Shown here: positions 1 through 64,000 of the stretch, one piece after another
Position numbering within the stretch: position 1 is the stretch's first letter
Layout: the number at the start of each line of letters is the position of its first letter
Assembly: GCA_000992345.1 (NCBI GenBank)
Contig: LBUA01000001.1
Span: 13,542 to 77,541 of the forward strand
Direction of reading: 5' to 3'
DNA from: Parcubacteria group bacterium GW2011_GWD2_38_12
GTDB taxonomy: Bacteria; Patescibacteriota; Minisyncoccia; GWC2-36-17
Length of the DNA stretch: 64,000 nt
The notes under the pieces: generated by a model
Databases searched by the model: none
Told to the model about the DNA's origin: nothing
What the model saw: the letters and a program-made list of their open reading frames with translations, nothing else
Position numbers and translations under genes: made by a program

Positions 1-25
1 TGCTCGCGCGAATATCAATACGGCC

Positions 26-796
26 ATGTCCAGTATAAATACCCAGAAGCAAGCAATATCCGCGCAAAAATCTACGAATCAAAATAATATTGATGCAGCT
101 AAAGCGCAAATTTCAAGCGCAGAAAGCGCTCTGAATGTCGCAAATTCTCAGCTTGTGTTCAAAAAGGCGCTGCCAAGGAGCGAGGATATTGAAATCGCCA
201 AAGCTCAAGTATCGGAAATAGAAAATCAAATTGCGGCGGTAAGAGAAAAAATACGCAAGGCGACTCTTTCATCTCCCATACCGGCGAAAATTTCTAAAAT
301 CTTTTTTAAGGAAAAAGAATTTTTTAGAACAGGACAATCCGCTGTTTCGCTTATTGCTTTCGATTTTAAAATCCAAGCCGATATTTCGGAATTGGAAATA
401 GGAAAAATCAATGATTCGGACGGTAATAATGTTTCCGTGCAATTTGATGCTTTTGCGGGAGAAATGTTCTCCGGCAAAGTTGTTTCCATTGAACCAAAAG
501 AGGTTTTGAAGGATGGAGATAAATATTATCGTGCGGATATTTATTTTGAAGACAGGGGAATCTCTATTCGTCCGGGTATGAGCGCTGATTTGATGATAAA
601 AATACAATTTAAGGAAAATGTGGTTAAAATTCCAGAAATAGTTGTTTATAAAAAAGACAAGAAAAAATTTGTCATTCTTTCTGAAAATGGCAATCAAAAA
701 GAAACGGAAATTGAGACTGGAATTTCAGATGGGGAATTAATTGAGGTGACAAAAGGACTTTCTGAGGGGCAAATTGTAATTATGTCAATAAAATAA
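26..796 (+). CDS. Efflux transporter periplasmic adaptor (membrane fusion protein, HlyD/MacA-like). Reading frame is open to the window start, so the gene is 5'-truncated.
   Basis: Has the C-terminal beta-barrel/membrane-proximal region typical of MFPs. Followed directly by an ABC ATPase and an FtsX-type permease, giving MacAB-like operon order. Confidence 0.6.
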   Translation: MSSINTQKQAISAQKSTNQNNIDAAKAQISSAESALNVANSQLVFKKALPRSEDIEIAKAQVSEIENQIAAVREKIRKATLSSPIPAKISKIFFKEKEFFRTGQSAVSLIAFDFKIQADISELEIGKINDSDGNNVSVQFDAFAGEMFSGKVVSIEPKEVLKDGDKYYRADIYFEDRGISIRPGMSADLMIKIQFKENVVKIPEIVVYKKDKKKFVILSENGNQKETEIETGISDGELIEVTKGLSEGQIVIMSIK

Positions 797-910
797 AGGT
801 TTTTCGGGACTTCCGGGCTCTTTTTTGAGGCATTAAACCTATATTTCGTTTTTGCTCATCGCCCGTGCTTATTGCAGGCAGGATAAACGAAATAAGCGAG
901 TGATATTTTA

Positions 911-1798
911 ATGAGAAAAACAAGCGTACAAAACAATACAATAAACAATACTGGCGAGGGGATGTTTGATCCGGTTTGCGGGATGAATTTAAAAGGGATT
1001 GATGAATTTAAAAAAAATCAATTAGCGGAAAAGGGATTATTTTTTTGTAGCGATCATTGTAAAAGCCGATTTGAAAAGAACCCGGAAAAATTCCAAAATG
1101 AACCGTTAATCAAACTCAGAAATGTTCAGAAAGTTTTTAATCTGGGCGGAGTGGATACTTATGCGTTAAAAGACCTTGATATTTATATTTGGGAAGGAGA
1201 TTTTGTGGCGATTATAGGCGCTTCAGGATCGGGGAAAAGCACGGCTTTGAATATGATAGGTCTTTTAGACAAACCGACTTCCGGCGACATTTTTTTAAAG
1301 GGGGTTAATATATCCGATTTAAATGATGAAGAAAAAACAAAGTTTCGTTCAGAGACCTTCGGCTTTATTTTTCAGCAATATAATTTAATACCCTGGTTGA
1401 CTGCTTTTGAAAATATTTCATTACCATTGATTTTTTCCGGCAAAGGTATTAATAATAAAAAAATCAATGCGAGTATTGAGGGAATCGGTCTTGGGGGAAG
1501 GTCTTTGCATCGCCCATTTGAGCTTTCCGGAGGCGAACAGCAAAGAGTTGCTTTGCTTCGCGCGCTCGTTAGCGATCCGGATATAATACTTGGCGATGAG
1601 CCGACCGGAAACCTTGATTCCAGCACAGGAAATAAGCTGTTGGATATATTGCTGGATTTGAATAAAAAGGAAGGCAAAACATTGTTAATTGTCACTCATG
1701 ATGCCGATATAGCGGGAAAAGCGGATCAAATCATAACTATGAAAGACGGGAAAGCGATAAAAGACCATCAGGTTTATAAAAAAATATATACAGAGTAA
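911..1798 (+). CDS. ABC transporter ATP-binding protein (MacB/LolD-like) with an N-terminal YHS-like zinc-ribbon metal-binding domain
   Basis: Walker A GASGSGKST, ABC signature LSGGEQQRVALLRAL, Walker B ILGDEPT and H-loop VTHD. N-terminal DPVCGM...FFCSDHCKSRFEKNPEKF matches the YHS domain pattern. Confidence 0.85.
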   Translation: MRKTSVQNNTINNTGEGMFDPVCGMNLKGIDEFKKNQLAEKGLFFCSDHCKSRFEKNPEKFQNEPLIKLRNVQKVFNLGGVDTYALKDLDIYIWEGDFVAIIGASGSGKSTALNMIGLLDKPTSGDIFLKGVNISDLNDEEKTKFRSETFGFIFQQYNLIPWLTAFENISLPLIFSGKGINNKKINASIEGIGLGGRSLHRPFELSGGEQQRVALLRALVSDPDIILGDEPTGNLDSSTGNKLLDILLDLNKKEGKTLLIVTHDADIAGKADQIITMKDGKAIKDHQVYKKIYTE

Positions 1799-1825
1799 AC
1801 GATTTTTAAATCTTAGACGCGTTAT

Positions 1826-3031
1826 ATGCTCAAAAATTTTATAATTTTAATTTTAAAAGGTGTCAGACACAGGCCCATCAGAAGTTGGTTGACTATTTTA
1901 GGGATTATTATCGGAGTGATGCTTGTAATAATGATTCTTTCTTTGAGCGCCGGAGTTCAGAATGCGATTAGCAGTACATTGCAAATGTTCGGTTCAGACT
2001 TGATTATTATTTTTCCCGGCAAGGAAACAAACCCTATTGCCGGAATTTTGGCCGGCCAAAAATTCAAAGAACAGGATATTATGGATCTTGAAAATATTGA
2101 AGGGGTTGATTCTGTGGCTCCGATGACTATCGGGACATTGAATGTTGATTTTAAGGGGGAGAAGAAATCTGTCGCTTTTCATGCTTCTTATTGGGATAAA
2201 ATGAAAAGCATTTTTGAAGAATCGCGTGGCGTGAAATTGGAAATCGGCGCATGGCCGCAGAATGAAGATGCTAACGAAGTGGTCCTTGGGTATTTAGCCG
2301 CAAACAGTCTTTTTAAAAATAAAATTCAGGCAGGAGATGAAATCATTGTTCAATCAAAAAGGTTGAAAGTATCTGGTATTATGGCGCGGCTCGGCATTCA
2401 GGAGGATGATAATTCCATGTATATGTCTTGGAATATGTTTCATAATATTTCCGGATTAAAGCCGGGAGTTATGTCGGCCTTAGTCAGGGTTGTCCCTGGG
2501 GGAAATATCGAGTTTATTGCCCAGCAGATAAGATTTCAGCTTCAGAAACAGGAGGTTGTCCGTGATTTTTCCGTTTTAAGTCCGGAAAAAGCCGGCCGCA
2601 TAGTTGGCGATATATTATCCATAGTGGAATTGGTGTTGCTTCTAATCGCCATGGTTTCTTTGCTTGTTGGCGCGGTTGGGATTATGAATACAATCTATAC
2701 TTCGGTTTTAGAACGTACAAAGCAGATAGGAATCATGAAAGCCATCGGAGCTTCATCAGAAAGTATTCTGATGCTGTTTTTAATAGAGTCGGGAGTTATT
2801 GGTATTATTGGAGGAGTTTTAGGGGTGGTTGTCGGTATTATTTTCGCTTGGATTGCCGGTTTTATAGCTTCGCGTTTTGGGATTAACGGACTTTTTTCTT
2901 TCGCTTCGCTTGATTTTTTTGGATTTTTCGCCATTTTAATTATTACTTTTATAACCGGCATTGTCTCCGGTATTTTGCCGGCGCGCCAAGCGGCAAAGAT
3001 GGAGCCAGCCGAAGCATTAAGATATGAATAA
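1826..3031 (+). CDS. ABC transporter permease, FtsX/MacB-type, with a large periplasmic loop
   Basis: N-terminal TM helix, roughly 200-aa extracytoplasmic domain and a C-terminal FtsX-like 3-TM bundle. Starts 28 nt after the upstream ABC ATPase stop codon. Confidence 0.8.
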   Translation: MLKNFIILILKGVRHRPIRSWLTILGIIIGVMLVIMILSLSAGVQNAISSTLQMFGSDLIIIFPGKETNPIAGILAGQKFKEQDIMDLENIEGVDSVAPMTIGTLNVDFKGEKKSVAFHASYWDKMKSIFEESRGVKLEIGAWPQNEDANEVVLGYLAANSLFKNKIQAGDEIIVQSKRLKVSGIMARLGIQEDDNSMYMSWNMFHNISGLKPGVMSALVRVVPGGNIEFIAQQIRFQLQKQEVVRDFSVLSPEKAGRIVGDILSIVELVLLLIAMVSLLVGAVGIMNTIYTSVLERTKQIGIMKAIGASSESILMLFLIESGVIGIIGGVLGVVVGIIFAWIAGFIASRFGINGLFSFASLDFFGFFAILIITFITGIVSGILPARQAAKMEPAEALRYE

Positions 3032-5165
3032 TAAAATTATGTATACTTGTCCAATGCATTTAGAAATTATCAGAGAGCTTCCCGGAGAATGTCCAAAATG
3101 CGGGATGAAACTTGTTGAGAGTAAAGAGGGTAAGGGGAAGAGTAAAGAGATGGGTTACGAAAGTCGCGCTTTAATCGACAGTGCGCGACACGATTCTGCA
3201 GAATCGCATGCAGGGCATAAGGCCGAAGATTTTTTGAAAAAGTTTTTAGTGAGTTTGGCGTTGACCATACCAGTTTTATTTTATTCTGATGTTATTCAGA
3301 AATTGATTGGTTGGTCACCACCGAGTTTTTACGGGTCGCAATATCTTGCTTTTATTTTAAGCTCTTTTGTGTTTTTTTACGGCGGTTTTATTTTTTTGCG
3401 CGGCGCTTTCTCAGAATTAAAAGCGCGACTTCCCGGAATGATGACTTTGATTACGATTGCAATTTCTGTCGCGTATCTCTATAGCGTATTTACGGTGTTT
3501 TCCGGCAAAGGCGAAAATCTTTTTTGGGAATTGACCACCTTAATCACAATAATGCTGCTTGGCCATTGGATTGAAATGCGAGCGGTTCAAGGCACCGAGA
3601 AAACATTGAAAGAATTGGCAAAACTTTTACCGGATAAAGCAGAGGTGGTAAAGGGCGCGCAAACGGAAATTATTTCGCTCAGCGAATTAAAGTTTGATGA
3701 TATTGTTTTTATAAGGCCCGGAGGGAAAATTCCGGCTGATGGAGCTGTGATAGAGGGAAAATCAGACGTTAATGAATCAATGATTACCGGAGAATCAAAT
3801 CTAGTAGAAAAAACAATCGGTAGCGAAGTAATTGCCGGCACGATAAATAGCGACGGCGTTTTAAAGGTAAAAATTACTAAAATAGGAGAGCAGACTTTTT
3901 TGGCTGGCGTGATGCGCTTAGTATCTAGCGCTCAAACATCAAAATCGCGCTTACAAATATTATCTGATAGAGCCGCATTTTACTTGACTCTTGTGGCTAT
4001 TATTTCCGCAATCACGACATTTTTTTTGTGGTTTTTTATAGGAGGAAATTTGGTTTTTGCCATAGAAAGATTCGTTGTTGTGCTTGTAATTGCCTGCCCC
4101 CACGCTTTGGGACTTGCCATTCCGCTTGTTGCATCAATCTCCACATCGCTTGGCGCAAAAAATGGTTTATTGATCAGACAGCGTCTTGCGCTTGAAGCCG
4201 CTAGAAAAATAGATATTGTTCTATTTGATAAGACCGGCACCTTAACTAAAGGGGAATATGGCGTTGAAGAAATTTTCCCCATAAAAGCCGATCAAGATAC
4301 GATTCTTCATTTGGCGGCATCAATTGACGCTTATTCCGAGCATATGGTGTCAAAAGCCATTGTCAGGAAATTCAAGGAAAAAAATAAAGCGTTTCTTGAG
4401 GTAAAAGACTTCACTAGAGTTCCCGGCAAAGGTGTTAGAGGAATTATAAACAAAGAAGAAGTGTTGGCTGGAGGAGCATCTATTTTGGACGATGAAAAAA
4501 TTATTGTTGCGGAAAATACAAAAAAAATAATTGAAGAAGAAAGTAAAAAAGGCAGAACAATTATTTTTGTTATTAAAAATAAAGAAATTTTAGGGATAAT
4601 ATCGCTTGGCGATGTGGTGCGCGAAGAATCAGAAGAAGCAGTTTTACAACTTCAAAATATGGGCGTGAATGTGGCGATGATTACCGGGGATTCGGAAGAT
4701 GTTGCCAGATGGGTGGCAAAAGATTTGGATATTAGCGAGTATTTTGCGAAAGTTTTGCCTCACGAAAAAGTGGAGAAAGTAAAAATTTTACAATCAAAAG
4801 GCTTTAAGGTGGCGATGGTCGGAGATGGCATTAATGATGCGCCGGCGTTGACCCAGGCAGATTTGGGTATTGCCATTGGCGCCGGGACAAATGTGGCGAT
4901 TGAATCTGCGGGAATTATTTTAGTAAAAAATGACCCTCGCGATATTGTAAAAATAATTAAACTTTCCAAAGCCACTTATCGTAAAATGATACAGAATTTA
5001 TTCTGGGCGACTGGATACAATATTGTGGCTTTGCCATTAGCAGCCGGTATTTTGGCATCAAAAGGGATATTGCTTCAGCCAGCATTAGCGGCATTATTTA
5101 TGTCGGCAAGCACCATTATTGTCGCCGTGAATGCAATGTTTTTGCGACGATCAAAATTTGATTAG
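3024..5165 (+). CDS. Heavy-metal (copper) translocating P1B-type ATPase with an N-terminal CxxC...CxxC zinc-ribbon metal-binding domain
   Basis: DKTGTLT phosphorylation motif, TGES, GDGINDAPAL, membrane CPH motif (IACPHALGLA), and N-terminal YTCPMH...GECPKCGM ribbon. CPH instead of CPC suggests the CopB-like P1B-3 subgroup. Confidence 0.9.
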   Translation: MNNKIMYTCPMHLEIIRELPGECPKCGMKLVESKEGKGKSKEMGYESRALIDSARHDSAESHAGHKAEDFLKKFLVSLALTIPVLFYSDVIQKLIGWSPPSFYGSQYLAFILSSFVFFYGGFIFLRGAFSELKARLPGMMTLITIAISVAYLYSVFTVFSGKGENLFWELTTLITIMLLGHWIEMRAVQGTEKTLKELAKLLPDKAEVVKGAQTEIISLSELKFDDIVFIRPGGKIPADGAVIEGKSDVNESMITGESNLVEKTIGSEVIAGTINSDGVLKVKITKIGEQTFLAGVMRLVSSAQTSKSRLQILSDRAAFYLTLVAIISAITTFFLWFFIGGNLVFAIERFVVVLVIACPHALGLAIPLVASISTSLGAKNGLLIRQRLALEAARKIDIVLFDKTGTLTKGEYGVEEIFPIKADQDTILHLAASIDAYSEHMVSKAIVRKFKEKNKAFLEVKDFTRVPGKGVRGIINKEEVLAGGASILDDEKIIVAENTKKIIEEESKKGRTIIFVIKNKEILGIISLGDVVREESEEAVLQLQNMGVNVAMITGDSEDVARWVAKDLDISEYFAKVLPHEKVEKVKILQSKGFKVAMVGDGINDAPALTQADLGIAIGAGTNVAIESAGIILVKNDPRDIVKIIKLSKATYRKMIQNLFWATGYNIVALPLAAGILASKGILLQPALAALFMSASTIIVAVNAMFLRRSKFD

Positions 5166-5215
5166 TGGAATTGGCGGCAACAAGTATAATAAAAGAATAA
5201 TTTGTTTAATTTATC

Positions 5216-5770
5216 TTGATTATTATGGATGTATTTTCACACGGCCTTTGGAGTGGGGCTGTTTACAAAATTATTAATGCAAAAATTAAAAAGCCATTGA
5301 ATATCAAGTGGGCGGTTATTTTTGGCATATTCCCGGATTTTTTTTCATTTGCGCCATCATTTATCTTTATGTTTTGGGGATTAATTTTCGGCGGTATGAA
5401 TTTTGCTGATTGGCCGCGACCCGATGAATTGGAGCCATTTCCGCCGGATACCCTATTTATTTTTAAATTAACGAATTTTCTCTATAGTATGACTCATAGT
5501 TTAGTGATTTTTCTTGTTATATTTGGCGTTGTGTATCTGATTTTTAAAAGACCAATTTGGGAAATGGGTGCATGGATATTTCATATTTTGATAGATATTC
5601 CTACACATAGTTATGCATTTTATCCGACGCCGTTTTTGTGGCCATTTTCCAATATCAAACTTGATGGATTATCTTGGGCGAATCCATGGTTTTTAGCTGT
5701 TGAGTATTCGTTGGTTATTTCTATTTATCTCTATTTTTATTTCAGAAATAAAAATAAATTACGCATATAA
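5216..5770 (+). CDS. Integral membrane protein, possibly a membrane-bound metal-dependent hydrolase (YdjM/DUF457-like)
   Basis: Multiple TM helices with conserved His positions (HGLW, THS, HILIDIPTHS). Confidence 0.35.
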   Translation: MIIMDVFSHGLWSGAVYKIINAKIKKPLNIKWAVIFGIFPDFFSFAPSFIFMFWGLIFGGMNFADWPRPDELEPFPPDTLFIFKLTNFLYSMTHSLVIFLVIFGVVYLIFKRPIWEMGAWIFHILIDIPTHSYAFYPTPFLWPFSNIKLDGLSWANPWFLAVEYSLVISIYLYFYFRNKNKLRI

Positions 5771-6091
5771 TAATTTAGTTTATATGGTATAAAAACCGCA
5801 TAAATAAGCGGATTTTAGGCGGTTTTAGTCTCTTTAGCTATTGACTTTTTCGGGACGTTATGCTAAGATTGTTTTTACGCCATTGATTTTCAGTGGTGTT
5901 TTATTTTGCCTAGCGGAAAGTTTAATTATCGAGAAATAATTTTGAATAAAGTTTGTAATTTATTTGAAATTTATGCGAGGTCCAGCTGATATTTTCGACG
6001 GATTCTTTTTTAAGAATAAGTTGAGGATTAGGCGCTTATCCATAAAATCGAGATTAATGAAGGATAAGTTTGTTTTTGTGACAAATCTAAT

Positions 6092-6634
6092 ATGGTTACA
6101 TTGACGAGTATAGCGGTTTTATCCGGGTTGCTCCTTGGTATTACTGCTCCCGGAAATATAATTTTAGACAGTAAAAATGATGATGTAAGGGGATTTGCGG
6201 TTGAATTTGCGATAGATGGCTGGTCGGAAAATAGTATGAAGGCCAGTAATTCAAGCGCTATTAAGATTTCTCAGAAGACTATAAAAAATAGGAATTACAT
6301 TGCCATTGAAAGTGGCGATGTAACTGTTACGGCTTATTCTTCGACTTTTGACCAGACGGATGATTCCCCGTTTATTATGGCTTCGGGAAAATATGTTTAT
6401 GACGGAGCAATCGCGGCAAATTTCTTGTCTATTGGCACTAAAGTCCGTTTTCCGGAAAAATACGGCGATAAGATATTCACTGTAGAAGACAGAATGAATA
6501 AAAGATATGATTATAGGATGGATATTTGGATGGAAACCAGACAAGAAGCTCAAAGTTTCGGTTTAAGAAAATTGAAATATGAAATAGTGAAAGATGATTC
6601 TGATGCATTTCATAATATTGTAGCTGTTAAATAA
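6092..6634 (+). CDS. 3D-domain cell-wall-associated protein (MltA/YuiC-like 3D domain)
   Basis: N-terminal hydrophobic signal/anchor. The C-terminal YSSTFDQTDDSPFIMASGKYVYDGAIAANFLSIGTKVRF...RMDIWM segment matches the 3D domain with its conserved Asp residues. Confidence 0.7.
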   Translation: MVTLTSIAVLSGLLLGITAPGNIILDSKNDDVRGFAVEFAIDGWSENSMKASNSSAIKISQKTIKNRNYIAIESGDVTVTAYSSTFDQTDDSPFIMASGKYVYDGAIAANFLSIGTKVRFPEKYGDKIFTVEDRMNKRYDYRMDIWMETRQEAQSFGLRKLKYEIVKDDSDAFHNIVAVK

Positions 6635-6675
6635 AAACTAAAACCGTCCGCCTAAGGCGGACGGTTTTAGTTTTA
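6634..6675. terminator. Bidirectional rho-independent terminator between convergent genes
   Basis: Perfect hairpin aaaaccgtccgcc-TAAG-ggcggacggtttt flanked by A/T runs on both sides. Confidence 0.8.
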
Positions 6676-6691
6676 AGTGCTCTTAGTCTGT

Positions 6692-7051
6692 TTATATTGT
6701 TGTTTGTATTGATGTTTCTTCGGTCAGTAGTTTATAAAGCGCAAGACCTGCCAAGAAATCAACAGCAACAAACATAACGTCCGTAAGGCCAGTCATGATT
6801 GCCACTGCAATGCCAGCATCGGTTTTCATGAAAAAATGATATAGGCCGGCAACGGCAAGTAAGGTGTTTAGATAAAATCCATACTCAATTGTTTGTTTTC
6901 TTGCCATGAGGATCGTCACAATTACGGCATCAAATAAAGTCACCCACATCAGCCAGCTGATTTGGGGATGTAATTTGCCATGAAGGAGCGTGGCGGCCGC
7001 AGGCATTAGAAAAAGTATGGCGAGCAATGAATATTGGATAAGTTTGTTCAT
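6692..7051 (-). CDS. DoxX-family small membrane protein
   Basis: About 119 aa with 4 TM helices and DoxX-like composition. Confidence 0.5.
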   Translation of the reverse strand: MNKLIQYSLLAILFLMPAAATLLHGKLHPQISWLMWVTLFDAVIVTILMARKQTIEYGFYLNTLLAVAGLYHFFMKTDAGIAVAIMTGLTDVMFVAVDFLAGLALYKLLTEETSIQTTI

Positions 7052-7198
7052 TTCTATTTTATTGGTTAATTATAAATATGACGACCTTTAATATATCAAA
7101 TAATGATGAATATAATAAATTATTCATTAATATTAATACATCGGTTATGGGTTATGCAATAGTTAAAAATGTGGCCGTTAGTTAAGGACTTTATTATT

Positions 7199-7276
7199 CC
7201 CCGCAATATAAGAAGGATATGTTGTGTTATCCTTCTTATATTGCGGGGTTTGACAATTTTGAGAAAAGAGTATAAT
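7199..7276. promoter_or_regulatory. Perfect 20-bp-arm inverted repeat directly abutting a near-consensus sigma70-like promoter (TTGACA-15-TATAAT)
   Basis: ccccgcaatataagaaggat / atccttcttatattgcgggg with a 10-nt loop. Followed by tttgacaattttgagaaaagagtataat. Confidence 0.5.
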
Positions 7277-7406
7277 ATAGTAATAATTTAAGTTGGGCAG
7301 ATGATTCTCGGAAAGAGTGGCATTGGTCCAGCGAATGAAAAGGTCGTTGTTAGATTACGATATAAAATTTGATAGTTTTAAAGCTATTAAATTTTAAGCT
7401 AAGAAC

Positions 7407-7715
7407 ATGACAGCAAAAACAGTTGATCAAGAATTTCTTGAATATCTTATCAAATCGATTGTTACCCATCCTGAAGAGGTGAAGGTTGACAGGAAGGTTG
7501 ACGAAATGGGAGTTTTATTAACTCTCAAGGTTAACAAAGAAGACATGGGAACTATTATTGGGCGTGGTGGAGATACTGCAAAAGCCATCAGGAGTTTGGT
7601 GAGAATTGTTGGTTTAAAAAATAATGCCAGAGTTAATTTAAAGATTGAAGAGCCGGAAGGCGGCACTGGCGGTAATTCAAAAAGATCTGCCGATATTGGA
7701 GATCTAGACCTTTAG
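7407..7715 (+). CDS. KH-domain RNA-binding protein (KhpA/YlqC-like, UPF0109)
   Basis: GXXG KH motif [15 protein letters not shown]. Located immediately upstream of trmD, as in the rpsP-khpA-rimM-trmD cluster. Confidence 0.75.
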
Positions 7716-7730
7716 TTTTTCACAAAATAC

Positions 7731-7762
7731 AAAACCCCTCATTTTGAGGGGTTTTGTATTTT
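7731..7762 (+). terminator. Rho-independent terminator
   Basis: aaaacccctc-atttt-gaggggtttt hairpin followed by a T-run. Confidence 0.75.
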
Positions 7763-7779
7763 GTGTTAATGTAAAATTA

Positions 7780-8436
7780 ATGATCAAATTTGATATAATA
7801 ACAATCTTCCCCGAAATTTTCAGCTCGTATTTTGGTAAATCCATTTTAAAGCGCGCGCAGGAGAATGAGTTGATAAAAATCGGCGTTCACGATTTGCGTA
7901 AATTTTCCATTGACAAACACAAAAAAGTGGATGACAAAGCATATGGCGGAGGACCGGGGATGGTGCTCAAAATTGAACCAATTGTTAGAGCAATTGGTTC
8001 AATTTTGAAGTTAAAAGTTAAAAGTAAAAAGTTAAAAGTAAAAAGCAGAGTTATATTATTTTCTACTCGGGGGAAAAAATTCAACAATAAAATTGCCGAA
8101 AAATTGGTAAAATATGATCAATTGATTTTAATTTGCGGTAGATATGAAGGGGTGGACGAGAGGGTAGCCAAATATATTGCCGATGAGGAAATATCCATTG
8201 GAGAGTATGTTTTGACTGGCGGTGAAATTCCGGCGATGGTTTTGGTGGATGCGGTTAGTCGCCATATTCCCGGAGTTTTAGGCAAGCAAGAATCATTAGA
8301 GGAAATAAAGGGATCGTATCCGGTTTATACGCGTCCAGAAGTTTTTGAGATGAGAAATAAAAATTTGCGCGTGCCGAAAGTTTTATTATCCGGCGATCAT
8401 AAAAAAATAGAAGAATGGAGGGAGAAATTTCACTAA
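7780..8436 (+). CDS. trmD: tRNA (guanine37-N1)-methyltransferase TrmD, carrying a Lys-rich insertion from an AAAGTTA heptamer repeat
   Basis: [13 protein letters not shown]-terminus, [16 protein letters not shown] and [11 protein letters not shown] motifs. The annotated ORF start at 7744 overlaps the upstream terminator, so the start is placed at Met 7780. Confidence 0.9.
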
Positions 8437-8564
8437 TTGCAAATTTATCAGTCGTAAATCGCGGATTATTTAATTGACCCCTTAGGAATTGTCTATATTA
8501 TATAAGATTTAAAAATTTATATAGAGTGTTATAATGGTTATAAGAATATTAAAGAATAAATAAA

Positions 8565-10172
8565 ATGCTAAAGTATATCTTTGTTACCGGGGGGGTATGC
8601 TCTGGCCTGGGCAAAGGAATAGCCGCGTCTTCTATCGGCATGCTTTTGAAATCCGCGGGATATAAGGTTGTTATCCAAAAAATGGATCCTTATTTAAATA
8701 TTGATCCCGGGACTATGAATCCGTATCAACATGGCGAGGTTTTTGTGACTCATGACGGCGCGGAGACGGATTTAGACCTTGGGCATTATGAAAGATTTAT
8801 AGACGAAGAACTTTCTGCGATATCTAGTATTTCCACGGGACAAATTTATAGGGATGTTTTGGGGAAGGAAAGAAGCGGAGATTTTTTGGGAAAAACAATT
8901 CAGATAATTCCTCATATCACAAACGCCATCAAAGATTCAATAAGAAAATGTGCTAAAAAATCTAGAGTCGATATTTTAATTTGTGAAATCGGCGGAACAG
9001 TAGGCGATATTGAGGGCGAGCCGTTCCTAGAAGCGGCGCGTCAACTTCATAATGAAGAAGGGCATCACAGCGTGATGTTTATTCATCTAGTACTCTTGCC
9101 GTACCTGAGGAATTCCGATGAATTGAAAACCAAACCCGCTCAAGCATCGGTAAGGGAGCTTCGAAGATCGGGCATTAATGCCGATATTATTTTATGTCGC
9201 GCTGATGAAAAGATAGCGAAAAATCATTTAGAAAAAATCGCTTTATTTTGCGATGTTTCTGTTGCGGCTGTGGTTCCTGCTCCAACGGTAAATTCCATAT
9301 ATGAAGTGCCGGTGAATTTCGAAAATTATAAAATCACTAAACTTATAACCAAACATTTGGATTTGAGTTATAGAAAACCAAATCTTAAAGAATGGAATCG
9401 TTTTATAAAAAAAATTAATTCCAAATTGCCGGTTATTAATATCGCTTTGGTTGGAAAATACATGGAACTTAAGGATGCTTATCTGAGTGTCGCAGAATCC
9501 GTGAAATCAGCCGCTTATTTCAATAATTTTTCCGCAAATCTTGTTTGGATTAATTCTGATAAATTGGAGGCTGATAATAAATTCGCGGAAAAAGAATGGG
9601 ATAAATTGAAAAATGCAAAAGGAGTGATAGTAATGGGCGGATTCGGGAAAAGGGGCATTGAAGGCAAGATTGCAGTTGCAAAATACGCGAGGGAAAACAA
9701 AGTTCCTTATTTGGGAATTTGTCTTGGAATGCAAATAGCCGCGATTGAATTTGCGAGGAATGTTTTGGGATTAAAGAATGCCAATTCAACAGAATTTGAT
9801 AATAAAACCACCCAACCGATTATTTATCTTATGCCTGATCAGCGGGGTATATACAAAAAGGGCGGGACAATGCGACTTGGCGACTATGATTGTATTTTAA
9901 GGGAAGGATCAAAAAGTTTTGCTGCTTATAGAAATAAAAAAATAGTGGAAAGACACAGACACAGGTATGAATTTAATAGTGCGTATGAGAAGAAACTTGA
10001 AGCTAAAGGAATGGTTGTTACCGGCAGAAATCCCAGGAGCGGTCTTTGTGAGATATTGGAAAATATAAATCATCCTTGGTTTGTCGGAGTTCAATTCCAT
10101 CCGGAATTTAAATCACAACCACTCGCGCCACATCCGCTTTTTAGGGAATTTATTAAAGTTTGTGTAAAATAA
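8565..10172 (+). CDS. pyrG: CTP synthase
   Basis: N-terminal FVTGGVCSGLGKG synthase domain and C-terminal glutamine amidotransferase domain (GICLGMQ, HPEF). Confidence 0.95.
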   Translation: MLKYIFVTGGVCSGLGKGIAASSIGMLLKSAGYKVVIQKMDPYLNIDPGTMNPYQHGEVFVTHDGAETDLDLGHYERFIDEELSAISSISTGQIYRDVLGKERSGDFLGKTIQIIPHITNAIKDSIRKCAKKSRVDILICEIGGTVGDIEGEPFLEAARQLHNEEGHHSVMFIHLVLLPYLRNSDELKTKPAQASVRELRRSGINADIILCRADEKIAKNHLEKIALFCDVSVAAVVPAPTVNSIYEVPVNFENYKITKLITKHLDLSYRKPNLKEWNRFIKKINSKLPVINIALVGKYMELKDAYLSVAESVKSAAYFNNFSANLVWINSDKLEADNKFAEKEWDKLKNAKGVIVMGGFGKRGIEGKIAVAKYARENKVPYLGICLGMQIAAIEFARNVLGLKNANSTEFDNKTTQPIIYLMPDQRGIYKKGGTMRLGDYDCILREGSKSFAAYRNKKIVERHRHRYEFNSAYEKKLEAKGMVVTGRNPRSGLCEILENINHPWFVGVQFHPEFKSQPLAPHPLFREFIKVCVK

Positions 10173-10549
10173 TTCAGCATATGTTGAAATTTCTTCTTGG
10201 AGGAATCATATTCGCAACTGGTATTTCATGGGCGTCTTTTGCGGCGATTGTATTTAGCGTTGACCCTAAAGATGTTGGGGGGGTGGGCATCGCGCTTTTT
10301 TATACTAGCTTATTTTTGGGGCTTTCCGGGGTTTTATTTTTATTGATGGCGTATTTGAGAAATAAAAAGCTCAGAATCAATGTAAAAGAGATGATTCATA
10401 ATATTTTTAGGCATTCTATTTTATTATCGGTATTTTTTGTCGGCTTGTTATTTTTGCACCAATCTAATATGCTGAATATTATTTCGGTTGTATGCTTGGC
10501 GGTGTTTACATTGGCTGTAGAAATATATTTTTTAAAAATGAATCAATAA
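10160..10549 (+). CDS. Small hypothetical membrane protein
   Basis: Four predicted TM helices. No recognisable motif. Confidence 0.35.
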   Translation: MCKIIQHMLKFLLGGIIFATGISWASFAAIVFSVDPKDVGGVGIALFYTSLFLGLSGVLFLLMAYLRNKKLRINVKEMIHNIFRHSILLSVFFVGLLFLHQSNMLNIISVVCLAVFTLAVEIYFLKMNQ

Positions 10550-10588
10550 AATCACGCAACATAAAACATCCGGCAAGAGGCAATATAT

Positions 10589-11644
10589 TTGAAACGCTTC
10601 ATGCTTCATATTTTGTGTTTCATGACTGTGATGGATTTACAGCAAAAATTAGAGAATATAAAGAAACTATTTAATCAAAAAATAAGAGATGTAAAAAATC
10701 TTGAAGTTTTGGAAAATTTGCGAGTTCAGTTTTTGGGTAGGAAAAGCGAGTTGGTGGAATTTTTAAAGGGGATTAAAAATTTAACCGAAGAAGAAAAAAG
10801 GAAATTTGGCCCCGTTGCCAATCAATTGAGGCGGGAGATGGAAAAATTAATGGAAGACGCAAAGAAATCGCTTAAAATGCGCGAGGTTGGTAAATTGATG
10901 GAAAAAGATCGTATTGATATTTCTGCTCCAGCCAAAAAAATATCTCAAGGACATTTACACCCATTAACTTTGATACAAAGGAAGATTGAGGATATTTTTC
11001 AGTCTATTGGTTTTGAAGTTGTTGAAGGACCAGAGATAGAGACGGAATACTATAATTTCAATGCCCTAAATATTCCGGCTGATCATCCAGCCAGAGAAAT
11101 GCAAGATACTTTCTGGCTCCAAACTCCAAACTCCAAACTCCAAACTCCAAAGTTACTAATGCGAACACAGACTTCATCTGTTCAGATTAGATACGCGGAA
11201 AATCATCAACCGCCGATTAGAATTATTTCCCCGGGCAGAGTTTTTAGGTTTGAAGCAACTGACCAAACTCACGATATTCAATTTCATCAAATTGAGGGAT
11301 TGATGATTGATAAAAATATTTCCCTTGCCAATCTAAAGGGAGTTTTGGAAATTTTATTTAAAAAGCTTTATGGCAAAGGAGTGGAGGTTCGTTTTAGGCC
11401 CAGTTACTTTCCCTTTGTGGAGCCGGGAGTGGAGGTAGATATGAAATTCAGAGGAAAGTGGATGGAAATTGCGGGCGCCGGAATGGTGCATCCGAAAGTT
11501 TTAAATACCATGAAAATAGATAGTCGCATTTGGCAGGGATTTGCTTTCGGTATGGGGCTTGAGAGATTGGCAATAATTAAATATGGGATTGATGATGTGA
11601 GACTGTTTTCATCGGGAGATTTGAGATTTCTGAAACAGTTTTAA
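10589..11644 (+). CDS. pheS: Phenylalanine--tRNA ligase alpha subunit, with an in-frame ACTCCAA heptamer-repeat insertion
   Basis: Class II aaRS motifs (FRPSYFPFVEPG, GAGMVHP, GMGLERL). The insert reads LQTPNSKLQTPK. Confidence 0.9.
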   Translation: MKRFMLHILCFMTVMDLQQKLENIKKLFNQKIRDVKNLEVLENLRVQFLGRKSELVEFLKGIKNLTEEEKRKFGPVANQLRREMEKLMEDAKKSLKMREVGKLMEKDRIDISAPAKKISQGHLHPLTLIQRKIEDIFQSIGFEVVEGPEIETEYYNFNALNIPADHPAREMQDTFWLQTPNSKLQTPKLLMRTQTSSVQIRYAENHQPPIRIISPGRVFRFEATDQTHDIQFHQIEGLMIDKNISLANLKGVLEILFKKLYGKGVEVRFRPSYFPFVEPGVEVDMKFRGKWMEIAGAGMVHPKVLNTMKIDSRIWQGFAFGMGLERLAIIKYGIDDVRLFSSGDLRFLKQF

Positions 11645-11668
11645 TCAAACGCTGATTGGCGCGGAATT

Positions 11669-12079
11669 ATGGAAGAATTTAAAAAAACTTTAGGACATGG
11701 AAAAGAAGAAGAACATTCTCCCGAAGATTTAAGAAGAGAGATAGTGGAGATGATAGCAAAAATAAAAAAAGAAAACCCGAACGATCCCCATCTTATTAAT
11801 ATAAATACAGAAAATATTAAAGAAGAAGATAGGGAGATACAAAAAAGATATGAGCAACTCTTAAATAAAGGACTGACGTTGACCGAAGAGGAGTATAATG
11901 AATTTTTTAATGAATTTGTCATATATAGAAATAAGGTTTTTAAAGAAATTGAAGAGAAAAAGACACATTCAAGTCGCTTAGACTTTGTTGGTTATTTGGG
12001 AAATAAAATAGCAGGGAAAATTTATGTTCCCTGTAGGAAAAATTGGCCAAATAAAGGGGAGAGACCATTAAAACCATGA
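11669..12079 (+). CDS. Hypothetical highly charged (Glu/Lys-rich) protein between pheS and pheT. Its stop overlaps the pheT start (ATGA).
   Basis: ORF only. No recognisable motifs. Confidence 0.35.
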   Translation: MEEFKKTLGHGKEEEHSPEDLRREIVEMIAKIKKENPNDPHLININTENIKEEDREIQKRYEQLLNKGLTLTEEEYNEFFNEFVIYRNKVFKEIEEKKTHSSRLDFVGYLGNKIAGKIYVPCRKNWPNKGERPLKP

Positions 12080-14637
12080 AAATCTCATATAATTGGTTAA
12101 AAGATTTCGTGAACCTAAAAAGATATTCGGCTCCAGAGCTAGCGGATTTATTGACCATGAACTTTGCGGAAGTCGATGGGATTAAAACGCTTGGCGATGA
12201 TTTGATTTTTGATTTGAAAATTTTACCAGATAGAGCTTCGGATTGCCTGTCGCATTATGGAGTGGCGCGTGAGTTAGCTGCGCTAACAAAGTTAAAAGTT
12301 AAAAGTTTAAAGTTTAAAGTTAAAGAAAGTAAAAAAATAAATATAAAAGATTTGATAGAAGTTGAAAATCAAAATCCGGAGATTTGTAAAAGATATATTT
12401 CGCGAGTAATTTTGGATGTTAAGGTCGGGGCTTCTCCGAAATGGTTGAAAGAGAGACTTGAATCATTGGGTCAAAAATCTATAAATAATGTAGTGGACGC
12501 GACAAATTATGTGATGTTGGAACTGGGGCAACCGATGCATATTTTTGATTTTGATAAAATCAAAAATATGCAAGTTAAAAGTGAAAAGTCCATGCCTACC
12601 GGCAGGCAGGTAAAAGCGCAAAGTGAAATTTCAAAAATTATAATCCGAAAAGCAAAAGTCGGAGAAAAGATAACAACCCTAGATAATCAAGAAATAGAAC
12701 TAAATGAAGATGTTCTTGTAATTGTCGGCTCTGATACTCCAAACTCCAAACTCCAAACTCCAAGCTCTATTCTGGCAATTGCTGGCATAAAAGGCGGAAA
12801 GAAAGCGGAAATAGATCAAAATACCAAAAATATTATTTTGGAATCAGCGAATTTCAGCGCAGAGGCAATACGCAAAGCTTCAAAACTGACTGGAATAAGA
12901 ACAGAGTCTTCTGCCAGGTTTTCCGCTGATTTAGATCCTAATCTAGCGGGTATTGCTATTGAAAGATTGGCATCTTTATTGGTTCAAATTGCTGGAGGGG
13001 AAGCAGTTAGCGGGAAAATAGACATTTATCCACGCAAGGTTATGAGTGCGAAAGTTGCTGTTTCTTTGAATGACGTTATAAGTTTATTGGGAGAGAAAAT
13101 ATCCGAAAAAGAATTTTTGAGTATTTTTAAACAGCTAAACTTTAAGGTAGAAAAGATTTATCAAGAGAAAGAATTAATGAAATTGGCAAGGAAATTTATT
13201 GGCAGGCCATACAAATATGGGGCAAGCACAAGTCAAGATGCTCCCGAAACATTTGATTGCTCCAGTTTTGTTCAATATTTATATTGGCAAATTGGCATTG
13301 AGATTCCCAGAATTTCAGTTGAGCAGTTTTTATTTGCGCGTTCCATTGAAAAGAAAGATTTGAAAATTGGCGATCTGGCTTTTAGAAAAGGAGGAAGGCC
13401 ATATTTCTATAAAGAAACTCCAAGGGGTATTGGACATGTGGGGGTTTATATCGGGAAAGGCAGGGTTGTCCATGCATCCGGAGACAAAAAGAAAGTAATC
13501 GAAGAAAAATTAGAAACATTTTGCAAGAAAGACTTTCGCGGATTTGGAAGAATAGCTGATTTAGGGGATGAGGCTTTTGTCATCGAAATCCCCACATATA
13601 GGAGAGATATCAGAATGAAAGCTGATATTATTGAAGAGATTGGCCGGATTTACGGTTATCAAAATATAAAATCAAAATTGCCTGAAGGTATTCTGATGCT
13701 GCCTCAAAGAAATGATGAGATTTTTTGGGAAAATTTATCAAAAAACGCTTTAGTATCCACTGGATTTACTGAAGTTTATAACTACTCTTTTATCGGTGGA
13801 AAAGATTTAAAGGCGGGTTTTATTATTCCTGAAAATATTTTAGAACTTCAAAATTATATTAGCGATGACAAAAGATATTTGCGACCAAGCTTGATTTTTG
13901 GTTTTCTAAGAAATATCGAAGAAAATTTCAGGTATTTTAATGAGACGCGCATATTTGAAGTTGGCAAAATTTTCACCCTTAATGCAAAAGAAAAAATTTC
14001 TGAGAGAAAGTTTATTGGCGGGGCCATTTCCCTTAAAGGGAAAAGAAATAGCGCAAAAGCTGAGGAATTTTATGAATTAAAAGCCACCGTTGATTTATTG
14101 ATGCAGAAATTGGGTGTGCCGGAATTTTGGTATGATGATTATCAGGCCACGCCCGAGATCATTGAAGGAAAAATTTGGCACCATTTGCGTTTAGCGGAAA
14201 TTAAAATAGGTGACGAGAGAGTCGGATTTATTGGAGAAATAAATCCGAATGTCATTGGAAATTATGATATAGACGGAAGAGTGGCGATGTTTGAAATTGA
14301 TTTTGAAAAATTAGCGTGTCTCGCTAACGAAGATTTTATTTATAGTCCTATATCAAAATTCCCAGCCATAGAAAGAGATTTGGCGATACTTACTCCCATT
14401 AATGTGAAAGTTGATGATGTTTTAAATGTCCTGGAAAATATAGGCGGCCAGTTGCTCATAAATACGGATTTATTTGATGTTTATGAAGGCGATAATATTC
14501 AGGAGGGTAAAAAGAGTTTGGCCTTCCATTTGATATTCCAGTCGCGGGAAAGAACTTTATCCGATAAGGAAGTGGATGAAATTTTAGCCGAAATAATCGT
14601 TGCTTTATCCGAGGAGGGTTGGGAAATTAGAAGATAG
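12076..14637 (+). CDS. pheT: Phenylalanine--tRNA ligase beta subunit that lacks the N-terminal OB (B2) domain and carries an inserted NlpC/P60 domain plus two heptamer-repeat insertions
   Basis: MKISYNWLKDFV N-terminus, B3/4, a B5 motif pair (FKVEKI ... IPTYRRDIRMKADIIEEIGRIYGYQNI) and an FDX-ACB C-terminus. The NlpC/P60 block (RPYKYG, FDCSSFVQY, GHVGVYIG, VHAS) is embedded inside B5. Confidence 0.9.
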   Translation: MKISYNWLKDFVNLKRYSAPELADLLTMNFAEVDGIKTLGDDLIFDLKILPDRASDCLSHYGVARELAALTKLKVKSLKFKVKESKKINIKDLIEVENQNPEICKRYISRVILDVKVGASPKWLKERLESLGQKSINNVVDATNYVMLELGQPMHIFDFDKIKNMQVKSEKSMPTGRQVKAQSEISKIIIRKAKVGEKITTLDNQEIELNEDVLVIVGSDTPNSKLQTPSSILAIAGIKGGKKAEIDQNTKNIILESANFSAEAIRKASKLTGIRTESSARFSADLDPNLAGIAIERLASLLVQIAGGEAVSGKIDIYPRKVMSAKVAVSLNDVISLLGEKISEKEFLSIFKQLNFKVEKIYQEKELMKLARKFIGRPYKYGASTSQDAPETFDCSSFVQYLYWQIGIEIPRISVEQFLFARSIEKKDLKIGDLAFRKGGRPYFYKETPRGIGHVGVYIGKGRVVHASGDKKKVIEEKLETFCKKDFRGFGRIADLGDEAFVIEIPTYRRDIRMKADIIEEIGRIYGYQNIKSKLPEGILMLPQRNDEIFWENLSKNALVSTGFTEVYNYSFIGGKDLKAGFIIPENILELQNYISDDKRYLRPSLIFGFLRNIEENFRYFNETRIFEVGKIFTLNAKEKISERKFIGGAISLKGKRNSAKAEEFYELKATVDLLMQKLGVPEFWYDDYQATPEIIEGKIWHHLRLAEIKIGDERVGFIGEINPNVIGNYDIDGRVAMFEIDFEKLACLANEDFIYSPISKFPAIERDLAILTPINVKVDDVLNVLENIGGQLLINTDLFDVYEGDNIQEGKKSLAFHLIFQSRERTLSDKEVDEILAEIIVALSEEGWEIRR

Positions 14638-14671
14638 TGATTATTTATATAATTAGATATAAATTTCAAGT

Positions 14672-14702
14672 AAAAATCCCGCTTAACTAAGCGGGATTTT
14701 TA
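14672..14702 (+). terminator. Rho-independent terminator after pheT
   Basis: aaaaatcccgcttaactaagcgggattttt. Confidence 0.8.
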
Positions 14703-14854
14703 CTTATTTTTAGGGTTGTATAAATGTTTAAAATTTGATATAATTTGATTATAAAACAAGTTGAAAAAACGCTTTTTAGTCCGCTTTATAAGCGGATTTC
14801 TAATTGATATTAGGCTTAAATTGCAGAATTGTATTTTGTAATTTAAGGCAGTAA

Positions 14855-16999
<2,145 letters not shown>

Positions 17000-17003
17000 A
17001 TAA

Positions 17004-17567
17004 ATGCAAAACACAAAACACAAAACACAAAATAAAATTATACCTCAAAAATTTTTTGAAAAGCCAACATTGGAAGTGACGGAGAATTTACTTGGGAAAT
17101 ATTTGGTTAGAAAAACAGGTGGTAAGACGATTGCTGGAATAATAACGGAACTGGAAGCATATGTTGGTGAAACTGATTTAGCGTGTCACGCCGCAAAAGG
17201 GCGAACAAAAAGGACAGAGATTATGTATCAAGATGCCGGAACTCTGTATGTTTATATGATTTACGGGATGTTTTATTGTTTGAATGTCGTGACCGAGAAA
17301 AAAGATTTTCCTTCGGCAATATTGATACGGGCAGTAAAAGTAGACGGTATTGATTTTATGGCGACAAGTGGTCCGGGGAAATTATGTAAAATTTTAAAAA
17401 TAGATCGCAAATTCAACGGGTTGAAATTAGGCAAGAAAAGCGGACTTTGGATAGAAGATAGGGGGATAAAAATAAAAAAATCACAAATTATAAAAAGCAA
17501 AAGAATAGGGGTTGATTATGCCGGACATTGTAAAGATTATTTGTGGAGGTTTTCTATTAAAATTTAA
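17004..17567 (+). CDS. mpg: DNA-3-methyladenine glycosylase (Mpg/AAG family); N-terminus encoded by a CAAAACA heptamer repeat
   Basis: TELEAYVGETDLACHA, YVYMIYGMFYCLNVV and GPGKLCK motifs of the AAG fold. Confidence 0.8.
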   Translation: MQNTKHKTQNKIIPQKFFEKPTLEVTENLLGKYLVRKTGGKTIAGIITELEAYVGETDLACHAAKGRTKRTEIMYQDAGTLYVYMIYGMFYCLNVVTEKKDFPSAILIRAVKVDGIDFMATSGPGKLCKILKIDRKFNGLKLGKKSGLWIEDRGIKIKKSQIIKSKRIGVDYAGHCKDYLWRFSIKI

Positions 17568-17571
17568 GATT

Positions 17572-18291
17572 ATGCAAGTTTTGTTTTTCTTTTCGGCATT
17601 TTTTGCAGAAATTGCAGGGACCATAGCTGGCTTCGGATCTTCCACTATTTTTCTGCCCCTCGCATTATTTTTCGTTGATTTTAAAACTGCCCTTTTACTT
17701 GTGGCTTTGACGCATATTTTCGGTAATCTCGGAAAAATAACATTTTTTAAACACGGCATAGATAAAAGATTGCTTATAATCTTTGGCTTGCCGAGCGTTT
17801 TATTATCTTTGTTCGGCGCTTTGCTTGTTGGTTATATCAATCAAGATATTCTAAAAATGATTCTTGGTATTTTTCTCGCCATTTTTTCACTAGGATCATT
17901 TTTGATGCCAGATTTTAAATTTGCTCCAGTCGCGCAGAATGCAATTGTCGGAGGGGCAATTTCCGGTTTCATAGCCGGATTGATCGGGACAGGCGGAGCG
18001 CTTCGTAGCGCTTTTTTGACGGCTTTTAATTTGGAGAAAGAAAAATATATTGCTACAGCCGCAGTAATTGCTATCGCAGTTGATGCGACAAGAATCCCCG
18101 TGTATCTCTCCAGCGATTTTATGGATGAAAAATATTATTATTTCATACCTATGCTTTTTGTGATTGCGATTTTAGGCTCGTTTATCGGCAGGAAAATAGT
18201 TGACAAGATTTCTCAGGATAAGTTTAGGAAGCTAGTACTTTTTGCGATTTTTCTAATATCTCTAAAATTCATTTGGGATTATTTGGGTTGA
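17572..18291 (+). CDS. TauE/SafE (TSUP) family sulfite/anion exporter-like membrane protein
   Basis: Eight TM helices with the duplicated GxGGG-type 4-TM repeat (AGFGSSTIFLP, IGTGGALRS). Start placed at Met 17572. Confidence 0.75.
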   Translation: MQVLFFFSAFFAEIAGTIAGFGSSTIFLPLALFFVDFKTALLLVALTHIFGNLGKITFFKHGIDKRLLIIFGLPSVLLSLFGALLVGYINQDILKMILGIFLAIFSLGSFLMPDFKFAPVAQNAIVGGAISGFIAGLIGTGGALRSAFLTAFNLEKEKYIATAAVIAIAVDATRIPVYLSSDFMDEKYYYFIPMLFVIAILGSFIGRKIVDKISQDKFRKLVLFAIFLISLKFIWDYLG

Positions 18292-18584
18292 TGGCGAATA
18301 AAATATAAATGTGACAAAAATAAGAAAACAAACTTTTACTTATGGACTCGTTTTGGGAATTATAATAAATAATTGTTTTTGACTTCTATTTGATGAATAT
18401 GTAAGATGGGTTTGTGCTAGAGAAAATAGCGACTTCTGCGCCAATTATAAATAATCAGTGAGTTTTTAATACTTATTGTTTAGTGTCGTCTAGCAGTCCC
18501 TATTTTTAAGAATAAATTTAATTTATAGAATTAGTGCGGGGTGTTCAGAATTTTAATCAAATTTTGTATGCTTCGTTTTGAAAT

Positions 18585-19862
18585 TTGGAGCATTCCGGCA
18601 AATTTTTAATAAAAGGTGGAAGAAAGCTGAGCGGCGAGATTGATATAATGGGCAGCAAAAATGCGGCAACACCGATATTGGCTGCGACATTGTTGACGAG
18701 TGAAGAATGTATTATCGATAACATCCCTTTGATTGAAGATGTATTTAGATTGATTGAAATTTTAAAACACCTTGGCGCAGAAGCTGATTTTATTGGTAAG
18801 AGAAAATTGAAAATAAGAGCAAGAAACATAGACGTAGGTAGATTAAATAATGCAGGCGTTGGCAAATTAAGATCCTCGGTTTTATTGATGGGGCCGCTTC
18901 TCGCTAGATTCAGGAAAATTCAAACCAAAAATCCGGGAGGATGTCTTATCGGTAATCGTCCGCTTGATACTCATCTTGAGGCATTTGTTGATTTAGGAGC
19001 CAAGATTGCGCCAAATGGCAACAATCTTGATATAATTTTAAAAAATAAACCCAAAGATGAAATAGTGCTTAAAGAATTTTCCGTAACTGCGACGGAAAAT
19101 GTCTTAATGTTTGCTTCATTGATGCCACAAAGAACAATTATAAAAATAGCCGCAATGGAGCCACATGTACGAGATTTAATAAAATTTTTACGCGCCATGG
19201 GCGTAAAAATAAAATTATTAGACAGTCATACCATTGAAGTAGTGGGAGTAAAAAAACTTCGCGGCGCAAAGCATAAAATTATTCCGGATCAAATAGAGGC
19301 GGGAACGTTTTTAATAATTGGAGCTTTGATAGGCAGTGATATTTTAGTAAAAAATTGCAGAATAGATCATTTGGATTTAATTTTAAAAAAGTTGAAAGAA
19401 TTTAATATTGATTATAAGTTTGAAAAGCGAAGGGGAAATTTTGCCGATATTAGAATTAAGACAAATTATCCATTAAGAGCGGCAAAGGTTCAGGCGATGC
19501 CATATCCGGGAATTCCTACGGATTTGCAATCAATCTTTGGTGTCTTAGCCACTCAAGCGCAGGGGACAAGCATGATTCATGACCCATTATTTGAAGGAAG
19601 ATTCAAATATCTGGATGAGCTTGTGAAAATGGGTGCTAATGTTGTTGTCTGCGATCCGCACAGAGCATTAATTACCGGTCGGACTCAGCTTCAAGGAACT
19701 AATATAACAAGTTATGATTTACGCGCGGGAGCGTCTTTGATTATTGCAGGCTTGATTGCTAGCGGAGAAACTGTTATAAATGACGCATATCAAGTGGATA
19801 GAGGATATGAAAGGATAGAAGAAAGGTTGCAGAAGTTGGGAGCGGACATAACCAGAATTTAG
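18585..19862 (+). CDS. murA: UDP-N-acetylglucosamine 1-carboxyvinyltransferase (TTG start likely)
   Basis: KFLIKGGRKLSGEIDIMGSKNAATPIL, GNRPLDTHL, and a C-terminal DRGYERIEERL segment that aligns with the E. coli MurA C-terminus. Confidence 0.9.
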   Translation: MEHSGKFLIKGGRKLSGEIDIMGSKNAATPILAATLLTSEECIIDNIPLIEDVFRLIEILKHLGAEADFIGKRKLKIRARNIDVGRLNNAGVGKLRSSVLLMGPLLARFRKIQTKNPGGCLIGNRPLDTHLEAFVDLGAKIAPNGNNLDIILKNKPKDEIVLKEFSVTATENVLMFASLMPQRTIIKIAAMEPHVRDLIKFLRAMGVKIKLLDSHTIEVVGVKKLRGAKHKIIPDQIEAGTFLIIGALIGSDILVKNCRIDHLDLILKKLKEFNIDYKFEKRRGNFADIRIKTNYPLRAAKVQAMPYPGIPTDLQSIFGVLATQAQGTSMIHDPLFEGRFKYLDELVKMGANVVVCDPHRALITGRTQLQGTNITSYDLRAGASLIIAGLIASGETVINDAYQVDRGYERIEERLQKLGADITRI

Positions 19863-19936
19863 AATTTTGAATTTAGAATTTAACGGTATTTAAAACTTAT
19901 ATTCTAAATACTACATTTTATAATTCTTTCAAGAAC

Positions 19937-20944
19937 TTGTTTCTCAAAAAAATCGGAATAGATTTAGGCACGACAAATACTTTAGTTTTTATTCCCCACA
20001 AAGGGGTTGTTATCAATGAGCCGTCGGTGGTGGCGGTTTCTGTTATTGATAATTCTATTTTGGCTGTTGGCGTGGAAGCAAAAGAAATGGTTGGCCGCAC
20101 GCCTGAAACCATTGTAGCGCGCAGGCCGCTTAAAGACGGGGTAATAGCCGATTATAAAACTACCGAGGCAATGCTCAGATATTTTATAAATAAAGCTTTG
20201 GGGAGATTTCGATTTTTTAGGCCGGAAGTTATGGTTTCTGTTCCTGCGGGTATTACCTCTACGGAGAGAAGGGCAGTTATTGATGCGGCTATCCGTTCTG
20301 GCGCAAAAACTGCTTATCTCATTAAGGAGCCGGTGCTTGCCGCTATCGGAGCAGGTATTCCCATTAACGAAGCTATGGGCAATATGATTGTGAATATCGG
20401 GGGTGGCACAAGCGAAATAGCCGTTATATCGCTTGGCGGTATTGTTTCTTGCCATTCGATACGTGTGGCCGGGAATAAGCTCGACCAGTCTTTAGTTGAC
20501 TATATAAAGCGCAAGCATAATTTGGCTATTGGCGAAAGAACAGCAGAAGAAATAAAAATAACTATTGGTAGCGCTTTAGCTCAGAAAAAAGAAGAAGAGA
20601 TGGAAGTCAGGGGCCGAGATCTCATAACTGGTCTGCCCAAAACCATTAAAATAACTACAAATGAAACAGTAGAGGCTATGGCAGATCAATTAGAAGAAAT
20701 AATAAGAGCTATTAGGGGGGTTGTATCGCAAACTCCTCCGGAACTTTGCGCGGACATTATGGATAAGGGAATTGTTTTATCTGGTGGCACCGCTCTGCTT
20801 CGCAATCTTGATGAATTAATAATGAAATCTACAGGTGTTCCATCTTATGTCGCGCAAGATCCTTTGCTTTGTGTCGCAAAAGGTGCTGGCGTTACATTGG
20901 AGAATTTGGAAATTTATAAGAGATCAATAATGGCGAAAAAGTAA
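19937..20944 (+). CDS. mreB: Rod shape-determining actin homologue MreB (copy 1, intact)
   Basis: IGIDLGTTNTLVF phosphate-1 motif, GGGTSEIAVISLGG and LSGGTALLRNLD. Confidence 0.9.
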   Translation: MFLKKIGIDLGTTNTLVFIPHKGVVINEPSVVAVSVIDNSILAVGVEAKEMVGRTPETIVARRPLKDGVIADYKTTEAMLRYFINKALGRFRFFRPEVMVSVPAGITSTERRAVIDAAIRSGAKTAYLIKEPVLAAIGAGIPINEAMGNMIVNIGGGTSEIAVISLGGIVSCHSIRVAGNKLDQSLVDYIKRKHNLAIGERTAEEIKITIGSALAQKKEEEMEVRGRDLITGLPKTIKITTNETVEAMADQLEEIIRAIRGVVSQTPPELCADIMDKGIVLSGGTALLRNLDELIMKSTGVPSYVAQDPLLCVAKGAGVTLENLEIYKRSIMAKK

Positions 20945-20954
20945 GATTTTTGTC

Positions 20955-21075
20955 CAAATTTTAGAGCTGAAAGCGAATAAAATTTGGTTACAAAATCTTA
21001 CCCTGTTAAATTCCCGCGAAGCGGGGGCGCCGAAGGCGCATTTAACAGGGTGTGCTGGGCTTTGCGATTGTTTAA
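20955..21075 (+). repeat. Family-1 structured repeat element, copy 1 (shorter variant), directly upstream of the GT4 gene
   Basis: Shares about 50 nt of 5' extension with copy 2 (ttttagagc.gaaagc.aataaaattt) and the nested hairpin core cttaccctgttaaat-[ccccgcGAAGcggggg]-[cgccGAAggcg]-catttaacaggg. Confidence 0.7.
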
Positions 21076-21092
21076 ATTTATTTTTATAAAAT

Positions 21093-22199
21093 ATGATTAT
21101 TGGAATTCACAGTGTAGCTGCTTTTAAACCGCACAAAACCGGCGTTGAAAAATACGCTAAGAGATTAGTTGAGAATATGGCGATGCTTCCGGAAGCGAAG
21201 GAGCATCGTTTTATTTTGTATACAAATAAACAGAATCAATCTACTGTTACGGAAAGAATAAAGAATCAAGATTTGCCAGAAAATTTTTATTTGAAAATTT
21301 TGAAGTTTCCGTTTTTGTGGACGCAAATAAGACTAGCGGCGCATTTTATTTTTAAAAAACCCGATGCTTTTTTTGTTCCAGCTCATATTTTGCCGATAAT
21401 ATCGCATCCCAAAAACTCCACAGTGATGATTCACGACATTGCTTTTGAATTATTCCCCGAGGCGTATCCATTGTTTCATAGAAAATATTTGCGATTTACC
21501 ACAAAATACGCGCTAAAACACGCTGAAAAAATAATCGTGCCATCGGAAAGCACAAAGCAAGATATTTTGCGTTTTTATAAATGGGTGGACGAGAAAAAGA
21601 TTTTTGTTGTTTATCACGGAATGGAGTATAAACTGCTTGATTTAAAATTCTCCGAAGCACCACTCAATTTCCCCTATTTTCTTTATATCGGGAGATTAGA
21701 GTTTAAGAAAAATATTCTCGGAATTTTGCGGGCGTTTGATTTGTTTAAAGCGCAGTATAAATCTACGCACAAATTAGTGCTTGCCGGCGGTTTGGGTTTT
21801 GGCGGCGAGAAAATAAAAGAAATGGCGGCAAAACACAGATTTAAAAATGATATAATTTTAACAGGGTTTATTTCCGAAGAAAAAAAAGAAAATTTGTTTG
21901 TCTCTGCCGATATATTTTTGTTCCCATCTCTTTATGAGGGTTTTGGTTTTCCGATCTTGGAAGCGCAAGCTTTTGGCGTTCCAGTAATAACTTCATGTAT
22001 CTCTTCTATGCCTGAAGTATCCGGGGAGGGGGCTATTTTGGTTAATCCTCATAAGCCAGAAGAAATTAAAGATGCTATAATCAGGATTTTAATTGATGAA
22101 AGCTTGCGGAAAAATCTGATTGTAAAAGGCAGGGAAAATTTAAAAATATTTTCCTGGCAAAATTGCGCCCGAGAAACTTTAAGAATTATAACCGATTAA
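21093..22199 (+). CDS. Glycosyltransferase family 4 (GT-B, retaining)
   Basis: EX7E-type C-terminal motif region FPSLYEGFGFPILEAQAFGVPVITS. Confidence 0.8.
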   Translation: MIIGIHSVAAFKPHKTGVEKYAKRLVENMAMLPEAKEHRFILYTNKQNQSTVTERIKNQDLPENFYLKILKFPFLWTQIRLAAHFIFKKPDAFFVPAHILPIISHPKNSTVMIHDIAFELFPEAYPLFHRKYLRFTTKYALKHAEKIIVPSESTKQDILRFYKWVDEKKIFVVYHGMEYKLLDLKFSEAPLNFPYFLYIGRLEFKKNILGILRAFDLFKAQYKSTHKLVLAGGLGFGGEKIKEMAAKHRFKNDIILTGFISEEKKENLFVSADIFLFPSLYEGFGFPILEAQAFGVPVITSCISSMPEVSGEGAILVNPHKPEEIKDAIIRILIDESLRKNLIVKGRENLKIFSWQNCARETLRIITD

Positions 22200-22311
22200 A
22201 ATTAGATTAAGTTTAACCCCCCAGTTATTCAGTTATTGTTCCAATATTCTTAAGAATTTGAGAATGATAATTCTTTTATTAAAATTGTGGAATTTGGTAG
22301 AATGGCGGTAT

Positions 22312-22372
22312 AGATTGCTTCGTGCTTGATTGACCACAATCACCTACTGGGTCGGCAATGATAAAATGGTGT
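22312..22372. repeat. Family-2 repeat element, copy A; its inverted counterpart lies at 55393-55460
   Basis: agattgcttcgtgcttgattgaccacaatcacctactg equals the reverse complement of 55405-55444 with one mismatch. It contains the palindrome TGATTG-acca-CAATCA. Confidence 0.7.
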
Positions 22373-22402
22373 TTTGTAATTTAAGGGATTATTCTATATT
22401 CT

Positions 22403-23392
22403 ATGCCCATCGTTGGTCATAAAAAACAAATAAATTATTTGAACAATATCTTAAAAAATAAGGAGCAGATGCCCCATGCTTTTTTATTTGTCGGACCGGA
22501 TAAGATTGGTAAAAAAACAATCGCATTGGAATTTATAAGGTCCATTCAATGCGAGAAAAGCGAGGGACTGGGAAAGCATTGCAATGAATGCATGGCTTGC
22601 GATCAGCAGGATAGAGTGAGCGCGGATTTTTTACTGATAGAGCCGGATAGAACCGAGAAAGGGGATTTAAAAGAAATAGGAATTTCTAAGATAAGGTCTT
22701 TAATTGATTTTGCCGGCGATCGTCCCGTTTCAAACCCGTTTAAAATCGCAATTATTGATGAAGCTCATAATATGACTCAAGAGGCGCAGAATGCATTATT
22801 GAAAGTCCTTGAAGAGCCAAAGGGAGATAAAGTGATTTTTTTGGTAAGTTCCCGCGTGGAAAATTTTCTTGACACTATATTGTCGCGAGTTTATTCTATT
22901 AAATTTAATTTTGCCTCAGATGAAGAGATTTCCAAGGTATTAGATGCGATGCCATTAAAATATATCCAGAATTTGAAAGATATCCTCGGCATTGCTGGCT
23001 TGAGACCGGGCCTTGTTTATGATTTATCGCAAAAAGAAGAGTTGATAAAAAAATACGGAAAGATTATTGATGATTTTTTTGATTTTGCCAAAGCCGATCT
23101 GAATGATCGTTTTAACTATATAGAAAAATGCAATCAGCTAAAGGATTTTGACATTAGAAAATTGTTGGATAGTTGGATTATGATTTTGAGATTTGCACTC
23201 TTTCAAAAGTCGCAGATTTATGATTTAATTGATGATAGTAAAATGAAAAAGCGCCTGGCGGAATATAGTGAAAAAAGGACCATCAAAAACATTTCCGGCA
23301 GCTTGTGCTTGGCTCAGGAGATTTATTTCTTAGGCAAGTCAACTAATATAAATCAGCGTTTGGCGTTTGAAATGTTGGCACTTGCGTTATAA
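22403..23392 (+). CDS. holB: DNA polymerase III subunit delta' (clamp-loader AAA+ subunit)
   Basis: HAFLFVGPDKIGKKT Walker A-like, zinc module CNECMAC, IDEAHNMTQEAQNALLKVLEEP, and SRV sensor region. Confidence 0.8.
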   Translation: MPIVGHKKQINYLNNILKNKEQMPHAFLFVGPDKIGKKTIALEFIRSIQCEKSEGLGKHCNECMACDQQDRVSADFLLIEPDRTEKGDLKEIGISKIRSLIDFAGDRPVSNPFKIAIIDEAHNMTQEAQNALLKVLEEPKGDKVIFLVSSRVENFLDTILSRVYSIKFNFASDEEISKVLDAMPLKYIQNLKDILGIAGLRPGLVYDLSQKEELIKKYGKIIDDFFDFAKADLNDRFNYIEKCNQLKDFDIRKLLDSWIMILRFALFQKSQIYDLIDDSKMKKRLAEYSEKRTIKNISGSLCLAQEIYFLGKSTNINQRLAFEMLALAL

Positions 23393-23435
23393 TAATACGG
23401 AACATTTAACAATTTAACATCCGACATTTAACTAA

Positions 23436-24587
23436 TTGCGAGTTGACACTTTTATTTTTGTCAATCGTCAATCGTCAATTGTCAATCGTTTTTTGAAAGT
23501 AGCAATTTCATTAATTATTATTTTTCTTATTTTAGGCGCTATTTTGTTTTTTGCAGTTCCTTTTTTGTTGCAAAATATTTCTTTTCCCGGATTTTCGTCT
23601 AGTGGCTCAGGCATTGCCGGAATTTTCAAGACCATTGATGGGGGCGATTTTTGGTTTTCAAAAAATAATATTGAATCTTCAAAGTCAACGATTGGATCCG
23701 CAAATATTTTGGATTTAGTTCTTGACCCTTTTGATAATAATATTATGTATGCGGGTACTAATGGCGCCGGGATTCTTAAAAGCATAAATAATGGCGAGAG
23801 CTGGAAACGATTAGTTGATGACAATAACTTATTGGCATCTAGCGCGGTTATCAATCAAATTGCGATTAACCCTCGTGACCCCGCTCATATTTTTATTGCC
23901 GCTTTTCAGGGAGGCAGTGGCGGCATTTTTAAAACAGAAGATGCGGGACGTAGTTGGAAGCAGCTTTACATCGTTCCGTTGGCGAAACAAGACATTAAGA
24001 CGTTGGTGATTGATCCTTTAAATCCTAATTTTCTTTATGCTGGCACTACGGCTGGAGGGTTTTTGGTCAGTTCTGACGGGGGGGAGTCATGGAGAGCGCT
24101 TAAATGGTTTTTCGACCCGATAAAGAAGATTGTAATAAATCCGTTTTCATCGGCAGAGCTTTTTTTGGTTCTTGAAAACAGGGGGTTTTATAAGACGGCC
24201 GATAGGGGAGAGAACTGGAAAGATTTAACCCATACTTTTTCTGGCTATCCGTCGGCTATTAGAGTAGAGAATATTGTTTTAGATCCTCAAAGACCCAACG
24301 TTTTGTATATGACTTCCATGTATGGATTATTGAAATCTACTGATGGCGGAAATAGCTGGAGGTCGCTTAAAATTTTAGTGTCGCCCGAGACTCTGCCCGT
24401 GCAAGACATCGCAATTGATAGAAATAATTATAAGATGATTTATATAAGTGCAGGATCTAAGATTTATATTTCTAATGATGAGGGAGAGAATTGGACTGTA
24501 AAAAGTTTAAATACCGGAAAAAACGCGAAGCTAATTAGGATAGATTATAAAAATCCAAAAGTAATTTTTGTGGGGATACATAAATAA
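23436..24587 (+). CDS. Membrane-anchored BNR/Asp-box repeat beta-propeller protein (Ycf48/sortilin-like). Start codon uncertain (TTG).
   Basis: N-terminal TM helix, then six or more S-x-D-x-G-x-(S/T)-W Asp-box repeats (NNGESW, DAGRSW, DGGESW, DRGENW, DGGNSW, DEGENW). Confidence 0.7.
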   Translation: MRVDTFIFVNRQSSIVNRFLKVAISLIIIFLILGAILFFAVPFLLQNISFPGFSSSGSGIAGIFKTIDGGDFWFSKNNIESSKSTIGSANILDLVLDPFDNNIMYAGTNGAGILKSINNGESWKRLVDDNNLLASSAVINQIAINPRDPAHIFIAAFQGGSGGIFKTEDAGRSWKQLYIVPLAKQDIKTLVIDPLNPNFLYAGTTAGGFLVSSDGGESWRALKWFFDPIKKIVINPFSSAELFLVLENRGFYKTADRGENWKDLTHTFSGYPSAIRVENIVLDPQRPNVLYMTSMYGLLKSTDGGNSWRSLKILVSPETLPVQDIAIDRNNYKMIYISAGSKIYISNDEGENWTVKSLNTGKNAKLIRIDYKNPKVIFVGIHK

Positions 24588-24665
24588 GCTTAGTAGACCG
24601 GAAGCCTAAAAACTGAAAAGTAAAATACTATTAAGCTATTCAGTTAGATTTTCACCTGAATTATA

Positions 24666-25220
24666 ATGCAAGAAATATTAAATAAATTTAAATCACAATT
24701 AGAAAAAACCCTTGATTTTTTTAAGAATGATATTGCCGTGCTTCGTGCGGGCAGGCCAACGCCGGCGCTTGTTGAGAATATTTTAATAGATGCTTATGGC
24801 CAGAAAATGCCACTTCAGCAACTTGCGGTTATCAGTGTTTCTCCGCCAAATTTAATATTAATAAATCCTTGGGATAAAAATGTTATTGAAGCGATAAGTA
24901 AAGCGATAATAAATTCGCAATTGGGGCTTGCGCCAATCGTAGAGCAGGATTTTATTCGTATAGCATTACCACAGATGACGCAGGAAAAAAGAGAACAATT
25001 GATAAAATTATTGCATGAAAAATCAGAGCATGCGAGAATTTCCGTTAGAAACGAGAGGGAAGACGCATCAAAACATTTACAAAGAATGGAAAAAGAGAAA
25101 ACAATTTCGGAGGATGAATGGTTTAAAGGCAAAGAGAATATACAGAAATCGGTGGATGAATATAATATCAAGATAAAGGAAACAACAGAGAAGAAGGAGG
25201 AGGAAATCCGAACTTTATAA
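24666..25220 (+). CDS. frr: Ribosome recycling factor
   Basis: Full-length RRF similarity (DIAVLRAGRPTPALVENI...). Confidence 0.95.
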   Translation: MQEILNKFKSQLEKTLDFFKNDIAVLRAGRPTPALVENILIDAYGQKMPLQQLAVISVSPPNLILINPWDKNVIEAISKAIINSQLGLAPIVEQDFIRIALPQMTQEKREQLIKLLHEKSEHARISVRNEREDASKHLQRMEKEKTISEDEWFKGKENIQKSVDEYNIKIKETTEKKEEEIRTL

Positions 25221-25316
25221 ATTAATTTTCAATTTCTAATTTTTATTAAATATCTAATGATTAAATTTCTAAAAAGTTTAAAAATTGATAATTAGAAATT
25301 TGATTTAATTTTACAA

Positions 25317-26399
25317 ATGCTCACTTTTATTATTTTTATATTAGTTCTTGGCGTTTTGGTGGTTGTCCATGAATTCGGGCATTTTTGGATTGCGCGTAGA
25401 AATGGTGTTCGCGTTGATGAGTTTGGTTTTGGTTTTCCGCCAAAACTTTTGGGCATTAAAAGAGGCGAGACATTATATTCTTTCAATGCCTTGCCACTTG
25501 GCGGATTTGTAAAAATTTTCGGAGAAGATATGGAAGAGGGGAAAGATGATCCGCGAAGTTTTGCGACTAAAAGCGTTGGAGCAAGATTTCGTATTATCGT
25601 TGCGGGAGTGGTGATGAATTTTATTTTAGCCGTTGTTTTATTTTCTTTCGGGTCTGCTATTGGTTTGCCCAGCGCCATAGACGGGTCTAACGAAAAATAT
25701 GCCCGTGATATCAGTGTGCAGATTATTGGTGTAGCAAAAAATTCGCCGGCGGAATTATCAGGGATTAAGATGGGGGATAAGATTTTGGAAGTTGGAGGTT
25801 GGAAGTTGGAAGTTGGAGACAGCCAAATTGAAAAAATTCAGAAAGTAATAAGCGAAAACAAGGGGCAAGAAATAATTATCACTGTTCAAAGAAAAGATGA
25901 AATTTTGAATATCAAAACAATTCCAAGGGTTGAAATTCCGAAAGACGAAGGGGCGTTAGGCATTGCGATGGCCAAAGTCGGTATAGTTGCCTATCCAGTT
26001 TACCTGGCGCCAATTAAGGGGGTGGAAGCGGCTTTTGGCGTCGGAATAAATTTTATTCACTCAGTCTATTCAATATTTAATATATGGATTACTGACGGAA
26101 GAATGATAGGAGACATTGCCGGCCCGGTGGGAATTTTCACTTTAACCGGACAAGCCGCGCGACTTGGATTTATTTATCTTCTGCAATTTGTCGCGATGCT
26201 TTCTGTTAATCTGGCGATTATTAACGCTGTTCCTTTTCCGGCGCTTGACGGAGGAAGATTATTATTTTTAGGGTTGGAAAAAATAAAGGGTTCGCCGATA
26301 AGCATTAAATGGGAAAAATACGCCCATATTATCGGTTTCGCGATTTTAATTTTATTGATCTTATTGATTACATATAAAGATGTAAGGAGAATGTTTTAG
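25317..26399 (+). CDS. rseP: RIP metalloprotease RseP (site-2 protease) with a PDZ domain; carries a GAAGTTG heptamer-derived insert
   Basis: HEFGHF zinc motif in TM1, a PDZ domain, and the C-terminal LDGG motif (NAVPFPALDGGR). Confidence 0.85.
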   Translation: MLTFIIFILVLGVLVVVHEFGHFWIARRNGVRVDEFGFGFPPKLLGIKRGETLYSFNALPLGGFVKIFGEDMEEGKDDPRSFATKSVGARFRIIVAGVVMNFILAVVLFSFGSAIGLPSAIDGSNEKYARDISVQIIGVAKNSPAELSGIKMGDKILEVGGWKLEVGDSQIEKIQKVISENKGQEIIITVQRKDEILNIKTIPRVEIPKDEGALGIAMAKVGIVAYPVYLAPIKGVEAAFGVGINFIHSVYSIFNIWITDGRMIGDIAGPVGIFTLTGQAARLGFIYLLQFVAMLSVNLAIINAVPFPALDGGRLLFLGLEKIKGSPISIKWEKYAHIIGFAILILLILLITYKDVRRMF

Positions 26400-26403
26400 G
26401 GAT

Positions 26404-27663
26404 ATGTTGCAATCCAAATATTTCATAAAAACTAAAAAAGAAGCGTCTAGCGATGAGGTATCGGTGAATGCCCAATTTTTAACCAGGGGCGGATTCATTG
26501 ATAAAGAAATGGCTGGAGTCTATAGTTTTTTACCACTTGGTCTCAGAGTTTTAAGAAAAATAGAAAATATTATTCGTGAAGAAATAAATGCTATTGGTGG
26601 TCAGGAATTATTGATGCCTGCATTGCAGCCAAGAGAATTATGGGAAGAAACTCAAAGATGGGAGGAGATGGATGTGCTTTATCGCTTTCAAGACCAGCAG
26701 AAAAAATGGCTGGCTTTGGGCCCGACTCACGAAGAGGTACTCACCGATATTATCAGAAAAAACATCAATTCTTATAAAGATTTGCCACTTTATCTTTTTC
26801 AAATACAGACAAAGTTTCGCGATGAGCTTCGCGCGAAAGCCGGATTGCTTCGGGGCAGAGAATTTTTAATGAAAGATTTGTATAGTTTTCATGAGAGTGA
26901 AGAAGACAGGAAAAATTATTATCAAAAAGCCATTAAAGCGTATAAGAAAATTTTTAAACGTTGCGGACTTGATGTTTTAGTGGCTGAGGCATCGGGTGGC
27001 GCATTTTCCAAGGAATTTTCTCATGAATTTCAAGTGCAGACTCCAAGCGGTGAAGATTTGGTAGTTTTTTGTCCCAATGGAGATTTTTCCAAAAATAAAG
27101 AAATCACGGATTTGAGGGAAGGGGCAAAATGTCCGAATTGCTTAGCTCATTTAATAGATGTCAAAACCATTGAGGTTGGCAATATTTTCACGCTTGGCAC
27201 AAAATTTTCCGAAGCAATGGGAGCTAATTTTTTAGATAAGAACGGGCAAAAAAAACCGATTGTGATGGGCTGTTATGGTATTGGCATTTCAAGAATTATG
27301 GGTGCAGTTGCGGAAGTAAATCATGATGAAAGAGGGATAATTTGGCCAGAAGAAATCGCGCCGTTTAAAACACATTTGATTTCTATAACGGCTAAAGATA
27401 AAAAAACCGATCAAAAAGTTAAAAATACCACAAAAAAGACTTATAAAGAACTACTTGATTTGGATATTGAAGTATTGTATGATGACCGCACTGAAATATC
27501 GGCAGGCGCTAAATTTGCTGATTCGGACCTATTGGGGATACCATTTAGGATAGTTATTAGCGAGAAGACATTAGCAAAAAATAGCGTGGAGATTAGAAAA
27601 AGAGGAGAGGAAAAGGCGAAATTAGTGAAAATTAAAGAAATTTTTAGAAAATTAAAAATTTAG
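26404..27663 (+). CDS. proS: Proline--tRNA ligase (compact form without the large editing insertion)
   Basis: Class II motifs, a ProRS-specific N-terminal region, the CPNCLAH zinc site and a C-terminal anticodon-binding domain. Confidence 0.88.
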   Translation: MLQSKYFIKTKKEASSDEVSVNAQFLTRGGFIDKEMAGVYSFLPLGLRVLRKIENIIREEINAIGGQELLMPALQPRELWEETQRWEEMDVLYRFQDQQKKWLALGPTHEEVLTDIIRKNINSYKDLPLYLFQIQTKFRDELRAKAGLLRGREFLMKDLYSFHESEEDRKNYYQKAIKAYKKIFKRCGLDVLVAEASGGAFSKEFSHEFQVQTPSGEDLVVFCPNGDFSKNKEITDLREGAKCPNCLAHLIDVKTIEVGNIFTLGTKFSEAMGANFLDKNGQKKPIVMGCYGIGISRIMGAVAEVNHDERGIIWPEEIAPFKTHLISITAKDKKTDQKVKNTTKKTYKELLDLDIEVLYDDRTEISAGAKFADSDLLGIPFRIVISEKTLAKNSVEIRKRGEEKAKLVKIKEIFRKLKI

Positions 27664-27674
27664 CTGAAAAGTAA

Positions 27675-28726
<1,052 letters not shown>

Positions 28727-28731
28727 TTTAA

Positions 28732-29565
28732 TTGGTTTTATCTTTAAACTATGCGCGGAATATGAGATTATTTAAGAATAAATTCTTTATTTTTTTGTTG
28801 TTCTTAATTTTCTCCTTCTTGATTATTTTCTTAAATTCCCGAAAGTTATTGGGATTTTCAAATAATTTTTTAAATGTATTTGTCTCTTCCGTTTCGAAGC
28901 CGGTTTGGTTGGTATCTGGAAGATTTTCCAGCCTTTTTTCTTTTATAGTTGATTTAAAAAATATTCGTTCGGAAGATTTCAATTTGAAAGATAAAAATCA
29001 AAGGTTACTCGCAGAGAATATTTATTTGAAAGATTTATTGAAAGAAAAAGAAATTCTGGATAAGGCAAGAGAATTTCATATTAAAGATAATTTTGATTGG
29101 CAGATTGGTCGTGTCATTGGTATGGATATTCAGAATTGGTCCGGATATGTAATTGTTGATATTGGTAGTGATGATGGCATAAAGATTGGTATGCCAGTTA
29201 TTACGCAAAATAAATTGTTAGTAGGGAAAGTTATTGAAGTAGAGAAGAAATTCTCCAAAATCTCCACATTACTTAATCCTTCGATTAAGGTAGCCACGAA
29301 AACTCAAGATAGTCAGGCATTTGGAATGTTGACGGGTGACTATACAAAGAGTTTATTAATGGATTTCATTGATAAGGACAAAGTTCTTTTATTGGGAGAG
29401 CCGGTTATGACTTCCGGTAAAGACGGATTCTTCCCGGCGGGTCTTGTAATAGGAGAATTGAAAAATTTTGAAATAAAGCCGGAAAATCTTTTTCAAACCG
29501 CAATAATACGGAGCGAATTGAATATTTATGATTTGGACAGAGTTTTGGTTTTAACGAAATTTTAA
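28732..29565 (+). CDS. mreC: Rod shape-determining protein MreC
   Basis: N-terminal TM helix, coiled coil, then an MreC beta-domain (GMPVITQNKLLVGKVIEV...GEPVMTSGKDGFFPAGLVIGEL). Confidence 0.8.
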   Translation: MVLSLNYARNMRLFKNKFFIFLLFLIFSFLIIFLNSRKLLGFSNNFLNVFVSSVSKPVWLVSGRFSSLFSFIVDLKNIRSEDFNLKDKNQRLLAENIYLKDLLKEKEILDKAREFHIKDNFDWQIGRVIGMDIQNWSGYVIVDIGSDDGIKIGMPVITQNKLLVGKVIEVEKKFSKISTLLNPSIKVATKTQDSQAFGMLTGDYTKSLLMDFIDKDKVLLLGEPVMTSGKDGFFPAGLVIGELKNFEIKPENLFQTAIIRSELNIYDLDRVLVLTKF

Positions 29566-29578
29566 CAATAACAAATAG

Positions 29579-30109
29579 ATGAAGTTTTTTTTCTTTTCTT
29601 TATTACTGTTTTTTTTGTTTATTTTGCAAATAAGTGTTTTACCGTTTTTATTAATTTTTGGAGTTCTGCCGAATCTATTGCTTGTAGCTTCGATTTTCTT
29701 TATATTTTATCCATTAGGCAGGGGATTAGATTATAGGGAATTGATGGCATTTTCTTTTGCGTCCGGATTTCTTATTGATACTTACTCTGGAATGCCTTTT
29801 GGGGTCGTCATGTTATCTTTTATTTTGACGGTAGCGTTAGTTCACTTTTTGGCTTATAATTTTTTGGAAAAAGCCAATTTTTTTATGGTTTGTATCGGCG
29901 TATTGATAGGTTCGATCGCTTACTCCATAATTTCCTTTGGCATTTTGAGATTATATATCGCGTTTAATTTAATATCTGATTTGGGATTTGATTATTCGGT
30001 ATTTTTCAAAGTAATGTTGATTTTCTCTGTATTAAATATTGGTGCTGTAATGGTGATGCATATACCGTTTAAAAAATTTGTGATATTTACTGATAAATTT
30101 AAGAGATGA
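29579..30109 (+). CDS. mreD: Rod shape-determining protein MreD (polytopic membrane protein)
   Basis: About 176 aa with 5 TM helices, positioned between mreC and PBP2. Confidence 0.6.
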   Translation: MKFFFFSLLLFFLFILQISVLPFLLIFGVLPNLLLVASIFFIFYPLGRGLDYRELMAFSFASGFLIDTYSGMPFGVVMLSFILTVALVHFLAYNFLEKANFFMVCIGVLIGSIAYSIISFGILRLYIAFNLISDLGFDYSVFFKVMLIFSVLNIGAVMVMHIPFKKFVIFTDKFKR

Positions 30110-30116
30110 TTTTCAT

Positions 30117-32069
30117 ATGTTTATTTCAGGCGATGAAGAAGAATATAAAGTTTCAAGAAATGAACAATCTTCCATTGAGCCGGAAGAAATTTTTTTTGAC
30201 GCCAAGGTAAAACGTAATTTTTGGAATCAGGGCGGAGACCTTTCTCAATCCAGGATGGAAGTGCCCTTGGGTTTTAAAAATTTTTTTGTTGTCGGATTTT
30301 TAATAATAACCATGTTCCTGGTTATGTTTTTTTATAATTTTTATATTCAGATATTTTTAAAAGAAAAATTTAGGTTGCAGGCGAAAATCAACAGTATGAG
30401 GGTGGAGAGCATAAAAGCTCCTCGAGGCATTATTTATGATCATAATATGAAAGCGCTTGTATCCAATGAACCGAGTTTTGATGTGATTTTAATTCCGAAA
30501 GATTTATCAACTGACAGTGTAGATGATTATATTGGTGAATTAAGCGATATAATAGGAGTTTCGGAAAATGAATTAAGGGGGGTATTTGAAAATTCCGATA
30601 GAATGTCCATAGTGCCAATTATTTTAAAGGAAAATCTCGATAAAAACCTCGCTCTTTTACTGGAAGCGCAAATCAGCAATTTTAAAGGCATTGAGGTTGA
30701 AAAAAATGCCGTACGTGATTATAAAGATGGGATGATTTTTTCGCATCTTATTGGGTATACGGCAAAAATATCCGGTGAGGAATTAAAATTAAAAAAAAAT
30801 TATCTTCCAACCGACTATATAGGAAAAACTGGGATAGAGCAGTATTATGAGGATTTTTTGAGGGGAGAAAACGGGAAATATGTCAGCTATCTTGATGCGC
30901 GTCACAATACTTTAAGAGAGGGCTTGGAACGTGAGCCAAAAGTTGGCGATAGCGTTATTTTATCTATTGATGCTGATCTGCAAAAATTGGCCTATGAATC
31001 TTTGAAAGAGGCGACGAGTAAAGCCGGACTTGGCGGCGTGTTTATAGCTATCAATCCGAAAGATGGAAAAATTTTATCTGCTGTGAGCGCGCCGGGATAC
31101 GATAATAATCTTTTTTCTCGAGGGATTTCTAATAAGGATTATCAGTCGTTGCTCCAAGATAAATCTAAACTGCTTTTTAATAGAATTATTTCCGGAAAAT
31201 ACCCCCCAGGATCCAGCATAAAGCCATATATTGGAGCAGCAGCTCTTGAAGAAAATATTATTACTCCGGACAGGCAGATTTTAAGTACCGGAAGCATAGC
31301 TATAGGAGATAATCCAGAAACTGCTTATGTATTTAATGATTGGAAAATTGGTGGTCATGGGTGGGTTAATATTGGCAAGGCGATTGCGCAGTCCGTGAAT
31401 ACTTATTTTTATACGATTGGCGGTGGCTACGGCGATATAAAAGGCCTTGGCATGGAAAAAATTAAAAAGCATCTTGAGCAATTCGGTTTTAATAATCTGT
31501 CCGGCATAGATATTTTAGGGGAATCAGGAGGATTTATTCCTACGCCGGAGTGGAAAAAAGAAAAAATAGGAGAAAGTTGGTATATCGGCGACACCTATAA
31601 TGCATCTATCGGCCAGGGCTATATAACGGTGACGCCATTACAGATTGCTCTTGCCGTATCTACAATCGCGAATGGCGGAATTCTTTTTGAGCCGAAATTA
31701 GCGGAGAGAATTATTGATTCCAATAAGAAAATAATCCAAGAATTTGCTCCAGAAATTATTAGGAAGGATTTTATTCAAAAAAATAATATTGAAGTTATAA
31801 GGCGTGCGATGAGAGAAACGGTTAGCGATGGATCGGCGAGGTCGCTGAATGAATTGCCTATTAAGGTTGCCGGAAAAACCGGCACAGCGCAATTCGGAGG
31901 CGATGGGAAAACACATGCATGGTTTTCCGGATGGGCGCCATATGAAAATCCGGAGATTGCCATTGTTGTTTTAGTTGAAGGAGGAGGTGAGGGGTCTTCT
32001 GTTTCTGTGCCAATAGCTAAAGAAATTTTTAAATGGTGGGCTGAACAGAAAATTAAAGATTCAAAATGA
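30117..32069 (+). CDS. mrdA: Penicillin-binding protein 2 (elongasome class B transpeptidase)
   Basis: N-terminal TM helix and PBP dimerisation domain, then transpeptidase motifs SxxK (GSSIKP), SxN region and KTGT (VAGKTGTAQ). Confidence 0.85.
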   Translation: MFISGDEEEYKVSRNEQSSIEPEEIFFDAKVKRNFWNQGGDLSQSRMEVPLGFKNFFVVGFLIITMFLVMFFYNFYIQIFLKEKFRLQAKINSMRVESIKAPRGIIYDHNMKALVSNEPSFDVILIPKDLSTDSVDDYIGELSDIIGVSENELRGVFENSDRMSIVPIILKENLDKNLALLLEAQISNFKGIEVEKNAVRDYKDGMIFSHLIGYTAKISGEELKLKKNYLPTDYIGKTGIEQYYEDFLRGENGKYVSYLDARHNTLREGLEREPKVGDSVILSIDADLQKLAYESLKEATSKAGLGGVFIAINPKDGKILSAVSAPGYDNNLFSRGISNKDYQSLLQDKSKLLFNRIISGKYPPGSSIKPYIGAAALEENIITPDRQILSTGSIAIGDNPETAYVFNDWKIGGHGWVNIGKAIAQSVNTYFYTIGGGYGDIKGLGMEKIKKHLEQFGFNNLSGIDILGESGGFIPTPEWKKEKIGESWYIGDTYNASIGQGYITVTPLQIALAVSTIANGGILFEPKLAERIIDSNKKIIQEFAPEIIRKDFIQKNNIEVIRRAMRETVSDGSARSLNELPIKVAGKTGTAQFGGDGKTHAWFSGWAPYENPEIAIVVLVEGGGEGSSVSVPIAKEIFKWWAEQKIKDSK

Positions 32070-32133
32070 AAAAGAGACAAACGCAAAATGCTTGACTTTT
32101 GAGAAGTAACCTTTTATCATTCAAAGTTATTAA

Positions 32134-32202
32134 ATTCGCTATTCGCTAATCGCTATTCGCTAATCGTTTTTTATGATTTGCGTTTTGCATTTTGCGTTTT
32201 GC
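32134..32202. repeat. Intergenic tandem repeats (ATTCGCTA/ATCGCTA units, then GCGTTTTGCATTTTGCGTTTTGC)
   Basis: Direct reading of attcgctattcgctaatcgctattcgctaatcg ... gatttgcgttttgcattttgcgttttgc. Confidence 0.8.
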
Positions 32203-32213
32203 TTTTTAGCAAG

Positions 32214-32678
32214 ATGTCGTCAAAAGAATATATTTCTGAGGAGGGTCTTGAGAAATTAAAACAAGAATTAGAGAATTTTAAAACTGTCAAAAGACAAGAA
32301 ATCGCTCAGCGTCTTGAAGAAGCGAAAAAAATGGGAGATTTGTCAGAAAATGCCGAATATACAGAAGCAAGGGAAGCTCAGGAGTTTAATGAGCGTGAAA
32401 TTGCAGAAATGGAGGACTTAATTAAAAAAGCGATAGTAATCGGGAAAACTAAAAATAAAGATGAAATACAAGTAGGGTCTGTGTTTGTTGTGAAATCTCA
32501 CGGAAAAGAACAAGAGCTGACTATTGTTGGCTCGGAAGAGGCGGATCCAATCCAAGGGAAAATCTCCAACGAATCTCCTCTTGGCAAAGCATTTCTAGGC
32601 AAGAAAAAGGGAGATGATGCCAGGATTAAAACTCCCAAGGGGGAAGCGAAATATACTATAGAGAAAATTATTTCGTAA
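32214..32678 (+). CDS. greA: Transcription elongation factor GreA
   Basis: The coiled-coil N-terminus carries the acidic tip (MGDLSENAEYTEA). The C-terminus is FKBP-like. Confidence 0.9.
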   Translation: MSSKEYISEEGLEKLKQELENFKTVKRQEIAQRLEEAKKMGDLSENAEYTEAREAQEFNEREIAEMEDLIKKAIVIGKTKNKDEIQVGSVFVVKSHGKEQELTIVGSEEADPIQGKISNESPLGKAFLGKKKGDDARIKTPKGEAKYTIEKIIS

Positions 32679-32682
32679 GCGC

Positions 32683-32712
32683 GAGGCGGCCGAATGGCCG
32701 CCTTTTTTATTT
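32683..32712 (+). terminator. Rho-independent terminator after greA
   Basis: gaggcggccgaatggccgcctttttt. Confidence 0.8.
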
Positions 32713-32792
32713 TCTTGTCTAAATGTGTTTTTTTAGCTAAACTTAAAACATATAACATGAAATATATAACATGAAACACAAAGCATTTTTTA

Positions 32793-34337
32793 TTGAATTT
32801 TTGCTCCATGTTTCATATTTCATGTTCCACAAAGTTGGCTTCTATTGAAGAAATTCGCGATAATCGCATAAAAAAACTGGAAGAATTAAGGAAATTCGAC
32901 ATAAATCCATATCCCGCAAAAAGCGGAAGGAATTTTTCTATTGCCGATATTTTGACTGATTTTGATAATTTAGCGCAAGATAAAAAAGAAGTGATTTTAG
33001 CCGGAAGGATTACTTCTTTGCGCGGTCAAGGCGCTTTGATATTCGTAGATCTGAAGGATGGCAGTGGGAGTATCCAACTTTTTTTTAAAAAAGATAATTT
33101 TAGCGACAGTGATTTTGAAAAATTACAAAACTTGTTTGATATAGGAGATATTGTGGAATCCGGCGGTATTTTGTTCGTCACTAAACGTGGCGAGAAAACT
33201 CTGGAAGTTAAAAATTTCAGGATTTTGACTAAAAGTTTAAGACCGATACCCACGGAATTTTACGGACTTTCCGATATTGAAGAACGCTATCGTAGAAGAT
33301 ATTTGGATCTCCTATTGAATGATGATGTTAGAGAAAAATTCATTAAGCGCAGTAAAATTATAAATGTTTTGAGAGAATTTTATAATACAAAAGGATATTT
33401 GGAGGTGGAAACGCCGATATTACAGACAATCCCGGGTGGAGCAACTGCCAAACCATTTAAAACACATTTAAATGCGCTTGATCTTGATTTATATTTGCGC
33501 ATTGCCCCGGAACTTTATTTAAAACGTCTTTTGGTGGGTGGGTTTGAAAAAGTTTATGAAATAGGAAGGTGTTTTCGCAACGAAGGAATGGACGCGACTC
33601 ACAACCCCGATTTCACGATGCTTGAAAGCTATAGCGCTTATGAAAATTACAAAGATTTAATGATTATGGTGGAACGATTGATGGAATTTTTGATTGCCAA
33701 AATCTATCCCGACGCGGAAAACTATAGAATAGAATATAAAGAACAAAAAATTATTTTTAAGGCCCCATACATGATAATAGAATTTACGGAGCTGTTAAAA
33801 GAACATTTTAAGATTGATTATGATGAAATGTCTGAAGACGAATTATTTAAATTTGCGGAAAAAGAAATTAAAAATAGAAAAAGTGATTTAAAGTTAAAAC
33901 AGGGTATGCATAAAGGAAAAATAGCTGATGAGCTTTATAAGGAGTTCATAAGAAGTGAAATCATTCAGCCGATATTTATGATAAATCATCCTCTTGAACT
34001 TTCTCCGCTTGCTAAAAAAACAGAAGAAAATCCCTTGAAAGTGGAAAGATTTCAATTGATTGTTGCGGGGATTGAATTAATGAATGGATATTCCGAGCTC
34101 AATGATCCAATTGATCAGCATAAAAGATTCAGAGAGCAGGAAAATATCGGAAAATCCGGAGATGAGGAAGTGCAAAGACTTGATATTGATTATATTGAAG
34201 CATTGGAATATGGCATGCCTCCAGCTGCCGGGCTTGGTATTGGCGTTGAACGGTTAGTGATGCTTCTGACTGATTCCCAGACCTTGAGAGAATCCATGCT
34301 TTTCCCGACAATGAAACCTCGCGGTGAGGGAAGATGA
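32793..34337 (+). CDS. lysS: Lysine--tRNA ligase (class II). True start probably a few codons downstream of the annotated ORF start.
   Basis: N-terminal OB anticodon-binding domain, class II motifs 1-3 (FRNEGMDATHNPDFT, ...GIELMNGYSELNDP..., GLGIGVERLVMLL). Confidence 0.9.
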   Translation: MNFCSMFHISCSTKLASIEEIRDNRIKKLEELRKFDINPYPAKSGRNFSIADILTDFDNLAQDKKEVILAGRITSLRGQGALIFVDLKDGSGSIQLFFKKDNFSDSDFEKLQNLFDIGDIVESGGILFVTKRGEKTLEVKNFRILTKSLRPIPTEFYGLSDIEERYRRRYLDLLLNDDVREKFIKRSKIINVLREFYNTKGYLEVETPILQTIPGGATAKPFKTHLNALDLDLYLRIAPELYLKRLLVGGFEKVYEIGRCFRNEGMDATHNPDFTMLESYSAYENYKDLMIMVERLMEFLIAKIYPDAENYRIEYKEQKIIFKAPYMIIEFTELLKEHFKIDYDEMSEDELFKFAEKEIKNRKSDLKLKQGMHKGKIADELYKEFIRSEIIQPIFMINHPLELSPLAKKTEENPLKVERFQLIVAGIELMNGYSELNDPIDQHKRFREQENIGKSGDEEVQRLDIDYIEALEYGMPPAAGLGIGVERLVMLLTDSQTLRESMLFPTMKPRGEGR

Positions 34338-34376
34338 GATATTTGTTTTTTGAAAATTAAATAAGGAGGGCTGAGA

Positions 34377-34925
34377 ATGAAAAAACGGATAAGGGATGAC
34401 GATATTAAAATTGATGATCTTTGTGAAATATATGAGACAAAAGATATAAATAAGGTTGAGTTTGAAATGGCTCATAATGATATCAACAAAGATTATGTGC
34501 CATATATTTGCGTATATCCCAAGAGTTATGGAGCTGAGAGTTTGCTTTTTTGGATGGATACCGTAATGTCCGTAAAAATAAAGGCGATTTGTCTTGCGAA
34601 ATTGTTTTGGCTACTTTTAAATGATGAAAATATGGCCCGTATAATTTTTGAAGGTGGGCGGTCGCAGAATTTGCAAGATTTAAAATCCGATTGCGGCTTT
34701 GATCACAATTCAAAAGACGGGGATTATTGTGATGCTGTCGGTATAAAACAAGAGGATTTTAAAAAAGCTTTTAGCGCGCTTGATAATTTATTTTATGCCA
34801 ACCATATGGAGCAAATGGTTGATATTCTAGAATTATTTCTGCAAAAATCATTTGAGAATAAAATAAAATCCTCAGTTTTGCATATTTTATTAAGGAATTT
34901 GATTGAAAAAATAGCATTGGCATAG
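34377..34925 (+). CDS. Hypothetical protein
   Basis: ORF with a strong SD (AAGGAGGG) 8 nt upstream. No motif recognised. A terminator hairpin follows at about 34945-34975. Confidence 0.4.
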   Translation: MKKRIRDDDIKIDDLCEIYETKDINKVEFEMAHNDINKDYVPYICVYPKSYGAESLLFWMDTVMSVKIKAICLAKLFWLLLNDENMARIIFEGGRSQNLQDLKSDCGFDHNSKDGDYCDAVGIKQEDFKKAFSALDNLFYANHMEQMVDILELFLQKSFENKIKSSVLHILLRNLIEKIALA

Positions 34926-35090
34926 GAAATAAAATTAAAAGAGCTATCTTTCGGGATTGCTCTTTTTTGTCTTTAAAGTATACTTTTAGTAATGATATAG
35001 AGAGAGAAATGTGAAAGTAATTTCTCTTGTCTCCGAGCCGAGCCTGCCTGTAGGCAGGCAGGGAGTTGACGCAGGTTAATGCCTTTAGTA

Positions 35091-35848
35091 TGTCCCAATA
35101 TTATAATCCTAAAAGGACAAAAAATTTATTTAATCCCGAAAGTAAAGACCAATTTAAATTGAGTCGTTCAAAAATTGACCTTTTTTTGAATTGTCCGCGA
35201 TGTTTTTATTTGGATAGACGTCTTGGAGTCGATAGGCCGCCGGGATTTCCATTTGCCTTGAATTCCGCGGTTGATAAATTACTCAAGAAAGAATTTGATA
35301 TTCACCGCATTAAAGCGTCAGCTCATCCATTGATGGATAAATATAAAATTGATGCCATACCGTTTTTGCATAAAGATTTGGATCAGTGGCGCGCAAATTT
35401 TATTGGCGTGCAATATCTCCATAAACCGACAAATTTTATTGTTACCGGAGCGATTGATGATGTTTGGATAAATTCCAATGGTGAGTTGATGGTGGTTGAT
35501 TATAAGGCAACAAGCAAGGAAAGCGAGGTCAATCTTGAAGCGGAGTGGCAAATAGGGTATAAAAGACAGATGGAAATTTATCAATGGCTTTTGCGAAAAA
35601 ATGGCCATAAAGTTTCTGATATCGGATATTTTGTCTATTGCAACGGTAAAACGGATAGAGCGGCGTTTGATGGTAAATTGGATTTTGATGTGACAATCTT
35701 GGATTATAAGGGAGATGACGGTTGGGTGGAAAAAGCCGTAAAAGAAGCCCATGATTGTTTAGTGGCAGATAGTATTCCGAAAGCAAATTCGGATTGTGAT
35801 TACTGCAATTATCGCGAAGCGGTGAATGATTTAAAAATTAGCCGTTAG
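35091..35848 (+). CDS. Cas4/RecB-like PD-(D/E)XK nuclease with an N-terminal CxxC and a C-terminal Cys cluster (stand-alone, not CRISPR-linked)
   Basis: CPRCFYLDR, GAIDDVW...GELMVVDYKATS (D...E-x-K), QMEIYQ (QxxxY) and C...CDYC. Confidence 0.6.
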
Positions 35849-35906
35849 CTTTTAGATTCTATTTAAGAAGTTAACAATTAACAATTAACAATTAATAGCT
35901 AATTCA

Positions 35907-37184
35907 ATGATTGATATAGATTTACTTCGTAAAAATCCCGAGACATTCGTGAGGGGCTCAAAAAATAAAAACATTAATATAGATATTGATGAAGTTTTGG
36001 AATTGGATAAAAGGTGGCGCGATGTATTGAGGGAGACGGAAGATATGCGAGCTAAACAGAATTTTTTTGGCGAAGGAGTATCCTCCGAAAAGAGTGAGGC
36101 GAGAAAAAGGGAGATGATAGAAGAGCTTAAAAATATAAAAGATCAAATAAAAACCAAAGAAATTGAAGAAAGTATATTGAAAGAAAAATTAGATAAAATG
36201 ATTCGGCAAATTCCCAATCCTCCCTTTGATGGCGTGATTATCGGGAAAGATGAAAACGACAATAAAGTATTGCGTGAAATTGGATTAAAACCATTTTTTA
36301 ATTTTAAATTTAAAAATTACATTGAGATAGGCGAGGAATTGGATTTGATAGATACGGAAAGAGCGGCTAAAGTTTCTGGTACAAGATTCGGATATTTGAA
36401 GGGAGGAGCGGCCGTACTGGAATTTGCTCTTATTCAATATGCGTTTGATATTTTAATGAAAGAAGGTTTTGTCCCTATTGTTCCTCCAGTTCTTGTAAAA
36501 CCGGAAGCTATACAGGCGATGGGTTATGTCGAGCGTGGCGGAGATGAGATATATTTTTTAGAAAAAGACAATATATATCTTGTGGGCACATCTGAACAAT
36601 CAATCGGTCCCATGCATAAGGATGAAATTTTTGAAGAAAAAGAATTGCCAAAAAGATATGTTGCTTTTTCATCTTGCTTTAGAAGAGAAGCCGGTTCACA
36701 CGGAAAAGACACTCGGGGAATTTTGAGGGTGCATCAATTTGATAAGTTAGAAATGTTTTGTATTACGACGCCGGAAAAATCAAAAGAGGAACACCAATTT
36801 TTATTGTCGCTTGAAGAAAGATTAATGCAGGGATTAAAAATTCCCTATAGAGTTCTAGATATTTGCAGTGGAGATTTGGGGGATCCGGCGGCCGCAAAAT
36901 ACGACATTGAGGCCTGGATACCGTCTCAGGATACTTATCGCGAGACCCACTCATCATCAAATACGACCGATTTCCAATCAAGGAGATTAAATATTAGATA
37001 TCGTCCCAAAGGCCAAGAAAAAGGCACTCGATTTGTACATATGCTCAATGGCACGGCCTTTGCCATTGGCAGAATGATTATTGCCATACTGGAGAATTAT
37101 CAGCAAGCAGATGGATCGATTGTGATTCCCGAGGTTCTGCAAAAATACATGCCCGGACACAAGGATATTATTTCTAAAAAATAA
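35907..37184 (+). CDS. serS: Serine--tRNA ligase
   Basis: N-terminal coiled-coil tRNA-binding arm and class II catalytic core (FRREAGSHGKDTRGILRVHQF, GSGDLG, NGTAFAIGR). Confidence 0.95.
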   Translation: MIDIDLLRKNPETFVRGSKNKNINIDIDEVLELDKRWRDVLRETEDMRAKQNFFGEGVSSEKSEARKREMIEELKNIKDQIKTKEIEESILKEKLDKMIRQIPNPPFDGVIIGKDENDNKVLREIGLKPFFNFKFKNYIEIGEELDLIDTERAAKVSGTRFGYLKGGAAVLEFALIQYAFDILMKEGFVPIVPPVLVKPEAIQAMGYVERGGDEIYFLEKDNIYLVGTSEQSIGPMHKDEIFEEKELPKRYVAFSSCFRREAGSHGKDTRGILRVHQFDKLEMFCITTPEKSKEEHQFLLSLEERLMQGLKIPYRVLDICSGDLGDPAAAKYDIEAWIPSQDTYRETHSSSNTTDFQSRRLNIRYRPKGQEKGTRFVHMLNGTAFAIGRMIIAILENYQQADGSIVIPEVLQKYMPGHKDIISKK

Positions 37185-37190
37185 TCATAA

Positions 37191-37224
37191 CATTTGACGT
37201 CTGACATTTGACGCCTGACATTTT
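37191..37224. repeat. Intergenic tandem repeat CATTTGACG(T/C)CTGA x2.5
   Basis: catttgacgtctgacatttgacgcctgacatttt. Confidence 0.8.
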
Positions 37225-37256
37225 TTAAAAGTTAATTGTCGATTGCTGATGGTTAA

Positions 37257-38132
37257 TTGTTCTCTTCGCGATTGTCTCGCAATTACAGTAAAAATTATAA
37301 TTTCTCGGGTAGATCCCCAATAAAATCGCGAAATTCAATATGGCGGACGGTTGTTAAATTTGTATATATAGTTTTGCCCATAATTATTATTGTATTTGGA
37401 GTATATTTTTTTATTTTTTCCGATTTTTTCAAAATCAAAGAAATTGTGGTTAGAGGTAATAGTTATGTCGTCAGCGCGGCCATAGTGGATGCATTTCAGA
37501 ATATATTTGCGGAAACGAAATTGTTATTTTTGAAAAATAACAATTTGAATATATTGAATTCTCAAAGCGCAGAGCAAGAAATTAAAGATAAATTTCCGAG
37601 GATAGAAGAAGTAAGCATAGAAAAACAATGGCCGGATAAAATTATTGTGGTCATCAAAGAGAAAGAAGCAGTGGAGATATTGTGCAAATCAAAAAATGCC
37701 TCTGTTTCCGATTTTTCCGTTGCTAATTTTTCCGACTGTTTTTTTATTGATAAAAACGGCATTGCTTTTGACAGAGCGGCTGACACTCAGGGATTTTTAA
37801 TTCTAAAAATTCTGGATAATAGGGGAGTTGATATTGGGCTGGATAAAAAATCGTTAAATACGGAATTTTTGAATTTTGTCAGAGACTTAAAAAATAACTT
37901 TGACGATTATTTGAATTACAATATAAAATTAATAGTCCTCGATCATTCGGCGCAAAGAGAGGTTTCTGCTCTAATTGATAATTGGCGGGCGATATTTGAT
38001 GTTTCCGGAGACGCAAAGAAACAGCTTTTTGTATTGAGGGAGGTGTTGGAAAAAGAAGTAAAAGATCAAAAAGACAAGTTGGATTATATTGATTTAAGAG
38101 TTGAGGGCAGAGCGTATTATAAGCTAAAATAA
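37257..38132 (+). CDS. FtsQ/DivIB-like cell-division protein (TM helix plus POTRA domain)
   Basis: Single N-terminal TM helix, followed by a POTRA-like IKEIVVRGNSYV... segment. Confidence 0.5.
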   Translation: MFSSRLSRNYSKNYNFSGRSPIKSRNSIWRTVVKFVYIVLPIIIIVFGVYFFIFSDFFKIKEIVVRGNSYVVSAAIVDAFQNIFAETKLLFLKNNNLNILNSQSAEQEIKDKFPRIEEVSIEKQWPDKIIVVIKEKEAVEILCKSKNASVSDFSVANFSDCFFIDKNGIAFDRAADTQGFLILKILDNRGVDIGLDKKSLNTEFLNFVRDLKNNFDDYLNYNIKLIVLDHSAQREVSALIDNWRAIFDVSGDAKKQLFVLREVLEKEVKDQKDKLDYIDLRVEGRAYYKLK

Positions 38133-38309
38133 TTCTTTTTTAAAATATTTCGGGACAAAAGAATCATTCCCGCAGACGCTGATAAAATTTAAAGAGTCAA
38201 GAGGAGATATTTTATGAATAAAATCTCAGTGTGCGGATAAAAAATCATAGTGTTGTAAATATCCAGTATTATAAATTAAAAAACCAGCCGTTTAAGACGA
38301 CCGGTTTTA

Positions 38310-39323
38310 TCATTTTAGATATTTCAAGATGCTCTGATAATAATTAAGCATCTTATTGCAACACGTAAGATTATAATCCGCCGCTGATGTATACTTTTGG
38401 GGATCCCATTGAAAATAAGATTCTTCAAAATAATTAATCATAAAACGCGCGGCCAGTTCCAGCGTTATAAGAAGAGTGGCATTTAAAGCTGTTTTCTCAT
38501 TAATATAATCTTTTTTGTTTTGAGTTAAATATGCCTTCAATGCCGCGTCAAAAAGTTTTTTATCGAATTCGGCATAATTTTTAATACTCCAACTCCTGAG
38601 AGCGTCTCCAATGTCTATTAATTCATTGGCCCCCATTAAAGTATCCATATCTATTAAAGCAACCACTTTTCCGTCTCTAAAAAGAAAATTTTCAAATTTT
38701 GGATCTCCGTGTATTATTATTTTGGGTAATTTCTTCGGTAAATAATGTTTTGGCGTATTTTCCGATATAAACGATGTTTGGTATTGTGCTTTTCGAGCCT
38801 TTATTTTGTCTTCGCGGTCAGGGCTATTTGATGCAAGAGCAGTCATGAATATCAGTTTTTTAATAATTCGTTTTGTGTTGTGAAAATTTATAGCAGGTGG
38901 CTTATTTATCGGGCCGTCATATTTAGACATAATCTCATGGAATTTACCGAGTTTTGAAGCGGCTTTGATGACTAAGGGAATATTTTTCTCGACTTTGTCA
39001 TGCTCAATATAGCGCGATACCTTCCAATTGTGATTTTTAATCTTTGTCGTTAATGAGAGATTAGAGTTTTTGATTAACTGCGGGATATCGAAGAATTGAT
39101 GATTTCGTAAATAGTTTGATGCGAGATACTGTCTTAAAGTTGTGCTTTTTGGGAAAAATTTATTGAGGCGCTGGGCCACAAATGCCCCCCGATTGGTTAT
39201 TATCTTGAATGTGTCATTTGTAATTCCGCCTGATAATTTTTCGCAACTTTTTATTTCATCCAATCCAAATCTTCCAGCGACTTTTTCTAATGCTTCCATA
39301 TCCCCATCATTGATTATCGGCAT
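38310..39323 (-). CDS. Aminoglycoside/choline-ethanolamine kinase-family phosphotransferase (APH fold)
   Basis: Brenner motif IHGDPKFENFLF and DxD (LIDMDT) of APH-type kinases. Confidence 0.7.
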   Translation of the reverse strand: MPIINDGDMEALEKVAGRFGLDEIKSCEKLSGGITNDTFKIITNRGAFVAQRLNKFFPKSTTLRQYLASNYLRNHQFFDIPQLIKNSNLSLTTKIKNHNWKVSRYIEHDKVEKNIPLVIKAASKLGKFHEIMSKYDGPINKPPAINFHNTKRIIKKLIFMTALASNSPDREDKIKARKAQYQTSFISENTPKHYLPKKLPKIIIHGDPKFENFLFRDGKVVALIDMDTLMGANELIDIGDALRSWSIKNYAEFDKKLFDAALKAYLTQNKKDYINEKTALNATLLITLELAARFMINYFEESYFQWDPQKYTSAADYNLTCCNKMLNYYQSILKYLK

Positions 39324-39365
39324 AATCAGCCCCCTTTTTATATTTTAGCTGTATTTTAAAAGAAC

Positions 39366-40541
39366 CTAATATTTTATCTTAATAAAATCATTATATAATT
39401 TTTCGTATTCTAAGACAATATTTTCAATAGCGTATTTTTGAGCCGCTTTTTGGGAGTTTTCCGACATTTTTTGTCTTAAGGTCGGGTTTTCTATTAATTT
39501 GGTTATCTCTTTTGAGAGTTCGATAAAGCTGTACCTTTCCGTTATGAGACCGGTTGTTCCATGTTCTACATATTCATCGATTGGGGATTTGGCGACAATT
39601 TGCGGCAGGCCTAGAGCCATTGCCTCAAATATCGGCAAGGGCTGATTTTCGGTATCTGATGCGGTAATAAAAATATCATTTGCAGCCACGGCATCGATGA
39701 AATTTTGGTCTATCAACATGCCAAAAAATATGACCTTGTCTCTAATGTTTAATCTTTTCGCGAATTTTTCAAGATTTTTTCTCTCCGGTCCATCGCCAAT
39801 TAAGGAAAGTTTTATTTTGGGATATTTTGGCGAAAGAAGCGCAAAAACTTTCAAGAGTTCATGGATTCTTTTCTCGTAGGTAATTTTTCCGAAATAAACT
39901 AAAGAAAATTCTGGCAAACCACAACGTTTTTTTAGTATATCTTTTTGCGCTGATGGTTTAAATTTAGAAATATCTATTGAGTTGGGAATAATAGAAACTG
40001 GAGCAGTAAGACCGTTTTTGATAAGATTCTCCGCAATGGTTTTTGACGGTACAATGACTATTTTACAGGAGTTATAAAATTTAACAATTTCTTTTTTAAG
40101 GAGGAATTCCGAAAGAAATGATCGACTTTTTATTATATGTTCTATATAGTTGGCATAAAAAGTATGGTGGGATCCGATTAGGGGAAGTTTTAAGATGCGA
40201 GCGACTTTTCGCGCTTCGTGGCCGGCGAAAAAGGGCGTATGAGCATGAATAACATCGGGATTTAATGAAAGAATATCCCGAAAGCCGGGGTTTATGGGAT
40301 GGAAGATATTTTTCAGATTAAAATATTCGTTTTTTGCTCTGTAGATTTCTATAAGTTGCGGTTTTTCAAAGTCGTTATCTATATTATTCTCTGATGATTG
40401 GTTTGTGAAAATAGAAACATTGTGGCCGTGATTTGCAAGTTCGTGGCTTAATGTTTGGAGAGAAACAGAAATACTGTTTATGTCCGGAAGAAAAGTGTCG
40501 GAAAAAAAGGAGATACGCATAAAATATGAAACATGTAACAT
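39366..40541 (-). CDS. Glycosyltransferase family 4
   Basis: GT-B fold. C-terminal region FITASDTENQPLPIFEAMALGLPQIV (E-x7-E). Confidence 0.8.
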   Translation of the reverse strand: MLHVSYFMRISFFSDTFLPDINSISVSLQTLSHELANHGHNVSIFTNQSSENNIDNDFEKPQLIEIYRAKNEYFNLKNIFHPINPGFRDILSLNPDVIHAHTPFFAGHEARKVARILKLPLIGSHHTFYANYIEHIIKSRSFLSEFLLKKEIVKFYNSCKIVIVPSKTIAENLIKNGLTAPVSIIPNSIDISKFKPSAQKDILKKRCGLPEFSLVYFGKITYEKRIHELLKVFALLSPKYPKIKLSLIGDGPERKNLEKFAKRLNIRDKVIFFGMLIDQNFIDAVAANDIFITASDTENQPLPIFEAMALGLPQIVAKSPIDEYVEHGTTGLITERYSFIELSKEITKLIENPTLRQKMSENSQKAAQKYAIENIVLEYEKLYNDFIKIKY

Positions 40542-40582
40542 GAAATATGTAATCCGCCGTGGCGGACTTCATGATTCATGAG

Positions 40583-42442
40583 TTAATCGAGTCGGTAGAC
40601 GAAGATTGAGTGTCCAATCGTTGTAATCGGTTTTTTATCTTTGAGCCAGGAGTAGGTATCTTCCGGCTTCATAATAAATCCAGGAGCTGGTTTTCCATGA
40701 GCATTTTGAAGTAATGTGGCAGAAATAGCAAAATAGCCATGATATGGACCCTTTGATGATTGCCATTGGTCATATTTTTCACCAAGATAATATCTGGGTG
40801 ATCCGCCTCCGAAATATTCAACCCCAATTTTATTTATTTTATTTTTTTCAACATATTGAGTAAGCCGTTTTAAATCCTGTCCCCAGTCAAGATTGGAATC
40901 CACTACATATCTGTATCCATTTTTAGGTCCGCCGATCAATTCATTGAAATATGCTAAAAAATACGGGAAAGTGAAAATCGTGGCGATAGCGTACCAAAAA
41001 AGTAGGATTGCGATTAGCGCATAACGCGAGAAAATTTTCAGATATGAACCAATAACATTTCCGATTGCCTTGAATGGGAATTTAGATAGATCAATAATTT
41101 CATTTTTTAATATTGCCCATTTATTTATTTCTGCGCTAATTAGAACATAGACAAAGGGGAATGTCGGAATAATATGCCTGACTCCGATATTAAGATTGCT
41201 ACGGAGCGTGACAAGCCAATACAGTATAATAAATCCCAGCATCGCTACCTCGTGATAATTATTTTTTGCCCAGTGAATTAGAGCCGTAAACATTGATGGT
41301 TCTTCGTGGCGGCGCTTGGTATTGGCAATGAATAATTTTATGAATCCATAAATTGCAATTAGTATCATTATATGTTTAGCCAGTGGTTCTTTTATCAAAT
41401 AAACAATCAGGAAATAGCTTTTCCATCCTGCGGATGACACCTCGCCCAGGTAGTAGGTTGTATTGCCTCCGGTGGCGCGTTGAGTCACCATCAAAAACCC
41501 ATGACCGTATTGGGCAAATGGCCTTAAGATTGGTTTGTCAGACATCCAGATAATCGGATCTGCAAATAAGCGATTCCCGAATGAACCCAAATTGAATATG
41601 GTATCCGCTTTTTGACGCTCGGCGGGATAGTTCCATGTATGCCACTGATAAATCGGCCAGACAACGAAGATAAATCCAGCAGATATAATAGATACGCTCA
41701 TTACACCGTGCTTGAAAGAGCGCCAAATTTTTTCTTTGAATGGAGCGTCTGTTTGGATATATCCGTAGAGTAGGGCGAGTAATCCTAAAAATGGAATTAA
41801 TAAAAATGTGGAAAATTTCGCGAGTATCGCAAAGCCGAAAGCTAAAGAAGCAAGAATAAAGAATTTGGGAGTTTTATTGCGCAGAAATTTAACGAAATAA
41901 TATATAGAAATAAATATACCGGCAGTCGCTCCGATATCGGTGGTGACAAATCTTCCGTGGGCGAGTATTGTTGGAGAAAATACATAAAGGGTCAGTGCCA
42001 TCAAAGCCGTTTTATCTCCAAATTCCTCAAGAGTCCATTTGAAAATATAAAATCCAAGAAGTAGCATTATGAGTATCGGACCAATGCGTCCCCAGAAAAT
42101 TATTTTATCCGGATTATTTCCCGATTCATATAAAAATTGCGATCCCAAAACCCACTGGTCGTTTATATTTTCTTTCCACGCTTTGCCGTCGTTAGGAAAT
42201 TTAAGATCCATAAATTGCAGGGGAAGAGCGGCAATATCTTTTATAAGCGGAGGATGCTCTGGATTTAAGCGCATATCTTTGTATTTAAGATAGGAATATC
42301 CGGCAGCGATATGGGGAGATTCGTCCATAATAACAGAGTCGTTCCACATGCTGGCAACGGCCAAAATAAGCATTATGCCGAGTAATGCGCAAGCAAGGAT
42401 GTTGGTGAATTTGCGTTCAAACATATTTAAATTATGAATCAT
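40583..42442 (-). CDS. Polytopic membrane glycosyltransferase, GT-C superfamily (PMT/ArnT-like)
   Basis: N-terminal DESPHIAAGYSY...NPEHPPL loop-1 motif typical of GT39/GT83-like enzymes, 10 or more TM helices, and a C-terminal soluble domain. Confidence 0.5.
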   Translation of the reverse strand: MIHNLNMFERKFTNILACALLGIMLILAVASMWNDSVIMDESPHIAAGYSYLKYKDMRLNPEHPPLIKDIAALPLQFMDLKFPNDGKAWKENINDQWVLGSQFLYESGNNPDKIIFWGRIGPILIMLLLGFYIFKWTLEEFGDKTALMALTLYVFSPTILAHGRFVTTDIGATAGIFISIYYFVKFLRNKTPKFFILASLAFGFAILAKFSTFLLIPFLGLLALLYGYIQTDAPFKEKIWRSFKHGVMSVSIISAGFIFVVWPIYQWHTWNYPAERQKADTIFNLGSFGNRLFADPIIWMSDKPILRPFAQYGHGFLMVTQRATGGNTTYYLGEVSSAGWKSYFLIVYLIKEPLAKHIMILIAIYGFIKLFIANTKRRHEEPSMFTALIHWAKNNYHEVAMLGFIILYWLVTLRSNLNIGVRHIIPTFPFVYVLISAEINKWAILKNEIIDLSKFPFKAIGNVIGSYLKIFSRYALIAILLFWYAIATIFTFPYFLAYFNELIGGPKNGYRYVVDSNLDWGQDLKRLTQYVEKNKINKIGVEYFGGGSPRYYLGEKYDQWQSSKGPYHGYFAISATLLQNAHGKPAPGFIMKPEDTYSWLKDKKPITTIGHSIFVYRLD

Positions 42443-42521
42443 AAAACATGAATCAATTTTTAAAAATACGAATTTTAATTATTGAATGTATGTCGCGTGC
42501 TTCATGTTGTATGTTGCGTGA

Positions 42522-44192
42522 TTATTTAATTATATAATTAAATCCTTCCCCCTTTTCTAATTTTCCGGGAGCCAGAGATTGCAATTGTTTTGTTAAATTA
42601 TCATCATACTCCATTAATATAATAACATACGATTTATCATCATAAAAATTTCGCTTTTTTATATCGTTCGGCAATAAATAAATTATATTCTTTTCAAGTT
42701 GGTTGGTTTTTTTATAGCTGTTTGTTATAAACATTGTTGTCTGACTGGACATGGGAATGTTATTGACCAGTGCGCCCCCGCTATTTATTATTACGTATTT
42801 TTTTATATCCCCGGGCAGATTATTGATAAATCGGCCGATTTTAACGTAATTGTCGGAGAAAGCTCCTTTTATATTGGGATTATTAGCATAATTGACAAAG
42901 TATTTTCGATATCCGCTAAATGCCACGTAAAATAAGATAATAAAATATAGTGGCATAATTAATTTCTTGTTGGAATATAGGAAGATTTTCTTTTTAAAAA
43001 AATTATAAAGTGTAAAAGTTCCAAGGCCGGCAAGTATGAATGTTGGAGGGATGGCGCCGATGGATCTTAAAGCATGCGGCAGGCCTTCGGTGCTCAAGAT
43101 TGACGGAGCAAGCATAGCGGAAAACCACGCAAGTAAAAATATGTGTTGCAAGGGGATGGGATTGTGCGGGAATTTTTTCAGTAATTGGTAGCAGAATTTC
43201 AGGAATTTTTTTAAACAGATGAAAATACCGATTAAGAAGAAAATGCCGACAGGCCAGAAAAGCAATGGTGAACCCGCAAAGTTATGCCGCCAATTCCAGT
43301 CGCCAATAAAATTAAATTGCGCAAGTGTCAAAATAGAGCTTTTTATTACTTCTGTTATTGGATTCTCCGAAGCGAAAATCGAAACCTGTCCGGCTCTGCC
43401 GATGAAATCATCCGGATGAATGTAGAAATAATAGAATATCGGCAATGCCGCAAGAAGGGCAAAAGAGCCGTAAATAACGATGTTATAGAAGAATTCTTTT
43501 AATAATTCTTTTTTGTTTGCGCTATTTTCAATATCGCCGGCGCCATTTGTTCTTATTATTTCAATTAATTTAAAAATCAAAACTGCAATTACCACAATTG
43601 GAACGATACGAAAAGCGATATAGGTGTGAAAACCAAGACCCATGAATATGCCAGCCCAAATAAAATTAATATTTTTTTTAGTTCTAAATCCTTTAAATAA
43701 AAAATAAAAAGAAAAAGTCGTGAGAAACGGCAACATAATGGCGCGAAAACCAATACGGGAGAAGTTTGTATGCCAGAAGCTCACAGCGAGAAAGAAAGAT
43801 GATAAAAGAGCAATAATTTTTGAATTATGAAGTATGAATTTTGAATTATGGAGATTATTTTCTGGCTCCAATTCTTGATTCATAATTCTTGATTCATAAT
43901 TCTTTTTGCAAAAAAGCTCTTTGGTCAATAAATACACTCCTAAAACTGTTAATACGCCAAACAATGCGCTTACTAGTCGCAATGCCCACGGCTCATTGCC
44001 GAATGTCGCGACAGATAGCGCCTGGATATTTATAAAAAGTCCTTCGCGACCGTTATTTTCCGGATAAAATATCTTAAAATTTCCAGTTGAGAGCGCTTCC
44101 AGCGCGTTGTTGCCGTTCATAGCTTCGTCCGGGTAAAGTCCGGGCGGCATCTGGGCTATATTGTAGAAACGGAAAAAAGTCGCTATAATCAA
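42522..44192 (-). CDS. Polytopic membrane glycosyltransferase, GT-C superfamily (ArnT/PMT-like), second paralogue
   Basis: N-terminal RFYNIAQMPPGLYPDEAMNG (DE motif in the first extracytoplasmic loop), and more than 10 TM helices. Confidence 0.55.
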   Translation of the reverse strand: MIIATFFRFYNIAQMPPGLYPDEAMNGNNALEALSTGNFKIFYPENNGREGLFINIQALSVATFGNEPWALRLVSALFGVLTVLGVYLLTKELFCKKNYESRIMNQELEPENNLHNSKFILHNSKIIALLSSFFLAVSFWHTNFSRIGFRAIMLPFLTTFSFYFLFKGFRTKKNINFIWAGIFMGLGFHTYIAFRIVPIVVIAVLIFKLIEIIRTNGAGDIENSANKKELLKEFFYNIVIYGSFALLAALPIFYYFYIHPDDFIGRAGQVSIFASENPITEVIKSSILTLAQFNFIGDWNWRHNFAGSPLLFWPVGIFFLIGIFICLKKFLKFCYQLLKKFPHNPIPLQHIFLLAWFSAMLAPSILSTEGLPHALRSIGAIPPTFILAGLGTFTLYNFFKKKIFLYSNKKLIMPLYFIILFYVAFSGYRKYFVNYANNPNIKGAFSDNYVKIGRFINNLPGDIKKYVIINSGGALVNNIPMSSQTTMFITNSYKKTNQLEKNIIYLLPNDIKKRNFYDDKSYVIILMEYDDNLTKQLQSLAPGKLEKGEGFNYIIK

Positions 44193-44284
44193 GATGGCAA
44201 TTAGATAGATTTTATATTTATGAGTTTTGATAAATTGTATATTTAAGTGATCAAGCGATCTTATAAATTATATCAAATTAATCC

Positions 44285-44773
44285 GTGGAAAACCATAAAG
44301 ATAAAAAGAAGGAGATTCCAGCTTTTATGGAAACAAATTCAGTGCAAAGTTTAGAGGCGCAACCAAAAACTCAGCTTCACGAAGAAATCGCCGAACTTGA
44401 AAAAAATTTAGAAGAGAAAAAGCGTTTGGCGGGAATATCAGGCGTTGAGATTCCTTACGAAAAAGAGGTTTTTAAGGATGTTATTAAAGAGCATATCTCT
44501 CAAAAAAGAGAGCAGATTTTGTCTTCTCTACCGCCTTCACAAGCGCAGGCACAACAGGCACAAGTGGCAGATGACGCGCAAAAATTAAAAGAATTGACCG
44601 AGCAGAAACAGCTTGAGGAGTTAATAGGTATTGCTCATAAAAAAAGTCCGATTGCCGCGGCGCATATTGCCGAACATATGAAAAATCCCAGATTACTTGA
44701 TAGCTTTCATGATTATTTGACTGATCAATTGTATGATTATTTAGTAAAAACCAGAAAATTAAGAGAACTTTAA
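44285..44773 (+). CDS. Hypothetical coiled-coil protein
   Basis: ORF only. Gln/Ala-rich low-complexity centre. Confidence 0.35.
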   Translation: MENHKDKKKEIPAFMETNSVQSLEAQPKTQLHEEIAELEKNLEEKKRLAGISGVEIPYEKEVFKDVIKEHISQKREQILSSLPPSQAQAQQAQVADDAQKLKELTEQKQLEELIGIAHKKSPIAAAHIAEHMKNPRLLDSFHDYLTDQLYDYLVKTRKLREL

Positions 44774-44852
44774 GTTAGCTATTCCAGTGGTTCAGCTATT
44801 TTAGCGGTTTAGCTTCGGCTATACTGCTATACCGCCATACCGCTTACCGCCC

Positions 44853-47303
44853 TTGATTTTAAATCTAAATTTAGACCCCAGAATATTGATTATTATTATT
44901 TTATTTGTAGCGCTGACCATTTCAATAATTGTCGCGCTAATTTTTATTTCTCGCATGAAAGAAGAGGGGAGATTGGAGCGGTCATTGAATATGGTTTTAT
45001 TTTTAGTGACATTGCCGAGATTCAAGCCGGAAAAAGAGGGCGAAAAACGTGAAGAGAAAAATTTTATAGCGATATCGGAACAGTTTTTTACCGGTTTATC
45101 GGAGATAACAGACAAGGGATTTTTGAAAAATTTTATTTATGGCCAGCCGTACTTGGTACTGGAGATGGCTGTGTCGTCAAATGCCAATGAAATAGTTTTT
45201 TATATTGCTGTCCCGAGAAAATTTTCCGAAATTCTAGAAAGACAAATTCATAGTTTTTTCCCCGGCGCTTTTTATGAGAGAGTAAAAGACTACAACCCCT
45301 TTGTTTCGGGTGGATATACTGCCGCATCTTATGTTTCTCTTGCCAAGCATTATGCAATGCCGGTTCGCACATATCAAAAAATGGAAGTTGATCCATTAAG
45401 CGCGTTCGCTAATTCGCTCTCAAAGTTGCAGGAAAAGGGAGAAGGCGGAGCGATACAACTATTAATTTCTCCTGCAAAAAATTGGCAAAAATTCAGTTCG
45501 GAAGTGATAAGGCAAATGCAAAAAGGATTGGAATTTTCTAGAGCTATCAAAAGGGCGCAGGGCGGCGTTTGGGAAACTATCAATGAAATATTTATCAAGA
45601 AAAAAAAAGAGAAAGAGCCAAAATTATTGACGCCAATCCAAGAAGAGGAAATAAAAATTATCAGCGAAAAGGCGCAAAAAGTCGGTTTTGCGGTAAATAT
45701 TAATCTTGTGGCTTCGGCGCAAACGAAAGCCAGAGCAGAAGAAATTTTATCGCAAATAGAGAAAAGTTTTACCCAATTTTCTTCACCTAATCTTAATTCT
45801 TTCAAAATTAATCGTTTGAGCAGTAAGGTGGCTGAAGATATAATTTATGATTTTTCCTTTCGGATTTTTCACATACACAGCAAAATGATTTTAAATACAG
45901 AAGAATTGGCGAGTATATATCATTTCCCCACTCCGTATTTGGAAACGCCCAAGATAAGATATCTGACCTTCAAAAAAGCTCCTCCGCCGGTAACTTTACC
46001 AGAGGAAGGGGTGATGCTGGGAATAAATATTTATCGCGGCATTGAGACTACCGTGAAGATGACGCGCGATGACAGGAGAAGACATTTGTATGTTATCGGT
46101 CAAACCGGCACGGGAAAAACATTTTTATTGCAAAATATGATTCGCCAAGATATGGAAAACGGTGACGGATGCTGTTTCATCGATCCGCACGGTGAGGCGA
46201 TTGAATACATTTTGGGATTAGTGCCGAAAAATAGGGCGGATGATGTCGTGGTTTTTGACCCAGCCGACCTTGAAAGGCCTTTAGCGTTGAATTTTCTGGA
46301 GTATGACCCTGCCCATCCGGAACAGAAAACTTTCATTACCAATGAACTGCTTGTGATATTGGATCGACTTTATAATCTTAAAGAAACCGGCGGGCCAATG
46401 TTTGAAAGATATTTAAGAAATACTTTGGGGCTTTTGATGGATTTTCCGGAAAAAGGATTTACTTTGATGGAGATACCAAAAATTTTTGCTGATGAAGATT
46501 TCAGGAATAATCTTTTGGCGAATTGCAAAGATATTTTAGTAAAAGAATTTTGGGAAAAAGAGGCGCTTAAAGTGAAGGGTGAAGGATCGTTGGCTGAGTT
46601 GACCCCATATATCACCAGTAAATTTGGCATATTTATAAATAATGATTATATGAGGCCCATTATCGGCCAATCAAAAAGCACTTTGAATTTTAGCGATATT
46701 ATAAATAACAAAAAGATATTATTGATAAATCTTTCTAAGGGGAAAATAGGCGATATAAATTCGCAGTTGCTCGGTATGATAGTTGTCGGTAAATTAACTC
46801 AAGCGGCATTGGCGCGTGTTGATATGCCCCAAGAACAAAGAAAAGATTTTTATTTATACATTGACGAGTTTCAAAATTACACCACTCCGTCGATTTCCAC
46901 TATTTTATCCGAGGCGAGAAAATATCGGCTATGTCTTAATTTGGCGCATCAATTTATTGGTCAATTGCCTGAAGATATTTCAAAAGCTGTTTTTGGCAAT
47001 GTCGGATCTCTGGCGCTTTTTCGGGTTGGACCGGAAGACGCGGAATTTTTGACGCAATTTTTAAAGCCGGTATTTTCCGAATATGATTTGATAAATTTGG
47101 ATAATCGGAACGCATTGGTCAAGTTGTTGGTAAATGGCGCAGTGACTCAGTCATTTAACATTACCACGACAATGACCGATATTCCGTCGCCCGATTTGGA
47201 GATTACCTCTGCCATCAAACAGCTTTCTCGCTTGAAATTTGGGCGCGATAAAGTGATAATAGAAGAAGAGATAAGAACTCGCTATAAACAATCTGACAAT
47301 TAA
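44853..47303 (+). CDS. Membrane-anchored P-loop ATPase of the TraD/TraG/VirD4 (type IV coupling protein)-like family
   Basis: N-terminal TM helix, then HLYVIGQTGTGKTFLL Walker A followed by CFIDPHGE, then Walker B YIDEFQNY and SEARKYRLCLNLAHQFIGQL, all as in T4CP/TrwB-type ATPases. Confidence 0.55.
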   Translation: MILNLNLDPRILIIIILFVALTISIIVALIFISRMKEEGRLERSLNMVLFLVTLPRFKPEKEGEKREEKNFIAISEQFFTGLSEITDKGFLKNFIYGQPYLVLEMAVSSNANEIVFYIAVPRKFSEILERQIHSFFPGAFYERVKDYNPFVSGGYTAASYVSLAKHYAMPVRTYQKMEVDPLSAFANSLSKLQEKGEGGAIQLLISPAKNWQKFSSEVIRQMQKGLEFSRAIKRAQGGVWETINEIFIKKKKEKEPKLLTPIQEEEIKIISEKAQKVGFAVNINLVASAQTKARAEEILSQIEKSFTQFSSPNLNSFKINRLSSKVAEDIIYDFSFRIFHIHSKMILNTEELASIYHFPTPYLETPKIRYLTFKKAPPPVTLPEEGVMLGINIYRGIETTVKMTRDDRRRHLYVIGQTGTGKTFLLQNMIRQDMENGDGCCFIDPHGEAIEYILGLVPKNRADDVVVFDPADLERPLALNFLEYDPAHPEQKTFITNELLVILDRLYNLKETGGPMFERYLRNTLGLLMDFPEKGFTLMEIPKIFADEDFRNNLLANCKDILVKEFWEKEALKVKGEGSLAELTPYITSKFGIFINNDYMRPIIGQSKSTLNFSDIINNKKILLINLSKGKIGDINSQLLGMIVVGKLTQAALARVDMPQEQRKDFYLYIDEFQNYTTPSISTILSEARKYRLCLNLAHQFIGQLPEDISKAVFGNVGSLALFRVGPEDAEFLTQFLKPVFSEYDLINLDNRNALVKLLVNGAVTQSFNITTTMTDIPSPDLEITSAIKQLSRLKFGRDKVIIEEEIRTRYKQSDN

Positions 47304-47306
47304 CAA

Positions 47307-48023
47307 ATGACGATTGACTATTTGGTCAAATGTCAAAGGTTAAAAGTCAAGAAGTTTGCAAAACATATGGAACAACCATTTCAGAGGGCTCAAGCAACGG
47401 TCGCGGTGGAATCAGCTTCTCCTGTGATTAAGTTTAGAAAAGGGGACGCAATAGCTTCGGTGGCGTTGGGGCTTATCATCGGATTTTTTACGCCGTTTAT
47501 TTTAAATAATATCGGACGGACTTTGCCTCTTCAGGATTTTTATTTTGTAATCTTCCCTATTGTGGCGCTGATGGGAATGTGGATTGTTTTTTTGATTGCC
47601 GCGAGAGTTCCGGTTTTGGTGCAGATTACGAAATTTGGCGCAATTGGCGCAGCTAATACCGTAATTGATTTTGGGATATTGAATTTTCTGTCTTTCAAAT
47701 TCCAGATTTTTAGCGGAGGAAGTCTGACTATATTGAATATTATTTCTTTTAGTGTCGCCGTCATAAATAGTTATTTTTGGAACAAGCACTGGACTTTTAA
47801 ATCCGAGCAAAATAATTCCAGCAAACAATTTATAGAGTTTATTGTTGTGTCCGTTATAGGAGTATTAATAAATACTGGAATAGTTTATTTAATGACGACT
47901 TTGGTTATTCCTTTTGCTGGTATTTCCGAGCAGATTTGGTTAAATATCGGCAAATTGATGGCAACATTTATTTCTCTTGCATGGAACTTCGCTGGTTATA
48001 AATTTATAGTGTTTAGAAAATAA
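47307..48023 (+). CDS. GtrA-family polyprenol-phosphate-sugar flippase-like membrane protein with an N-terminal extension
   Basis: C-terminal about 130 aa with 4 TM helices and GtrA hallmarks (KFGAIGAANTVIDFGILNFL ... FWNKHWTF ... WNFAGYKFIVFRK). Confidence 0.65.
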   Translation: MTIDYLVKCQRLKVKKFAKHMEQPFQRAQATVAVESASPVIKFRKGDAIASVALGLIIGFFTPFILNNIGRTLPLQDFYFVIFPIVALMGMWIVFLIAARVPVLVQITKFGAIGAANTVIDFGILNFLSFKFQIFSGGSLTILNIISFSVAVINSYFWNKHWTFKSEQNNSSKQFIEFIVVSVIGVLINTGIVYLMTTLVIPFAGISEQIWLNIGKLMATFISLAWNFAGYKFIVFRK

Positions 48024-48034
48024 GGGCTTTATTA

Positions 48035-48198
48035 AAATTTTAGAGCAGAAAGCAAATAAAATTTAGATAGTAAATCTTAACCTTGTTAAATCCCCGCGGA
48101 GCTGGGGCGCCAAAGGCGCATTTAACAGGGTACTCGATTTTGAAATAAAATTTTGCGCACTCCGCAAAGCTTCGTTTCAAAATTTCGATAAAATCGGC
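48035..48198 (+). repeat. Family-1 structured repeat element, copy 2 (full length); its last three bases are the ATG of the downstream gene
   Basis: About 85% identical to 53725-53871. Nested hairpins: ccttgttaaat/atttaacaggg enclosing ccccgc-gga-gctgggg and gcgcc-aaa-ggcgc, then ttttgaaat...[tttgcg-cactc-cgcaaa]...cgtttcaaaa, then ..aaaatcggcATG. Confidence 0.75.
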
Positions 48199-48684
48199 AT
48201 GTATGAGATTTATAAATTTTTACATGGAATTGGAATTTTAATGACTGTTGGCGTGATTACCGCGTCGCTTATTTACGGTTGGTATAAAAAATTATTCCCA
48301 AATAATAAATTATTAACCAAAATCCAATTTCCATATAAGTGGATATCTCCGTCGGTGAAAATTGGCCTTGTTGTTTTAATTATTTCCGGCCTTGGGATGT
48401 ATGCGGAGAGAGCGGAACAATTCAATAGTTCGGCGGTTTTTTGGATAAAAATGGGTTTTGTTTTGGCGCTTGTAATAAATAATATTTGGTTAAACAGCAT
48501 TTTAAAACCAAAAGGCAAAAAGATATTTTCCGATCCAGTTCTTGCCAATTCGCCGGAAGCCTTAAAACTTAAAAAGACATTTAATTTTGCAGAAAATCTG
48601 TCTTTATTTTTATGGTTCACAACCATGATTGTAAGTTTTCTTTTGCCTGAGGGCCGTGAAGAGCGCGGAGGAAGAGAATTTTAA
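48199..48684 (+). CDS. Hypothetical membrane protein (4 TM)
   Basis: ORF with TM helices. The start codon is supplied by the upstream repeat element. Confidence 0.4.
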   Translation: MYEIYKFLHGIGILMTVGVITASLIYGWYKKLFPNNKLLTKIQFPYKWISPSVKIGLVVLIISGLGMYAERAEQFNSSAVFWIKMGFVLALVINNIWLNSILKPKGKKIFSDPVLANSPEALKLKKTFNFAENLSLFLWFTTMIVSFLLPEGREERGGREF

Positions 48685-48766
48685 TTATAGATTTATAACA
48701 CACAGAGCATGCAGCATGAAGTCCGCCGCGGCGGATTCATGTTTCATGTCTCATGTTTTATGTTGC

Positions 48767-49882
48767 ATGAGCTTAGTTTTATATCGTAAATATCGTCCTA
48801 AAACTTTTGCCGAGATTAGCGGGCAAAAGCATATTGTTGAAACCTTGGTCAATGCCATAAAGAGCGGGCGAGTAGCGCATGCCTATTTATTTTGCGGTCC
48901 GCGCGGCACAGGCAAGACGACTATGGCGCGTTTACTTGCCAAAGCATTAAATTGCGAAAAACTTTTAACTTTTAACTTTAAACTTTCAACTGACCCAATA
49001 GAGCCGTGTAATAAATGTTTGAGTTGTCAGTCAATCAACGATGGCAATGCTCTGGATATCATTGAAATAGACGCGGCTTCCAATAGGGGTATTAATGAAA
49101 TTCGCGATTTGCGCGAAGGAGTAAAATTTTCTCCAGCCGCGCTTAAATACAAAGTATTTATTATTGACGAGGTACATATGTTAACCAAAGAAGCGTTCAA
49201 TGCTCTGCTTAAAACACTGGAAGAGCCGCCCCAGCACGCCATTTTTATTTTGGCCACAACCGAAGCGAATAAAATACCAGCGACGATTTTATCGCGTTGT
49301 CAGAGATTTGATTTTAGAAAATTATCGGTCAATGAGATTATAGAAAGGCTGAATGGAATTATAAAAAAGGAGGGGATAGATTGCGGCGATGATGTTGTAA
49401 GCTTTATTGCGACAATCAGCGATGGCGGACTTCGCGATGCTGAGTCATTGCTTGGCCAAATTATTAGCGTATCGAGCGGGAAAATAGATTTGGAAACGGT
49501 TCAGGATGTTTTAGGGATTGCCGACATGAGAGATGTATATGCATTTGTTGATTTGCTTATTAATAATAATCATCAGGAAATTTTTAAATTTATCAATAAT
49601 CTTTTTAATCAGGGAAAAGATATGGCGGAGTTTATGAGATCATCTTCTAATTATTTAAGAAAAATGATGATTTGTCAGATTGACAATGCGCTTGTTGCCA
49701 CCGTAGCCAAAGATATGACACGCGAACAACAGGTAAATTTGTGCTCCCAGGCGCAAAAATTTGAAAATGCCAAGATTCATAAAATAGTGGCCCGACTAGT
49801 GGATGCTGAAAATCAAATTAAAAAATCATTCTCTCCTATTATTCCCATTGAGCTTGCTATGATTGATATTTTAGGGATATAA
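48767..49882 (+). CDS. dnaX: DNA polymerase III subunit gamma/tau (short, gamma-like), with an in-frame TTAACTT (reverse AAAGTTA) heptamer insert
   Basis: YRPKTFAEISGQKHIV, Walker A GPRGTGKTT, Zn module CNKCLSCQ, DEVHML and SRCQRF. The insert reads LLTFNFKLSTD between the Walker A and the zinc module. Confidence 0.9.
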   Translation: MSLVLYRKYRPKTFAEISGQKHIVETLVNAIKSGRVAHAYLFCGPRGTGKTTMARLLAKALNCEKLLTFNFKLSTDPIEPCNKCLSCQSINDGNALDIIEIDAASNRGINEIRDLREGVKFSPAALKYKVFIIDEVHMLTKEAFNALLKTLEEPPQHAIFILATTEANKIPATILSRCQRFDFRKLSVNEIIERLNGIIKKEGIDCGDDVVSFIATISDGGLRDAESLLGQIISVSSGKIDLETVQDVLGIADMRDVYAFVDLLINNNHQEIFKFINNLFNQGKDMAEFMRSSSNYLRKMMICQIDNALVATVAKDMTREQQVNLCSQAQKFENAKIHKIVARLVDAENQIKKSFSPIIPIELAMIDILGI

Positions 49883-49884
49883 TT

Positions 49885-49912
49885 TTCTAGCTTCTAGCTT
49901 CTAGCTTCTAGC
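49885..49912. repeat. TTCTAGC heptamer x4 tandem repeat immediately upstream of tRNA-Gln
   Basis: ttctagcttctagcttctagcttctagc. Confidence 0.85.
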
Positions 49913-49916
49913 TTTT

Positions 49917-49987
49917 TGCGGGATCGTCTAATGGTAGGACTCCGCCCTTTGAAGGCGGCTATCTTGGTTCGAATCCAGGTCCCGCAG
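49917..49987 (+). tRNA. tRNA-Gln (anticodon UUG), CCA not encoded
   Basis: Manual cloverleaf: acceptor TGCGGGA/TCCCGCA (U1-A72, G73 discriminator as in bacterial tRNA-Gln), D-arm GTCT-AATGGTA-GGAC, anticodon arm CCGCC-CTTTGAA-GGCGG, T-arm CTTGG-TTCGAAT-CCAGG. Confidence 0.85.
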
Positions 49988-50049
49988 CACGAGTCAGTGC
50001 GTTATTGAGAGACCGAGAAGGCTATATTTTAAGTTATTAATTATATCTA

Positions 50050-50484
50050 ATGCAAAATTACAAAGACAAAATAATTGAATTTATAAGATTATTTTTGTTA
50101 TCGTTGTTTATAATATTTGTTTTATTAATTTTACCAATACTAATAGAAACTATTTTAAGATTATATTTGGAAAGTAGAACAATTGGCGTATTAATAACAT
50201 CTATTTATTTAATTACTTTTCTATATATTTTATATTATAAAAAAAGAGACAAGAGTAAGACATTTCTAGAAAATTTTTATTTGTTTACAAATTCCATAAG
50301 AAAATCTATAAAAGAAATAATTAGTTTTATTACAAAAATTCCTCACTTTTTTAAATTAACAGGAAATTCTATTATCAAAATAGTAGGTTACATTTTTGTT
50401 GCGGCATTGATAATAATCCCAATATTTATAGTCATAATAATTATGTTAGCCATTATAAAATGGTCTTTTCAAATAGTGTTTTAG
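50050..50484 (+). CDS. Hypothetical membrane protein (AT-rich islet downstream of tRNA-Gln)
   Basis: ORF with 4 TM helices. Very AT-rich codon usage compared with neighbouring housekeeping genes. Confidence 0.35.
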   Translation: MQNYKDKIIEFIRLFLLSLFIIFVLLILPILIETILRLYLESRTIGVLITSIYLITFLYILYYKKRDKSKTFLENFYLFTNSIRKSIKEIISFITKIPHFFKLTGNSIIKIVGYIFVAALIIIPIFIVIIIMLAIIKWSFQIVF

Positions 50485-50508
50485 TTTTTAATCTATTAAA
50501 ATAAGATT

Positions 50509-51111
50509 TTGTTAGTAAATAATTGTTTAGATAAAATATTTATGGAAGATCAAATAATTAAAATATCTGAAGATATAACTTCTATTGCTGATAGCACTAA
50601 TCAAATTCAATCTTATATTAAAATCATCTTACAACGCCATTGGTGGGATACTCAATGGTTTTCTTCGTTATTTGGTGTTATTTTGGGCACTATAATAACA
50701 TTATCGATTGGATGGATGAAAGATTATTTACAATGGAGAAAGAAAATTTTATTGAGTTGGTATAAAAAATTGATAAAAGGCCCAAATTTAGATGATCTAA
50801 TATATCAAGCGCTTCATATTAGTTATGCTTATGGTGGAAAAGATACAAATGACAAATCCTTATCAGAAAAAGTTTTAATTGAGTTTCGTAAAAAATATAA
50901 GCATTGGAATCTTCCATTATTATCAAGACTTCGGTTTTTATTTATAAAATGTGAGAAGTTTATTAAAAAATTACCAAATAAAAATAATGCACAGTATGAA
51001 GAATTTAAGAAAAGTGATGAATATAAAATATTAAATAAAATTTTTAATAAAATTATTTTTATTTCCGAAAAGAGCACCGGAGAAAATCGATGGACATTAA
51101 TTAATGATTAA
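50509..51111 (+). CDS. Hypothetical protein (AT-rich islet)
   Basis: ORF only. One central TM helix. Confidence 0.35.
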   Translation: MLVNNCLDKIFMEDQIIKISEDITSIADSTNQIQSYIKIILQRHWWDTQWFSSLFGVILGTIITLSIGWMKDYLQWRKKILLSWYKKLIKGPNLDDLIYQALHISYAYGGKDTNDKSLSEKVLIEFRKKYKHWNLPLLSRLRFLFIKCEKFIKKLPNKNNAQYEEFKKSDEYKILNKIFNKIIFISEKSTGENRWTLIND

Positions 51112-51265
51112 AATAATTAAATATTTAATTTATAGCTACCACCGCGACCCGACCGAGACGGGTTATTGTGGTATAATAAAAACAGTCAAAAAAGCTCTCA
51201 ACGGTCTCGCTAGTTTTGGTTCTAGACCGGAGTAGCTAGCCAACAAAGATAAGTTGGAAAGACTG

Positions 51266-51299
51266 CCTCGCGGATAGATATCCGCGAGGTTTTTGTTTT
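51266..51299 (+). terminator. Rho-independent terminator (plus orientation) ending a roughly 110-nt possible small transcript
   Basis: cctcgcgga-tagata-tccgcgagg followed by tttttgttttg. Confidence 0.7.
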
Positions 51300-51306
51300 G
51301 TAGGCA

Positions 51307-52017
51307 TTATAGAAGTGATAAAAATTCTTCCAGTTCTTTTCCGATAATTGGCCTTATTTTATTAGGTTTGAGATTACCAAGGCGTATGTTCATAATGCGA
51401 ATTCTTTTTAGATCTGCGACTGCATACCCAAGCGCTCCGCACATTCTTCTGATTTGATGTTTTTTGCCTTCCGTCAGGATTATTCTAAAAGTAAAGTTAT
51501 TGATGCGACTAATTTTGCATTTCTTTGTTCTATAACCATCAATATTCACACCCTCGCTCATGCGTTTGAAAAAACTCGGCTTCAAGGGAGTTCTAACATT
51601 TACGATATATTCTTTTTCGTGATTATATTCAGGACTCAAGAGTTTTTCGGTGATGCGACCATCGTCCGTGAGGATTATTAATCCCTCAGAATCTTTATCA
51701 AGGCGACCCATAGGGAAAATATGTGTATTTAACAAAAAATCGCGAATGCTTTTTTCGTTCATTTGCGGGCTGTGAGTAATAACGCCGCGAGGCTTATTAT
51801 AGGCGATATAAGAATATTTTCTATTCGCTATATCTCTTGGTATTTTTACATCATCTCCTTCGTTGACCATATCGCCAAGCACGGCAATTTTACCATTTAT
51901 AAATACATTTTTTCTTCTAATCAGATCATCAGCCCCTCTGCGGGTCGCGAGGTTATGTAGAGCCAGATATTTATTTATCCTTATTGGATAGGATATTGAT
52001 TTTGAATTTTTAAGCAT
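51307..52017 (-). CDS. rRNA pseudouridine synthase, RsuA/RluB family (S4 domain plus catalytic domain)
   Basis: N-terminal S4 (IRINKYLALHNLATRRGADDLI), catalytic motif GRLDKDSEGLIILTDDG, and C-terminal KxYxV region. Confidence 0.85.
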   Translation of the reverse strand: MLKNSKSISYPIRINKYLALHNLATRRGADDLIRRKNVFINGKIAVLGDMVNEGDDVKIPRDIANRKYSYIAYNKPRGVITHSPQMNEKSIRDFLLNTHIFPMGRLDKDSEGLIILTDDGRITEKLLSPEYNHEKEYIVNVRTPLKPSFFKRMSEGVNIDGYRTKKCKISRINNFTFRIILTEGKKHQIRRMCGALGYAVADLKRIRIMNIRLGNLKPNKIRPIIGKELEEFLSLL

Positions 52018-52121
52018 ATTATTTTATACATTATTTTTATAAACTTGTAAACTAAGGGATTTTACTAAAAAAAGTTATATGTTATAATGATTGTATTAAT
52101 AATTAATACACTTGTAAATTT

Positions 52122-52190
52122 ATGGCGAAAGGAAACAACGCTCAAAGAAAAGAAAAGAAGAAACCGAAAAAGGATAAGAAAAAGAAGTAG
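52122..52190 (+). CDS. Possible tiny Lys-rich ORF (22 aa, MAKGNNAQRKEKKKPKKDKKKK). Speculative.
   Basis: ATG ORF downstream of a TATAAT-like box (ttatatgttataatg). No SD. Confidence 0.15.
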   Translation: MAKGNNAQRKEKKKPKKDKKKK

Positions 52191-52229
52191 TTTTAATTAC
52201 CCTTTTTAATTACAAAACCTATTAGGGGG

Positions 52230-52258
52230 TTGACAAAGCTAAGAAAGTTGTATATTAT
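52230..52258 (+). promoter_or_regulatory. Near-consensus sigma70-type promoter (TTGACA-N15/17-TATATT/TATTAT) driving the DEAD-box helicase leader
   Basis: ggggttgacaaagctaagaaagttgtatattattg. Confidence 0.5.
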
Positions 52259-52340
52259 TGGGGAATTAAGAAATAACAAAGTATCAAATATCTCACTGAG
52301 GCCGCGCTAATTATTGCAATATTGCAATTACTCTTAGAAA

Positions 52341-52376
52341 ATGTCGCAGGATTCCGTGCGACATTTTGCTTTTTTG
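52341..52376 (+). terminator. Intrinsic terminator/attenuator hairpin inside the DEAD-box helicase 5' leader. It is followed by GGAGG and a 16-codon TTG uORF.
   Basis: atgtcgca-ggattccg-tgcgacat followed by tttgcttttttgg, then ggaggttgtttaaagac... Confidence 0.55.
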
Positions 52377-52445
52377 GAGGTTGTTTAAAGACTTTTTTCG
52401 TAGCGATTGCAGTAGAAAAGCGAGTTTTTAAATAGCTTCAGCGGT

Positions 52446-53636
52446 ATGTATAGAAATAACACTCGCCACGGCGAGGGTTCGTTTGGTAGATTTTCCGGCA
52501 ATAGAAAGCGACCAGCGCGTCGCGCGCGTCGCGGTCAAAATATTGATGTTTCAAAATTCATCAATAAAGCGGTCATAACCGAAACAACAGAACATTTTGT
52601 TCCCGAACATTTGTTCGCTGATTTTAATATTGATGCTCGCTTAAAAGCGAATGTCTTAGCTAAAGGATATAATACTCCAACTCCGATTCAGGATAAATCA
52701 ATCCCGCATATTTTGCGCGGATCCGATATTGTGGGTATTGCCAATACCGGAACCGGGAAAACCGGAGCATTTCTTGTTCCTCTTATTCAGAAAGTATTGA
52801 TAAATCATAAAGAAAAAGTTTTGATTATCGTGCCGACTCGCGAATTGGCTTTGCAAATTGATAAAGAATTCAAGAGTTTTGCCAGGGGATTGAATATGTT
52901 TTCCGTGTGTTGTGTCGGCGGCGCGCCTATCGGCAAACAGATTTCTGAATTGAGATATTATAATCATTTCATAATCGGTACCCCGGGCAGATTGAAAGAT
53001 TTGGCTCAAAGGGGCTTTATATCTTTTCCTCAGTTTTCTGCGATTGTCTTAGATGAAGCGGACAGAATGCTTGATATGGGATTTATTGATGATATGAAAT
53101 TTATAATGTCTAAGATGCCCGAGAAACGCCATACGTTATTTTTCTCGGCGACAATGTCTCGAGAAATTGAAGCGCTTATTAAAAATTTTCTACGCGACCC
53201 GATATCTATCTCGGTAAAAACCGGAGATACTCCAAAAAATGTTGATCAAGATATTGTGAGGGTATCGGCGGATAATAAAATAGATATATTGCATAATCTT
53301 CTGAAGAATGAAGAATTCAGCAAGGTGTTGATATTCGGCAGAACAAAACATGGCGTGGAAAAATTATCCGAGATACTGATTGCACGCGGATTTAAAGCGG
53401 AGTCAATCCATGGAGACAAAAATCATGCTAAGAGACAACGGGCCTTGGGACTTTTTATTGATAATCGCATTCAGATTCTTGTTGCTACTGATGTGGCGGC
53501 GCGCGGATTGGATATCCCCAATGTGAGCCATGTCATTAACTACGATATTCCTGCCGCGTACGAAGATTATGTTCACCGCATTGGTCGAACTGGTCGCGGC
53601 AATAAAAAAGGCAAAGCGCTCACATTTATTGGATAA
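52446..53636 (+). CDS. DEAD-box ATP-dependent RNA helicase with an Arg-rich N-terminal tail
   Basis: Q-motif, Walker A ANTGTGKT, DEAD (VLDEADRMLD), SAT and HRIGRTGRG. Confidence 0.9.
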   Translation: MYRNNTRHGEGSFGRFSGNRKRPARRARRGQNIDVSKFINKAVITETTEHFVPEHLFADFNIDARLKANVLAKGYNTPTPIQDKSIPHILRGSDIVGIANTGTGKTGAFLVPLIQKVLINHKEKVLIIVPTRELALQIDKEFKSFARGLNMFSVCCVGGAPIGKQISELRYYNHFIIGTPGRLKDLAQRGFISFPQFSAIVLDEADRMLDMGFIDDMKFIMSKMPEKRHTLFFSATMSREIEALIKNFLRDPISISVKTGDTPKNVDQDIVRVSADNKIDILHNLLKNEEFSKVLIFGRTKHGVEKLSEILIARGFKAESIHGDKNHAKRQRALGLFIDNRIQILVATDVAARGLDIPNVSHVINYDIPAAYEDYVHRIGRTGRGNKKGKALTFIG

Positions 53637-53724
53637 GGGCTTCGTCTAAAATTTGAATCCGCCCAGTCTCGATTTTTCTTGAAAAATCGAGGATGCTCAA
53701 TTACAAAGTAATCGGCACTGGCGG

Positions 53725-53868
53725 AGCACAAATTTTAGAAACAAAACCTTACCCTGTTAAATCCCCGCGAAGCGGGGGTGCGAAAGCGCATTTAACAGGG
53801 TGCTCATTTTTGAAACGAAATTTTGCGCACTCCGCAAAGCTCCGTTTCAAAATTTTGACAAAATCGGC
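53725..53868 (+). repeat. Family-1 structured repeat element, copy 3 (full length); it ends at the ATG (53869) that most likely starts the ABC-F gene
   Basis: cttaccctgttaaat-[ccccgcGAAGcggggg]-[tgcgAAAGcgca]-tttaacaggg ... ttttgaaacg-aaat-[tttgcg-cactc-cgcaaa]-gctc-cgtttcaaaa-ttttgacaaaatcggcATG. Confidence 0.75.
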
Positions 53869-55377
53869 ATGTCGCAAAATGCAAAGCCCCGTAGCGAACG
53901 AAGTTCTGCTGCAGGAGAAGTTATAATCAGATTTGATGAAGTGTCTTTTGAACACGGACCCCAAAAACCCATTCTTGAAGAGGTGGGTTTTTCGGTGCGT
54001 AGAGGAATGAAAGTCACGCTGATGGGGCAAAATGGCGCCGGAAAAAGCACTATTTTTCAACTCATTACCGGAGCGGCAAAACCCGAATCAGGCGCGGTGC
54101 ATATCGGGTCGGATATTATTGTCGCTATTTCGCGGCAAGTAATTCCTCGCGATCAGTTGGATTTAACAGTGCGGGAATTTTTTGAGAAATGTTTTGATAA
54201 AAAAGTTTACGATATAGATCCTAAAATTGATGAGGTGTTGGAAGTGGTGAATTTAAAAGGCCACGAAAAAATGCACAAAAGGATTATTAAGTCATTTTCC
54301 GGCGGTCAGCAGGCGCGGCTTCTTTTGGCGTCGGCGCTCATTCAAGATCCCGATGTATTGCTTCTTGATGAGCCGACCAACAATTTGGATAAAGCCGGTA
54401 TCGCGCATCTGACAAATTTTTTAGTTAATTATAAGAAGACTTGTATTGTTATTTCTCACGACGCGGATTTTCTCAACGCTTTCACGCAGGGCGTTTTGTA
54501 TCTTGATATATTTACTCGCAAAATAGAACAATATGTCGGTAATTATTTTGATGTGGTGAAACAAATCTCTGTTCGAATAGAAAAAGAAAATAGAAAGAAT
54601 GCGTTATTAGCAAAAGAGATTCAGGAGAATAAAGACAAGGCAAACTTTTTTGCGCACAAAGGCGGACGTATGAGGTTGCTCGCTAAACGTATGCGTGAGA
54701 AAGCCGAGGAGATGGAAGAAGAAAAAGTTGATGTGCGAAAAGAAGATAAACCCATCAGGCCGTTTATTATTCCTTTCCAAGAGGATTTGATAGGGGAGAT
54801 TATAAATATCTCATCTTTCACGACGATGAAAAATCATCAGCCAGCAGAACACAAAGCCAAAATTTCAATGAAGAAAAATCAGCACTTGCTCTTATCCGGC
54901 CCCAATGGCATCGGCAAAAGCACATTACTAAAATCCATCGCCAAAGGTACTGTAGGGGGCGTGGCGATTGCCCGAGGTGTCCGCGTCGGGTATTATTGCC
55001 AAGACTTTTCTACGCTTAATTTTGATGAAACTGTTTATGAATCGCTCGTGTCGGCGATGGAGAAAGCGACCGGAAAAAAAGACGATGAATTCATCCGTGC
55101 TATCGCTGCGAGTTTTATGATTAGAGGTGATATGGTTTATTCTAAAATCGGCAGTTTGTCCGAAGGGCAAAAGGGGCTCGTTGCTTTTGCGCGACTGGTA
55201 ATTCAAAAACCCGGCCTTTTGATACTTGATGAGCCAACCAATCACATCAATTTTCGCCATTTACCAGTCATCGCTGGAGCGCTCAACAAATACGACGGCG
55301 CGATGATTCTCGTCAGCCATGTCCCCGAATTCGTCTCCCAAATCCGCATTGATGAGATATTGGATTTAGAGAAATAG
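53869..55377 (+). CDS. ABC-F family ATPase (tandem ABC domains, no TMD; ribosome-associated EttA/Uup-like). Start placed at the ATG supplied by the repeat; the annotated ORF extends upstream to 53800 through the repeat.
   Basis: Two Walker A motifs (GQNGAGKST; GPNGIGKST), two signatures (FSGGQQARLLLASAL; LSEGQKGLVAFARL) and an inter-domain linker with a charged arm. Confidence 0.85.
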   Translation: MSQNAKPRSERSSAAGEVIIRFDEVSFEHGPQKPILEEVGFSVRRGMKVTLMGQNGAGKSTIFQLITGAAKPESGAVHIGSDIIVAISRQVIPRDQLDLTVREFFEKCFDKKVYDIDPKIDEVLEVVNLKGHEKMHKRIIKSFSGGQQARLLLASALIQDPDVLLLDEPTNNLDKAGIAHLTNFLVNYKKTCIVISHDADFLNAFTQGVLYLDIFTRKIEQYVGNYFDVVKQISVRIEKENRKNALLAKEIQENKDKANFFAHKGGRMRLLAKRMREKAEEMEEEKVDVRKEDKPIRPFIIPFQEDLIGEIINISSFTTMKNHQPAEHKAKISMKKNQHLLLSGPNGIGKSTLLKSIAKGTVGGVAIARGVRVGYYCQDFSTLNFDETVYESLVSAMEKATGKKDDEFIRAIAASFMIRGDMVYSKIGSLSEGQKGLVAFARLVIQKPGLLILDEPTNHINFRHLPVIAGALNKYDGAMILVSHVPEFVSQIRIDEILDLEK

Positions 55378-55385
55378 GTTTTGTC

Positions 55386-55409
55386 ATTCCCGCGAAGGCG
55401 GGAATTTAG
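55386..55409 (+). terminator. Terminator hairpin with a GCGAAG mini-loop
   Basis: attcccgc-gaag-gcgggaat followed by tt. Confidence 0.6.
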
Positions 55410-55460
55410 TCCATGGCCATTGCGATTCAGTAGGTGATTGTGGTCAATCAGGCACGAAGC
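55393..55460. repeat. Family-2 repeat element, copy B (inverted relative to 22312-22372)
   Basis: cagtaggtgattgtggtcaatcaggcacgaagcaatct is the reverse complement of 22316-22353 (37/38). Confidence 0.7.
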
Positions 55461-55548
55461 AATCTCTCCGTAATAGAATGTCGCCGAAAGGCGGCTTTTT
55501 AAAATTTGCGTTTTTTACGATTTCAGTGTATAATATAAAGAATAAATT

Positions 55549-55803
55549 ATGCAAAAACCTGATGTAAAAATAAAAGATTGGATTGGGATAGGCGAAAGCA
55601 GGCCCTTGTGCTCTCCTCTGTATGCGGTTGTTTGCAATATTAGCCATGATGATATAGAAGTGGTATACCTTCAAAACGATCACAAGCCGGTAAAACAAGA
55701 AGTTATTTGGGATGGAGAAACGTGGCAATTTAATACTAATTCCGGCATTACCTTGAGAGAAGGTGAGGGATATGAGTTTATACAGATTTTAAAAAATAGA
55801 TAA
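55549..55803 (+). CDS. Hypothetical small protein (orphan cassette gene 1)
   Basis: ORF only. Confidence 0.3.
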   Translation: MQKPDVKIKDWIGIGESRPLCSPLYAVVCNISHDDIEVVYLQNDHKPVKQEVIWDGETWQFNTNSGITLREGEGYEFIQILKNR

Positions 55804-55816
55804 AAAATAAAAATAA

Positions 55817-56170
55817 ATGGGAAAAATATTGTCAATAAATCACAAGCTTGGTAAAGCGGATATATCTTTAGATGATGTTTTGATTAGGCTTTTTATTAAG
55901 TATTATAATGGCACATGCTCTGAAATAAGAATATGGAAGCTACCATTAAAAAGAAGTTTTTGGAGCATGTTTAATGTTAAAAATTTAATTTGGGCTATTT
56001 ATAATGACGACGCTAAATATATTCATGGTTGGTTTTCAAGAGATGGTGATATTCTGGAAGTTTTAACAAGGAAGATTGAAAAATGTAATAATTATAATGA
56101 TCTTAAAGAATTGCTTATTAAATTAGAGAATATTATAAATGGAATTTCTTTACCACATGATGAGTTATAA
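55817..56170 (+). CDS. Hypothetical small protein (orphan cassette gene 2)
   Basis: ORF only. Confidence 0.3.
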   Translation: MGKILSINHKLGKADISLDDVLIRLFIKYYNGTCSEIRIWKLPLKRSFWSMFNVKNLIWAIYNDDAKYIHGWFSRDGDILEVLTRKIEKCNNYNDLKELLIKLENIINGISLPHDEL

Positions 56171-56191
56171 AATTTTTTAAATTAGCGAAAT

Positions 56192-56407
56192 ATGAAAAAT
56201 ATAATTATTATTTTAATAATTTTAGTAGCCGCCATCGGTAGCGGATTGTTTTATTGGTATGAGTATAGACCGAATAAAATAAGAAGTTATTGCAATGATA
56301 AGGCACAAGATACTTTAACCGGCTCACTTCGAGAATTTGTAGCGGTTCAAGCCAACTATGAAGATAATTATAAAAAATGTTTAAGAGGTAATGGAATAAG
56401 AGAGTAA
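56192..56407 (+). CDS. Hypothetical small signal-anchored protein with two Cys (orphan cassette gene 3)
   Basis: N-terminal TM/signal helix. Confidence 0.3.
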   Translation: MKNIIIILIILVAAIGSGLFYWYEYRPNKIRSYCNDKAQDTLTGSLREFVAVQANYEDNYKKCLRGNGIRE

Positions 56408-56423
56408 GTTAAATAAAATTTTT

Positions 56424-56747
56424 ATGGGAAATTTAACAGATGCTTTAAAAAAATATAATGGAAATTCGTTGCCAGAAGATATAATTAAGGGGTTGCAAGA
56501 TGGTGGTTATACTCATGGATTAAATCCGGCGACAGAGGAACCGATTTTTCAAAACTATTTAACTGCTTTATTAAACTCAAAAACTAATAAAGAATTGTCT
56601 GTATCTTTAAATAATTTTAAGGATGTGATAAAAGAATTCTCGCTTTCAAGTTTTGAGTCAACAAAAGCATTGAATCTTTGGACAATGGTATTGGCGTTTG
56701 CCACAACAGCATTAGTATTTGTGACAATCGTAGCGATATTTTATTAA
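56424..56747 (+). CDS. Hypothetical C-tail-anchored small protein (orphan cassette gene 4)
   Basis: C-terminal TM helix. Confidence 0.3.
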   Translation: MGNLTDALKKYNGNSLPEDIIKGLQDGGYTHGLNPATEEPIFQNYLTALLNSKTNKELSVSLNNFKDVIKEFSLSSFESTKALNLWTMVLAFATTALVFVTIVAIFY

Positions 56748-56754
56748 GAGTAAA

Positions 56755-57129
56755 TTGTTTGAAAATATGAATTTTACTGAAGCAAACAAAATTTTTAAAA
56801 TTTGGAGTGAATGGTATTGGCCATCTCACTTTATACTGCATTCAGTTTTTCTCAATAAAATACCGGAATCTTTTTTGCCATATCAAAAAAATGTTTTAGA
56901 GGAGGCACTAAATATTATAGCAAAGCAATATTATGACAATGGCGATTTTAAGGTCTCCAAAAATATCCAAGAATCTATCGCGTCTCTTGCGGCTTATGTA
57001 AGAGATGATGATGCCTTACAGCAAGTGTCTGACAGATTATCTGATGTTAAGATGAGAGAGGCTGTACTTATTTATATTTCAAATTTTAAAAAAGATTGGA
57101 AAAATTGGTTAGACAAACAAGAGGATTAA
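56755..57129 (+). CDS. Hypothetical small protein, Trp-rich N-terminus (orphan cassette gene 5)
   Basis: ORF only. Confidence 0.3.
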   Translation: MFENMNFTEANKIFKIWSEWYWPSHFILHSVFLNKIPESFLPYQKNVLEEALNIIAKQYYDNGDFKVSKNIQESIASLAAYVRDDDALQQVSDRLSDVKMREAVLIYISNFKKDWKNWLDKQED

Positions 57130-57217
57130 AAAGAAAGGCATATGTCTCATAAGTCAAGATAAAATAAACCTTTTTAAAATTTTTTAACAAAATTTAATTG
57201 CTTGAGATAGTTGTATT

Positions 57218-57598
57218 TTGGATAATATGAATAATAAATCAGAGGAAATTATTAAAAAATCAATTGAACAAGCAATTATTAACGCTGTTAGTAAAAAAAT
57301 ATATCCACCACAGCAACCAGGCTTTTTAGGCAGATTTTTAAAAAAATCGCCAGGAAAATACATAGACCTAAATATCGAAGAAGATAAGAGTGGTTGCAAT
57401 AAGATAATATTTAAATTAGAAAATTATAAAAATCCAGTTAGTATCGATCTTGAAAAGATTTTTGAAGGAATATTTTGGACAGAATTTTTCGATGCTGATA
57501 AGTATACAGAAGTCAGTGAATACGTTGATAAATTTGAAAAATTAAATACATGGGATGAAAAAGCAAACTTTTTAAGCCAATGTTTAAAAAGTTTTTAA
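57218..57598 (+). CDS. Hypothetical small protein (orphan cassette gene 6)
   Basis: ORF only. Confidence 0.3.
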   Translation: MDNMNNKSEEIIKKSIEQAIINAVSKKIYPPQQPGFLGRFLKKSPGKYIDLNIEEDKSGCNKIIFKLENYKNPVSIDLEKIFEGIFWTEFFDADKYTEVSEYVDKFEKLNTWDEKANFLSQCLKSF

Positions 57599-57604
57599 TT
57601 CGGT

Positions 57605-58132
57605 ATGCATTCAAAAGAAAACAATTTTGCGTATATTGATGGGGCGAATTTACATAATGGCATTGCCGGTTTGGGTTGGAAGCTGGATTATAAAAGATTT
57701 AGAGTGTGGCTGTCTGATAAATACGGCATAAAAAGCGCCTATATTTTTATTGGTTTAATACCGAAATATAAAGATTTATATAAATATCTCCAAGAATGCG
57801 GATTTACCTTGATATTCAAAGAGGTGGTGTATAACAGCGATGGGAAACCAAAAGGGAATTGTGATGCGGATTTAGTTTTGCAATCAGTATGCGATGCGTA
57901 TAAAAATAAATTTGATAAAGCAATTATCGTTTCGAGTGATGGCGATTATGCCGGACTGGTTAAATTTCTTAAGGAACGCGGAAAATTAAAAACAATACTG
58001 TCGCCTCATACTAAAAATCTCTGCTCTATTCTTCTAAAAAGGACGAATGCGCCGATTGCTTATTTGAATGATCAAAAAACAATTTTACGGGATAAAAAAG
58101 AAAAAGCCCCCGATGCGGACAAAACCGCATAG
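57605..58132 (+). CDS. NYN-domain (LabA-like, PIN-related) predicted ribonuclease
   Basis: NFAYIDGANLHNG ... CDADLVL ... IVSSDGDYAGLV, which are the hallmark Asp residues of the NYN/LabA fold. Confidence 0.75.
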   Translation: MHSKENNFAYIDGANLHNGIAGLGWKLDYKRFRVWLSDKYGIKSAYIFIGLIPKYKDLYKYLQECGFTLIFKEVVYNSDGKPKGNCDADLVLQSVCDAYKNKFDKAIIVSSDGDYAGLVKFLKERGKLKTILSPHTKNLCSILLKRTNAPIAYLNDQKTILRDKKEKAPDADKTA

Positions 58133-58262
58133 GGGTCTTTTTCGTAAGTATTAACTATATAATAGCAAGCGCTTGTAAAAAGTCAATAGTCAGTAAAATG
58201 CCTTATTGCATCTATATTTTATAATGTTTTGATAAGTAAAAATTTAAAAAATATATAATAAA

Positions 58263-58296
58263 AATGCGATGATTTACCGCCATCGCATTTTTTTGT
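58263..58296 (+). terminator. Strong rho-independent terminator 2 nt before the helicase start codon
   Basis: atgcgatg-atttaccgcc-atcgcat followed by ttttttt. Confidence 0.7.
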
Positions 58297-58297
58297 T

Positions 58298-59977
58298 ATG
58301 ATATGGGCTATGAAACAAAATACGGCTCTCAAAATTTTAAAAACGGGACGGAATGTGTATTTGACCGGTGCTCCAGGGAGCGGAAAGACGCATATTTTAA
58401 ACGAATATATAAACTATCTGAGAAATCACGGCATTTCTGTTGGCGTGACCGCTTCCACTGGTATCGCGGCGACGCACATTGGTGGCGTTACGATTCATTC
58501 TTGGTCCGGTATGGGAGTGAAAGATTTTTTATCCGACGATGATATCTCGTATATCGTGCATAAAAAATATTTGCAAAAGCGTTTTGATAAAACGCGAGTG
58601 CTTGTCATTGATGAAGTTTCAATGCTGAGCCCCAAGATACTCGACAATGTTGATCGGGTGTGTCGCGCGGCGAAAGGAAATCAAAATCCTTTTGGCGGAA
58701 TGCAAGTTGTGCTTTCCGGAGATTTTTTCCAATTGCCTCCGATTACGCAGGGTGGCTCTTCTGTGCAATTTGTAAATACTTCTCGCGCGTGGAAAGAAAT
58801 GGACATTCGCGTTTGTTATTTGGACGAGCAATTCAGGCACGAAGATAACACGCTGGAGGCGATATTAAATGAAATGCGCGGCGGATTTGTCTCGCAAAAA
58901 ACGCGGGATGTTTTGGCGAGCCAATGCGAGAAAAATTTTGCAAATGGTATAGCGCCGACGCGGCTCTATGCGCACAATATTGATGTGGATATTCTTAATG
59001 AGAGGGAACTTGCCAAATTGCCGGGCGAAGCGCAAGAATTTGAAATGCAAATAAAAGGCAAAGATATTCTTGTTAAATCATTGAAGAAAAGCATATTGGC
59101 GCCGGAATTTTTGAAATTAAAAAAAGACGCCGTAGTGATGTTTGTAAAAAATAATTTTGATGCGGGATATGTGAATGGCACCTTAGGGATTATTGATGGA
59201 TTTGATAATGATGGCGCGCCGATTGTACGTTTATTTTCCGACAAAAAAATTACCGTGTTACCGGTCCAGTGGGCTGTTGAAGAAGACGGTAAAATATTGG
59301 CGAGAGCAGAACAATTGCCGCTTCGCCTCGCGTGGGCGATTATTACCATCCACAAAAGCCAAGGGATGAGTATGGATGCGGCCGAAATTGATTTATCCAA
59401 GGCGTTTGTGCCCGGGCAAGGATATGTGGCATTGTCGCGCTTGCGAACGCTCGCCGGGCTTGTGCTTTTGGGGATGAACGAAATGGCATTTGCTGTGCAT
59501 CCGGAAGTCGCGACGCTTGATAGGAGTTTGCTTTTGAATTCGGAAAAATGGGAGCAGGAAATAGCGCAATTTGACAATGACAAACTCCGTATAATGCACA
59601 AAGATTTTATTTTGAAATTTGGTGGCACGACAGATGAAAAAGAAATAGCAAAAAATAAAAATAAAGAAAAAGAAAACAGTAAAGACCGCGTCTCTACCCA
59701 CGAGAAAACAAAAGAGTTTGTGAATTTGGGATTGTCTCTCGCTGAAATCGCGAGCGGCAGAGAGATGACTATAGGAACAATCATTTCTCATTTGGAAAAA
59801 CTCAAAGAGCTCGGAGTGGAAATGAATTTTGAAAAATTTAAACCCAATGAAAGCGATTTAAGAAAAATAAAAGAGGCGTTCGCGGCGACCGGCGACACAA
59901 AACTATCTCCCGTCCACCGCCTTCTTTGCGGAGAATATTCCTACGACGACATCCGCCTAGCGCGATTATTTTTATAA
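58298..59977 (+). CDS. Pif1/RecD-like superfamily-1 DNA helicase with a C-terminal HTH domain
   Basis: Walker A GAPGSGKTH, VIDEVSML, QLPPI, and C-terminal LAEIASGREMTIGTIISHL. Confidence 0.85.
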   Translation: MIWAMKQNTALKILKTGRNVYLTGAPGSGKTHILNEYINYLRNHGISVGVTASTGIAATHIGGVTIHSWSGMGVKDFLSDDDISYIVHKKYLQKRFDKTRVLVIDEVSMLSPKILDNVDRVCRAAKGNQNPFGGMQVVLSGDFFQLPPITQGGSSVQFVNTSRAWKEMDIRVCYLDEQFRHEDNTLEAILNEMRGGFVSQKTRDVLASQCEKNFANGIAPTRLYAHNIDVDILNERELAKLPGEAQEFEMQIKGKDILVKSLKKSILAPEFLKLKKDAVVMFVKNNFDAGYVNGTLGIIDGFDNDGAPIVRLFSDKKITVLPVQWAVEEDGKILARAEQLPLRLAWAIITIHKSQGMSMDAAEIDLSKAFVPGQGYVALSRLRTLAGLVLLGMNEMAFAVHPEVATLDRSLLLNSEKWEQEIAQFDNDKLRIMHKDFILKFGGTTDEKEIAKNKNKEKENSKDRVSTHEKTKEFVNLGLSLAEIASGREMTIGTIISHLEKLKELGVEMNFEKFKPNESDLRKIKEAFAATGDTKLSPVHRLLCGEYSYDDIRLARLFL

Positions 59978-59982
59978 AATCA

Positions 59983-60264
59983 ATGCCTTATTATGTTTAT
60001 ATTCTAGAATGCGCGGATGGGTCGCTCTATGTCGGATCCACAAATGATTTGGAAAAAAGATTACATCAGCACAACAATTCAAAATCCGGAGCCCATTATA
60101 CAAAAATGAGAAGACCGGTCGCTCTGAAGTATTCCGAGAAGTTGAAAAATCTCAGTGAGGCGCTCAAAAGAGAAATAGAGATTAAAAGATGGAAGAGAGA
60201 GAAGAAACTAAAATTAATTAAAAGTCATAAATTTACCGAAAAGGAAAAGAATGCTTTTTATTAA
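59983..60264 (+). CDS. GIY-YIG nuclease-domain protein (YhbQ/UPF0213-like, about 93 aa)
   Basis: YYVYILECADGSLYVGSTNDLEKRLHQHN ... E.K.W. Confidence 0.8.
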   Translation: MPYYVYILECADGSLYVGSTNDLEKRLHQHNNSKSGAHYTKMRRPVALKYSEKLKNLSEALKREIEIKRWKREKKLKLIKSHKFTEKEKNAFY

Positions 60265-60493
60265 TTTTATCTTTTTTATAGATAGTTGGTTTAATGCCTT
60301 TTGGTTTGGCGTAGGGAGTATATATCTTTGTTTTAGTTTCATCTTGCCAGACTTCTACAATATCTTTTTCATTTACTTTAGTGCCAAGCGGAGAGAGTTT
60401 CCCGTTGATATAGACTTGTTTATTTACAATGAGTTTATCCACTTCTCTCCGATTTGATTTATATCTCAACGCTAGATATTTATTGATTCGCAT
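60233..60493 (-). pseudogene. S4-domain fragment homologous to the N-terminus of the RsuA/RluB pseudouridine synthase at 51307-52017. Likely a truncated paralogue; its 3' end overlaps the GIY-YIG gene.
   Basis: MRINKYLALRYKSNRREVDKLIVNKQVYINGK...KIYTPYAKPKGI aligns with IRINKYLALHNLATRRGADDLIRRKNVFINGK...YSYIAYNKPRGV. The sequence stops before the catalytic Asp motif. Confidence 0.45.
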
Positions 60494-60548
60494 TGGGTAA
60501 GTTGGGTTTTCCATGGTGGAAATATAACAAATAATGCAAATTAAGCAA

Positions 60549-61826
60549 TTACCAAGTTCGATTTTTCAATTCATTGGTGGCGGCGGTGCCGGCGACAAAT
60601 CCGGTGGTCCAGCAGAGTTGGAGAGAGTAGCCGCCCGATGGCCGGTCAACATTCAAAATATCGCCGACCAGATATAAATTCGGATAAAGTCGCGAGCTCA
60701 TAGTTTTAAAATCCACTTCTTCGAGCGTCACGCCGCCGCTTGTGATAATCGCTTTTTCAACTCCCAAAAGTCCTGATACTTGCATTGGCATATCTTTTAT
60801 AATTTTACCCAGTCGAAGGCGTTCCTCGCGGTGAATGCTATGGCAAAATGTTTCCGGATTGATGCCGGACATTTTTATAACTATAGGCACGAGTGTTGAT
60901 GGCAATAAATTGCCAAGACAATTTTTCAATTGTTTGTTGCTTTGTTTGGTGAATAATTCTTGAATAGTTAAATCCAGTTTACCGTGGTCAAAATGAGGAA
61001 ATAAATCCAGCAACAAAGAAACATCCCCATATTTGAGAAGTTCGCCGATGTCTTTGCTCATATTTAAAATTGCCGGTCCGCTTAGACCAAAATGTGTGAA
61101 AAGGATTTTACCCGTGCGCATTTCTTGTTTTTGGCCGAATTGAAGAACTTTTATTCTGACATTAGGCAAACTTAATCCTGATAGTTGTTTGACCCAATCA
61201 TCTTTTATGGCGATTGGCACAAGCGCCGCGCTTGGTTTTATTATTTTATGGCCGAATTCTTTAAGCCAGACAAACCCATCGCCGGTCGAGCCAGTGTCGG
61301 GACGCGATTTACCTCCTGTTGCCAGAATAAATGACCGCGCTTTTATTTTTTTCCCATTTTTAAGCTTGACCGCTTCTATGGCATATTTATCGTGAATGAT
61401 ATTTACGACAGGGGAGTCAGAGAGAATATTGACACCGCCATTTTTCATATATTGAACAAGGACATCCCAGACAGATTCTGCTTTATCGCTCATAGGAAAA
61501 ACGCGATTTTCTTCTTCTATTTTTGTCGGCATATTTTTGGAATGAAAAAAATACAGCGTTTCCTTGACGCCAAATTGCGAGAAAGTTGAAAAAAGAAATT
61601 TATCGCCTTCTTTGAATTTGGCGAGAAATTTTCTCGTGTCAAATTCAGCATTTGTGAGATTGCACCGACCTCCACCAGTGAGAAGGAGTTTTTCCCCAAG
61701 GGATTCGTTTTTCTCAATAAGTATGACTTTTGCTCCTAGCTCAGCGGCTCGTCCGGCCGCCATCATTCCCGCCGGTCCTCCGCCTATGATTGCTATATCC
61801 CAGATTGTTTGATTGCGCGCATCCAT
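60549..61826 (-). CDS. HI0933/YhiN-family FAD-dependent flavoprotein (aminoacetone oxidase-like)
   Basis: N-terminal Rossmann IIGGGPAGMMAAGRAA, and TGGGRCNLTN. Confidence 0.85.
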   Translation of the reverse strand: MDARNQTIWDIAIIGGGPAGMMAAGRAAELGAKVILIEKNESLGEKLLLTGGGRCNLTNAEFDTRKFLAKFKEGDKFLFSTFSQFGVKETLYFFHSKNMPTKIEEENRVFPMSDKAESVWDVLVQYMKNGGVNILSDSPVVNIIHDKYAIEAVKLKNGKKIKARSFILATGGKSRPDTGSTGDGFVWLKEFGHKIIKPSAALVPIAIKDDWVKQLSGLSLPNVRIKVLQFGQKQEMRTGKILFTHFGLSGPAILNMSKDIGELLKYGDVSLLLDLFPHFDHGKLDLTIQELFTKQSNKQLKNCLGNLLPSTLVPIVIKMSGINPETFCHSIHREERLRLGKIIKDMPMQVSGLLGVEKAIITSGGVTLEEVDFKTMSSRLYPNLYLVGDILNVDRPSGGYSLQLCWTTGFVAGTAATNELKNRTW

Positions 61827-61917
61827 TGTTTTTATCCTAAGTTTAATTACAAGACTTGTCTATGGCAAATAAGAAGCGCCGAGGTTGAACCTTTGGCACT
61901 GTTTAGGATTTTAATAG

Positions 61918-61952
61918 AAAAGCACGCCCCCGCTTCGCGGGGGCGTGCTTTT
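61918..61952. terminator. GC-rich hairpin (aaagcacgccccc-GCTTCGC-gggggcgtgcttttt) in the divergent spacer between the flavoprotein gene and rnr
   Basis: 13-bp stem, with A-run and T-run flanks. The motif is the complement of the GCGAAGC mini-hairpin seen in the Family-1 repeats. Confidence 0.6.
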
Positions 61953-61980
61953 TAGATAAAGAAGTGATAGAGTGATATTT

Positions 61981-64000
61981 ATGAAAAACGAAAATAAACA
62001 ATCAAAAATGATGGGGATTTCAAGCGATGCCACGCTTCGTGCATCGCTTGAGATTCCGTCGCTCGCCCCGGATGAAAGCAAGCTTTCGCCTGCGGGCTCG
62101 CTAGGAATTATAAGCATAACTTCAATGGGTATCGGATATGTGACGGTGGCTGGTTTTGACGAGGATATCCAAATACAACCCCAATTTTTAAATACTGCCT
62201 TACATGGCGATGAAGTGGATATTGTTTTGTTTCCAAAAGTAGAAGGCGAGAAGTTAAGTGGCGAAGTGGAAGGAATATTAAAAAGAGCAAGGATGGAATT
62301 TGTGGGGACGATAGACAGAAAAGAAGGAAATAATTTTTGTTTTATAAAGCCCGATGACAAGCGGATGTATATGGATATTTTTGTCCCTTCAGCTCAAACC
62401 AAAAAACTTCAAAATGGCTACAAGGCTTTAGTAAAAATAAAAAAATGGGATAATTCCAAGAAAAATCCGGAAGGCGAGATAGTAAAAATACTTGGTAAAA
62501 AAGGTGATAACGATACGGAAATGGAATCCATAATCGTAGAAAAAGGATTCCAATCCGAATTTCCTCCGAAGGTTGAGAAAGAAGCGGAGGCGCTGAAAAA
62601 AAAATCCAAACCAATTCCCCAAAAGGATATAGATGAAAGAAGAAATTTTAGAAATATCACAACATTCACGATTGACCCCGAAGACGCAAAAGATTTTGAC
62701 GACGCCATTTCTTTCAGAGAAATTTCTGATGGTTTATTTGAGATAGGGGTGCATATTGCCGATGTTTCGCATTATGTGAGAGAAAACACGGAGCTCGACA
62801 AAGAAGCGATTCATCGCGGAGTTTCCATATATTTAGTTGATAGAACCATACCAATGTTGCCGGAAGTTTTGTCTAACGATATTTGCAGTTTGAATCCTCG
62901 CGAGGACAAACTGACTTTTTCGGCGGTTTTGACGATGTCGGCAAATGGCGACATAACAAATGTTTGGCTTGGCAGAACGGTGATAAATTCCGATAAAAGA
63001 TTTACCTACGAAGAAGCTCAGAAGGTTTTGGATGAGAAATCCGGATTTTATTGCGACGAACTTGCTAATTTAAACAAGATAGCCAAAATATTCAAAGGCA
63101 AAAGAATGGCGATGGGTGCGATAGATTTTGAAAAAGAAGAGGTGAAATTTAAACTTGATGCCAAAGGCAAGCCGATAGATATTATTGAAAAGCCGCGACT
63201 TGATGCCCATAAATTGGTTGAGGAATTTATGATTTTGGCGAACAAAAAAGTTGCCACGTATCTTAGCGAGGAAGTAAAAAAAATCAATAAAGGAGCTTCT
63301 ATCTATCGTATCCATGATGTTCCCAAAAAAGAGGCAATGGATGAACTTTTGGTTTTTCTGAGAATGTTGGGACATGAAATAGAAATGAAGGGCGAACATA
63401 TTTCATCCAAAGAATTGAATAAACTTTTTGAAAAGCTCAAGGGAAAACCAGAGGAGTCGCTGGTAAAGACCGCCGCAATGCGATCAATGGCAAAAGCGAT
63501 TTATTCCATGAGAAACATCGGGCATTATGGATTGGCGCTGGAAAATTACACACATTTTACTTCGCCGATCAGAAGGTATGCGGATTTATTGGTGCATCGT
63601 ATTTTAGCAAAACATTTGGCGGGAGAAAGTTTGAGCGCCGAAGAAGTCGCATGGCATCACAATCTCGCGATGAGTTTGTCGCGCAGAGAAGTTGACGCAG
63701 TGGAAGCCGAAAGGTCATCAATTGCTTATAAGCAAACAGAATATATGCTTGAAAGAATAGGGCAAACATATACAGGAGTAATCAATGGCATAACCAATTG
63801 GGGTATATATGTGGAAGAATCCCATACGAAATCCAGCGGTATGGTGAAACTCAAAGATATGAAAGATGATTTTTATGTTTTAAACAAGGAAACCTATTCT
63901 CTTGTTGGCCAGAGAACCAAGAAGAAATATTCTGTTGGCGACAAAGTGAAAATTAAAGTCGTTGCCGGCGATTTGGAAAGAAAAACGATAGATTATAAAT
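61981..64000 (+). CDS. rnr: Ribonuclease R (RNB family 3'-5' exoribonuclease). The 3' end runs off the window.
   Basis: OB/cold-shock N-terminus, RNB motifs TIDPEDAKDFDDA, IGVHIADVSHYV, YLVDRTIPMLP, HYGLAL...YTHFTSPIRRYADLLVHR, and a C-terminal S1 domain beginning (KVKIKVVAGD). Confidence 0.9.
   Translation, partial: MKNENKQSKMMGISSDATLRASLEIPSLAPDESKLSPAGSLGIISITSMGIGYVTVAGFDEDIQIQPQFLNTALHGDEVDIVLFPKVEGEKLSGEVEGILKRARMEFVGTIDRKEGNNFCFIKPDDKRMYMDIFVPSAQTKKLQNGYKALVKIKKWDNSKKNPEGEIVKILGKKGDNDTEMESIIVEKGFQSEFPPKVEKEAEALKKKSKPIPQKDIDERRNFRNITTFTIDPEDAKDFDDAISFREISDGLFEIGVHIADVSHYVRENTELDKEAIHRGVSIYLVDRTIPMLPEVLSNDICSLNPREDKLTFSAVLTMSANGDITNVWLGRTVINSDKRFTYEEAQKVLDEKSGFYCDELANLNKIAKIFKGKRMAMGAIDFEKEEVKFKLDAKGKPIDIIEKPRLDAHKLVEEFMILANKKVATYLSEEVKKINKGASIYRIHDVPKKEAMDELLVFLRMLGHEIEMKGEHISSKELNKLFEKLKGKPEESLVKTAAMRSMAKAIYSMRNIGHYGLALENYTHFTSPIRRYADLLVHRILAKHLAGESLSAEEVAWHHNLAMSLSRREVDAVEAERSSIAYKQTEYMLERIGQTYTGVINGITNWGIYVEESHTKSSGMVKLKDMKDDFYVLNKETYSLVGQRTKKKYSVGDKVKIKVVAGDLERKTIDYK

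Follow-up and report, generated by a model that had tools for sequence, protein, structure and literature searches.

What is an ATPase resembling the coupling proteins (T4CPs) of type IV secretion systems (T4SSs) doing among genes for glycosylation? The question is raised by positions 38310-48023 of the window, the whole 64,000-nucleotide stretch of DNA analysed here, from the genome of a tiny bacterium of the candidate phyla radiation (Patescibacteria), where four minus-strand genes for sugar-handling enzymes adjoin a plus-strand ATPase gene followed by a gene for a GtrA-like membrane protein. All seven open reading frames (ORFs) of this interval were found at their given coordinates. An initial annotation took the whole for a possible ensemble of glycosylation and ATPase genes. 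Our analysis separates them: the region is best read as modules lying side by side, namely an operon for ordinary envelope glycosylation and a motor ATPase of conjugation type, spread through the phylum and accompanied by its own partner (Table 1).

Table 1. Positions of the genes, domains and intergenic features in the window, with the evidence for each.
Feature	Coordinates	Strand	Evidence or detail
Terminator-like hairpin	38280-38308	-	12-pair stem, 5 GC pairs, then T-run; just past APH gene
APH-fold (eukaryotic-like kinase fold) small-molecule kinase, 337 aa	38310-39323	-	PF01636, 53.9 bits vs cut-off 23.2, 2.9e-14
Cytoplasmic GT4 (GT-B fold) glycosyltransferase, 391 aa	39366-40541	-	Glycos_transf_1 4.8e-35, Glyco_transf_4 4.9e-24
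GT-C membrane glycosyltransferase (PMT_2/ArnT-like), 619 aa	40583-42442	-	PMT_2 45.4 bits vs cut-off 26.1, 1.3e-11
Second GT-C membrane glycosyltransferase, 556 aa	42522-44192	-	PMT_2 31.8 bits vs 26.1, 2e-7; PMT 2.4e-7, above cut-off
Divergent intergenic region, glycosylation operon vs ATPase operon	44193-44284		20-nt direct repeat 44201-44245 (family D1)
Soluble helical partner protein of ATPase, 162 aa	44285-44773	+	separate at -1 or fused in related loci
Spacer, partner gene to ATPase gene	44774-44852	+	predicted hairpin, inverted repeat I3
ATPase, 816 aa	44853-47303	+	TM helix, VirB4-NTD-like domain (DUF8128), VirD4/VirB4-type P-loop domain with helical insertion
Single N-terminal TM helix of ATPase, residues 11-33	44883-44951	+	sequence
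DUF8128 domain of ATPase, residues 40-360	44970-45932	+	fold of VirB4 N-terminal domain
P-loop domain of ATPase, residues 387-735	46011-47057	+	Walker A 46098-46121, Walker B 46851-46868, HQ..QL 46947-46967
GtrA-family membrane protein, 238 aa	47307-48023	+	PF04138, 77.6 bits vs cut-off 26.1, 1.2e-21

The glycosylation genes are by themselves ordinary, and the assignments first given to the APH, GT4, GT-C and GtrA proteins hold, all passing their Pfam cut-offs with catalytic motifs intact. Membership of the APH protein in the APH or eukaryotic-like kinase fold is indicated by its profile score together with the HxDxxxxN loop and DxD site, seen here as an intact catalytic loop HGDPKFEN (HGDxxxxN) and metal site IDMD (DMD); matches to the CotS and homoserine-kinase-II models are weak, and the protein is probably a sugar or small-molecule kinase. 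The GT4 enzyme carries the E-x7-E motif and finds its best NCBIfam match in alpha-monoglucosyl-diacylglycerol synthase (5.5e-47, under that model's cut-off). Both membrane enzymes belong to the GT-C class (PMT_2, GT39/GT83-like) by profile, by their multiple transmembrane (TM) helices and by a DE motif in the first loop near the N-terminus, VIMDESPH in the 619-aa protein and LYPDEA in the 556-aa protein; in the latter the first TM helix reaches upstream of the first canonical start codon (TTG), and the true start may lie further upstream. A sequence search for solved relatives of either protein found none. The two had been called paralogues, a relationship that we reject at the pairwise level, as BLASTP detects no similarity between them (E 0.94).

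That the four genes form one minus-strand operon of envelope-glycosylation type is borne out by intergenic gaps of 41-79 nt and by the terminator-like hairpin beyond the APH gene, which marks the operon end, and all four also occur in a relative at 70% identity. The two cytoplasmic enzymes, the kinase and the GT4 transferase, would produce a sugar or glycolipid or prime one, substrates that we infer entirely, and the GT-C enzymes would draw on polyprenyl-phosphate donors to transfer sugars at the external face of the membrane. A promoter scan returned 53 matches against a shuffled expectation of 38.6 +/- 6.4, barely more, and its matches were therefore left unused.

The GtrA-like protein, which has about 100 extra N-terminal residues, had been put forward as the partner component of a Gtr system. 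Its family assignment stands, and it plausibly serves the enzymes of the glycosylation operon; the Gtr-type system itself is incomplete here, because the scanned ORFs of the window hold no GT2 domain and no GtrB-like GT2 donor synthase, so that GtrA, GtrB-like GT2 and GT-C do not occur together. In one relative (L082) a GT2 lies about 3 kb farther downstream. The gtrA-like gene begins 3 nt past the ATPase stop codon, and it keeps its place downstream of the ATPase in two relatives, one 70% and the other 55% identical, which makes co-transcription likely.

Could the ATPase, GtrA and the GT-C, GT4 and APH enzymes then constitute a single system for surface glycosylation or glycoconjugate export? 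The 3-nt gap is consistent with this, as are the order GT-C (minus strand), small gene, ATPase, GtrA, kept in the same two relatives, and a recurrent pattern among 80 related ATPase loci, five of which have a minus-strand homologue of the 42522-44192 gene at -2, upstream of the ATPase pair; in a sixth it stands at -1. None of these genes, however, is a conserved neighbour of the ATPase across the 80 loci: GtrA is near it in 4, GT4 in 1 and APH in 0, and a homologue of either GT-C gene in about 7-10. The genes at +1 are heterogeneous, with NDK in 18 loci and GtrA in only 2 of the 29 others, and the idea that GtrA is a conserved ATPase partner was rejected. In two relatives (L081 and L082) other, unrelated genes separate the GT-C genes from the ATPase pair, we know of no glycosylation pathway that uses a VirD4-type ATPase, and the partner that is conserved is a small soluble protein. 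The adjacency of the glycosylation genes to the ATPase is lineage-level synteny only, and their union in one system, already largely refuted for want of neighbourhood conservation, appears very unlikely to us.

The sole conserved neighbour of the ATPase among the 80 loci, and its real conserved partner, is the 162-aa ORF. In 23 loci it stands as a gene of its own at -1, as it does in the closest relatives, and in 33 it is fused to the N-terminus of the ATPase, a fusion that public gene calls display independently. Matches of the iterated partner profile to the ATPase are these real N-terminal fusions, and their reading as an artefact of profile drift was rejected. The family shares the C-terminal motif KG[IV]xxAxxVAxxMxxP[YH][IL]LDxFHDxL in the alignment; the window protein shares 100% identity with a hypothetical Ca. 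Azambacteria protein, its domain matches no Pfam or PDB sequence, and the family is absent from viral loci and from the loci of Bacillus-type conjugation plasmids. A second family at -1 (about 164 aa, 6 loci, in Komeili- and Falkow-type lineages) was rejected as a homologue at an hhalign probability of 0.4%. The 162-aa ORF was omitted from the initial annotation. A hairpin is predicted across the spacer between the two genes (44765-44870, MFE -26.1 kcal/mol, z = -3.0). Partner and membrane-anchored ATPase form a two-gene plus-strand module, 44285-47303, in which the partner may act as a cis-acting adaptor or regulator.

The architecture of the ATPase itself is composite. Its P-loop domain is of the FtsK/HerA superfamily, with intact Walker A (GQTGTGKT) and Walker B (YLYIDE) motifs and SEARKYRLCLNLAHQFIGQL, and the catalytic residues are invariant across the family members compared. 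From the positive charges that follow the TM helix, the remainder of the protein is predicted to be cytoplasmic. Such a helix occurs in 22 of the 23 relatives of split form but in none of the 33 fused ones; in the fused forms the partner domain takes the place of the membrane helix. The N-terminal domain matches that of VirB4 in fold (Foldseek, PDB library) and corresponds to DUF8128 (PF26449), a call taken from precomputed annotations of homologues. Full-length homologues in Patescibacteria exceed 3,990 and are named by NCBI as T4SS DNA-transfer or DNA-binding proteins; among the matches listed (120 of the more than 3,990), PF26449 is annotated and identity is 50-99% over 93-100% of the length. 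The protein thus belongs to a Patescibacteria family of ATPases in which DUF8128 (PF26449) is joined to a T4CP-like P-loop domain. The DUF8128 domain alone matched 1,342 representative clusters, and a literature search for it found no paper. We suppose that this VirB4-like domain docks the ATPase to its partners, and that the VirD4-type P-loop domain would form a putatively hexameric, ATP-driven motor acting on a presumed substrate.

Is this motor a coupling protein? The earlier label of TraD/VirD4-like stands as to kind, in view of the best PDB sequence matches, TrwB (2.3e-7) and DotL (1.3e-4), and of full-length homology to a Bacillus plasmid protein; it does not stand in the sense of a canonical VirD4 or TraD. 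Matches to curated T4CP models span only about 50-90 residues, which counts against coupling: PF10412 (TrwB_AAD_bind, 32.3 vs cut-off 20.5) and PF02534 (21.0 vs 20.1) match residues 400-493 only, PF12696 (TraG-D_C) scores 21.8 bits against a cut-off of 22, and the NCBIfam T4CP equivalog models give 30-36 bits against cut-offs of 250-650. The ATPase domain is not directly preceded by an N-terminal membrane domain, and neither relaxase nor mating-pair-formation genes lie alongside in the scanned window or in the 10-kb neighbourhoods of the 80 loci. The protein has the domain order of VirB4, its ATPase domain lying C-terminal to an N-terminal domain of VirB4 type, but by sequence it does not belong there: CagE_TrbE_VirB and AAA_10 matches are absent in Pfam and NCBIfam, and the family profile matched none of the VirB4 chains in the PDB (TrwK of R388; Thermoanaerobacter VirB4 C-terminal domain) even at E<=10. 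The possibility that the protein would profile as FtsK or HerA rather than as a T4CP has not materialized, as a HAS-barrel, the alpha/gamma domains and best similarity to HerA/FtsK are all wanting.

Origin from a remnant integrated conjugative element, or a part in defence (Dnd/DptH- or MADS-like), might be suspected from a PADLOC mad8 match (3.1e-15, residues 387-735), from a full-length match to the PHROG family phrog_5156 (1.4e-81) and from relatives on viral contigs that have the C-terminal domain only. We give this hardly any credence: among the scanned window ORFs neither a relaxase or integrase nor a methyltransferase or any further defence gene lies nearby, the GC content equals that of the flanks, and the family shows vertical-looking inheritance with conserved housekeeping synteny across the phylum. 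The defence reading in particular was rejected as an isolated mad8/HerA-type ATPase match lacking supporting context.

The initial annotation had also remarked that other type IV secretion genes are missing from the window, and the scanned ORFs indeed contain no VirB4, VirB6 or relaxase domain; the domain scan took in all but two of the window ORFs of 120 aa or more and all but several of the smaller ones, and inspection of two low-GC patches, one at 50-52 kb and the other at 56-58 kb, found no obvious pilin-like ORFs. T4SS genes are absent likewise from about 10 kb around the 80 relatives, which counts against T4SS coupling. The orphan state of the ATPase is nonetheless no peculiarity of this locus but the norm according to passages of a published survey (PMC12102498): Patescibacteria T4CP genes are chromosomal, about two per genome, and usually far from virB4, and the T4SS of the phylum, MPF-FATA-like, is present in about 80% of genomes.

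A link to conjugation comes from outside the phylum. Residues 95-768 of the ATPase align with the 885-aa DUF87 protein WP_345805471.1 of a B. subtilis plasmid (NZ_CP154917.1; BLASTP E 2e-37, 24% identity), whose gene lies directly upstream of a Replic_Relax relaxase within a TcpC/TcpE/AAA_10 conjugation module, whereas the AAA_10 VirB4 of the same plasmid gives an E of only 0.02. The position of its gene suggests a coupling role for the Bacillus protein, and by sequence the best explanation of the window ATPase is that it may represent the Patescibacteria version of a monoderm conjugation coupling ATPase. Beyond the observed domain identities, the linkage and fusion of the partner and the homology to plasmid ATPases in the coupling position, we favour, at a probability of about one half, separate modules juxtaposed on a Ca. 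Azambacteria-like chromosome, the glycosylation operon beside a pair of partner and coupling ATPase that most likely feeds a T4SS-like machine. The ATPase would deliver substrates to a chromosomal machine of this type encoded elsewhere in most Patescibacteria, the link to the T4SS being our conjecture. The complete lack of a membrane helix in the fused forms counts against it.

That same lack would be accommodated if the DUF8128 ATPase and its partner were an exapted, T4SS-independent motor, a housekeeping translocase or remodeller of DNA, RNA or protein working without a type IV channel, for instance in taking up or processing nucleic acids that the cell scavenges, or in handling the chromosome. 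Such a role would suit ATPase identities of 50-55% across orders, weak NCBIfam matches to CedB and CedD, which are ATPases of DNA import in archaea, and a constant context of housekeeping genes in the 80 relatives (secY-adk-map, ndk, dnaX), with the fused clade in a neighbourhood of nucleotide and RNA metabolism ordered secY-adk-map-ATPase-ndk-x-beta-CASP RNase-SLOG. The ribosomal-protein operon, however, commonly ends with secY, adk and map, and the adjacency to these genes may carry no meaning. Outside the phylum, the nearest relatives by full-length comparison belong to conjugation modules and lie beside relaxases. Passages of the survey report T4CP homologues in 2,918 genomes as against VirB4 in 2,417, and a non-essential t4cp beside an essential T4SS in Southlakia, both of which favour T4SS independence; there Quinonero-Coronel et al. 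2025 also flag the function of the homologues as possibly exapted (PMC12102498). How Patescibacteria take up host RNA is stated to be unresolved (bioRxiv 10.64898/2026.06.21.733656). We regard an exapted motor as possible though rather unlikely, and quite improbable in its bolder form, a near-universal housekeeping motor of Parcubacteria-type Patescibacteria that would import or process scavenged DNA or host RNA independently of any T4SS. If that form were true, the VirB4-type N-domain and VirD4-type motor, anchored by a TM helix or by the partner, would be a surviving intermediate between the ATPase lineages of VirB4 and VirD4.

Much of bacterial diversity lies in the Patescibacteria, which must obtain nucleotides and lipids from their hosts. 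The ATPase family bears on how these bacteria move macromolecules. Thousands of T4CP homologues away from T4SS genes have already been counted (passages of PMC12102498); what is added here is the anatomy of the family, with a VirB4-like N-domain, a coupling-type motor and a dedicated partner that is either a separate gene or a fusion replacing the anchor, and its tie to a relaxase-adjacent ATPase of Firmicutes plasmids. The DUF8128 or VirB4-NTD-like domain, the upstream partner, its fusion and the dichotomy of TM helix and fusion go unmentioned in those passages of PMC12102498. The choice between T4SS coupling and an exapted motor, and the role of the partner, are now directly testable questions.

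How does the locus compare with known systems? With Gtr-type glycosylation and ArnT/PMT it shares a GtrA-family protein and PMT_2-type GT-C enzymes with a first-loop DE motif, all within 5 kb, but unlike the Gtr system of GtrA flippase, GtrB GT2 and GtrC/GT-C it has no GtrB-like GT2 in the window, carries GtrA on the other strand behind the ATPase, and includes an APH kinase and a GT4 enzyme in addition. Canonical T4CPs (TrwB of R388, VirD4, TraD, DotL) begin with two N-terminal TM helices followed directly by the ATPase domain, whereas the window ATPase has one helix, or none in fused relatives, and then a 320-aa VirB4-NTD-like domain; unlike VirB4, it has no VirB3, VirB6 or VirB8 genes nearby in the window or in the neighbourhoods of the 80 relatives. 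Small proteins bound to a T4SS ATPase are known from CagZ-Cagbeta and VirB3-VirB4, to which the partner may be likened by analogy only, VirB3 being a membrane protein and the partner soluble. The DUF87 ATPase of Bacillus/Shouchella Tcp-type plasmids is homologous over both domains, the VirB4-NTD-like region and then the P-loop, and is distinct from the AAA_10 VirB4 of its own module; it differs in having neither N-terminal TM helix nor partner domain in the aligned start, in its longer C-terminal tail, and in adjoining relaxase, TcpC/TcpE and VirB4 genes, where the window gene is chromosomal, among housekeeping neighbours and without a relaxase nearby. By description, in passages of PMC12102498, and by the NCBI names of its relatives, the window ATPase fits the T4CP homologues of Quinonero-Coronel et al. 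2025.

How far do the glycosylation genes, the 816-aa T4CP-like ATPase and GtrA belong together? The initial annotation had joined them in one functional ensemble; its domain calls stand and the coordinates of its ORFs match exactly, but the ensemble reading does not survive comparison with related loci. Genome assemblies supplied 80 loci for this comparison, each carrying an ATPase of 38-53% identity and up to 10 kb of flanking sequence; they are the best-scoring of at least 507, and most belong to metagenome bins, in which taxon labels cannot be trusted. When the ORFs predicted there by our own ORF caller were queried with the window proteins, GtrA was close to the ATPase in 4/80 loci, a homologue of the 556-aa GT-C protein in seven (five of them at position -2 on the minus strand), one of the 619-aa GT-C protein in three, GT4 in one and APH in none. 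NDK occupies the +1 position in one clade; elsewhere the gene there varies (BacA, SpoU, FKBP, GNAT, methyltransferases and others), with GtrA in 2 of the 29 loci that lack NDK at +1. Closer relatives, at 70% and 55% identity, keep the order lysS-serS-ftsQ-GT-C-GT-C ... small ORF-ATPase-GtrA-dnaX, but in them the ATPase pair is separated from the GT-C genes by inserted unrelated genes. The rarity of these neighbours, together with the insertions, indicates synteny inherited within a single lineage rather than a functional link across the family.

Features of the window and the evidence for them
Feature	Position	Strand	Evidence or description
pheT (PheRS beta chain)	12076-14637	+	853 aa; NlpC/P60 domain, PF00877 7.4e-19, residues 376-485
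mreB, full length	19937-20944		
mreB, split	27696-28262 and 28259-28726	+	4-nt overlap; MreB profile positions 1-165 and 180-325
APH kinase	38310-39323	-	PF01636 2.9e-14; HGDxxxxN and DMD motifs
GT4	39366-40541	-	Glycos_transf_1 4.8e-35; E-x7-E motif
GT-C, 619 aa	40583-42442	-	PMT_2/PMT; first-loop DE motif
GT-C, 556 aa	42522-44192	-	PMT_2/PMT; first-loop DE motif
Direct repeat	44201-44245		20 nt, two copies
Partner gene	44285-44773	+	162 aa
Partner-ATPase spacer	44765-44870	+	hairpin-rich predicted fold, -26.1 kcal/mol, z = -3.0
ATPase	44853-47303	+	816 aa
GtrA	47307-48023	+	PF04138 1.2e-21
ORF of unknown family	48199-48684	+	161 aa
dnaX	48656-49882	+	408 aa, domains I-III only; profile match from residue 41
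Low-GC patches	50001-52000 and 56001-58000		GC 0.29-0.30

The glycosylation genes themselves are ordinary. All five assignments, GtrA included, exceed the curated Pfam cut-offs, and the top NCBIfam model for GT4, alpha-monoglucosyl-diacylglycerol synthase, scores under its cut-off. Spacings of 41-79 nt between the four minus-strand genes and a strong terminator-like hairpin after them make the proposed operon plausible. A direct BLASTP comparison of the two GT-C proteins, which had been called paralogous, finds no similarity (E 0.94); they are thus not recent paralogues. In the 556-aa protein, TM1 (…KIYLIAILIIATFFRF) reaches upstream of the first ATG/GTG/TTG (42522-44240, minus strand), which points either to truncation of the gene at its N-terminal end or to use of a non-canonical start codon. 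Judging from family knowledge, the APH-fold kinase and GT4, whose nearest model is a glycolipid synthase, would be placed in the cytoplasm, the two distinct GT-C enzymes would act on the outer face with polyprenyl-phosphate sugars, GtrA could plausibly supply flipped donors, and protein, lipoglycan or glycolipid are candidate acceptors; the window ORFs scanned contained no GT2 donor synthase domain. Two copies of a direct repeat (TTAGATAGATTTTATATTTA / TTTGATAAATTGTATATTTA) in the divergent promoter region that separates the GT-C gene from the partner gene may be an operator.

The window has a GC content of about 37%, with nearly all genes on the plus strand and a housekeeping complement of pheST, gyrB, mreBCD/PBP2, lysS, serS, ftsQ, dnaX and tRNA-Gln. 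Several of its features are observations in their own right. In pheT the inserted NlpC/P60 domain separates B3_4 from B5, so that an aminoacyl-tRNA synthetase here contains, unusually, a cell-wall hydrolase or thiol-peptidase fold. The split second mreB could represent a frameshift, a pseudogene, a programmed shift or a sequencing error. The short dnaX ORF as listed overlaps the ORF upstream, and, given where its profile match begins, the true start is probably further downstream. Small ORFs fill the two low-GC patches, which may be variable or acquired islets; these ORFs showed no family match and no pilin-like features.

The only neighbour that tracks the ATPase across the 80 loci is the small ORF upstream of it, which the original gene set had omitted and whose product matches a hypothetical protein of Candidatus Azambacteria bacterium RIFCSPLOWO2_01_FULL_37_9 at 100% identity. 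A domain profile locates this partner as a gene of its own, at -1 and on the same strand, in 23/80 loci; in 33/80 it is fused to the ATPase, making up the first ~130 residues of a protein of about 905-970 aa; of the remaining 24, eight are cut at a contig edge. One N-terminal TM helix is present in 22/23 split forms and in 0/33 fused forms, so that split with a helix and fused without one are strikingly mutually exclusive architectures. Public gene calls show the fusion independently: of the best 150 DUF8128 representatives, 32 are fused and lack a TM helix. In its C-terminal part the partner alignment shows a conserved motif, KG[IV]xxAxxVAxxMxxP[YH][IL]LDxFHDxL, and no relatives were found in Pfam or PDB. 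Another -1 gene of ~164 aa takes its place in six loci (L017, L024, L025, L037, L041 and L080); this family, with the motif GEET..KI..LL..KV....I..WLK.IPG.NKFF.EQE.KIK.D.I, was rejected as a partner homologue for want of homology to it. The fused clade has a conserved order of its own, secY - adk - map - ATPase - ndk - 133-aa unknown - beta-CASP RNase (RNase J-like) - SLOG/LOG-like (L013, L021, L026, L027, L029, L032, L045, L056 and others), which is a nucleotide/RNA-metabolism neighbourhood.

The ATPase is a known kind of protein with some features that we did not find described in the literature. The database search returned at least 3,990 homologues, named as Portnoybacteria, Parcubacteria or Patescibacteria; with the Azambacteria match of the partner, these names place the source organism in the CPR/Patescibacteria. 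The 120 matches listed are full length, 50-99% identical and carry precomputed PF26449 (DUF8128) at the N terminus, together with TrwB_AAD_bind, DUF87 and T4SS-DNA_transf, and the DUF8128 region as sole query retrieved 1,342 representative clusters. Curated T4CP models align with it only over short stretches and at low scores. Among PDB sequences the family profile favours TrwB (2.3e-7) and DotL (1.3e-4), with HerA after them and no VirB4 even at E ≤ 10, in keeping with a T4CP-type ATPase. The P-loop motor is intact, with invariant catalytic residues, and beyond a TM anchor the protein is cytoplasmic by the positive-inside rule. AlphaFold models, whose confidence is moderate to good, predict a VirB4-NTD-like fold for the N-domain.

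What could such an ATPase do? As its relatives do, it would form a ring-shaped, ATP-driven translocation motor; its N-domain would dock it onto membrane or channel components in the manner of the VirB4 N-domain, and the partner, genetically coupled or fused to it, might be a cis-acting adaptor or regulator, on the model of CagZ-Cagbeta or VirB3-VirB4. We favour service to a distant chromosomal T4SS, at a probability of about 0.45. In line with the first note of no other type IV secretion genes in the window, the ORFs scanned have no VirB4, VirB6 or relaxase domain. A published survey (PMC12102498) counts 5,713 VirD4-type T4CP homologues, which may not be the exact DUF8128 family, in 2,918/3,035 Patescibacteria genomes; just 148 of these homologues lie close to virB4, and VirB4-based T4SS clusters occur elsewhere on the chromosome in ~80% of genomes. 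The absence of T4SS genes from 64 kb is therefore expected and uninformative, and "orphan" status is the norm for the family. The same survey reports T4CPs in more genomes than VirB4 and a non-essential t4cp in Southlakia, adding that "exaptation cannot be ruled out" (PMC12102498); with the TM-less fused forms and the housekeeping, nucleotide-metabolism surroundings from secY to SLOG, this speaks for a T4SS-independent housekeeping role, such as nucleic-acid uptake or processing, which we consider somewhat less likely than service to a T4SS. Readings as a defence-system component or as part of a mobile element have isolated similarities: mad8 (3.1e-15), phrog_5156, a PHROG profile of unassigned function that covers the ATPase end to end (1.4e-81), and C-domain-only ATPases on viral contigs; contextual support is absent for both readings. 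The viral proteins (L084-L098, IMG/VR contigs) are stand-alone soluble ATPases of 410-450 aa; their 33-40% identity is confined to the C-terminal domain (residues ~390-812), and they match the C-terminal half of phrog_5156.

The preferred link to a T4SS can be set against conjugative systems of monoderms. In tblastn searches of plasmids, residues 95-768, spanning both domains, aligned with ~885-aa "DUF87 domain-containing" proteins of Bacillus and Shouchella. On the B. subtilis plasmid the DUF87 gene lies immediately 5' of a Replic_Relax (RelLS20-type) relaxase gene, followed by TcpC, TcpE, an AAA_10 VirB4 (7.7e-116) and a large transfer protein. Compared with the window ATPase, the DUF87 protein beside the relaxase gives E 2e-37 and the VirB4 of the same plasmid only E 0.02. 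MOB-suite types the two plasmids, of 27-31 kb, as "non-mobilizable"; L099 (B. subtilis NZ_CP154917.1) carries, by Pfam, the relaxase, TcpC, TcpE, VirB4 and the coupling-position DUF87 ATPase, L100 (Shouchella clausii NZ_CP012476.1) has the same set by annotation, and both are probably mistyped, being conjugative or, at the least, mobilizable. T4CP genes typically adjoin the relaxase gene (PMC12102498; PMC5313138), so that the Bacillus protein would by position be a coupling ATPase and the window ATPase its homologue. This comparison settles the apparent conflict between a VirB4-like N-domain and a T4CP-type sequence. The best description of the window protein is that of a Patescibacteria homologue, encoded on the chromosome, of a coupling ATPase of monoderm type with a VirB4-like N-domain, which fits the published conclusion that the Patescibacteria T4SS derives from monoderm MPF-FATA machinery (PMC12102498). 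The partner family is absent from the plasmids and from the viral relatives.

Follow-up and report, generated by a model that had tools for sequence, protein, structure and literature searches.

A folded intergenic repeat in a Parcubacteria genome and the cross-phylum family of its core

Three copies of a folded, non-coding repeat lie on the + strand of the 64-kb stretch of DNA analysed here (the window), at 20945-21051, 48024-48198 and 53637-53868. Their core is a fixed-sequence helix capped by structure-only hairpins. The fold of this core is shown to be under selection, and the core family is large, common to ultra-small bacteria and sulfate reducers, apparently undescribed and probably mobile. 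Each copy is a composite, with lineage-specific hairpin modules (A and C) placed around a cross-phylum core of 48-52 nt. With about as much belief as doubt, we explain the copies as insertions of mobile intergenic DNA that is selfish and non-autonomous and belongs with REP/BIME units or MITEs. The host is a groundwater (Rifle-aquifer) Parcubacteria genome, in which the copies fill short gaps between housekeeping genes. To our knowledge, the small CPR genomes are thought to be nearly free of repeated or mobile DNA; here, a structured repeat is seen to enter and leave their tiny intergenic gaps.

Anatomy of the copies in the window

The copies are 107, 175 and 232 nt long (copies 1, 2 and 3) and have no ORF of their own. 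Three copies at these places had been predicted, and a 26-nt core probe bears this out with 3 matches at ≤3 mismatches against 0 expected (100 shuffles). One boundary differs: copy 3 had been placed from 53725, which is wrong, and starts at 53637 because an expanded 5' hairpin module is present. In pairwise BLAST, copies 2 and 3 match at 86% over 145 nt, copies 1 and 2 at 88% over 97 nt, and copies 1 and 3 at 92% over 63 nt. The parts of each copy are located as follows.

Copy 1, module A: 20945..20999, + strand, 5' hairpin with arms 20947-20963 and 20978-20994, one base after the mreB stop codon
Copy 1, core: 21000..21051, + strand, ACCCTGTTAAAT, TCCCGC-GAA-GCGGGG (21012-21026), GCGCC-GAA-GGCGC (21027-21039), ATTTAACAGGGT
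Copy 2, module A: 48024..48079, + strand, hairpin, one base after the stop codon of the gtrA-like gene
Copy 2, left terminal inverted repeat: 48028-48041, + strand, TTTATTAAAATTTT, inside module A
Copy 2, core: 48080..48131, + strand, hairpin 1 at 48092-48106 and hairpin 2 at 48107-48119; 52.1 bits (model R1)
Copy 2, module C: 48132..48198, + strand, long hairpin 48137-48157 / 48163-48183
Copy 2, right terminal inverted repeat: 48179-48192, + strand, AAAATTTCGATAAA, inside module C
Copy 3, expanded module A: 53637..53750, + strand, 30-nt arms 53645-53674 and 53710-53739, inner hairpin 53668-53691
Copy 3, core: 53751..53801, + strand, hairpin 1 at 53763-53777, hairpin 2 GTGC-GAAA-GCGC at 53778-53789; 49.6 bits (model R1)
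Copy 3, module C: 53802..53868, + strand, hairpin 53808-53827 / 53833-53852, tail ..GACAAAATCGGC

The layout of the core is the same in all copies, namely ACCCTGTTAAAT, two hairpins in succession and ATTTAACAGGGT, which together form a nested palindrome on the + strand. Hairpin 1 has a 6-bp stem and a GAA or GGA loop, hairpin 2 a 4-5-bp stem and a GAA, AAA or GAAA loop, and the three-way junction contains zero unpaired bases. The original prediction had the outer stem right (CCCTGTTAAAT/ATTTAACAGGG, in sequence and in predicted folds), and equally the mini-hairpins CCCCGC-GAA-GCGGGG and GCGCC-GAA-GGCGC, the second domain of copies 2 and 3 (TTTTGAAACG..TTTGCG-CACTC-CGCAAA..CGTTTCAAAA) and the tail AAAATCGGCATG. 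With the covariance model R1, which is described below, the core of copy 1 reaches 71.6 bits (E 4e-18). In the core of copy 2, the outer stem includes a G-T wobble (CCTTG), and hairpin 1 has a C/T mismatch. Wobble and compensatory differences between copies had been put forward as a sign of selection; they were quoted correctly but are too few to count as evidence, and the real covariation comes from more than 100 homologues elsewhere.

The predicted folds of the window copies beat dinucleotide shuffles (z = -3.8 to -5.2), and 0 of 200 shuffles equal them. The 5' hairpin (module A) is common to copies 1 and 2 and expanded in copy 3. The 3' hairpin (module C) is common to copies 2 and 3 and missing from copy 1. 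Terminal inverted repeats are present in copy 2 (14 nt at 86%) and copy 3 (17 nt at 82%), in both cases 4-7 nt in from the edge of the repeat; lacking module C, copy 1 has none. No direct repeat or target duplication flanks the window copies. A resemblance of module A to the repeat:anti-repeat hairpin of an SpCas9 single guide (UUUUAGAGCU-GAAA-..) was put down to chance, as it scores 24-28 and other window segments reach 27.

A search of the window with R1 and filters off returned no fourth copy. Weak matches at 6632, 7195, 7721, 14673 and 61924 were rejected as ordinary bidirectional terminators, and a 17-nt match at 61925 as an ordinary intrinsic terminator.

Genomic context and orthologous sites

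The flanking pairs are mreB and a GT4 glycosyltransferase gene for copy 1, a gtrA-like gene and the gene of a 161-aa membrane protein followed by dnaX for copy 2, and DEAD-box helicase and ABC-F ATPase genes for copy 3. Copies 2 and 3 span the whole gap from the base after the upstream stop codon (TAA/GGGCTT) to the base before the ATG (..ATCGGC/ATG). Thus, copy 3 starts one base after the helicase stop codon and its tail abuts ATG 53869 of the ABC-F ATPase, and the end of copy 2 (..ATCGGC) abuts ATG 48199 of the membrane protein. All three copies are sense to their operons. That each copy stands immediately 5' of a gene, as had been stated, carries little weight because 50 of the 63 window ORFs are on the + strand and gaps are short, most of them <100 nt.

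At the mreB/GT4 site, three relatives (MreB 89-90% identical) retain full synteny over 17-21 kb. Their gaps are 71-90 nt long and unrelated in sequence, and R1 finds no core at E<=0.1 in these three loci of 17-21 kb each. The whole gap differs from that of the relatives, and there is no clean insertion junction.

The order gtrA, 161-aa gene and dnaX is kept among four relatives. One of them (L158, 68% identity) has an empty gap of 11 nt between gtrA and the 161-aa gene (TAA-TTTTTTAAATT-ATG). Another (L157, 73%) carries a decayed homologous element, in which module A is intact, the outer stem reads CCCCGTTAAAT/ATTTGACAAGG and one inner hairpin is left. The remaining two relatives (82-84%) have heptamer arrays in place of the element; as to a possible link of these CAGTTAA/GTTAAnn arrays to the core arm, CTGTTAA occurs in the window 6 times against 6.4 expected. 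Over the orthologous sites, the core is absent in relatives L155, L156, L159-L161 and L151-L154.

At the ABC-F site, four relatives (78-90% identity) are without the element, and their upstream genes differ. Their ABC-F proteins begin with M-(A/Q)-N-(N)-E-V-I-I-R-F. For the protein of the window, the start is ATG 53869, right after the last base of the element, and ~13 extra residues are present. Judged by these sequence comparisons, the window elements are lineage-specific gains that can decay.

Structure and distribution of the core family

The family was collected with a pattern that fixes the outer stem only (TGTTAAAT-N25-31-ATTTAACARGG), taking one genome per species. At least 119 loci in genome contigs match this pattern, and most of the listed loci extend the match to CCC...GGG on both strands. 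The interior, which the pattern leaves open, is again two short hairpins whose sequences are wholly different between genomes. A covariance model (R1) was seeded from 13 diverse members; approximately 100 of the 119 listed loci fold as the same three-way junction and score E<1e-3, and R1 also picks up further copies missed by the pattern. The further copies on which the original prediction depended are thus many.

The listed positive loci belong mostly to Patescibacteria and Desulfobacterales. By record titles, ~52 positive loci among the matches listed are from Desulfobacterota and ~33 from Patescibacteria of many classes; 3 are from Omnitrophota, and the rest are scattered, some of them probably mis-binned. 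The listed loci that fail R1 come from Bacteroidota, Firmicutes and similar groups and lack the hairpins. Some Desulfobacterales MAGs contain at least 5-6 loci each; the window has 3 copies in 64 kb. A search of metagenomes for more members of the sub-family of this genome, by a pattern specific to hairpin 1, recovered copies 1 and 3 alone. As a negative control, the outer-stem pattern was run on 2.9 million viral contigs, where 21 matches were found, 0 of them with the CCC/GGG extension or the hairpins. A phage origin was rejected, as matches in viral contigs are at chance level only.

An Rfam scan, proposed earlier as a check, gave no matching family: for the window and 18 related loci, searched against Rfam 15 at gathering and E-value thresholds, only tRNAs reach the gathering threshold. 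The best sub-threshold match is CRISPR-DR51 (28.8 bits, threshold 45). Searches of the text of the open literature with the arm sequences and concept terms yielded no description of the element.

Of the 150 rows in the model-based alignment, 130 are distinct; the rows are not independent, since many elements enter it with both strands. Standard pairs make up 93.9% of the cells, compared with 33-52% after the partners are shifted by 1-3 columns. For covariation, the score is 0.452, compared with 0.138 in shuffles, and 0 of 500 shuffles reach the observed value. Structural covariation, which had been named as a check, was found in both inner hairpins, where all 11 pairs occur as all four Watson-Crick types with changes on both sides. 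The proposed selection on a single-strand fold is supported by this alignment. Copies that have diverged within one genome (L110, L079, L071) keep the fold by compensatory change.

The outer stem behaves differently from the hairpins it carries. It consists of 11-12 bp, usually followed by 3-4 covarying pairs. The 11 inner pairs are essentially invariant, and the rare variants are compensated (TGTGAAAT/ATTTCACA in loci L071 and L079, AAAC/GTTT in L079). The four outermost pairs covary (U-A/C-G and A-U/G-C). The flanks of the core are TTYA/TRAA or CYYG/CRRG.

That the core is palindromic and intergenic would suit a double-stranded DNA operator or an intrinsic terminator, a reading that we consider scarcely credible. 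The half-site spacing varies between 24 and 34 bp with the hairpins maintained, which points to folding and not to a rigid dimer, and the same sequence occurs in phyla without common regulators. As to termination, no T-tract follows the stem; GGGTRAA or GGGCRRG is found instead. The intrinsic terminators of the window (61918-61953) differ from the core.

Strong covariation is seen in functional RNAs, and diverged copies within one genome retain the fold. Both observations favor a host-useful RNA element in operon mRNA, which would block 3'-exonucleases, mark a site of processing or punctuation, or insulate translation. The CCCUGUUAAAU/AUUUAACAGGG helix, which both transcripts present alike, would then be bound by a conserved RNA-binding protein or RNase, and orientation would be immaterial. 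We hold this to be possible though doubtful. The 11 fully paired invariant positions are unusual for an RNA helix, no Rfam family matches, the genome has ordinary intrinsic terminators as noted above, and the element is dispensable and decaying at the orthologous sites of close relatives. Against the reading of the copies as mobile DNA, in turn, the long-term maintenance of the hairpins by compensatory change is more than expected of decaying junk.

The loops bear on the same question. Triloops account for 133 of 170 loops (85 distinct elements), and 119 of the 133 are closed by 5'C-G3'. GNA or its complement TNC makes up 68 of the 133 triloops, compared with a chance expectation of 12.5%. Triloops of the type d(C-GNA-G) are unusually stable in DNA. 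Structured RNAs favor GNRA and UNCG tetraloops, and these (UUCG included) are nearly absent among the 170 loops. The dominance of C-G-closed triloops is thus atypical for structured RNAs, and the loop types lean towards folding at the DNA level without being decisive.

Carriers, orientation and known systems

In one Desulfobacterales family (family A), the core lies inside a conserved unit of ~202 bp. The unit folds (z = -7.3) to a long stem, within which the core and a further hairpin are enclosed. This unit is a classical MITE. It has terminal inverted repeats of 19-20 bp (GACGGCTTCGTAAAAAGTCC...GACTTTTTACGAGACCATC), and a perfect 6-bp target duplication brackets four of the five complete units, with a different sequence at each (CTATTT, ATTCTT, AAACTT, AATGTT); the flanking repeats of the fifth agree at 5 of 6 positions. 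A BLAST search of PLSDB for a plasmid parent gave no match, and in the search for an IS parent solo matches to the terminal motif bracket no transposase. A terminal inverted repeat common to the window element and this MITE (GGCTTCGT..AAAA) was dismissed as a coincidence, as among the window copies only copy 3 has it and the second Desulfobacterales family (family B) is without it.

In family B, the same core has different flanks, and such inverted repeats are absent. In five CPR genomes, the core tips a palindrome of ~140 nt with conserved arms. Modules A and C, in turn, are not conserved outside the lineage of the window. With family A, family B, the CPR palindrome and modules A and C as its surroundings, the core is a module that recurs in unrelated carriers. 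The earlier characterisation of the element as mobile or amplified and MITE-like holds in outline, given the Desulfobacterales MITEs, the absence in close relatives and the 14-17-nt inverted repeats.

Two points concerning duplications run against mobility. The target duplications in Desulfobacterales belong to the carrier MITE, so that the core may simply ride along while having a function for the host, and the window copies have neither a target duplication nor a clean empty-site junction. Lack of a mobilising enzyme is a further point on this side: no transposase, recombinase or Y1/HUH gene was found among the 48 window ORFs scanned (Pfam), and none adjoins the ~120 listed cores.

The cores are intergenic. 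Nineteen cases that appeared to be inside an ORF are start-codon over-extensions of the crude gene model. At the listed loci, 65 gaps are tandem, 11 convergent and 9 divergent. In the 65 tandem cases, the gene-sense strand shows 15 TTC and 12 GAA loops. No recurrent gene family was found next to the cores by all-against-all clustering of 1,368 neighbouring ORFs. The neighbours, and the genes between paired cores, are housekeeping genes (pilB, ftsE, gap, pgk, prfB, dnaJ, ileS, ybeY, suhB, rpiB); those between paired cores include pgk, ybeY, suhB and rpiB. The core is thus shown to be orientation-free and gene-independent. The cis-regulatory leader of the original prediction finds no support in these data, which give no preferred orientation, no recurrent neighbour, and convergent and divergent gaps as well; in addition, the core is not kept upstream of the same genes in relatives. 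A gene-specific leader or riboswitch was rejected for the lack of orientation bias, the unrelated neighbours and the absence upstream of orthologous genes.

Several observations on gene orientation favor the RNA element described above. The three window copies are sense to operons, and cores lie in short co-directional gaps, sometimes 11-13 nt from stop or start codons (L110, L028), and must therefore be co-transcribed. In the enclosing stem of the family A unit, non-Watson-Crick pairs on one strand amount to ~15 G-U cells compared with 3 A-C, and this G-U-rich strand is co-oriented with the genes in 9 of 12 tandem cases. The long-palindrome form of CPR genomes stands upstream of the start codon, beside it and in the same orientation, in 5 of 5 cases, a constancy that hints at a role in RNA or expression for that subfamily.

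Against the RNA element, the core itself shows no asymmetry between sense and antisense. The difference in folding energy (sense minus antisense) is negative for 30 and positive for 34 of 64 elements (p=0.29), and G-U pairs number 49 in sense and 59 in antisense. No consistent preference came from G-T versus A-C counts, from within-element concordance, or from RNA versus DNA folding parameters on the window copies. In one operon (locus L110), the inner hairpins stand in opposite order in different copies. Read as its reverse complement, the core presents the outer helix unchanged, which favors no strand and no transcript; owing to this symmetry, strand tests are unable to distinguish DNA from RNA.

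An independent small-RNA gene of ~110-230 nt in each copy, with the copies as paralogues of one structured ncRNA, seems very unlikely. The multi-hairpin architecture with good folding z-scores and the independence of neighbour orientation across the family are as expected of such a gene. However, flanks of 11-13 nt in many instances leave no space for a promoter or terminator, promoter-like matches in the region are at chance level (29 found, 25.4 expected), modules A and C are restricted to the lineage, and the core alone is only a symmetric hairpin. An outward promoter was also considered, as the arm contains TTAACA, which resembles a -35 box in copy 2 (+) and copy 3 (-); it was rejected because these matches are not conserved and their number in the region is at chance level.

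For the copies as selfish mobile DNA, a mechanism can be outlined. Either DNA strand, or either transcript, folds to the same outer helix, and the element would accordingly work both ways round. The fixed helix and the junction geometry may be recognised by a putative protein on folded DNA that is transiently single-stranded, and such recognition of the core could underlie spread or retention of the element. Effects on flanking genes, namely a stable structure in polycistronic mRNA and the new ABC-F start codon, would be by-products. In a broader and more speculative proposal, which we advance only tentatively, the core is the recognition site of a candidate structure-specific enzyme or binding protein in Patescibacteria, Desulfobacterota and Omnitrophota, serving either attC-like recombination or transposition (perhaps of Xer/IntI type) or an operon-punctuating RNA class, and is a functional module captured repeatedly by different mobile carriers.

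The REP/BIME/REPIN elements of Proteobacteria (RAYT, Y1) are similar in several respects. They are short GC-rich hairpin repeats located between genes, within operons and in either orientation, they form mosaic units with other motifs, and their hairpins are kept by compensatory changes. Recognition by an enzyme specific for ssDNA structure is thought likely for REPs. A REP is one imperfect palindrome, 20-40 nt long, that bears a GTAG or CGTC tag (PMC3733652). The core, in contrast, is a three-way junction, a nested palindrome of 48-52 nt with two inner hairpins and no GTAG/CGTC tag. REPs are also species-specific in sequence and occur in hundreds per genome, whereas the copy number here is low (3 in 64 kb) and the recognition stem of the core is identical across phyla. 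No RAYT gene was found among the 48 window ORFs, nor between or next to the cores in the 119 listed loci.

Bacterial MITEs, e.g. Correia/NEMIS, ERIC and RUP, are non-coding intergenic elements of <300 bp with long stem-loops and terminal inverted repeats (PMC3184786). The window copies are likewise short, non-coding and multi-copy, and their presence varies between relatives; in the Desulfobacterales carriers, the terminal inverted repeats are clear and 6-bp target duplications are present. The window copies agree with only part of the MITE definition, with presence/absence variation and without target-site duplication. A further difference is that MITEs have conserved termini and a drifting interior, whereas here an internal module is conserved and its fold selected.

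A more specific reading takes the core as an attC-like, structure-specific recombination site, in which the folded strand would provide the arm bound by a tyrosine recombinase (Xer/IntI clade), the mini-hairpins would be no more than a structural cap, and recombination would move or rearrange adjacent DNA. The likeness lies in a folded single strand that would be recognised, a short fixed stem box of 7 bp resembling GTTRRRY/RYYYAAC, and a variable apical part, so that conservation is attC-like with structure alone maintained in the remainder. Outside the box, CCCT and 4 variable pairs add up to 8 bp, which matches a crossover region in size, and relatives differ at these sites by replacement of the entire gap. 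Two leads come from the stem sequence: GTTAAAT/ATTTAAC, which we take to fit the integron core-site consensus GTTRRRY/RYYYAAC, and TGTTAAAT, presumably the outer 8 bp of the XerD arm of E. coli dif (TTATGTTAAAT).

We nevertheless consider such a site improbable. Read 5' to 3', attC has R'' (RYYYAAC) first and R' (GTTRRRY) last. The arm order of the core is reversed, with GTTAAAT 5' and ATTTAAC 3' on both strands, and the box faces away from the hairpin. Every base of the outer stem is paired right up to the junction, and the core lacks extrahelical bases, an unpaired central spacer and a second (L-box) arm. There are no cassette arrays and no IntI or other integrase nearby, and the flanking genes are core housekeeping genes with conserved synteny. 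Membership in attC is therefore rejected, and what may remain is a functional analogy.

The subterminal hairpins of IS200/IS605 and the PATEs are comparable to the proposed mobile element as ssDNA hairpins read by an enzyme, with non-autonomous copies scattered between genes. They differ in having distinct left and right ends and a nearby tnpA or tnpB, neither of which is seen here, and the three-way junction is absent from IS200/IS605. Measured against all of these systems, the perfect three-way junction, the stem identical across phyla and the recurrence of the module in different carriers are unusual.

The stem is common, base for base, to distant phyla from the same anoxic habitats. It follows that there is either a conserved partner of fixed specificity or a multi-carrier module that spreads horizontally. 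Naming the partner of the core would add a new structure-specific system of DNA or RNA recognition, and the core, being compact and easy to search for, can serve as a marker of gene flow that links ultra-small episymbionts with sediment bacteria. At the level of annotation, the elements can shift start codons, as at the ABC-F gene, and mislead gene callers.

The core outside the window and at orthologous sites

Five CPR genomes of different classes (L066, L068, L083, L116 and L125; core ± 45 nt compared) have in common a palindrome of about 140 nt that carries the core of the repeat, i.e. the three-way junction, at its tip and has conserved arms of the form ..AAGGAnCGnAGTGACTATAnTTTTCTTAA-core-TGATGATTTTTATAGTCnTT..CCTTAAAAATC. 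The TGATGATTTTTATA arm, which includes a TATAAT-like hexamer, always precedes a start codon by 37-40 nt, and the genes that follow are unrelated to each other, e.g. dnaJ in L116.

In close relatives, the gaps orthologous to the sites of copies 1 and 2 are made up of CAGTTAA/GTTAAnn heptamers and their inverted copies, which replace the multi-hairpin element.

Heptamer-built gaps in relatives
L155, 800-952
L156, 1-131
L159, 11009-11096
L160, 11009-11079
L161, 7283-7372

TTAACAG likewise forms the middle of the core's conserved arm. The count of CTGTTAA in the window is close to expectation, and the likeness may be a coincidence of AT-rich sequence. Heptamers also accompany the core in Desulfobacterales family B, the second Desulfobacterales carrier, which is flanked by runs of the CAAATTC/CAAATCT type (L009, L017, L046, L050, L060, L091 and others). 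In this they recall the heptamer arrays of the CPR window.

At 53869-53910, the start ATG of the ABC-F gene adjoins the repeat. About 13 N-terminal residues of the encoded protein are without counterpart in relatives. Furthermore, an out-of-frame ATGCAAA..ACGAAGTT string, similar to the start in relatives (ATGCAAAACGAAGTT in L154), is found 10 nt downstream of the ATG, broken up by insertions of 12 nt and 17 nt. Together, the additional residues and the string suggest that the start codon was replaced once the gap had been remodelled.

Elements resembling parts of the repeat

At five sites in the window, a long and perfectly paired hairpin is bordered on both sides by A- and T-tracts, and these sites are therefore regarded as bidirectional intrinsic terminators of the ordinary kind. 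The CCCGC-TTC-GCGGG mini-hairpin of the repeat recurs in the terminator at 61918.

Bidirectional intrinsic terminators
6637-6672
7199-7248
7721-7765
14668-14705
61918-61953

Module A, the 5' hairpin of the repeat (20958-20985 and 48038-48065), has the form UUUUAGAGCU-GAAA-GCGAAUAAAAU and resembles the repeat:anti-repeat hairpin of the engineered SpCas9 single-guide RNA. Since unrelated window segments score as high in local alignment (27, compared with 24-28 for module A), this likeness was judged a coincidence and a kinship was rejected.

Tandem arrays and unusual genes in the window

Short tandem arrays of period 7 are strikingly numerous in the window. Each has its own unit, present in 3.6-5.4 copies.

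Tandem arrays
8008-8045, period 7
11117-11151, period 7
12288-12324, period 7
12736-12767, period 7
17007-17032, period 7
19854-19882, period 7
23460-23489, period 7
25785-25817, period 7
32134-32207, period 7
35871-35895, period 7
43821-43904, period 7
48736-48769, period 7
48960-48991, period 7
49885-49914, period 7
at 32746, period 14
at 37190, period 14
at 40526, period 14

Several period-7 arrays are contained in essential genes with strong Pfam hits, where the reading frame runs through them and yields short peptide inserts. The peptide LQTPNSKLQTP is encoded by CTCCAAA arrays in both pheS and pheT, and AAGTTAA arrays encode KLKVKSxKxKVK in both trmD and pheT. Others are intergenic, e.g. 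one directly 5' of tRNA-Gln.

A second mreB, upstream of mreC, is represented by two overlapping ORFs (27696-28262 and 28259-28726) covering positions 1-165 and 180-325 of the MreB profile. Relatives encode it unsplit, as a single gene of 345 aa (L159, 17350-18387; L161, 13674-14711). A frameshift, a pseudogene or an assembly error may account for the split.

PheT (phenylalanyl-tRNA synthetase beta, 12076-14637) has an NlpC/P60 peptidase domain inserted at aa 376-485, an insertion that is also found in the relatives L159 and L160.

Follow-up and report, generated by a model that had tools for sequence, protein, structure and literature searches.

The CATGAA...TTCATG features of the window, the whole 64-kb stretch of DNA analysed here, are probably, though by no means certainly, slippage-prone palindromes built from heptanucleotide arrays in intercistronic spacers, with a predicted function in cis and not as the operator of a regulon. 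They are one family within a population of ~30-nt period-7 arrays that is specific to Candidatus Azambacteria and occupies both spacers and protein loops. The version with a GC-rich core is a small dispersed family of REP-like palindromes common to at least two genomes.

Layout of the CATG elements

Five loci in the window, pheS, lysS, GT4, PMT_2 (GT-C) and dnaX, have a common layout, in which an A-rich array of ACATGAA-type heptamers is followed by a centre and then by TTCATGT-type heptamers in a T-rich array, the 3' end of which reaches, or falls within, the downstream gene's start codon. The centre is a 14-nt palindrome, TCCGCC(G/A)CGGCGGA, in dnaX and GT4, and an AT-rich stretch otherwise. 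The order of the arms is identical at the five window loci and at three loci of L123, a contig from another Parcubacteria-like genome, so that the A-rich 5', T-rich 3' polarity holds for 8 of 8 CATG loci. The elements fill the spacers between co-directional genes; the core lies 16–37 nt past a stop codon and 18–32 nt ahead of the next start in the five copies known, and the arrays stop 0–11 nt 5' of start codons. The sequences quoted in the original prediction for the dnaX, GT4, lysS and GT-C loci were all found where it had placed them, and the CATG clusters that it reported at lysS and between the GT-C genes are indeed present, as tandem heptamer arrays of degenerate sequence with a period of 7. 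The pheS locus, which has the same layout, is a fifth that was absent from that list of four.

The dnaX element (48708–48769) is read on the plus strand. Its A-rich 5' arm (48708–48721) consists of two heptamers, CATGCAG CATGAAG, the final G of which bulges out of the hairpin, and its core (48722–48735, no strand applicable) is the perfect 14-nt palindrome TCCGCCGCGGCGGA, so that positions 48715–48741, upstream of dnaX, read catgaaG-TCCGCCGCGGCGGA-ttcatg. The stop codon of the upstream ORF (48684) lies 37 nt 5' of the core and the dnaX ATG 31 nt 3' of it. The T-rich 3' arm (48736–48769) is a TTCATGT-type array of 4.9 copies (TRF, 81% matches) with the units TTCATGT TTCATGT CTCATGT TTTATGT TGCATG. 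The dnaX start was set at 48767 because orthologue N-termini read MSLVLYRKYRP, and this ATG (48767–48769) falls inside the final unit of the arm.

The GT4 element (40518–40582) lies on the minus strand. On the gene strand, its 5' arm (40567–40582), CTCATGAA TCATGAAG, starts 1 nt past the stop codon (40583–40585) of the upstream PMT_2 gene. The core (40553–40566, no strand applicable) reads TCCGCCGTGGCGGA as plus strand; in L121, a strain contig, the central base is different and gives CCGCGG at the centre. The 3' arm (40518–40552, minus strand) runs TTACATA TTTCATG TTACATG TTTCATA TTTT and then ATG, the start codon at 40520–40518, and was reported by TRF as an array of 4.6 CATGAAA copies at 40518–40549. 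The sequence described in the original prediction as a mirror variant 5' of GT4 is present there, but functionally it is no mirror, as its order on the gene strand, two CATGAA units, core, ~4.5 TTCATGT-type units and ATG, matches that of dnaX. The distance from core to start is 32 nt here against 31 nt at dnaX.

The lysS, PMT_2 and pheS elements are without the 14-nt palindrome. At lysS (32745–32827, plus strand), a 5' arm of ~4.5 ACATATA/ACATGAA copies (32745–32778) is followed by an AT-rich centre (32779–32804) and a 3' arm of CCATGTT TCATATT TCATGTT (32805–32827). The candidate starts are ATG 32808, chosen by the gene callers, and TTG 32835, and a canonical greA terminator (32683–32704) lies 5' of the element. 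The PMT_2 element (42425–42518, minus strand) comprises a 5' arm of CGCAACA TACAACA TGAAG... (42518–42484), an AT-rich centre (42483–42453) and a 3' arm of TTCATGT TTTATGA TTCATAA TTTAAAT (42452–42425), followed by ATG at 42424–42422, with another possible ATG at 42442. At pheS (10553–10624, plus strand), CACGCAA CATAAAA CAT precedes a 27-nt centre and CTTCATG CTTCATA TTTTGTG TTTCATG; the start ATG at 10622 is within the final unit, and the upstream stop is at 10547–10549.

CATGAA-N10–25-TTCATG has two matches in the window against 0.14 expected, and all 11 intergenic CATGAA/TTCATG hexamers fall inside the four loci named originally, which total 335 nt, while CATG is otherwise scarcer in the window than expected (124 observed against ~210). 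The 14-mer has two exact matches, with a control figure of 0.28 that refers to matches at <=2 mismatches and not to exact ones. Hairpin folding gave z-scores of −4.35 at dnaX, −3.15 at GT4 and −3.56 at lysS, and of −2.1 to −3.7 in 7 of 11 other spacers folded. When sense and antisense folding were compared for 14 spacers, seven favoured each strand, a lack of bias that gives no sign of selection on mRNA structure. Shine-Dalgarno motifs are scarce throughout the genome, before nearly all genes.

Period-7 arrays in the window

TRF found ~23 period-7 arrays of at least three copies in the 64 kb, 18 of them with 4.0–5.4 copies. A stricter self-match scan gave 12 arrays at lag 7 and none at lags 3–6, 8 or 10–13, with none in Markov shuffles, and the excess in run length is confined to lag 7. 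The arrays are typically ~30 nt long, with a peak at four to five copies. At least 15 different heptamer units occur in the window and no unit dominates; only CATGAAA, AAAGTTA, CTCCAAA and GTCAA-type units recur. CATGAAA is found at the five window loci and also at other genes in L001 and L002, contigs of two relatives, and in L123.

Several arrays repeat the architecture of the CATG elements, or their relation to genes, with other units. The array in the spacer of the GtrA-like gene (47304–47366, plus strand) consists of (nTGACnn)x4 followed by (GTCAAnn)x4 and makes up the entire 63-nt spacer, the gene starting at 47367. Between the dnaX stop (49882) and tRNA-Gln (49917), TTCTAGC is repeated 4.3 times (49885–49914, plus strand), and the same site holds TTCTAGC x4.3 in L001 and TTTTAGC x4.3 in L002. 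In the longer spacers an array lies near the start codon in five of seven cases.

Arrays also occur inside coding sequence. Within dnaX, an in-frame array of 4.6 ACTTTTA-type copies (48960–48991, plus strand) encodes KLLTFNFKLST in the loop of the Zn module. The same loop of orthologues holds arrays of 35 nt made of other units, with three different units, and unit identity is 0.67–0.71 within an array against 0.43–0.54 for position-matched units across orthologues. Because units resemble their array-mates more than the same-site units of orthologues, the arrays are likely to have been homogenised or re-created. Further in-frame arrays or hairpin inserts are found in other essential genes, in a loop of PMT_2 and in PheS and PheT; the inserts are 21–90 nt long, periodic and different in sequence from site to site.

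Relatives and strain variation

Upstream of dnaX, the palindrome is present in none of four relatives (L001–L004) with DnaX identities of 74–89%. This site holds inverted heptamer arrays of unrelated units in L002 and L004, TTCATGT arrays without the palindrome in L001, and neither arrays nor palindrome in L003. Period-7 arrays as such were found in all four and in L123. Relatives at 55% DnaX identity (L125–127) had no strict arrays over 59 kb, and 850 kb of unrelated loci gave two strict arrays at lag 7, not above neighbouring lags.

The GC core has two copies in the 64 kb of the window and three in the 14.7 kb of L123, at non-orthologous genes. It is identical in four of the five copies over the two genomes, with variation only at the centre, and the genes downstream of it include dnaX, recR and dnaJ. 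The sequence TCCGCCRYGGCGGA recurs in the same numbers, with 5 of 5 copies between co-directional genes. A minimal form of 28 nt, CATGAAA-TCCGCCGCGGCGGA-TTTCATG, is found at ~2827–2854 of L123. Together with the lysS and GT4 CATG arms, which are 84% identical across 31 nt, the dispersed core bears out the alternative that had been offered to an operator, namely another small repeat family.

One difference in copy number was observed. The near-identical contig L124 covers window positions 43709–51152 (7.4 kb), in which the sole difference is that the dnaX array is one heptamer shorter, unit 48744–48750 being missing; the rest is 100% identical. Other near-identical contigs (L121 and L128–L143), which cover window positions 2.5–43 kb and most of the other arrays, showed no change in copy number, and the idea that arrays are hypervariable in general was therefore not supported; these contigs come mostly from the same aquifer and are not independent samples. 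As expected of replication slippage, the arrays gain or lose 7-nt units whole, a mode of change seen once, in L124, and presumed elsewhere.

Purely local slippage leaves several features unaccounted for: the same units (CATGAAA, AAAGTTA, CTCCAAA) at unrelated loci, an identical 14-nt core in two genomes, and a peak at four to five copies in place of a geometric decay.

Possible functions of the elements

In the explanation that we favour, palindrome-templated copying would keep the two arms complementary, and the element would act in cis, at the level of either the DNA or the polycistronic transcript. Directly past the upstream stop codon, a stem-loop would lead into a U-rich, AUG-containing leader without a Shine-Dalgarno sequence and then into the start codon. 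Such an element could make the upstream message more stable or attenuate it, and could determine the initiation context of the gene downstream, with gain or loss of units serving as a crude tuning knob for expression.

The original prediction was of a shared palindromic operator and a common DNA-binding regulator. In such a model the GC palindrome, with or without CATG half-sites, would bind a dimeric regulator that co-regulates the downstream genes. A perfect palindrome that varies at its centre alone over two window and three L123 loci would suit such a protein, as would the similar distances from core to start at dnaX and GT4 and the presence of dnaX, recR and dnaJ among the targets. The operator was nevertheless not borne out, as conservation upstream of dnaX failed in 4 of 4 relatives, an outcome that the original prediction had itself named as refuting it. 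The palindrome is missing from the lysS, PMT_2 and pheS elements, a core-like TCCGCC-N4-GGCGGA sits within the dnaX coding sequence of L004, and the downstream genes are heterogeneous and without functional coherence. Because the core follows a co-directional stop so closely and the 3' arm reaches the start codon, there is little room for a promoter. The annotation of the 64-kb window contains no classical regulator gene, many analogous elements have other sequences, and the CATG motif is just one of many heptamer-array families in the genome, all of which makes an operator distinctly improbable. The hairpin could instead be an intrinsic terminator or attenuator that works in either direction to stop or pause transcription of the upstream gene. 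The core follows the stop codon in 5 of 5 copies, its GC-rich stem is succeeded by UUCAUGUUU, and the A-rich upstream and T-rich downstream arms give the layout of a bidirectional terminator. A terminator scan flagged the dnaX copy (48720–48737) as terminator-like, weakly, with the tail CATGTTTCAT, but not the GT4 copy. In canonical terminators of this genome (32683–32704 and 38308–38280, for example) six or more T stand in a row, whereas the elements have no such run, those without a core are weak AU stems with large loops, and the next gene begins ~31 nt downstream with no recognisable promoter. This reading seems highly improbable.

Two further readings take the heptamers themselves as the point of departure. 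The UUCAUGU arrays may be multi-site platforms for an RNA- or ssDNA-binding protein, a Csp-, S1- or CsrA-type chaperone or post-transcriptional regulator. Arrays that end just 5' of start codons, the recurrence of the CATGAAA unit within the window and beyond it, and the scarcity of Shine-Dalgarno motifs all point this way, and CspB reportedly binds heptamer direct repeats with one protein per heptamer (PMC4679880). However, most arrays consist of other units, so one sequence-specific factor cannot account for the class; the array at 49885–49914 adjoins a tRNA gene and not a start codon, arrays are present in coding regions too, and the complementary A-rich arm would sequester the UUCAUGU sites. 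We regard this as quite unlikely. The arrays may alternatively be selfish or mutational debris without cis function, generated by heptamer slippage and quasi-palindrome correction, with a possible contribution from a mobile palindrome of the REP/MITE kind, and would be tolerated nowhere but in spacers and permissive loops of proteins. In-frame arrays and hairpin inserts within essential proteins, the lack of a sense-strand folding bias and the wholesale replacement of same-site arrays between relatives argue for this, and the absence of arrays from Parcubacteria at 55% DnaX identity is compatible with neutrality. Against it stand the retention of an array at the same site and length among relatives at 74–89% DnaX identity, the peak at four to five copies, the constant polarity of the CATG loci and the near-start position of arrays in longer spacers. 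On balance, a wholly neutral origin seems rather unlikely.

Other candidates were searched for or rejected. An Rfam 15 gathering scan of the window passed only tRNA-Gln, and no match below E=1 was obtained around 48600–48850. A contig scan with GAAGTCCGCCNNGGCGGATT, a pattern that proved too permissive, mainly picked up scattered GC-rich genomes and a repeat of Ignavibacteria that is unrelated; an E-value scan of the Ignavibacteria look-alike likewise gave nothing. A parS/ParB site, suggested by the resemblance of TGTTTCATG, was rejected, as TGTTTCACGTGAAACA had no matches at <=3 mismatches and the arms are half-site-like only superficially. A promoter consensus scan gave 92 matches against 66 expected and is poorly informative in DNA this AT-rich. 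Candidate −35/−10 pairs, looked for by eye inside the arms, were dismissed: the ATG spacing is wrong for a leaderless transcript, and loss of 7 nt would break such a promoter. Arrays as a replacement for the Shine-Dalgarno sequence were rejected because that sequence is scarce before nearly all genes, and leader-peptide or T-box attenuation of pheS and lysS was rejected because Rfam gave no T-box match and the arms contain no uORF rich in Phe or Lys. That CATG clusters are methylation-dependent switches is less likely, because most analogous elements have no CATG.

Comparison with known repeats

REPs and BIMEs are known from enterobacteria and pseudomonads, where REPs act as mRNA-stabilising or attenuating stem-loops. 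The elements described here resemble them as short imperfect palindromes of ~28–40 nt that form a conserved family within the genome and are dispersed in operon spacers flanked by co-directional genes. They differ in that no GTAG/CTAC head was seen and that the arms are tandem heptamers in variable number, and the annotation of the 64-kb window holds no transposase, of the RAYT (Y1) type or otherwise. The palindromic elements of Rickettsia (RPEs), which belong to a mobile family of conserved sequence, are 100–150 bp long and lie in frame within protein genes. The arrays in DnaX, PMT_2, PheS and PheT are likewise palindromic or repeat DNA in frame within essential genes, but the inserts are shorter, periodic and specific in sequence to each site.

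Heptamer SSRs are the most over-represented class of long SSR in many bacteria, and a hypothesis of slippage related to the polymerase footprint has been proposed. The TAACTGA repeats of marine Beggiatoaceae, which also occur in some Cyanobacteria and Bacteroidetes, end 1 nt 5' of start codons, and a post-transcriptional role with a binding protein at multiple sites was proposed for them (MacGregor 2015, PMC4679880). As in our window, 7-nt units stand in tandem (two to six copies there), mostly in intergenic regions, toward and near start codons and without ribosome-binding sites, and the genes downstream, some of them essential, follow no functional pattern (PMC4679880). In Beggiatoaceae, however, one heptamer dominates, the number of sets falls with size from two copies up, and inverted pairs account for 1 of 170 sets (PMC4679880), whereas the window has many units, a peak at four to five copies, common inverted pairs that form hairpins, some centres with a GC palindrome and in-frame arrays in essential genes.

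Other heptameric long SSRs are GGGAATC in Xanthomonas and GGGGAYT, one of the cyanobacterial STRR heptanucleotides, in Nostoc and Calothrix (Rehm 2015, PMC4692102; Mrazek 2007 as cited there). These share with the present arrays a lineage-specific excess at period 7, an intergenic location, occasional inverted pairs, and much variation in length and sequence at the same intergenic site between close relatives (PMC4692102). They are G-rich with G-quadruplex potential, each genome has a single consensus unit, and the arrays are often long (PMC4692102), while the units here are AT-rich and diverse, in arrays of ~30 nt that adjoin start codons and also enter coding regions. Haemophilus influenzae (hmw1A/hmw2A, 7-bp repeats) and Vibrio cholerae (ctxAB, TTTTGAT repeats) have phase-variable promoter heptamers whose copy number differs from strain to strain, with an effect on expression (PMC8262952; bioRxiv 10.1101/2021.05.14.444153). 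Those repeats are also tandem 7-nt units 5' of a gene, but their arrays are perfect, often long, and located in promoters of surface or virulence genes, unlike the imperfect arrays of four to five units before housekeeping genes in the window, where one polymorphism was observed. We read the Azambacteria arrays as a novel variant among known heptamer SSRs; in the literature on CPR, Patescibacteria and Azambacteria no description of heptamer or tandem repeats was found.

Wider significance

Beyond slippage, the lineage may possess an active process that responds to length and periodicity, not to sequence, and that builds, homogenises and replaces heptamer arrays of ~30–35 nt, often as inverted pairs, at the 5' ends of genes and in permissive loops. 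Orthologous sites would then keep their array size while the unit sequence is swapped wholesale, and the arrays would amount to tunable leader hairpins across the genome. We consider this broader proposal unlikely, if still worth entertaining. Candidate Phyla Radiation bacteria have tiny genomes with few recognisable regulators. If the proposal is true, this organism, in which classical regulators and Shine-Dalgarno sites are nearly absent, would have contingency-like spacers. Heptamer-array spacers are a testable candidate for cis-encoded tuning of expression in long strings of co-directional genes, and the 7-residue blocks put into DnaX, PheS, PheT and the PMT_2 glycosyltransferase would naturally supply variation in loops.

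Heptamer arrays can pass wrongly for operators. They also mislead gene callers, and dnaX, GT4, lysS and PMT_2 were all called with N-terminal extensions that read through the repeats.

Heptamer architecture of the CATG elements

The CATGAA- and TTCATG-containing sequences quoted in the original prediction were all found in the window. They are degenerate tandem arrays with a 7-nt unit and form heptanucleotide-array palindromes in intercistronic spacers, belonging to a clade-specific period-7 class: an A-rich array of ACATGAA-type heptamers, a centre, and a T-rich array of TTCATGT-type heptamers that ends at or in the downstream start codon. Ahead of dnaX (48708-48769) the element reads CATGCAG CATGAAG, TCCGCCGCGGCGGA, TTCATGT TTCATGT CTCATGT TTTATGT TGC-ATG, and its last ATG (48767) is the genuine start of dnaX, given the N-terminus MSLVLYRKYRP of close orthologues. 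The element at 40518-40582, before a gene whose GT4 identity was confirmed by Pfam matches, reads on the gene strand CTCATGAA TCATGAAG, TCCGCCACGGCGGA, TTACATA TTTCATG TTACATG TTTCATA TTTT-ATG. This copy had been described as a mirror variant; the sequence is as reported, but on the strand of its own gene the parts follow the same order as at dnaX, so the two are one element, oriented alike relative to their genes.

Both of these elements are centred on a 14-nt GC palindrome (the GC core). Those before lysS (32745-32827) and, on the minus strand, the PMT_2/GT-C gene (42425-42518) have both CATG arms, with an AT-rich centre in place of the GC palindrome. A fifth inverted heptamer locus of CATG type, upstream of pheS (10553-10624) and overlooked in the original prediction, was detected with a profile made from the core-containing copies; the pheS start ATG (10622), with which the start chosen by gene callers agrees, lies inside its last heptamer (TTTCATG). 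At dnaX, GT4, lysS and PMT_2, gene callers often run the start through the stop-free arrays, producing false N-terminal extensions such as that of the 388-aa DnaX P0001.

The motif counts support a non-random distribution. CATGAA-N10-25-TTCATG matched twice in the window against 0.14 expected, the 14-mer core occurs exactly twice, and all intergenic CATGAA/TTCATG hexamers (11/11) fall inside the four loci originally named (335 nt). Across the window CATG itself is depleted (124 observed vs ∼210 expected).

Period-7 arrays within the window

TRF reported TTCATGT × 4.9 and CATGAAA × 4.6 among the CATG arrays, and ∼23 period-7 arrays with at least three copies in the window, 18 of which have 4.0-5.4 copies (28-38 nt). 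A strict self-match scan of the window returned 12 arrays at lag 7; lags 3-6, 8 and 10-13 gave none, nor did Markov-shuffled sequence. The unit varies between arrays (TTCTAGC, TTAACAA, GTCAATC, ATTCGCT, AGAATTT and others), with a few used repeatedly: CATGAAA (five loci), AAAGTTA (three coding arrays) and CTCCAAA (two). Many spacers separating co-directional genes consist of an inverted array pair: all 63 nt before the GtrA-like gene (47304-47366) are (nTGACnn)x4 followed by (GTCAAnn)x4, and similar pairs lie at 19854-19920 and before greA, the latter with arms complementary only in part. The gap from the dnaX stop to tRNA-Gln is filled by TTCTAGC × 4.3. The spacer before a DUF87/TrwB-like gene (44777-44850) holds period-17 and period-8 arrays (GCTATACC × 4.2) and no heptamers; its orthologue in L002, a relative's contig, has a TTYATGY heptamer array abutting the start.

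In-frame arrays are also present in pheS, pheT, dnaX and other genes. Those in a 230-aa ORF (8008-8045), pheS (11117-11151; LQTPNSKLQTPK), pheT (12288-12324 and 12736-12767) and an M50 protease (25785-25817) use just two units, AAAGTTA and CTCCAAA (or its reverse complement), and where the unit of a coding array contains TAA, point changes abolish the in-frame stop. An inverted pair at 43821-43902 (GAATTAT/GAATCAA ... CATAATT/CAAAATT), in frame in the minus-strand PMT_2 gene (42522-44192), encodes roughly KNYESRIMNQELEPENNLHNSKFILHNSK and is flanked by two predicted transmembrane segments.

The loop of the DnaX zinc module between LAKALNC and EPCNKC (48945-48995, codons ∼60-76) is a hot spot of inserted repeat DNA. 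It carries a 35-nt array with unit ACTTTTA in the window, GTTGTCA in L002 and GCTGATA in L003, a longer insert with a core-like TCCGCC-AGTT-GGCGGA in the coding sequence of L004, a degenerate form in L001, and a perfect hairpin with a 13-bp stem in the more distant L127; all of these inserts are in frame. Comparison with orthologues shows that the window's array contributes 7 residues, or 21 nt, equal to three units. Unit identity is 0.67-0.71 within an array vs 0.43-0.54 when position-matched between orthologues.

Distribution and turnover among relatives

By exact protein matches, the window comes from Parcubacteria group bacterium GW2011_GWD2_38_12 and Candidatus Azambacteria RIFCSPLOWO2_01_FULL_37_9, known from aquifer metagenomes. 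Heptamer arrays are present in the relatives' contigs L001-L004 (74-89% DnaX identity) and in L123, a GC-38% contig of another Parcubacteria-like genome. None was found in 59 kb around dnaX of L125-L127 (Parcubacteria, 55% DnaX identity), and 850 kb of unrelated loci showed no excess at period 7; the phenomenon is clade-specific. Upstream of dnaX, the architecture is kept among relatives and the sequence is not: L002 (76%) has (GTAAnTn)x4 then (TTACTAA)x5-ATG, L004 (89%) has (TTAGnTT)x4, ∼60 nt, then (CCTARAA)x4, and L001 (74%) has about ten TTCATGT-type units, while L003 has no array adjoining the dnaX start. The original prediction had proposed a palindromic operator for a common regulator, to be judged by conservation upstream of orthologous genes. 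The palindrome is absent from all four dnaX upstream regions, and since the architecture persists without the sequence, a conserved operator site is refuted on that criterion. An operator reading of the palindrome is very unlikely, and the interest of the feature lies more in a heptamer-array phenomenon running through the lineage than in a regulon signal.

At a given site an array is kept or exchanged for another, and its sequence is not conserved. Ahead of tRNA-Gln, the window and L001 have TTCTAGC × 4.3 and L002 has TTTTAGC × 4.3, all four units being altered together; at this site and in the DnaX loop, arrays have either evolved in concert or been created anew, repeatedly, at the same position and length. 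Slippage in whole-unit steps does occur: the single difference between L124, a JGI contig, and window 43709-51152 is the deletion of one dnaX-array heptamer (TCATGTC, 48744-48750). Hypervariability is not a general property of the arrays: further near-identical contigs (L121, L128-L143), which cover 2.5-43 kb and come largely from one aquifer, differ by substitutions and a few unrelated indels, with no further array-length changes. An indel hot spot lies at ∼11666, between pheS and the following gene (+26, +5 or -30 nt by contig), and in the NCBI assembly L136 the early part of pheS lacks 34 nt (window 10665-10698).

A dispersed GC palindrome

A metagenome scan recovered a strain variant's GT4 locus, whose loop is CCGCGG, and a second, different genome (L120/L123), in which 14.7 kb of L123 hold three core copies. 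One, between dnaK and the following ORF, takes the minimal form of a perfect 28-nt palindrome, CATGAAA-TCCGCCGCGGCGGA-TTTCATG; the others lie between that ORF and dnaJ and between dnaB and recR. All five copies from the window and L123 are between co-directional genes, 16-37 nt past the stop codon and 18-32 nt ahead of the next start, and in each the A-rich arm lies on the 5′ side and the T-rich arm on the 3′ side. The GC core thus forms a small family of dispersed palindromes that behaves like REP elements; the window annotation includes no transposase or RAYT. Its occurrence in two genomes, together with the resemblance between the arms of lysS and GT4 (84% identity across 31 nt, with a super-period of 14 nt), supports the alternative originally offered to the operator, namely another small repeat family.

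Ignavibacteria genomes (among L005-L119, e.g., L005 2335-2420) carry a high-copy repeat, GTCATTTCGAAGTCCGCCGCGGCGGATTCGACTGAGAAATC..., without an Rfam match, whose hairpin equals the dnaX core hairpin over 21 nt, bulged G included. Hairpins resembling it are found in Verrucomicrobia (L042, L115) and, in two copies, in the Peregrinibacteria contig L068. The identity may stem from either convergence or a shared element.

Possible origin and role

RNA folding was far better than in shuffles for the dnaX (z = -4.35), GT4 (-3.15) and lysS (-3.56) elements, but not for PMT_2 (-0.68); among other spacers of the window and relatives, 7/11 had z-scores of -2.1 to -3.7. No systematic sense-strand advantage emerged: seven spacers favour each strand and the summed difference favours antisense, hence nothing indicates selection on the mRNA form over DNA symmetry or mutational origin. 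A terminator scan flagged the dnaX hairpin weakly and the GT4 hairpin not at all, and the bona fide terminators in the window carry T runs that the CATG elements lack; termination is a highly improbable function. Rfam gave no match for the elements, and no parS-like site was found. As Shine-Dalgarno motifs are scarce before almost all genes of the window, the idea that the arrays specifically replace them was rejected.

We lean, by a little, towards reading the elements as heptanucleotide-array palindromes of slippage origin with a putative cis role as stem-loop and leader. The arrays may have arisen by 7-nt replication slippage, for which PMC4679880 and PMC4692102 cite a polymerase-footprint idea from Mrazek et al., and arm complementarity would be kept through palindrome-templated copying. 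Acting in cis, a stem-loop between two genes and the U-rich, AUG-containing leader after it, which ends at the start codon, would affect upstream-message stability or read-through as well as the context of initiation at the downstream gene, with unit number as a possible tuning parameter. A purely neutral by-product, with which the lack of strand bias is compatible, seems unlikely. Heptamer-specific RNA-binding sites, as suggested for TAACTGA repeats, are a quite unlikely explanation for arrays of so many different units.

Those Beggiatoaceae TAACTGA repeats are among the closest known systems, with the same unit length, arrays ending beside start codons and, as here, no ribosome-binding sites and no functional pattern among the following genes (PMC4679880). 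The heptameric SSRs of Xanthomonas and Nostoc, with inverted pairs and variation between close relatives, come close as well (PMC4692102). The present arrays differ from both in their many unit sequences rather than one, narrow 4-5-copy size, frequent complementary inverted pairing, GC-palindrome centre common to two genomes, and in-frame occurrence in essential genes. Literature searches on CPR, Patescibacteria or Azambacteria returned no account of such repeats. The arrays lying in frame within essential genes are reminiscent of Rickettsia palindromic elements.

Other repeats and genes nearby

A structured repeat of ∼75-190 nt is present in three copies (20927-21090, 48006-48202 and 53730-53872), with the core CCTGTTAAATCCCCGCGAAGCGGGG-GCGCCGAAGGCGC-ATTTAACAGGG and a closing helix enclosing two GC hairpins. 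The latter two copies extend to a terminal GGCATGT, which in the 48006 copy is the start (48199) of a 161-aa ORF upstream of dnaX. The repeat has no Rfam match and may be an unannotated leader or small RNA. In the hrcA-grpE-dnaK-orf-dnaJ cluster of L123, grpE and dnaK are closely preceded by the same ∼45-nt sequence, which includes (AAATTAG)x3.4 on the gene strand (4780-4830 and 5380-5440), at the place expected of a CIRCE operator. Finally, the product of the gene at 58298-59977 is a Pif1-like helicase carrying an HTH_40 domain at its C terminus. Helicases of the Pif1 type resolve hairpins and G-quadruplexes, and this one may be relevant in a genome rich in hairpin-forming repeats.

Follow-up and report, generated by a model that had tools for sequence, protein, structure and literature searches.

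A conserved box and hairpin in the leader of a DEAD-box RNA helicase gene from groundwater Parcubacteria

Introduction

The DEAD-box RNA helicase DeaD of Escherichia coli is autoregulated through its long 5′ UTR, by way of mRNA stability and decay and by premature Rho-dependent termination (PMC7430678). The deaD leader is 838 nt long, its termination depends on Rho, and it has no defined small motif (PMC7430678). The locus that we describe here resembles deaD/csdA in that a strong promoter and a structured 5′ UTR of unusual length precede a DEAD-box helicase gene. Control of deaD/csdA acts after initiation, in part by premature termination, with negative feedback exerted by the helicase, whereas for the present locus such control is only proposed. 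The leaders also differ in kind: those described here measure ~85–210 nt and carry an intrinsic-terminator-like hairpin together with an invariant box, and they have no sequence similarity to that of deaD.

Two other systems offer points of comparison. In the S10 operon leader of E. coli, the attenuator that responds to L4 places a sequence-specific hairpin and U-tract tens of nucleotides before the first start codon, and from the work of Zengel and Lindahl this hairpin is reportedly both a protein-stimulated terminator and a translational operator; it differs from the helicase leader in protein, sequence and phylum. RNA chaperones of the CspA family melt terminator hairpins 5′ of the genes of the cold-shock regulon, to which a helicase typically belongs. 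The helicase locus shares with this cold-shock system the presence, in some related loci, of adjoining genes for cold-shock-domain (CSD), RRM and ABC-F proteins. However, antitermination by Csp proteins is not sequence-specific, whereas the hairpin and box described here are invariant, and no similarity to the cold box of cspA-type 5′ UTRs was seen in the leader. The cis-regulatory families in Rfam, further, have the same pattern of a short, conserved structure in the 5′ UTR that goes with one gene family.

CPR/Patescibacteria are not culturable alone, their translation initiation is atypical, and organisms of aquifers live at near-constant low temperature. To our knowledge, almost nothing is known about how these bacteria regulate their genes. 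Here we analyze the leader of a DEAD-box helicase gene within a 64,000-nt stretch of DNA (hereafter, the window) that belongs to a metagenome-assembled genome (MAG) of the Parcubacteria (CPR/Patescibacteria), with Rifle groundwater as the sampling site.

Results

A strong promoter and a structured leader precede the helicase gene

The features of the locus are collected in Table 1. A protein identical to the helicase of the window is encoded in GCA_000991445.1 (LBRN01000001.1) and in Rifle groundwater metagenome contigs. The start codon of the gene (ATG 52446) is validated by the conservation of N-termini among orthologues: nine of ten begin with ATG-TAT/TAC/TTT (Met-Tyr or Met-Phe) and the remaining one, L123, with ATG-AAC (Met-Asn), and a basic or RG-rich tail follows this dipeptide in each of the ten orthologues examined.

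Table 1. Features of the helicase locus, with positions numbered from the first nucleotide of the window.
Feature	Position	Strand	Description
Pseudouridine synthase gene	51307–52017	−	Divergent gene 5′ of the helicase
Sigma-70-type promoter	52230–52258	+	TTGACA 52230–35, 17-nt spacer, TATTAT 52253–58; 11/12 consensus positions
Box 1	52290–52306	+	ATCTCACTGAGRCCGCG / ATCTCACTGAGGCCGCG; 17-nt linear element, near-invariant in the alignment of leaders
P2	52313–52328	+	Small optional hairpin (AUUGCA...UGCAAU), found by folding; originally read as direct repeat ATTGCAATATTGCAATT (52313–29)
Core hairpin	52338–52367	+	AAAAUGUCGCA-G-G-AUUC-C-G-UGCGACAUUUU; 11-bp stem plus G-C pair closing an AUUC loop; ~−16.4 kcal/mol
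U-rich tract	52368–52375	+	GCUUUUUU / UUUUGCUUUUUU; directly 3′ of the hairpin, terminator-like tail
GGAGG	52376–80	+	String match; zero spacing to TTG 52381
TTG-initiated 16-codon ORF	52381–52431	+	String match; stop 14 nt before helicase ATG
P3	52377–52439	+	Optional 63-nt hairpin; −23.3 kcal/mol, z = −4.19
DEAD-box RNA helicase CDS	52446–53636	+	396 aa, RG-rich N-terminal tail; Pfam DEAD 3.6e-46, Helicase_C 1.3e-33
ABC-F type ATPase gene	ATG 53869	+	Gene 3′ of the helicase

In the window, as in L033, L034, L035, L155 and L160, the helicase gene is followed immediately by the ABC-F ATPase gene. In L035 a cold-shock-domain gene (4852–5052) comes next after this pair, and in L158 (1–1909) an RRM-protein gene and an ABC-F gene lie 5′ of the helicase; taken together, the helicase, ABC-F, cold-shock-domain and RRM genes form a small cluster related to RNA and the ribosome. 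The divergent intergenic region of the window also holds a lysine-rich mini-ORF, MAKGNNAQRKEKKKPKKDKKKK (52123–52191), preceded by a promoter-like sequence at 52061–52088 (TTTACT, 16-nt spacer, TATAAT, with an upstream TG). This mini-ORF has no Pfam match, is not present in the orthologous loci, where the neighbors differ, and is probably a by-product of A-rich sequence.

The original prediction for this locus placed a near-consensus promoter ahead of a long, structured helicase 5′ UTR, and both claims hold. All 11 distinct leaders that we compared carry TTGACA, a spacer of exactly 17 nt and TA[TC][TC]AT (TATTAT, TATCAT or TACTAT) at the same relative place, and the interval 52264–52460 folds at −53.6 kcal/mol (z = −3.46 against shuffles). 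The strings on which the prediction was built (promoter, hairpin, GGAGG, ORF, repeat and ATG) had likewise all been located correctly. Reckoned from the promoter, transcription is predicted to start at ~52264, which gives the helicase a 5′ UTR of ~181 nt; measured in the same way from the conserved promoter, the predicted 5′ UTRs of the relatives span 83–209 nt. Promoter-like sites show no local enrichment (10 found against 10.7 expected), and a single terminator-like site is by itself equally unremarkable. The promoter and the hairpin are therefore significant because they are conserved in relatives, and not as matches in a single sequence.

Neither a promoter-like site nor a conserved −10/−35 arrangement was found between the hairpin and the helicase ATG, and transcription of the helicase must therefore pass through the hairpin. 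Leaderless transcription from a promoter 3′ of the hairpin was considered and rejected on this ground, as no conserved −10/−35 arrangement is present there. A search of the window for further copies of the leader, as would mark a dispersed repeat, found none.

Box 1 and the hairpin are shared by the leaders of related helicase genes

Loci for comparison were gathered from one-genome-per-species contigs, by exact-protein look-ups of homologues and by a metagenome scan with a degenerate hairpin pattern. The leader is shared by 10 other distinct sequences (listed as L001, L031, L032, L033, L034, L035, L062/L160, L065, L123, L155 and L157); with the window, the comparison thus covers only 11 distinct sequences, all of them related, and the distribution to date is one clade of groundwater Parcubacteria. 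Identity of the helicase protein to that of the window runs from 64 to 91% across the set, the value of 64% coming from a 72-aa fragment and the nine complete genes spanning 68–91%; the closest relative is L031, at 91–92% protein identity. The genes 5′ of the leader differ from locus to locus, which assigns the leader element to the transcription unit of the helicase.

The original prediction hinged on whether relatives keep the hairpin, and they do: 26–30 of the 30 bases of the hairpin core are identical to those of the window, as against 25–61% identity at four-fold degenerate codon positions of the helicase gene, a difference that indicates strong selection on the nucleotide sequence. In the window, an inner hairpin (ATGTCGCAGGATTCCGTGCGACAT at 52341–64) has its stem extended as AAAAUG...CAUUUU (52338–67) and is followed by GCTTTTTTGG; four of the 11 stem pairs of the core are G-C. 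The orthologous leaders share the hairpin AAAAUGUCGCAGGAUUCCGUGCGACAUUUU, of which the apical part, GGAUUCCG, is invariant.

Box 1, which the original prediction had missed, always lies 5′ of the hairpin in the orthologous leaders, with the hairpin beginning 15–45 nt 3′ of it, and it occurs once in the 64-kb window. Judged from the alignment, the true unit is box 1 plus the hairpin, and the two other hairpins of the leader, P2 and P3, are optional, lineage-specific insertions. The first of these had been described as a direct repeat. The string is there, but it is more than a repeat: its two copies of the palindromic 8-mer ATTGCAAT fold together into the small hairpin P2, which among the relatives is found in L032 and L157 only, with different loops.

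In the more distant helicase orthologues L002–L004, L158 and L159 (58–73% identity) the motif was not found; their leaders, which also have no Shine-Dalgarno site, carry other hairpins. The metagenome scan, made with GTCGCNGNATTCCGTGCGNC, returned at least 119 matches, nearly all of them chance matches in GC-rich coding DNA, and among the matches listed only L061, L062, L065 and L123 are genuine. An identical 20-mer (GTCGCAGGATTCCGTGCGAC), with one extra C-G pair, is present in L082 (1385–1404) and L085 (1891–1910), ~30 nt 5′ of a gene that by eye is cysteine-synthase-like, in an unrelated metagenome organism. This 20-mer was rejected as a copy of the motif, as it comes with no box 1 and no U-run and at a frequency close to chance expectation. 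Also a coincidence is the 8-mer ATGTCGCA at the ABC-F start (53869), where the orthologues carry ATGGCGCA, ATGGCACA or ATGACG.

The hairpin resembles an intrinsic terminator and lies close to most start codons

The terminator-like hairpin and U-run of the original prediction are present, with the same geometry in relatives. As predicted from the sequence, the hairpin has the properties of an intrinsic terminator, namely a stem within 5–14 bp that contains G+C, a short loop and an adjacent U-tract, and its form (A-tract, stem, U-tract) matches that of the genome's own hairpins after gene ends in the window, among them those at 6667, 14704, 32708, 51290 and 58138 (−16.4 kcal/mol, compared with −11.7 to −23.1 kcal/mol). 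Counted over the 12 nt that start 3 nt inside the 3′ arm, U residues number 7–9 in nine of the ten complete leaders; the leader of L065, which ends at the U-tract with its contig, was left out of this count. The exception is L123, which has five U in 12 and no U-run though it keeps the hairpin with a longer stem, which speaks against termination as such being what is conserved. Conserved alternative pairing that would sequester a terminator arm, as expected of an attenuator, was not found in the leaders. With regard to the temperature sensitivity that the original prediction raised as a possibility, the predicted leader structures are identical at 12 and 37 °C.

The reading that we favor, tentatively and with confidence somewhat short of even, is that the interval comprises the promoter and the ~181-nt 5′ UTR of the helicase mRNA, and that its core of box 1 and hairpin is a factor-responsive attenuator or operator serving feedback control. 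The hairpin and U-tract would form a premature intrinsic terminator (an attenuator), with a very strong promoter on its 5′ side and, on its 3′ side, a start codon that has no Shine-Dalgarno site, and a trans-acting factor that recognizes the invariant sequences would set the efficiency of this terminator. The most economical candidates for such a factor would be the helicase, acting on its own leader, or else a different RNA chaperone or RNA-binding protein, and the outcome would be feedback control of the helicase level. We infer termination, the identity of the factor, the direction of regulation and the start of transcription all from sequence. In leaders that have no P3, 5–17 nt separate the AUG from the 3′ strand of the stem, which is often extended, and the hairpin thus probably also limits ribosome access; attenuation and effects on translation or stability may coexist, as in the S10 leader.

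Alternatively, the hairpin could be a translational or stability operator and not a terminator, occluding or defining the landing zone of the ribosome or protecting the transcript from RNases, with translation tuned by a protein bound to box 1 and the loop or by a helicase that melts the stem. We consider this less likely than attenuation but a serious rival, and several features of the leaders agree with it. In all seven complete leaders that have no P3, the hairpin lies at a fixed 17–19 nt from the ATG (17 nt in L031), despite differing sequences in a spacer that is purely A/U. In five leaders (L033, L034, L155, L062 and L035) the stem is prolonged by 10–13 A/U pairs, to within 0–7 nt of the AUG, and compensatory changes are seen in these extended stems between L155, L062 and L033. 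Positions −15 to −1 have a predicted unpaired probability of 0.05–0.21 in six of the 11 leaders. Spacing and pairing of this kind fit a translational role at least as well as they fit an attenuator. Further, where P3 is inserted, or an unrelated second hairpin in L123, it is this hairpin that again ends 7–11 nt before the AUG, and L123 retains the core hairpin even though the U-run is gone. An operator accords less well with the AUG itself, which is predicted to be mostly open (0.4–0.8) except in L035 and L123, or with the window, L032 and L157, in which the core hairpin is equally conserved at 82–106 nt from the AUG; nor does it account for the U-tract of nine of the ten complete leaders.

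An operator would also suit a genome in which Shine-Dalgarno sites are rare. A strong Shine-Dalgarno-like match is found at 11% of the first starts of 54 putative genes in the window, compared with 10% of random positions, which fits the absence of an anti-Shine-Dalgarno motif from many Parcubacteria; a survey of CPR ribosomes detected this motif in only 48% of Parcubacteria (PMC9297842). The original prediction drew attention to the helicase ATG as having no good Shine-Dalgarno site of its own. This is true, and no evident one precedes any orthologous helicase start, but the special significance attached to it falls away: because the genome hardly uses such sites, one that is missing is ordinary and needs no special explanation. 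Plain A/T-rich sequence lies ahead of most gene starts in the window.

Box 1 has no conserved partner within the leader

Box 1 could fold on itself into a mini-hairpin of 3–4 bp (CUC-ACU-GAG). Pairing of box 1 with the 5′ arm and loop of the hairpin, with its 3′ arm and with the start region was tested, and none of these partners is conserved. Duplexes formed with box 1 were no better than those of shuffled boxes (z from −1.7 to +0.7 for the 5′ arm or loop of the hairpin) and inconsistent in register, and the idea of box 1 as an antiterminator or pseudoknot partner was rejected for these reasons. Only in the three leaders that possess P3 does box 1 seem to pair well with the 3′ end of this hairpin.

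In the sub-lineage of L001 (1862–1925) and L065, box 1 is triplicated, being accompanied by a first copy and by an inverted one. For the inverted copy there are two alternative partners, the first copy and box 1 (18 bp), and a C-to-U change in L065 is accommodated as a G-U pair; the triplicated arrangement is a possible extra switch. That the inverted copy of these two leaders can sequester box 1 suggests that box 1 acts as single-stranded RNA.

Two further readings give box 1 a regulatory role of its own. In the first, which we think unlikely, box 1 and the hairpin would make up a sequence-specific riboregulator peculiar to the CPR, either a binding site by which the cell's main DEAD-box helicase, or a partner RNA-binding protein, senses its own activity and sets read-through, or a dual-function leader whose premature termination would also yield a stable sRNA of 70–110 nt with box 1 as its seed. 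In the second, promoter, box 1 and hairpin would be the gene of an sRNA of ~70–110 nt, with box 1 as its seed and the helicase expressed by read-through. We regard this second reading as improbable, although an own promoter, an invariant single-stranded box and a terminator hairpin do resemble the parts of trans-acting sRNAs, and the inverted copy, or 'anti-box', of L001 and L065 could hold box 1 in an 18-bp hairpin. The best complement of box 1 elsewhere in the window, at 37466–37495 on the + strand (AGCGCGGCC plus UAGUG; −30.3 kcal/mol), is equalled in only one of 39 shuffled boxes. However, this statistic is marginal, the complement sits inside an ORF with an FtsQ/POTRA domain (an FtsQ-like coding region) and not at a start site, and the match is probably due to chance. 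Moreover, the element directly joins the helicase start in every case, with no promoter between, and its terminator sequence is invariant and not covarying as in typical sRNAs.

The conserved structure lies in the RNA

The core hairpin is the consensus fold of the alignment of leaders. When its flanking extensions are included, 80.9% of cells are paired, a value reached by none of 500 shuffles, and pairing falls to 33–52% once the partner columns are slid against each other; six pairs of the hairpin and extensions have changed on both sides. Covariation is slight in the near-invariant stem (double changes in two of the 16 pairs of the consensus fold), and stem pairs are kept through changes from U-A to U-G in three sequences and from A-U to C-G in L123. 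A covariance model of box 1 and hairpin, R1, scores 63–92 bits on the + strand as against 17–28 bits on the − strand. Together, the U-G wobbles and the strand asymmetry of R1 place the structure in the RNA of the + strand.

R1 exceeds 60 bits only upstream of these helicase genes; it found no second copy in the 64-kb window and none in the leaders of L002–L004, L158 and L159. A search of Rfam 15 (4227 models) matched no family to the leader, even at E-values up to 10, giving only noise at E ≥ 1.6. The sole Rfam match at gathering threshold in the window is a tRNA gene at 49917–49987.

The same data bear on a reading at the level of DNA, in which box 1 (as the palindrome TCTCA-C-TGAGA) and the hairpin (ATGTCGCA-N8-TGCGACAT) would bind transcription factors as DNA operators, with the bound factors acting as roadblocks. 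Each of the two is invariant and imperfectly palindromic; the compensatory and G-U-type changes in the extended stems and the strong strand asymmetry of the covariance model score nevertheless speak for RNA, and a location 3′ of the start site, at +26 to +100, would be unusual for operators, so that we consider DNA operators very improbable.

The segment downstream of the hairpin is an optional hairpin and not a conserved uORF

According to the original prediction, read-through of the terminator would lead to a perfect Shine-Dalgarno site and a TTG-initiated uORF of 16 codons whose translation is coupled to that of the helicase. The strings exist, and the stop codon of the uORF does lie shortly upstream of the helicase ATG (Table 1). 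Yet a Shine-Dalgarno site would be expected 5–10 nt before its start codon, and the GGAGG cannot serve the TTG because no spacing separates them. The segment is instead the stable hairpin P3, with GAGG and TTG in its 5′ arm and the stop codon of the 'uORF' in its 3′ arm.

P3 is found in only three of the 11 leaders, those of the window, L032 (z = −2.63) and L157 (z = −4.27), and its homologues carry compensatory changes; it is absent from L031 and seven other leaders, including L001, L033–L035, L062/L160 and L155. The check that had been proposed for the uORF, its conservation upstream of orthologous helicases, thus turns out against it, as it is absent in eight of the 11 leaders, the closest relative L031 among them. 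Even where P3 is present, neither the start, the frame nor the peptide of the uORF is conserved: in L032 and L157, ATT and CAG stand in place of the TTG, and the frame is shifted by an additional T, while the pairing of P3 is kept. Strains differ within the 216-nt leader at one position only, C52421T, which would be a non-synonymous change for the uORF and falls within the unpaired 2-nt bulge of P3. On this comparison of sequences, the uORF is not a conserved coding feature, and in a genome whose use of Shine-Dalgarno sites is at background level we find its coupling to helicase translation quite implausible.

A leader peptide starting at the ATG (52341) in the 5′ arm of the hairpin is scarcely credible: an ATG-initiated mini-ORF with MSQDSVRHF can be read in ten of the 11 leaders, but L123 has CTG for ATG together with a CAT-to-CAG change that preserves the stem, the C-terminus and the position of the stop vary, the ATG is buried in a stem of −16 kcal/mol, and the four four-fold codons are invariant except for CGA to CGG and yet residues are replaced (Q to P, D to Y), which places the conservation at the level of nucleotides and not of amino acids.

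Other structured elements in the window

Two further structured intergenic elements were observed. The first fills the 232-nt gap between the helicase stop codon and the ABC-F ATG (53637–53868), where the interval 53630–53880 folds at −90.2 kcal/mol (z = −6.95). This insert is absent from the orthologous loci, in which the gap measures 13–20 nt. Its 3′ 115 nt are repeated with 88.7% identity at 48084–48198, right up to the ATG of an ORF at 48199–48684, and a 63-nt core is repeated with 92% identity at 20990–21052, 5′ of an ORF at 21093 for a glycosyltransferase. In this core a long stem (CCCUGUUAAAU/AUUUAACAGGG) encloses a pair of short GC hairpins, and compensatory differences are seen from copy to copy. 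No Rfam family matched this repeat, which resembles a structured repeat dispersed between genes or a shared module of leaders.

The second element, at 58259–58297, is another terminator-like hairpin and U-run right before a start codon that has no Shine-Dalgarno site. The hairpin (AAAAAUGCGAUG-N9-CAUCGCAUUUUUUU; −13.3 kcal/mol) stops 6 nt short of the ATG of a gene for a PIF1-like helicase (58298–59977) and lies 3′ of the separate terminator of the preceding NYN-domain gene.

Discussion

The leader analyzed here adds a previously uncatalogued case to the regulatory 5′ UTRs of DEAD-box helicase genes, with a mechanism that we propose from sequence; as a general principle, such control is not new. 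Its conserved element is compact, comprising 17 nt of box 1 and 30 nt of hairpin, and would offer a tractable handle for in vitro transcription and binding as well as a candidate for a new family of cis-regulatory RNA. For the helicases, it broadens the idea of DEAD-box helicase genes controlled through their own 5′ UTR, which to date has been demonstrated mainly for E. coli DeaD.
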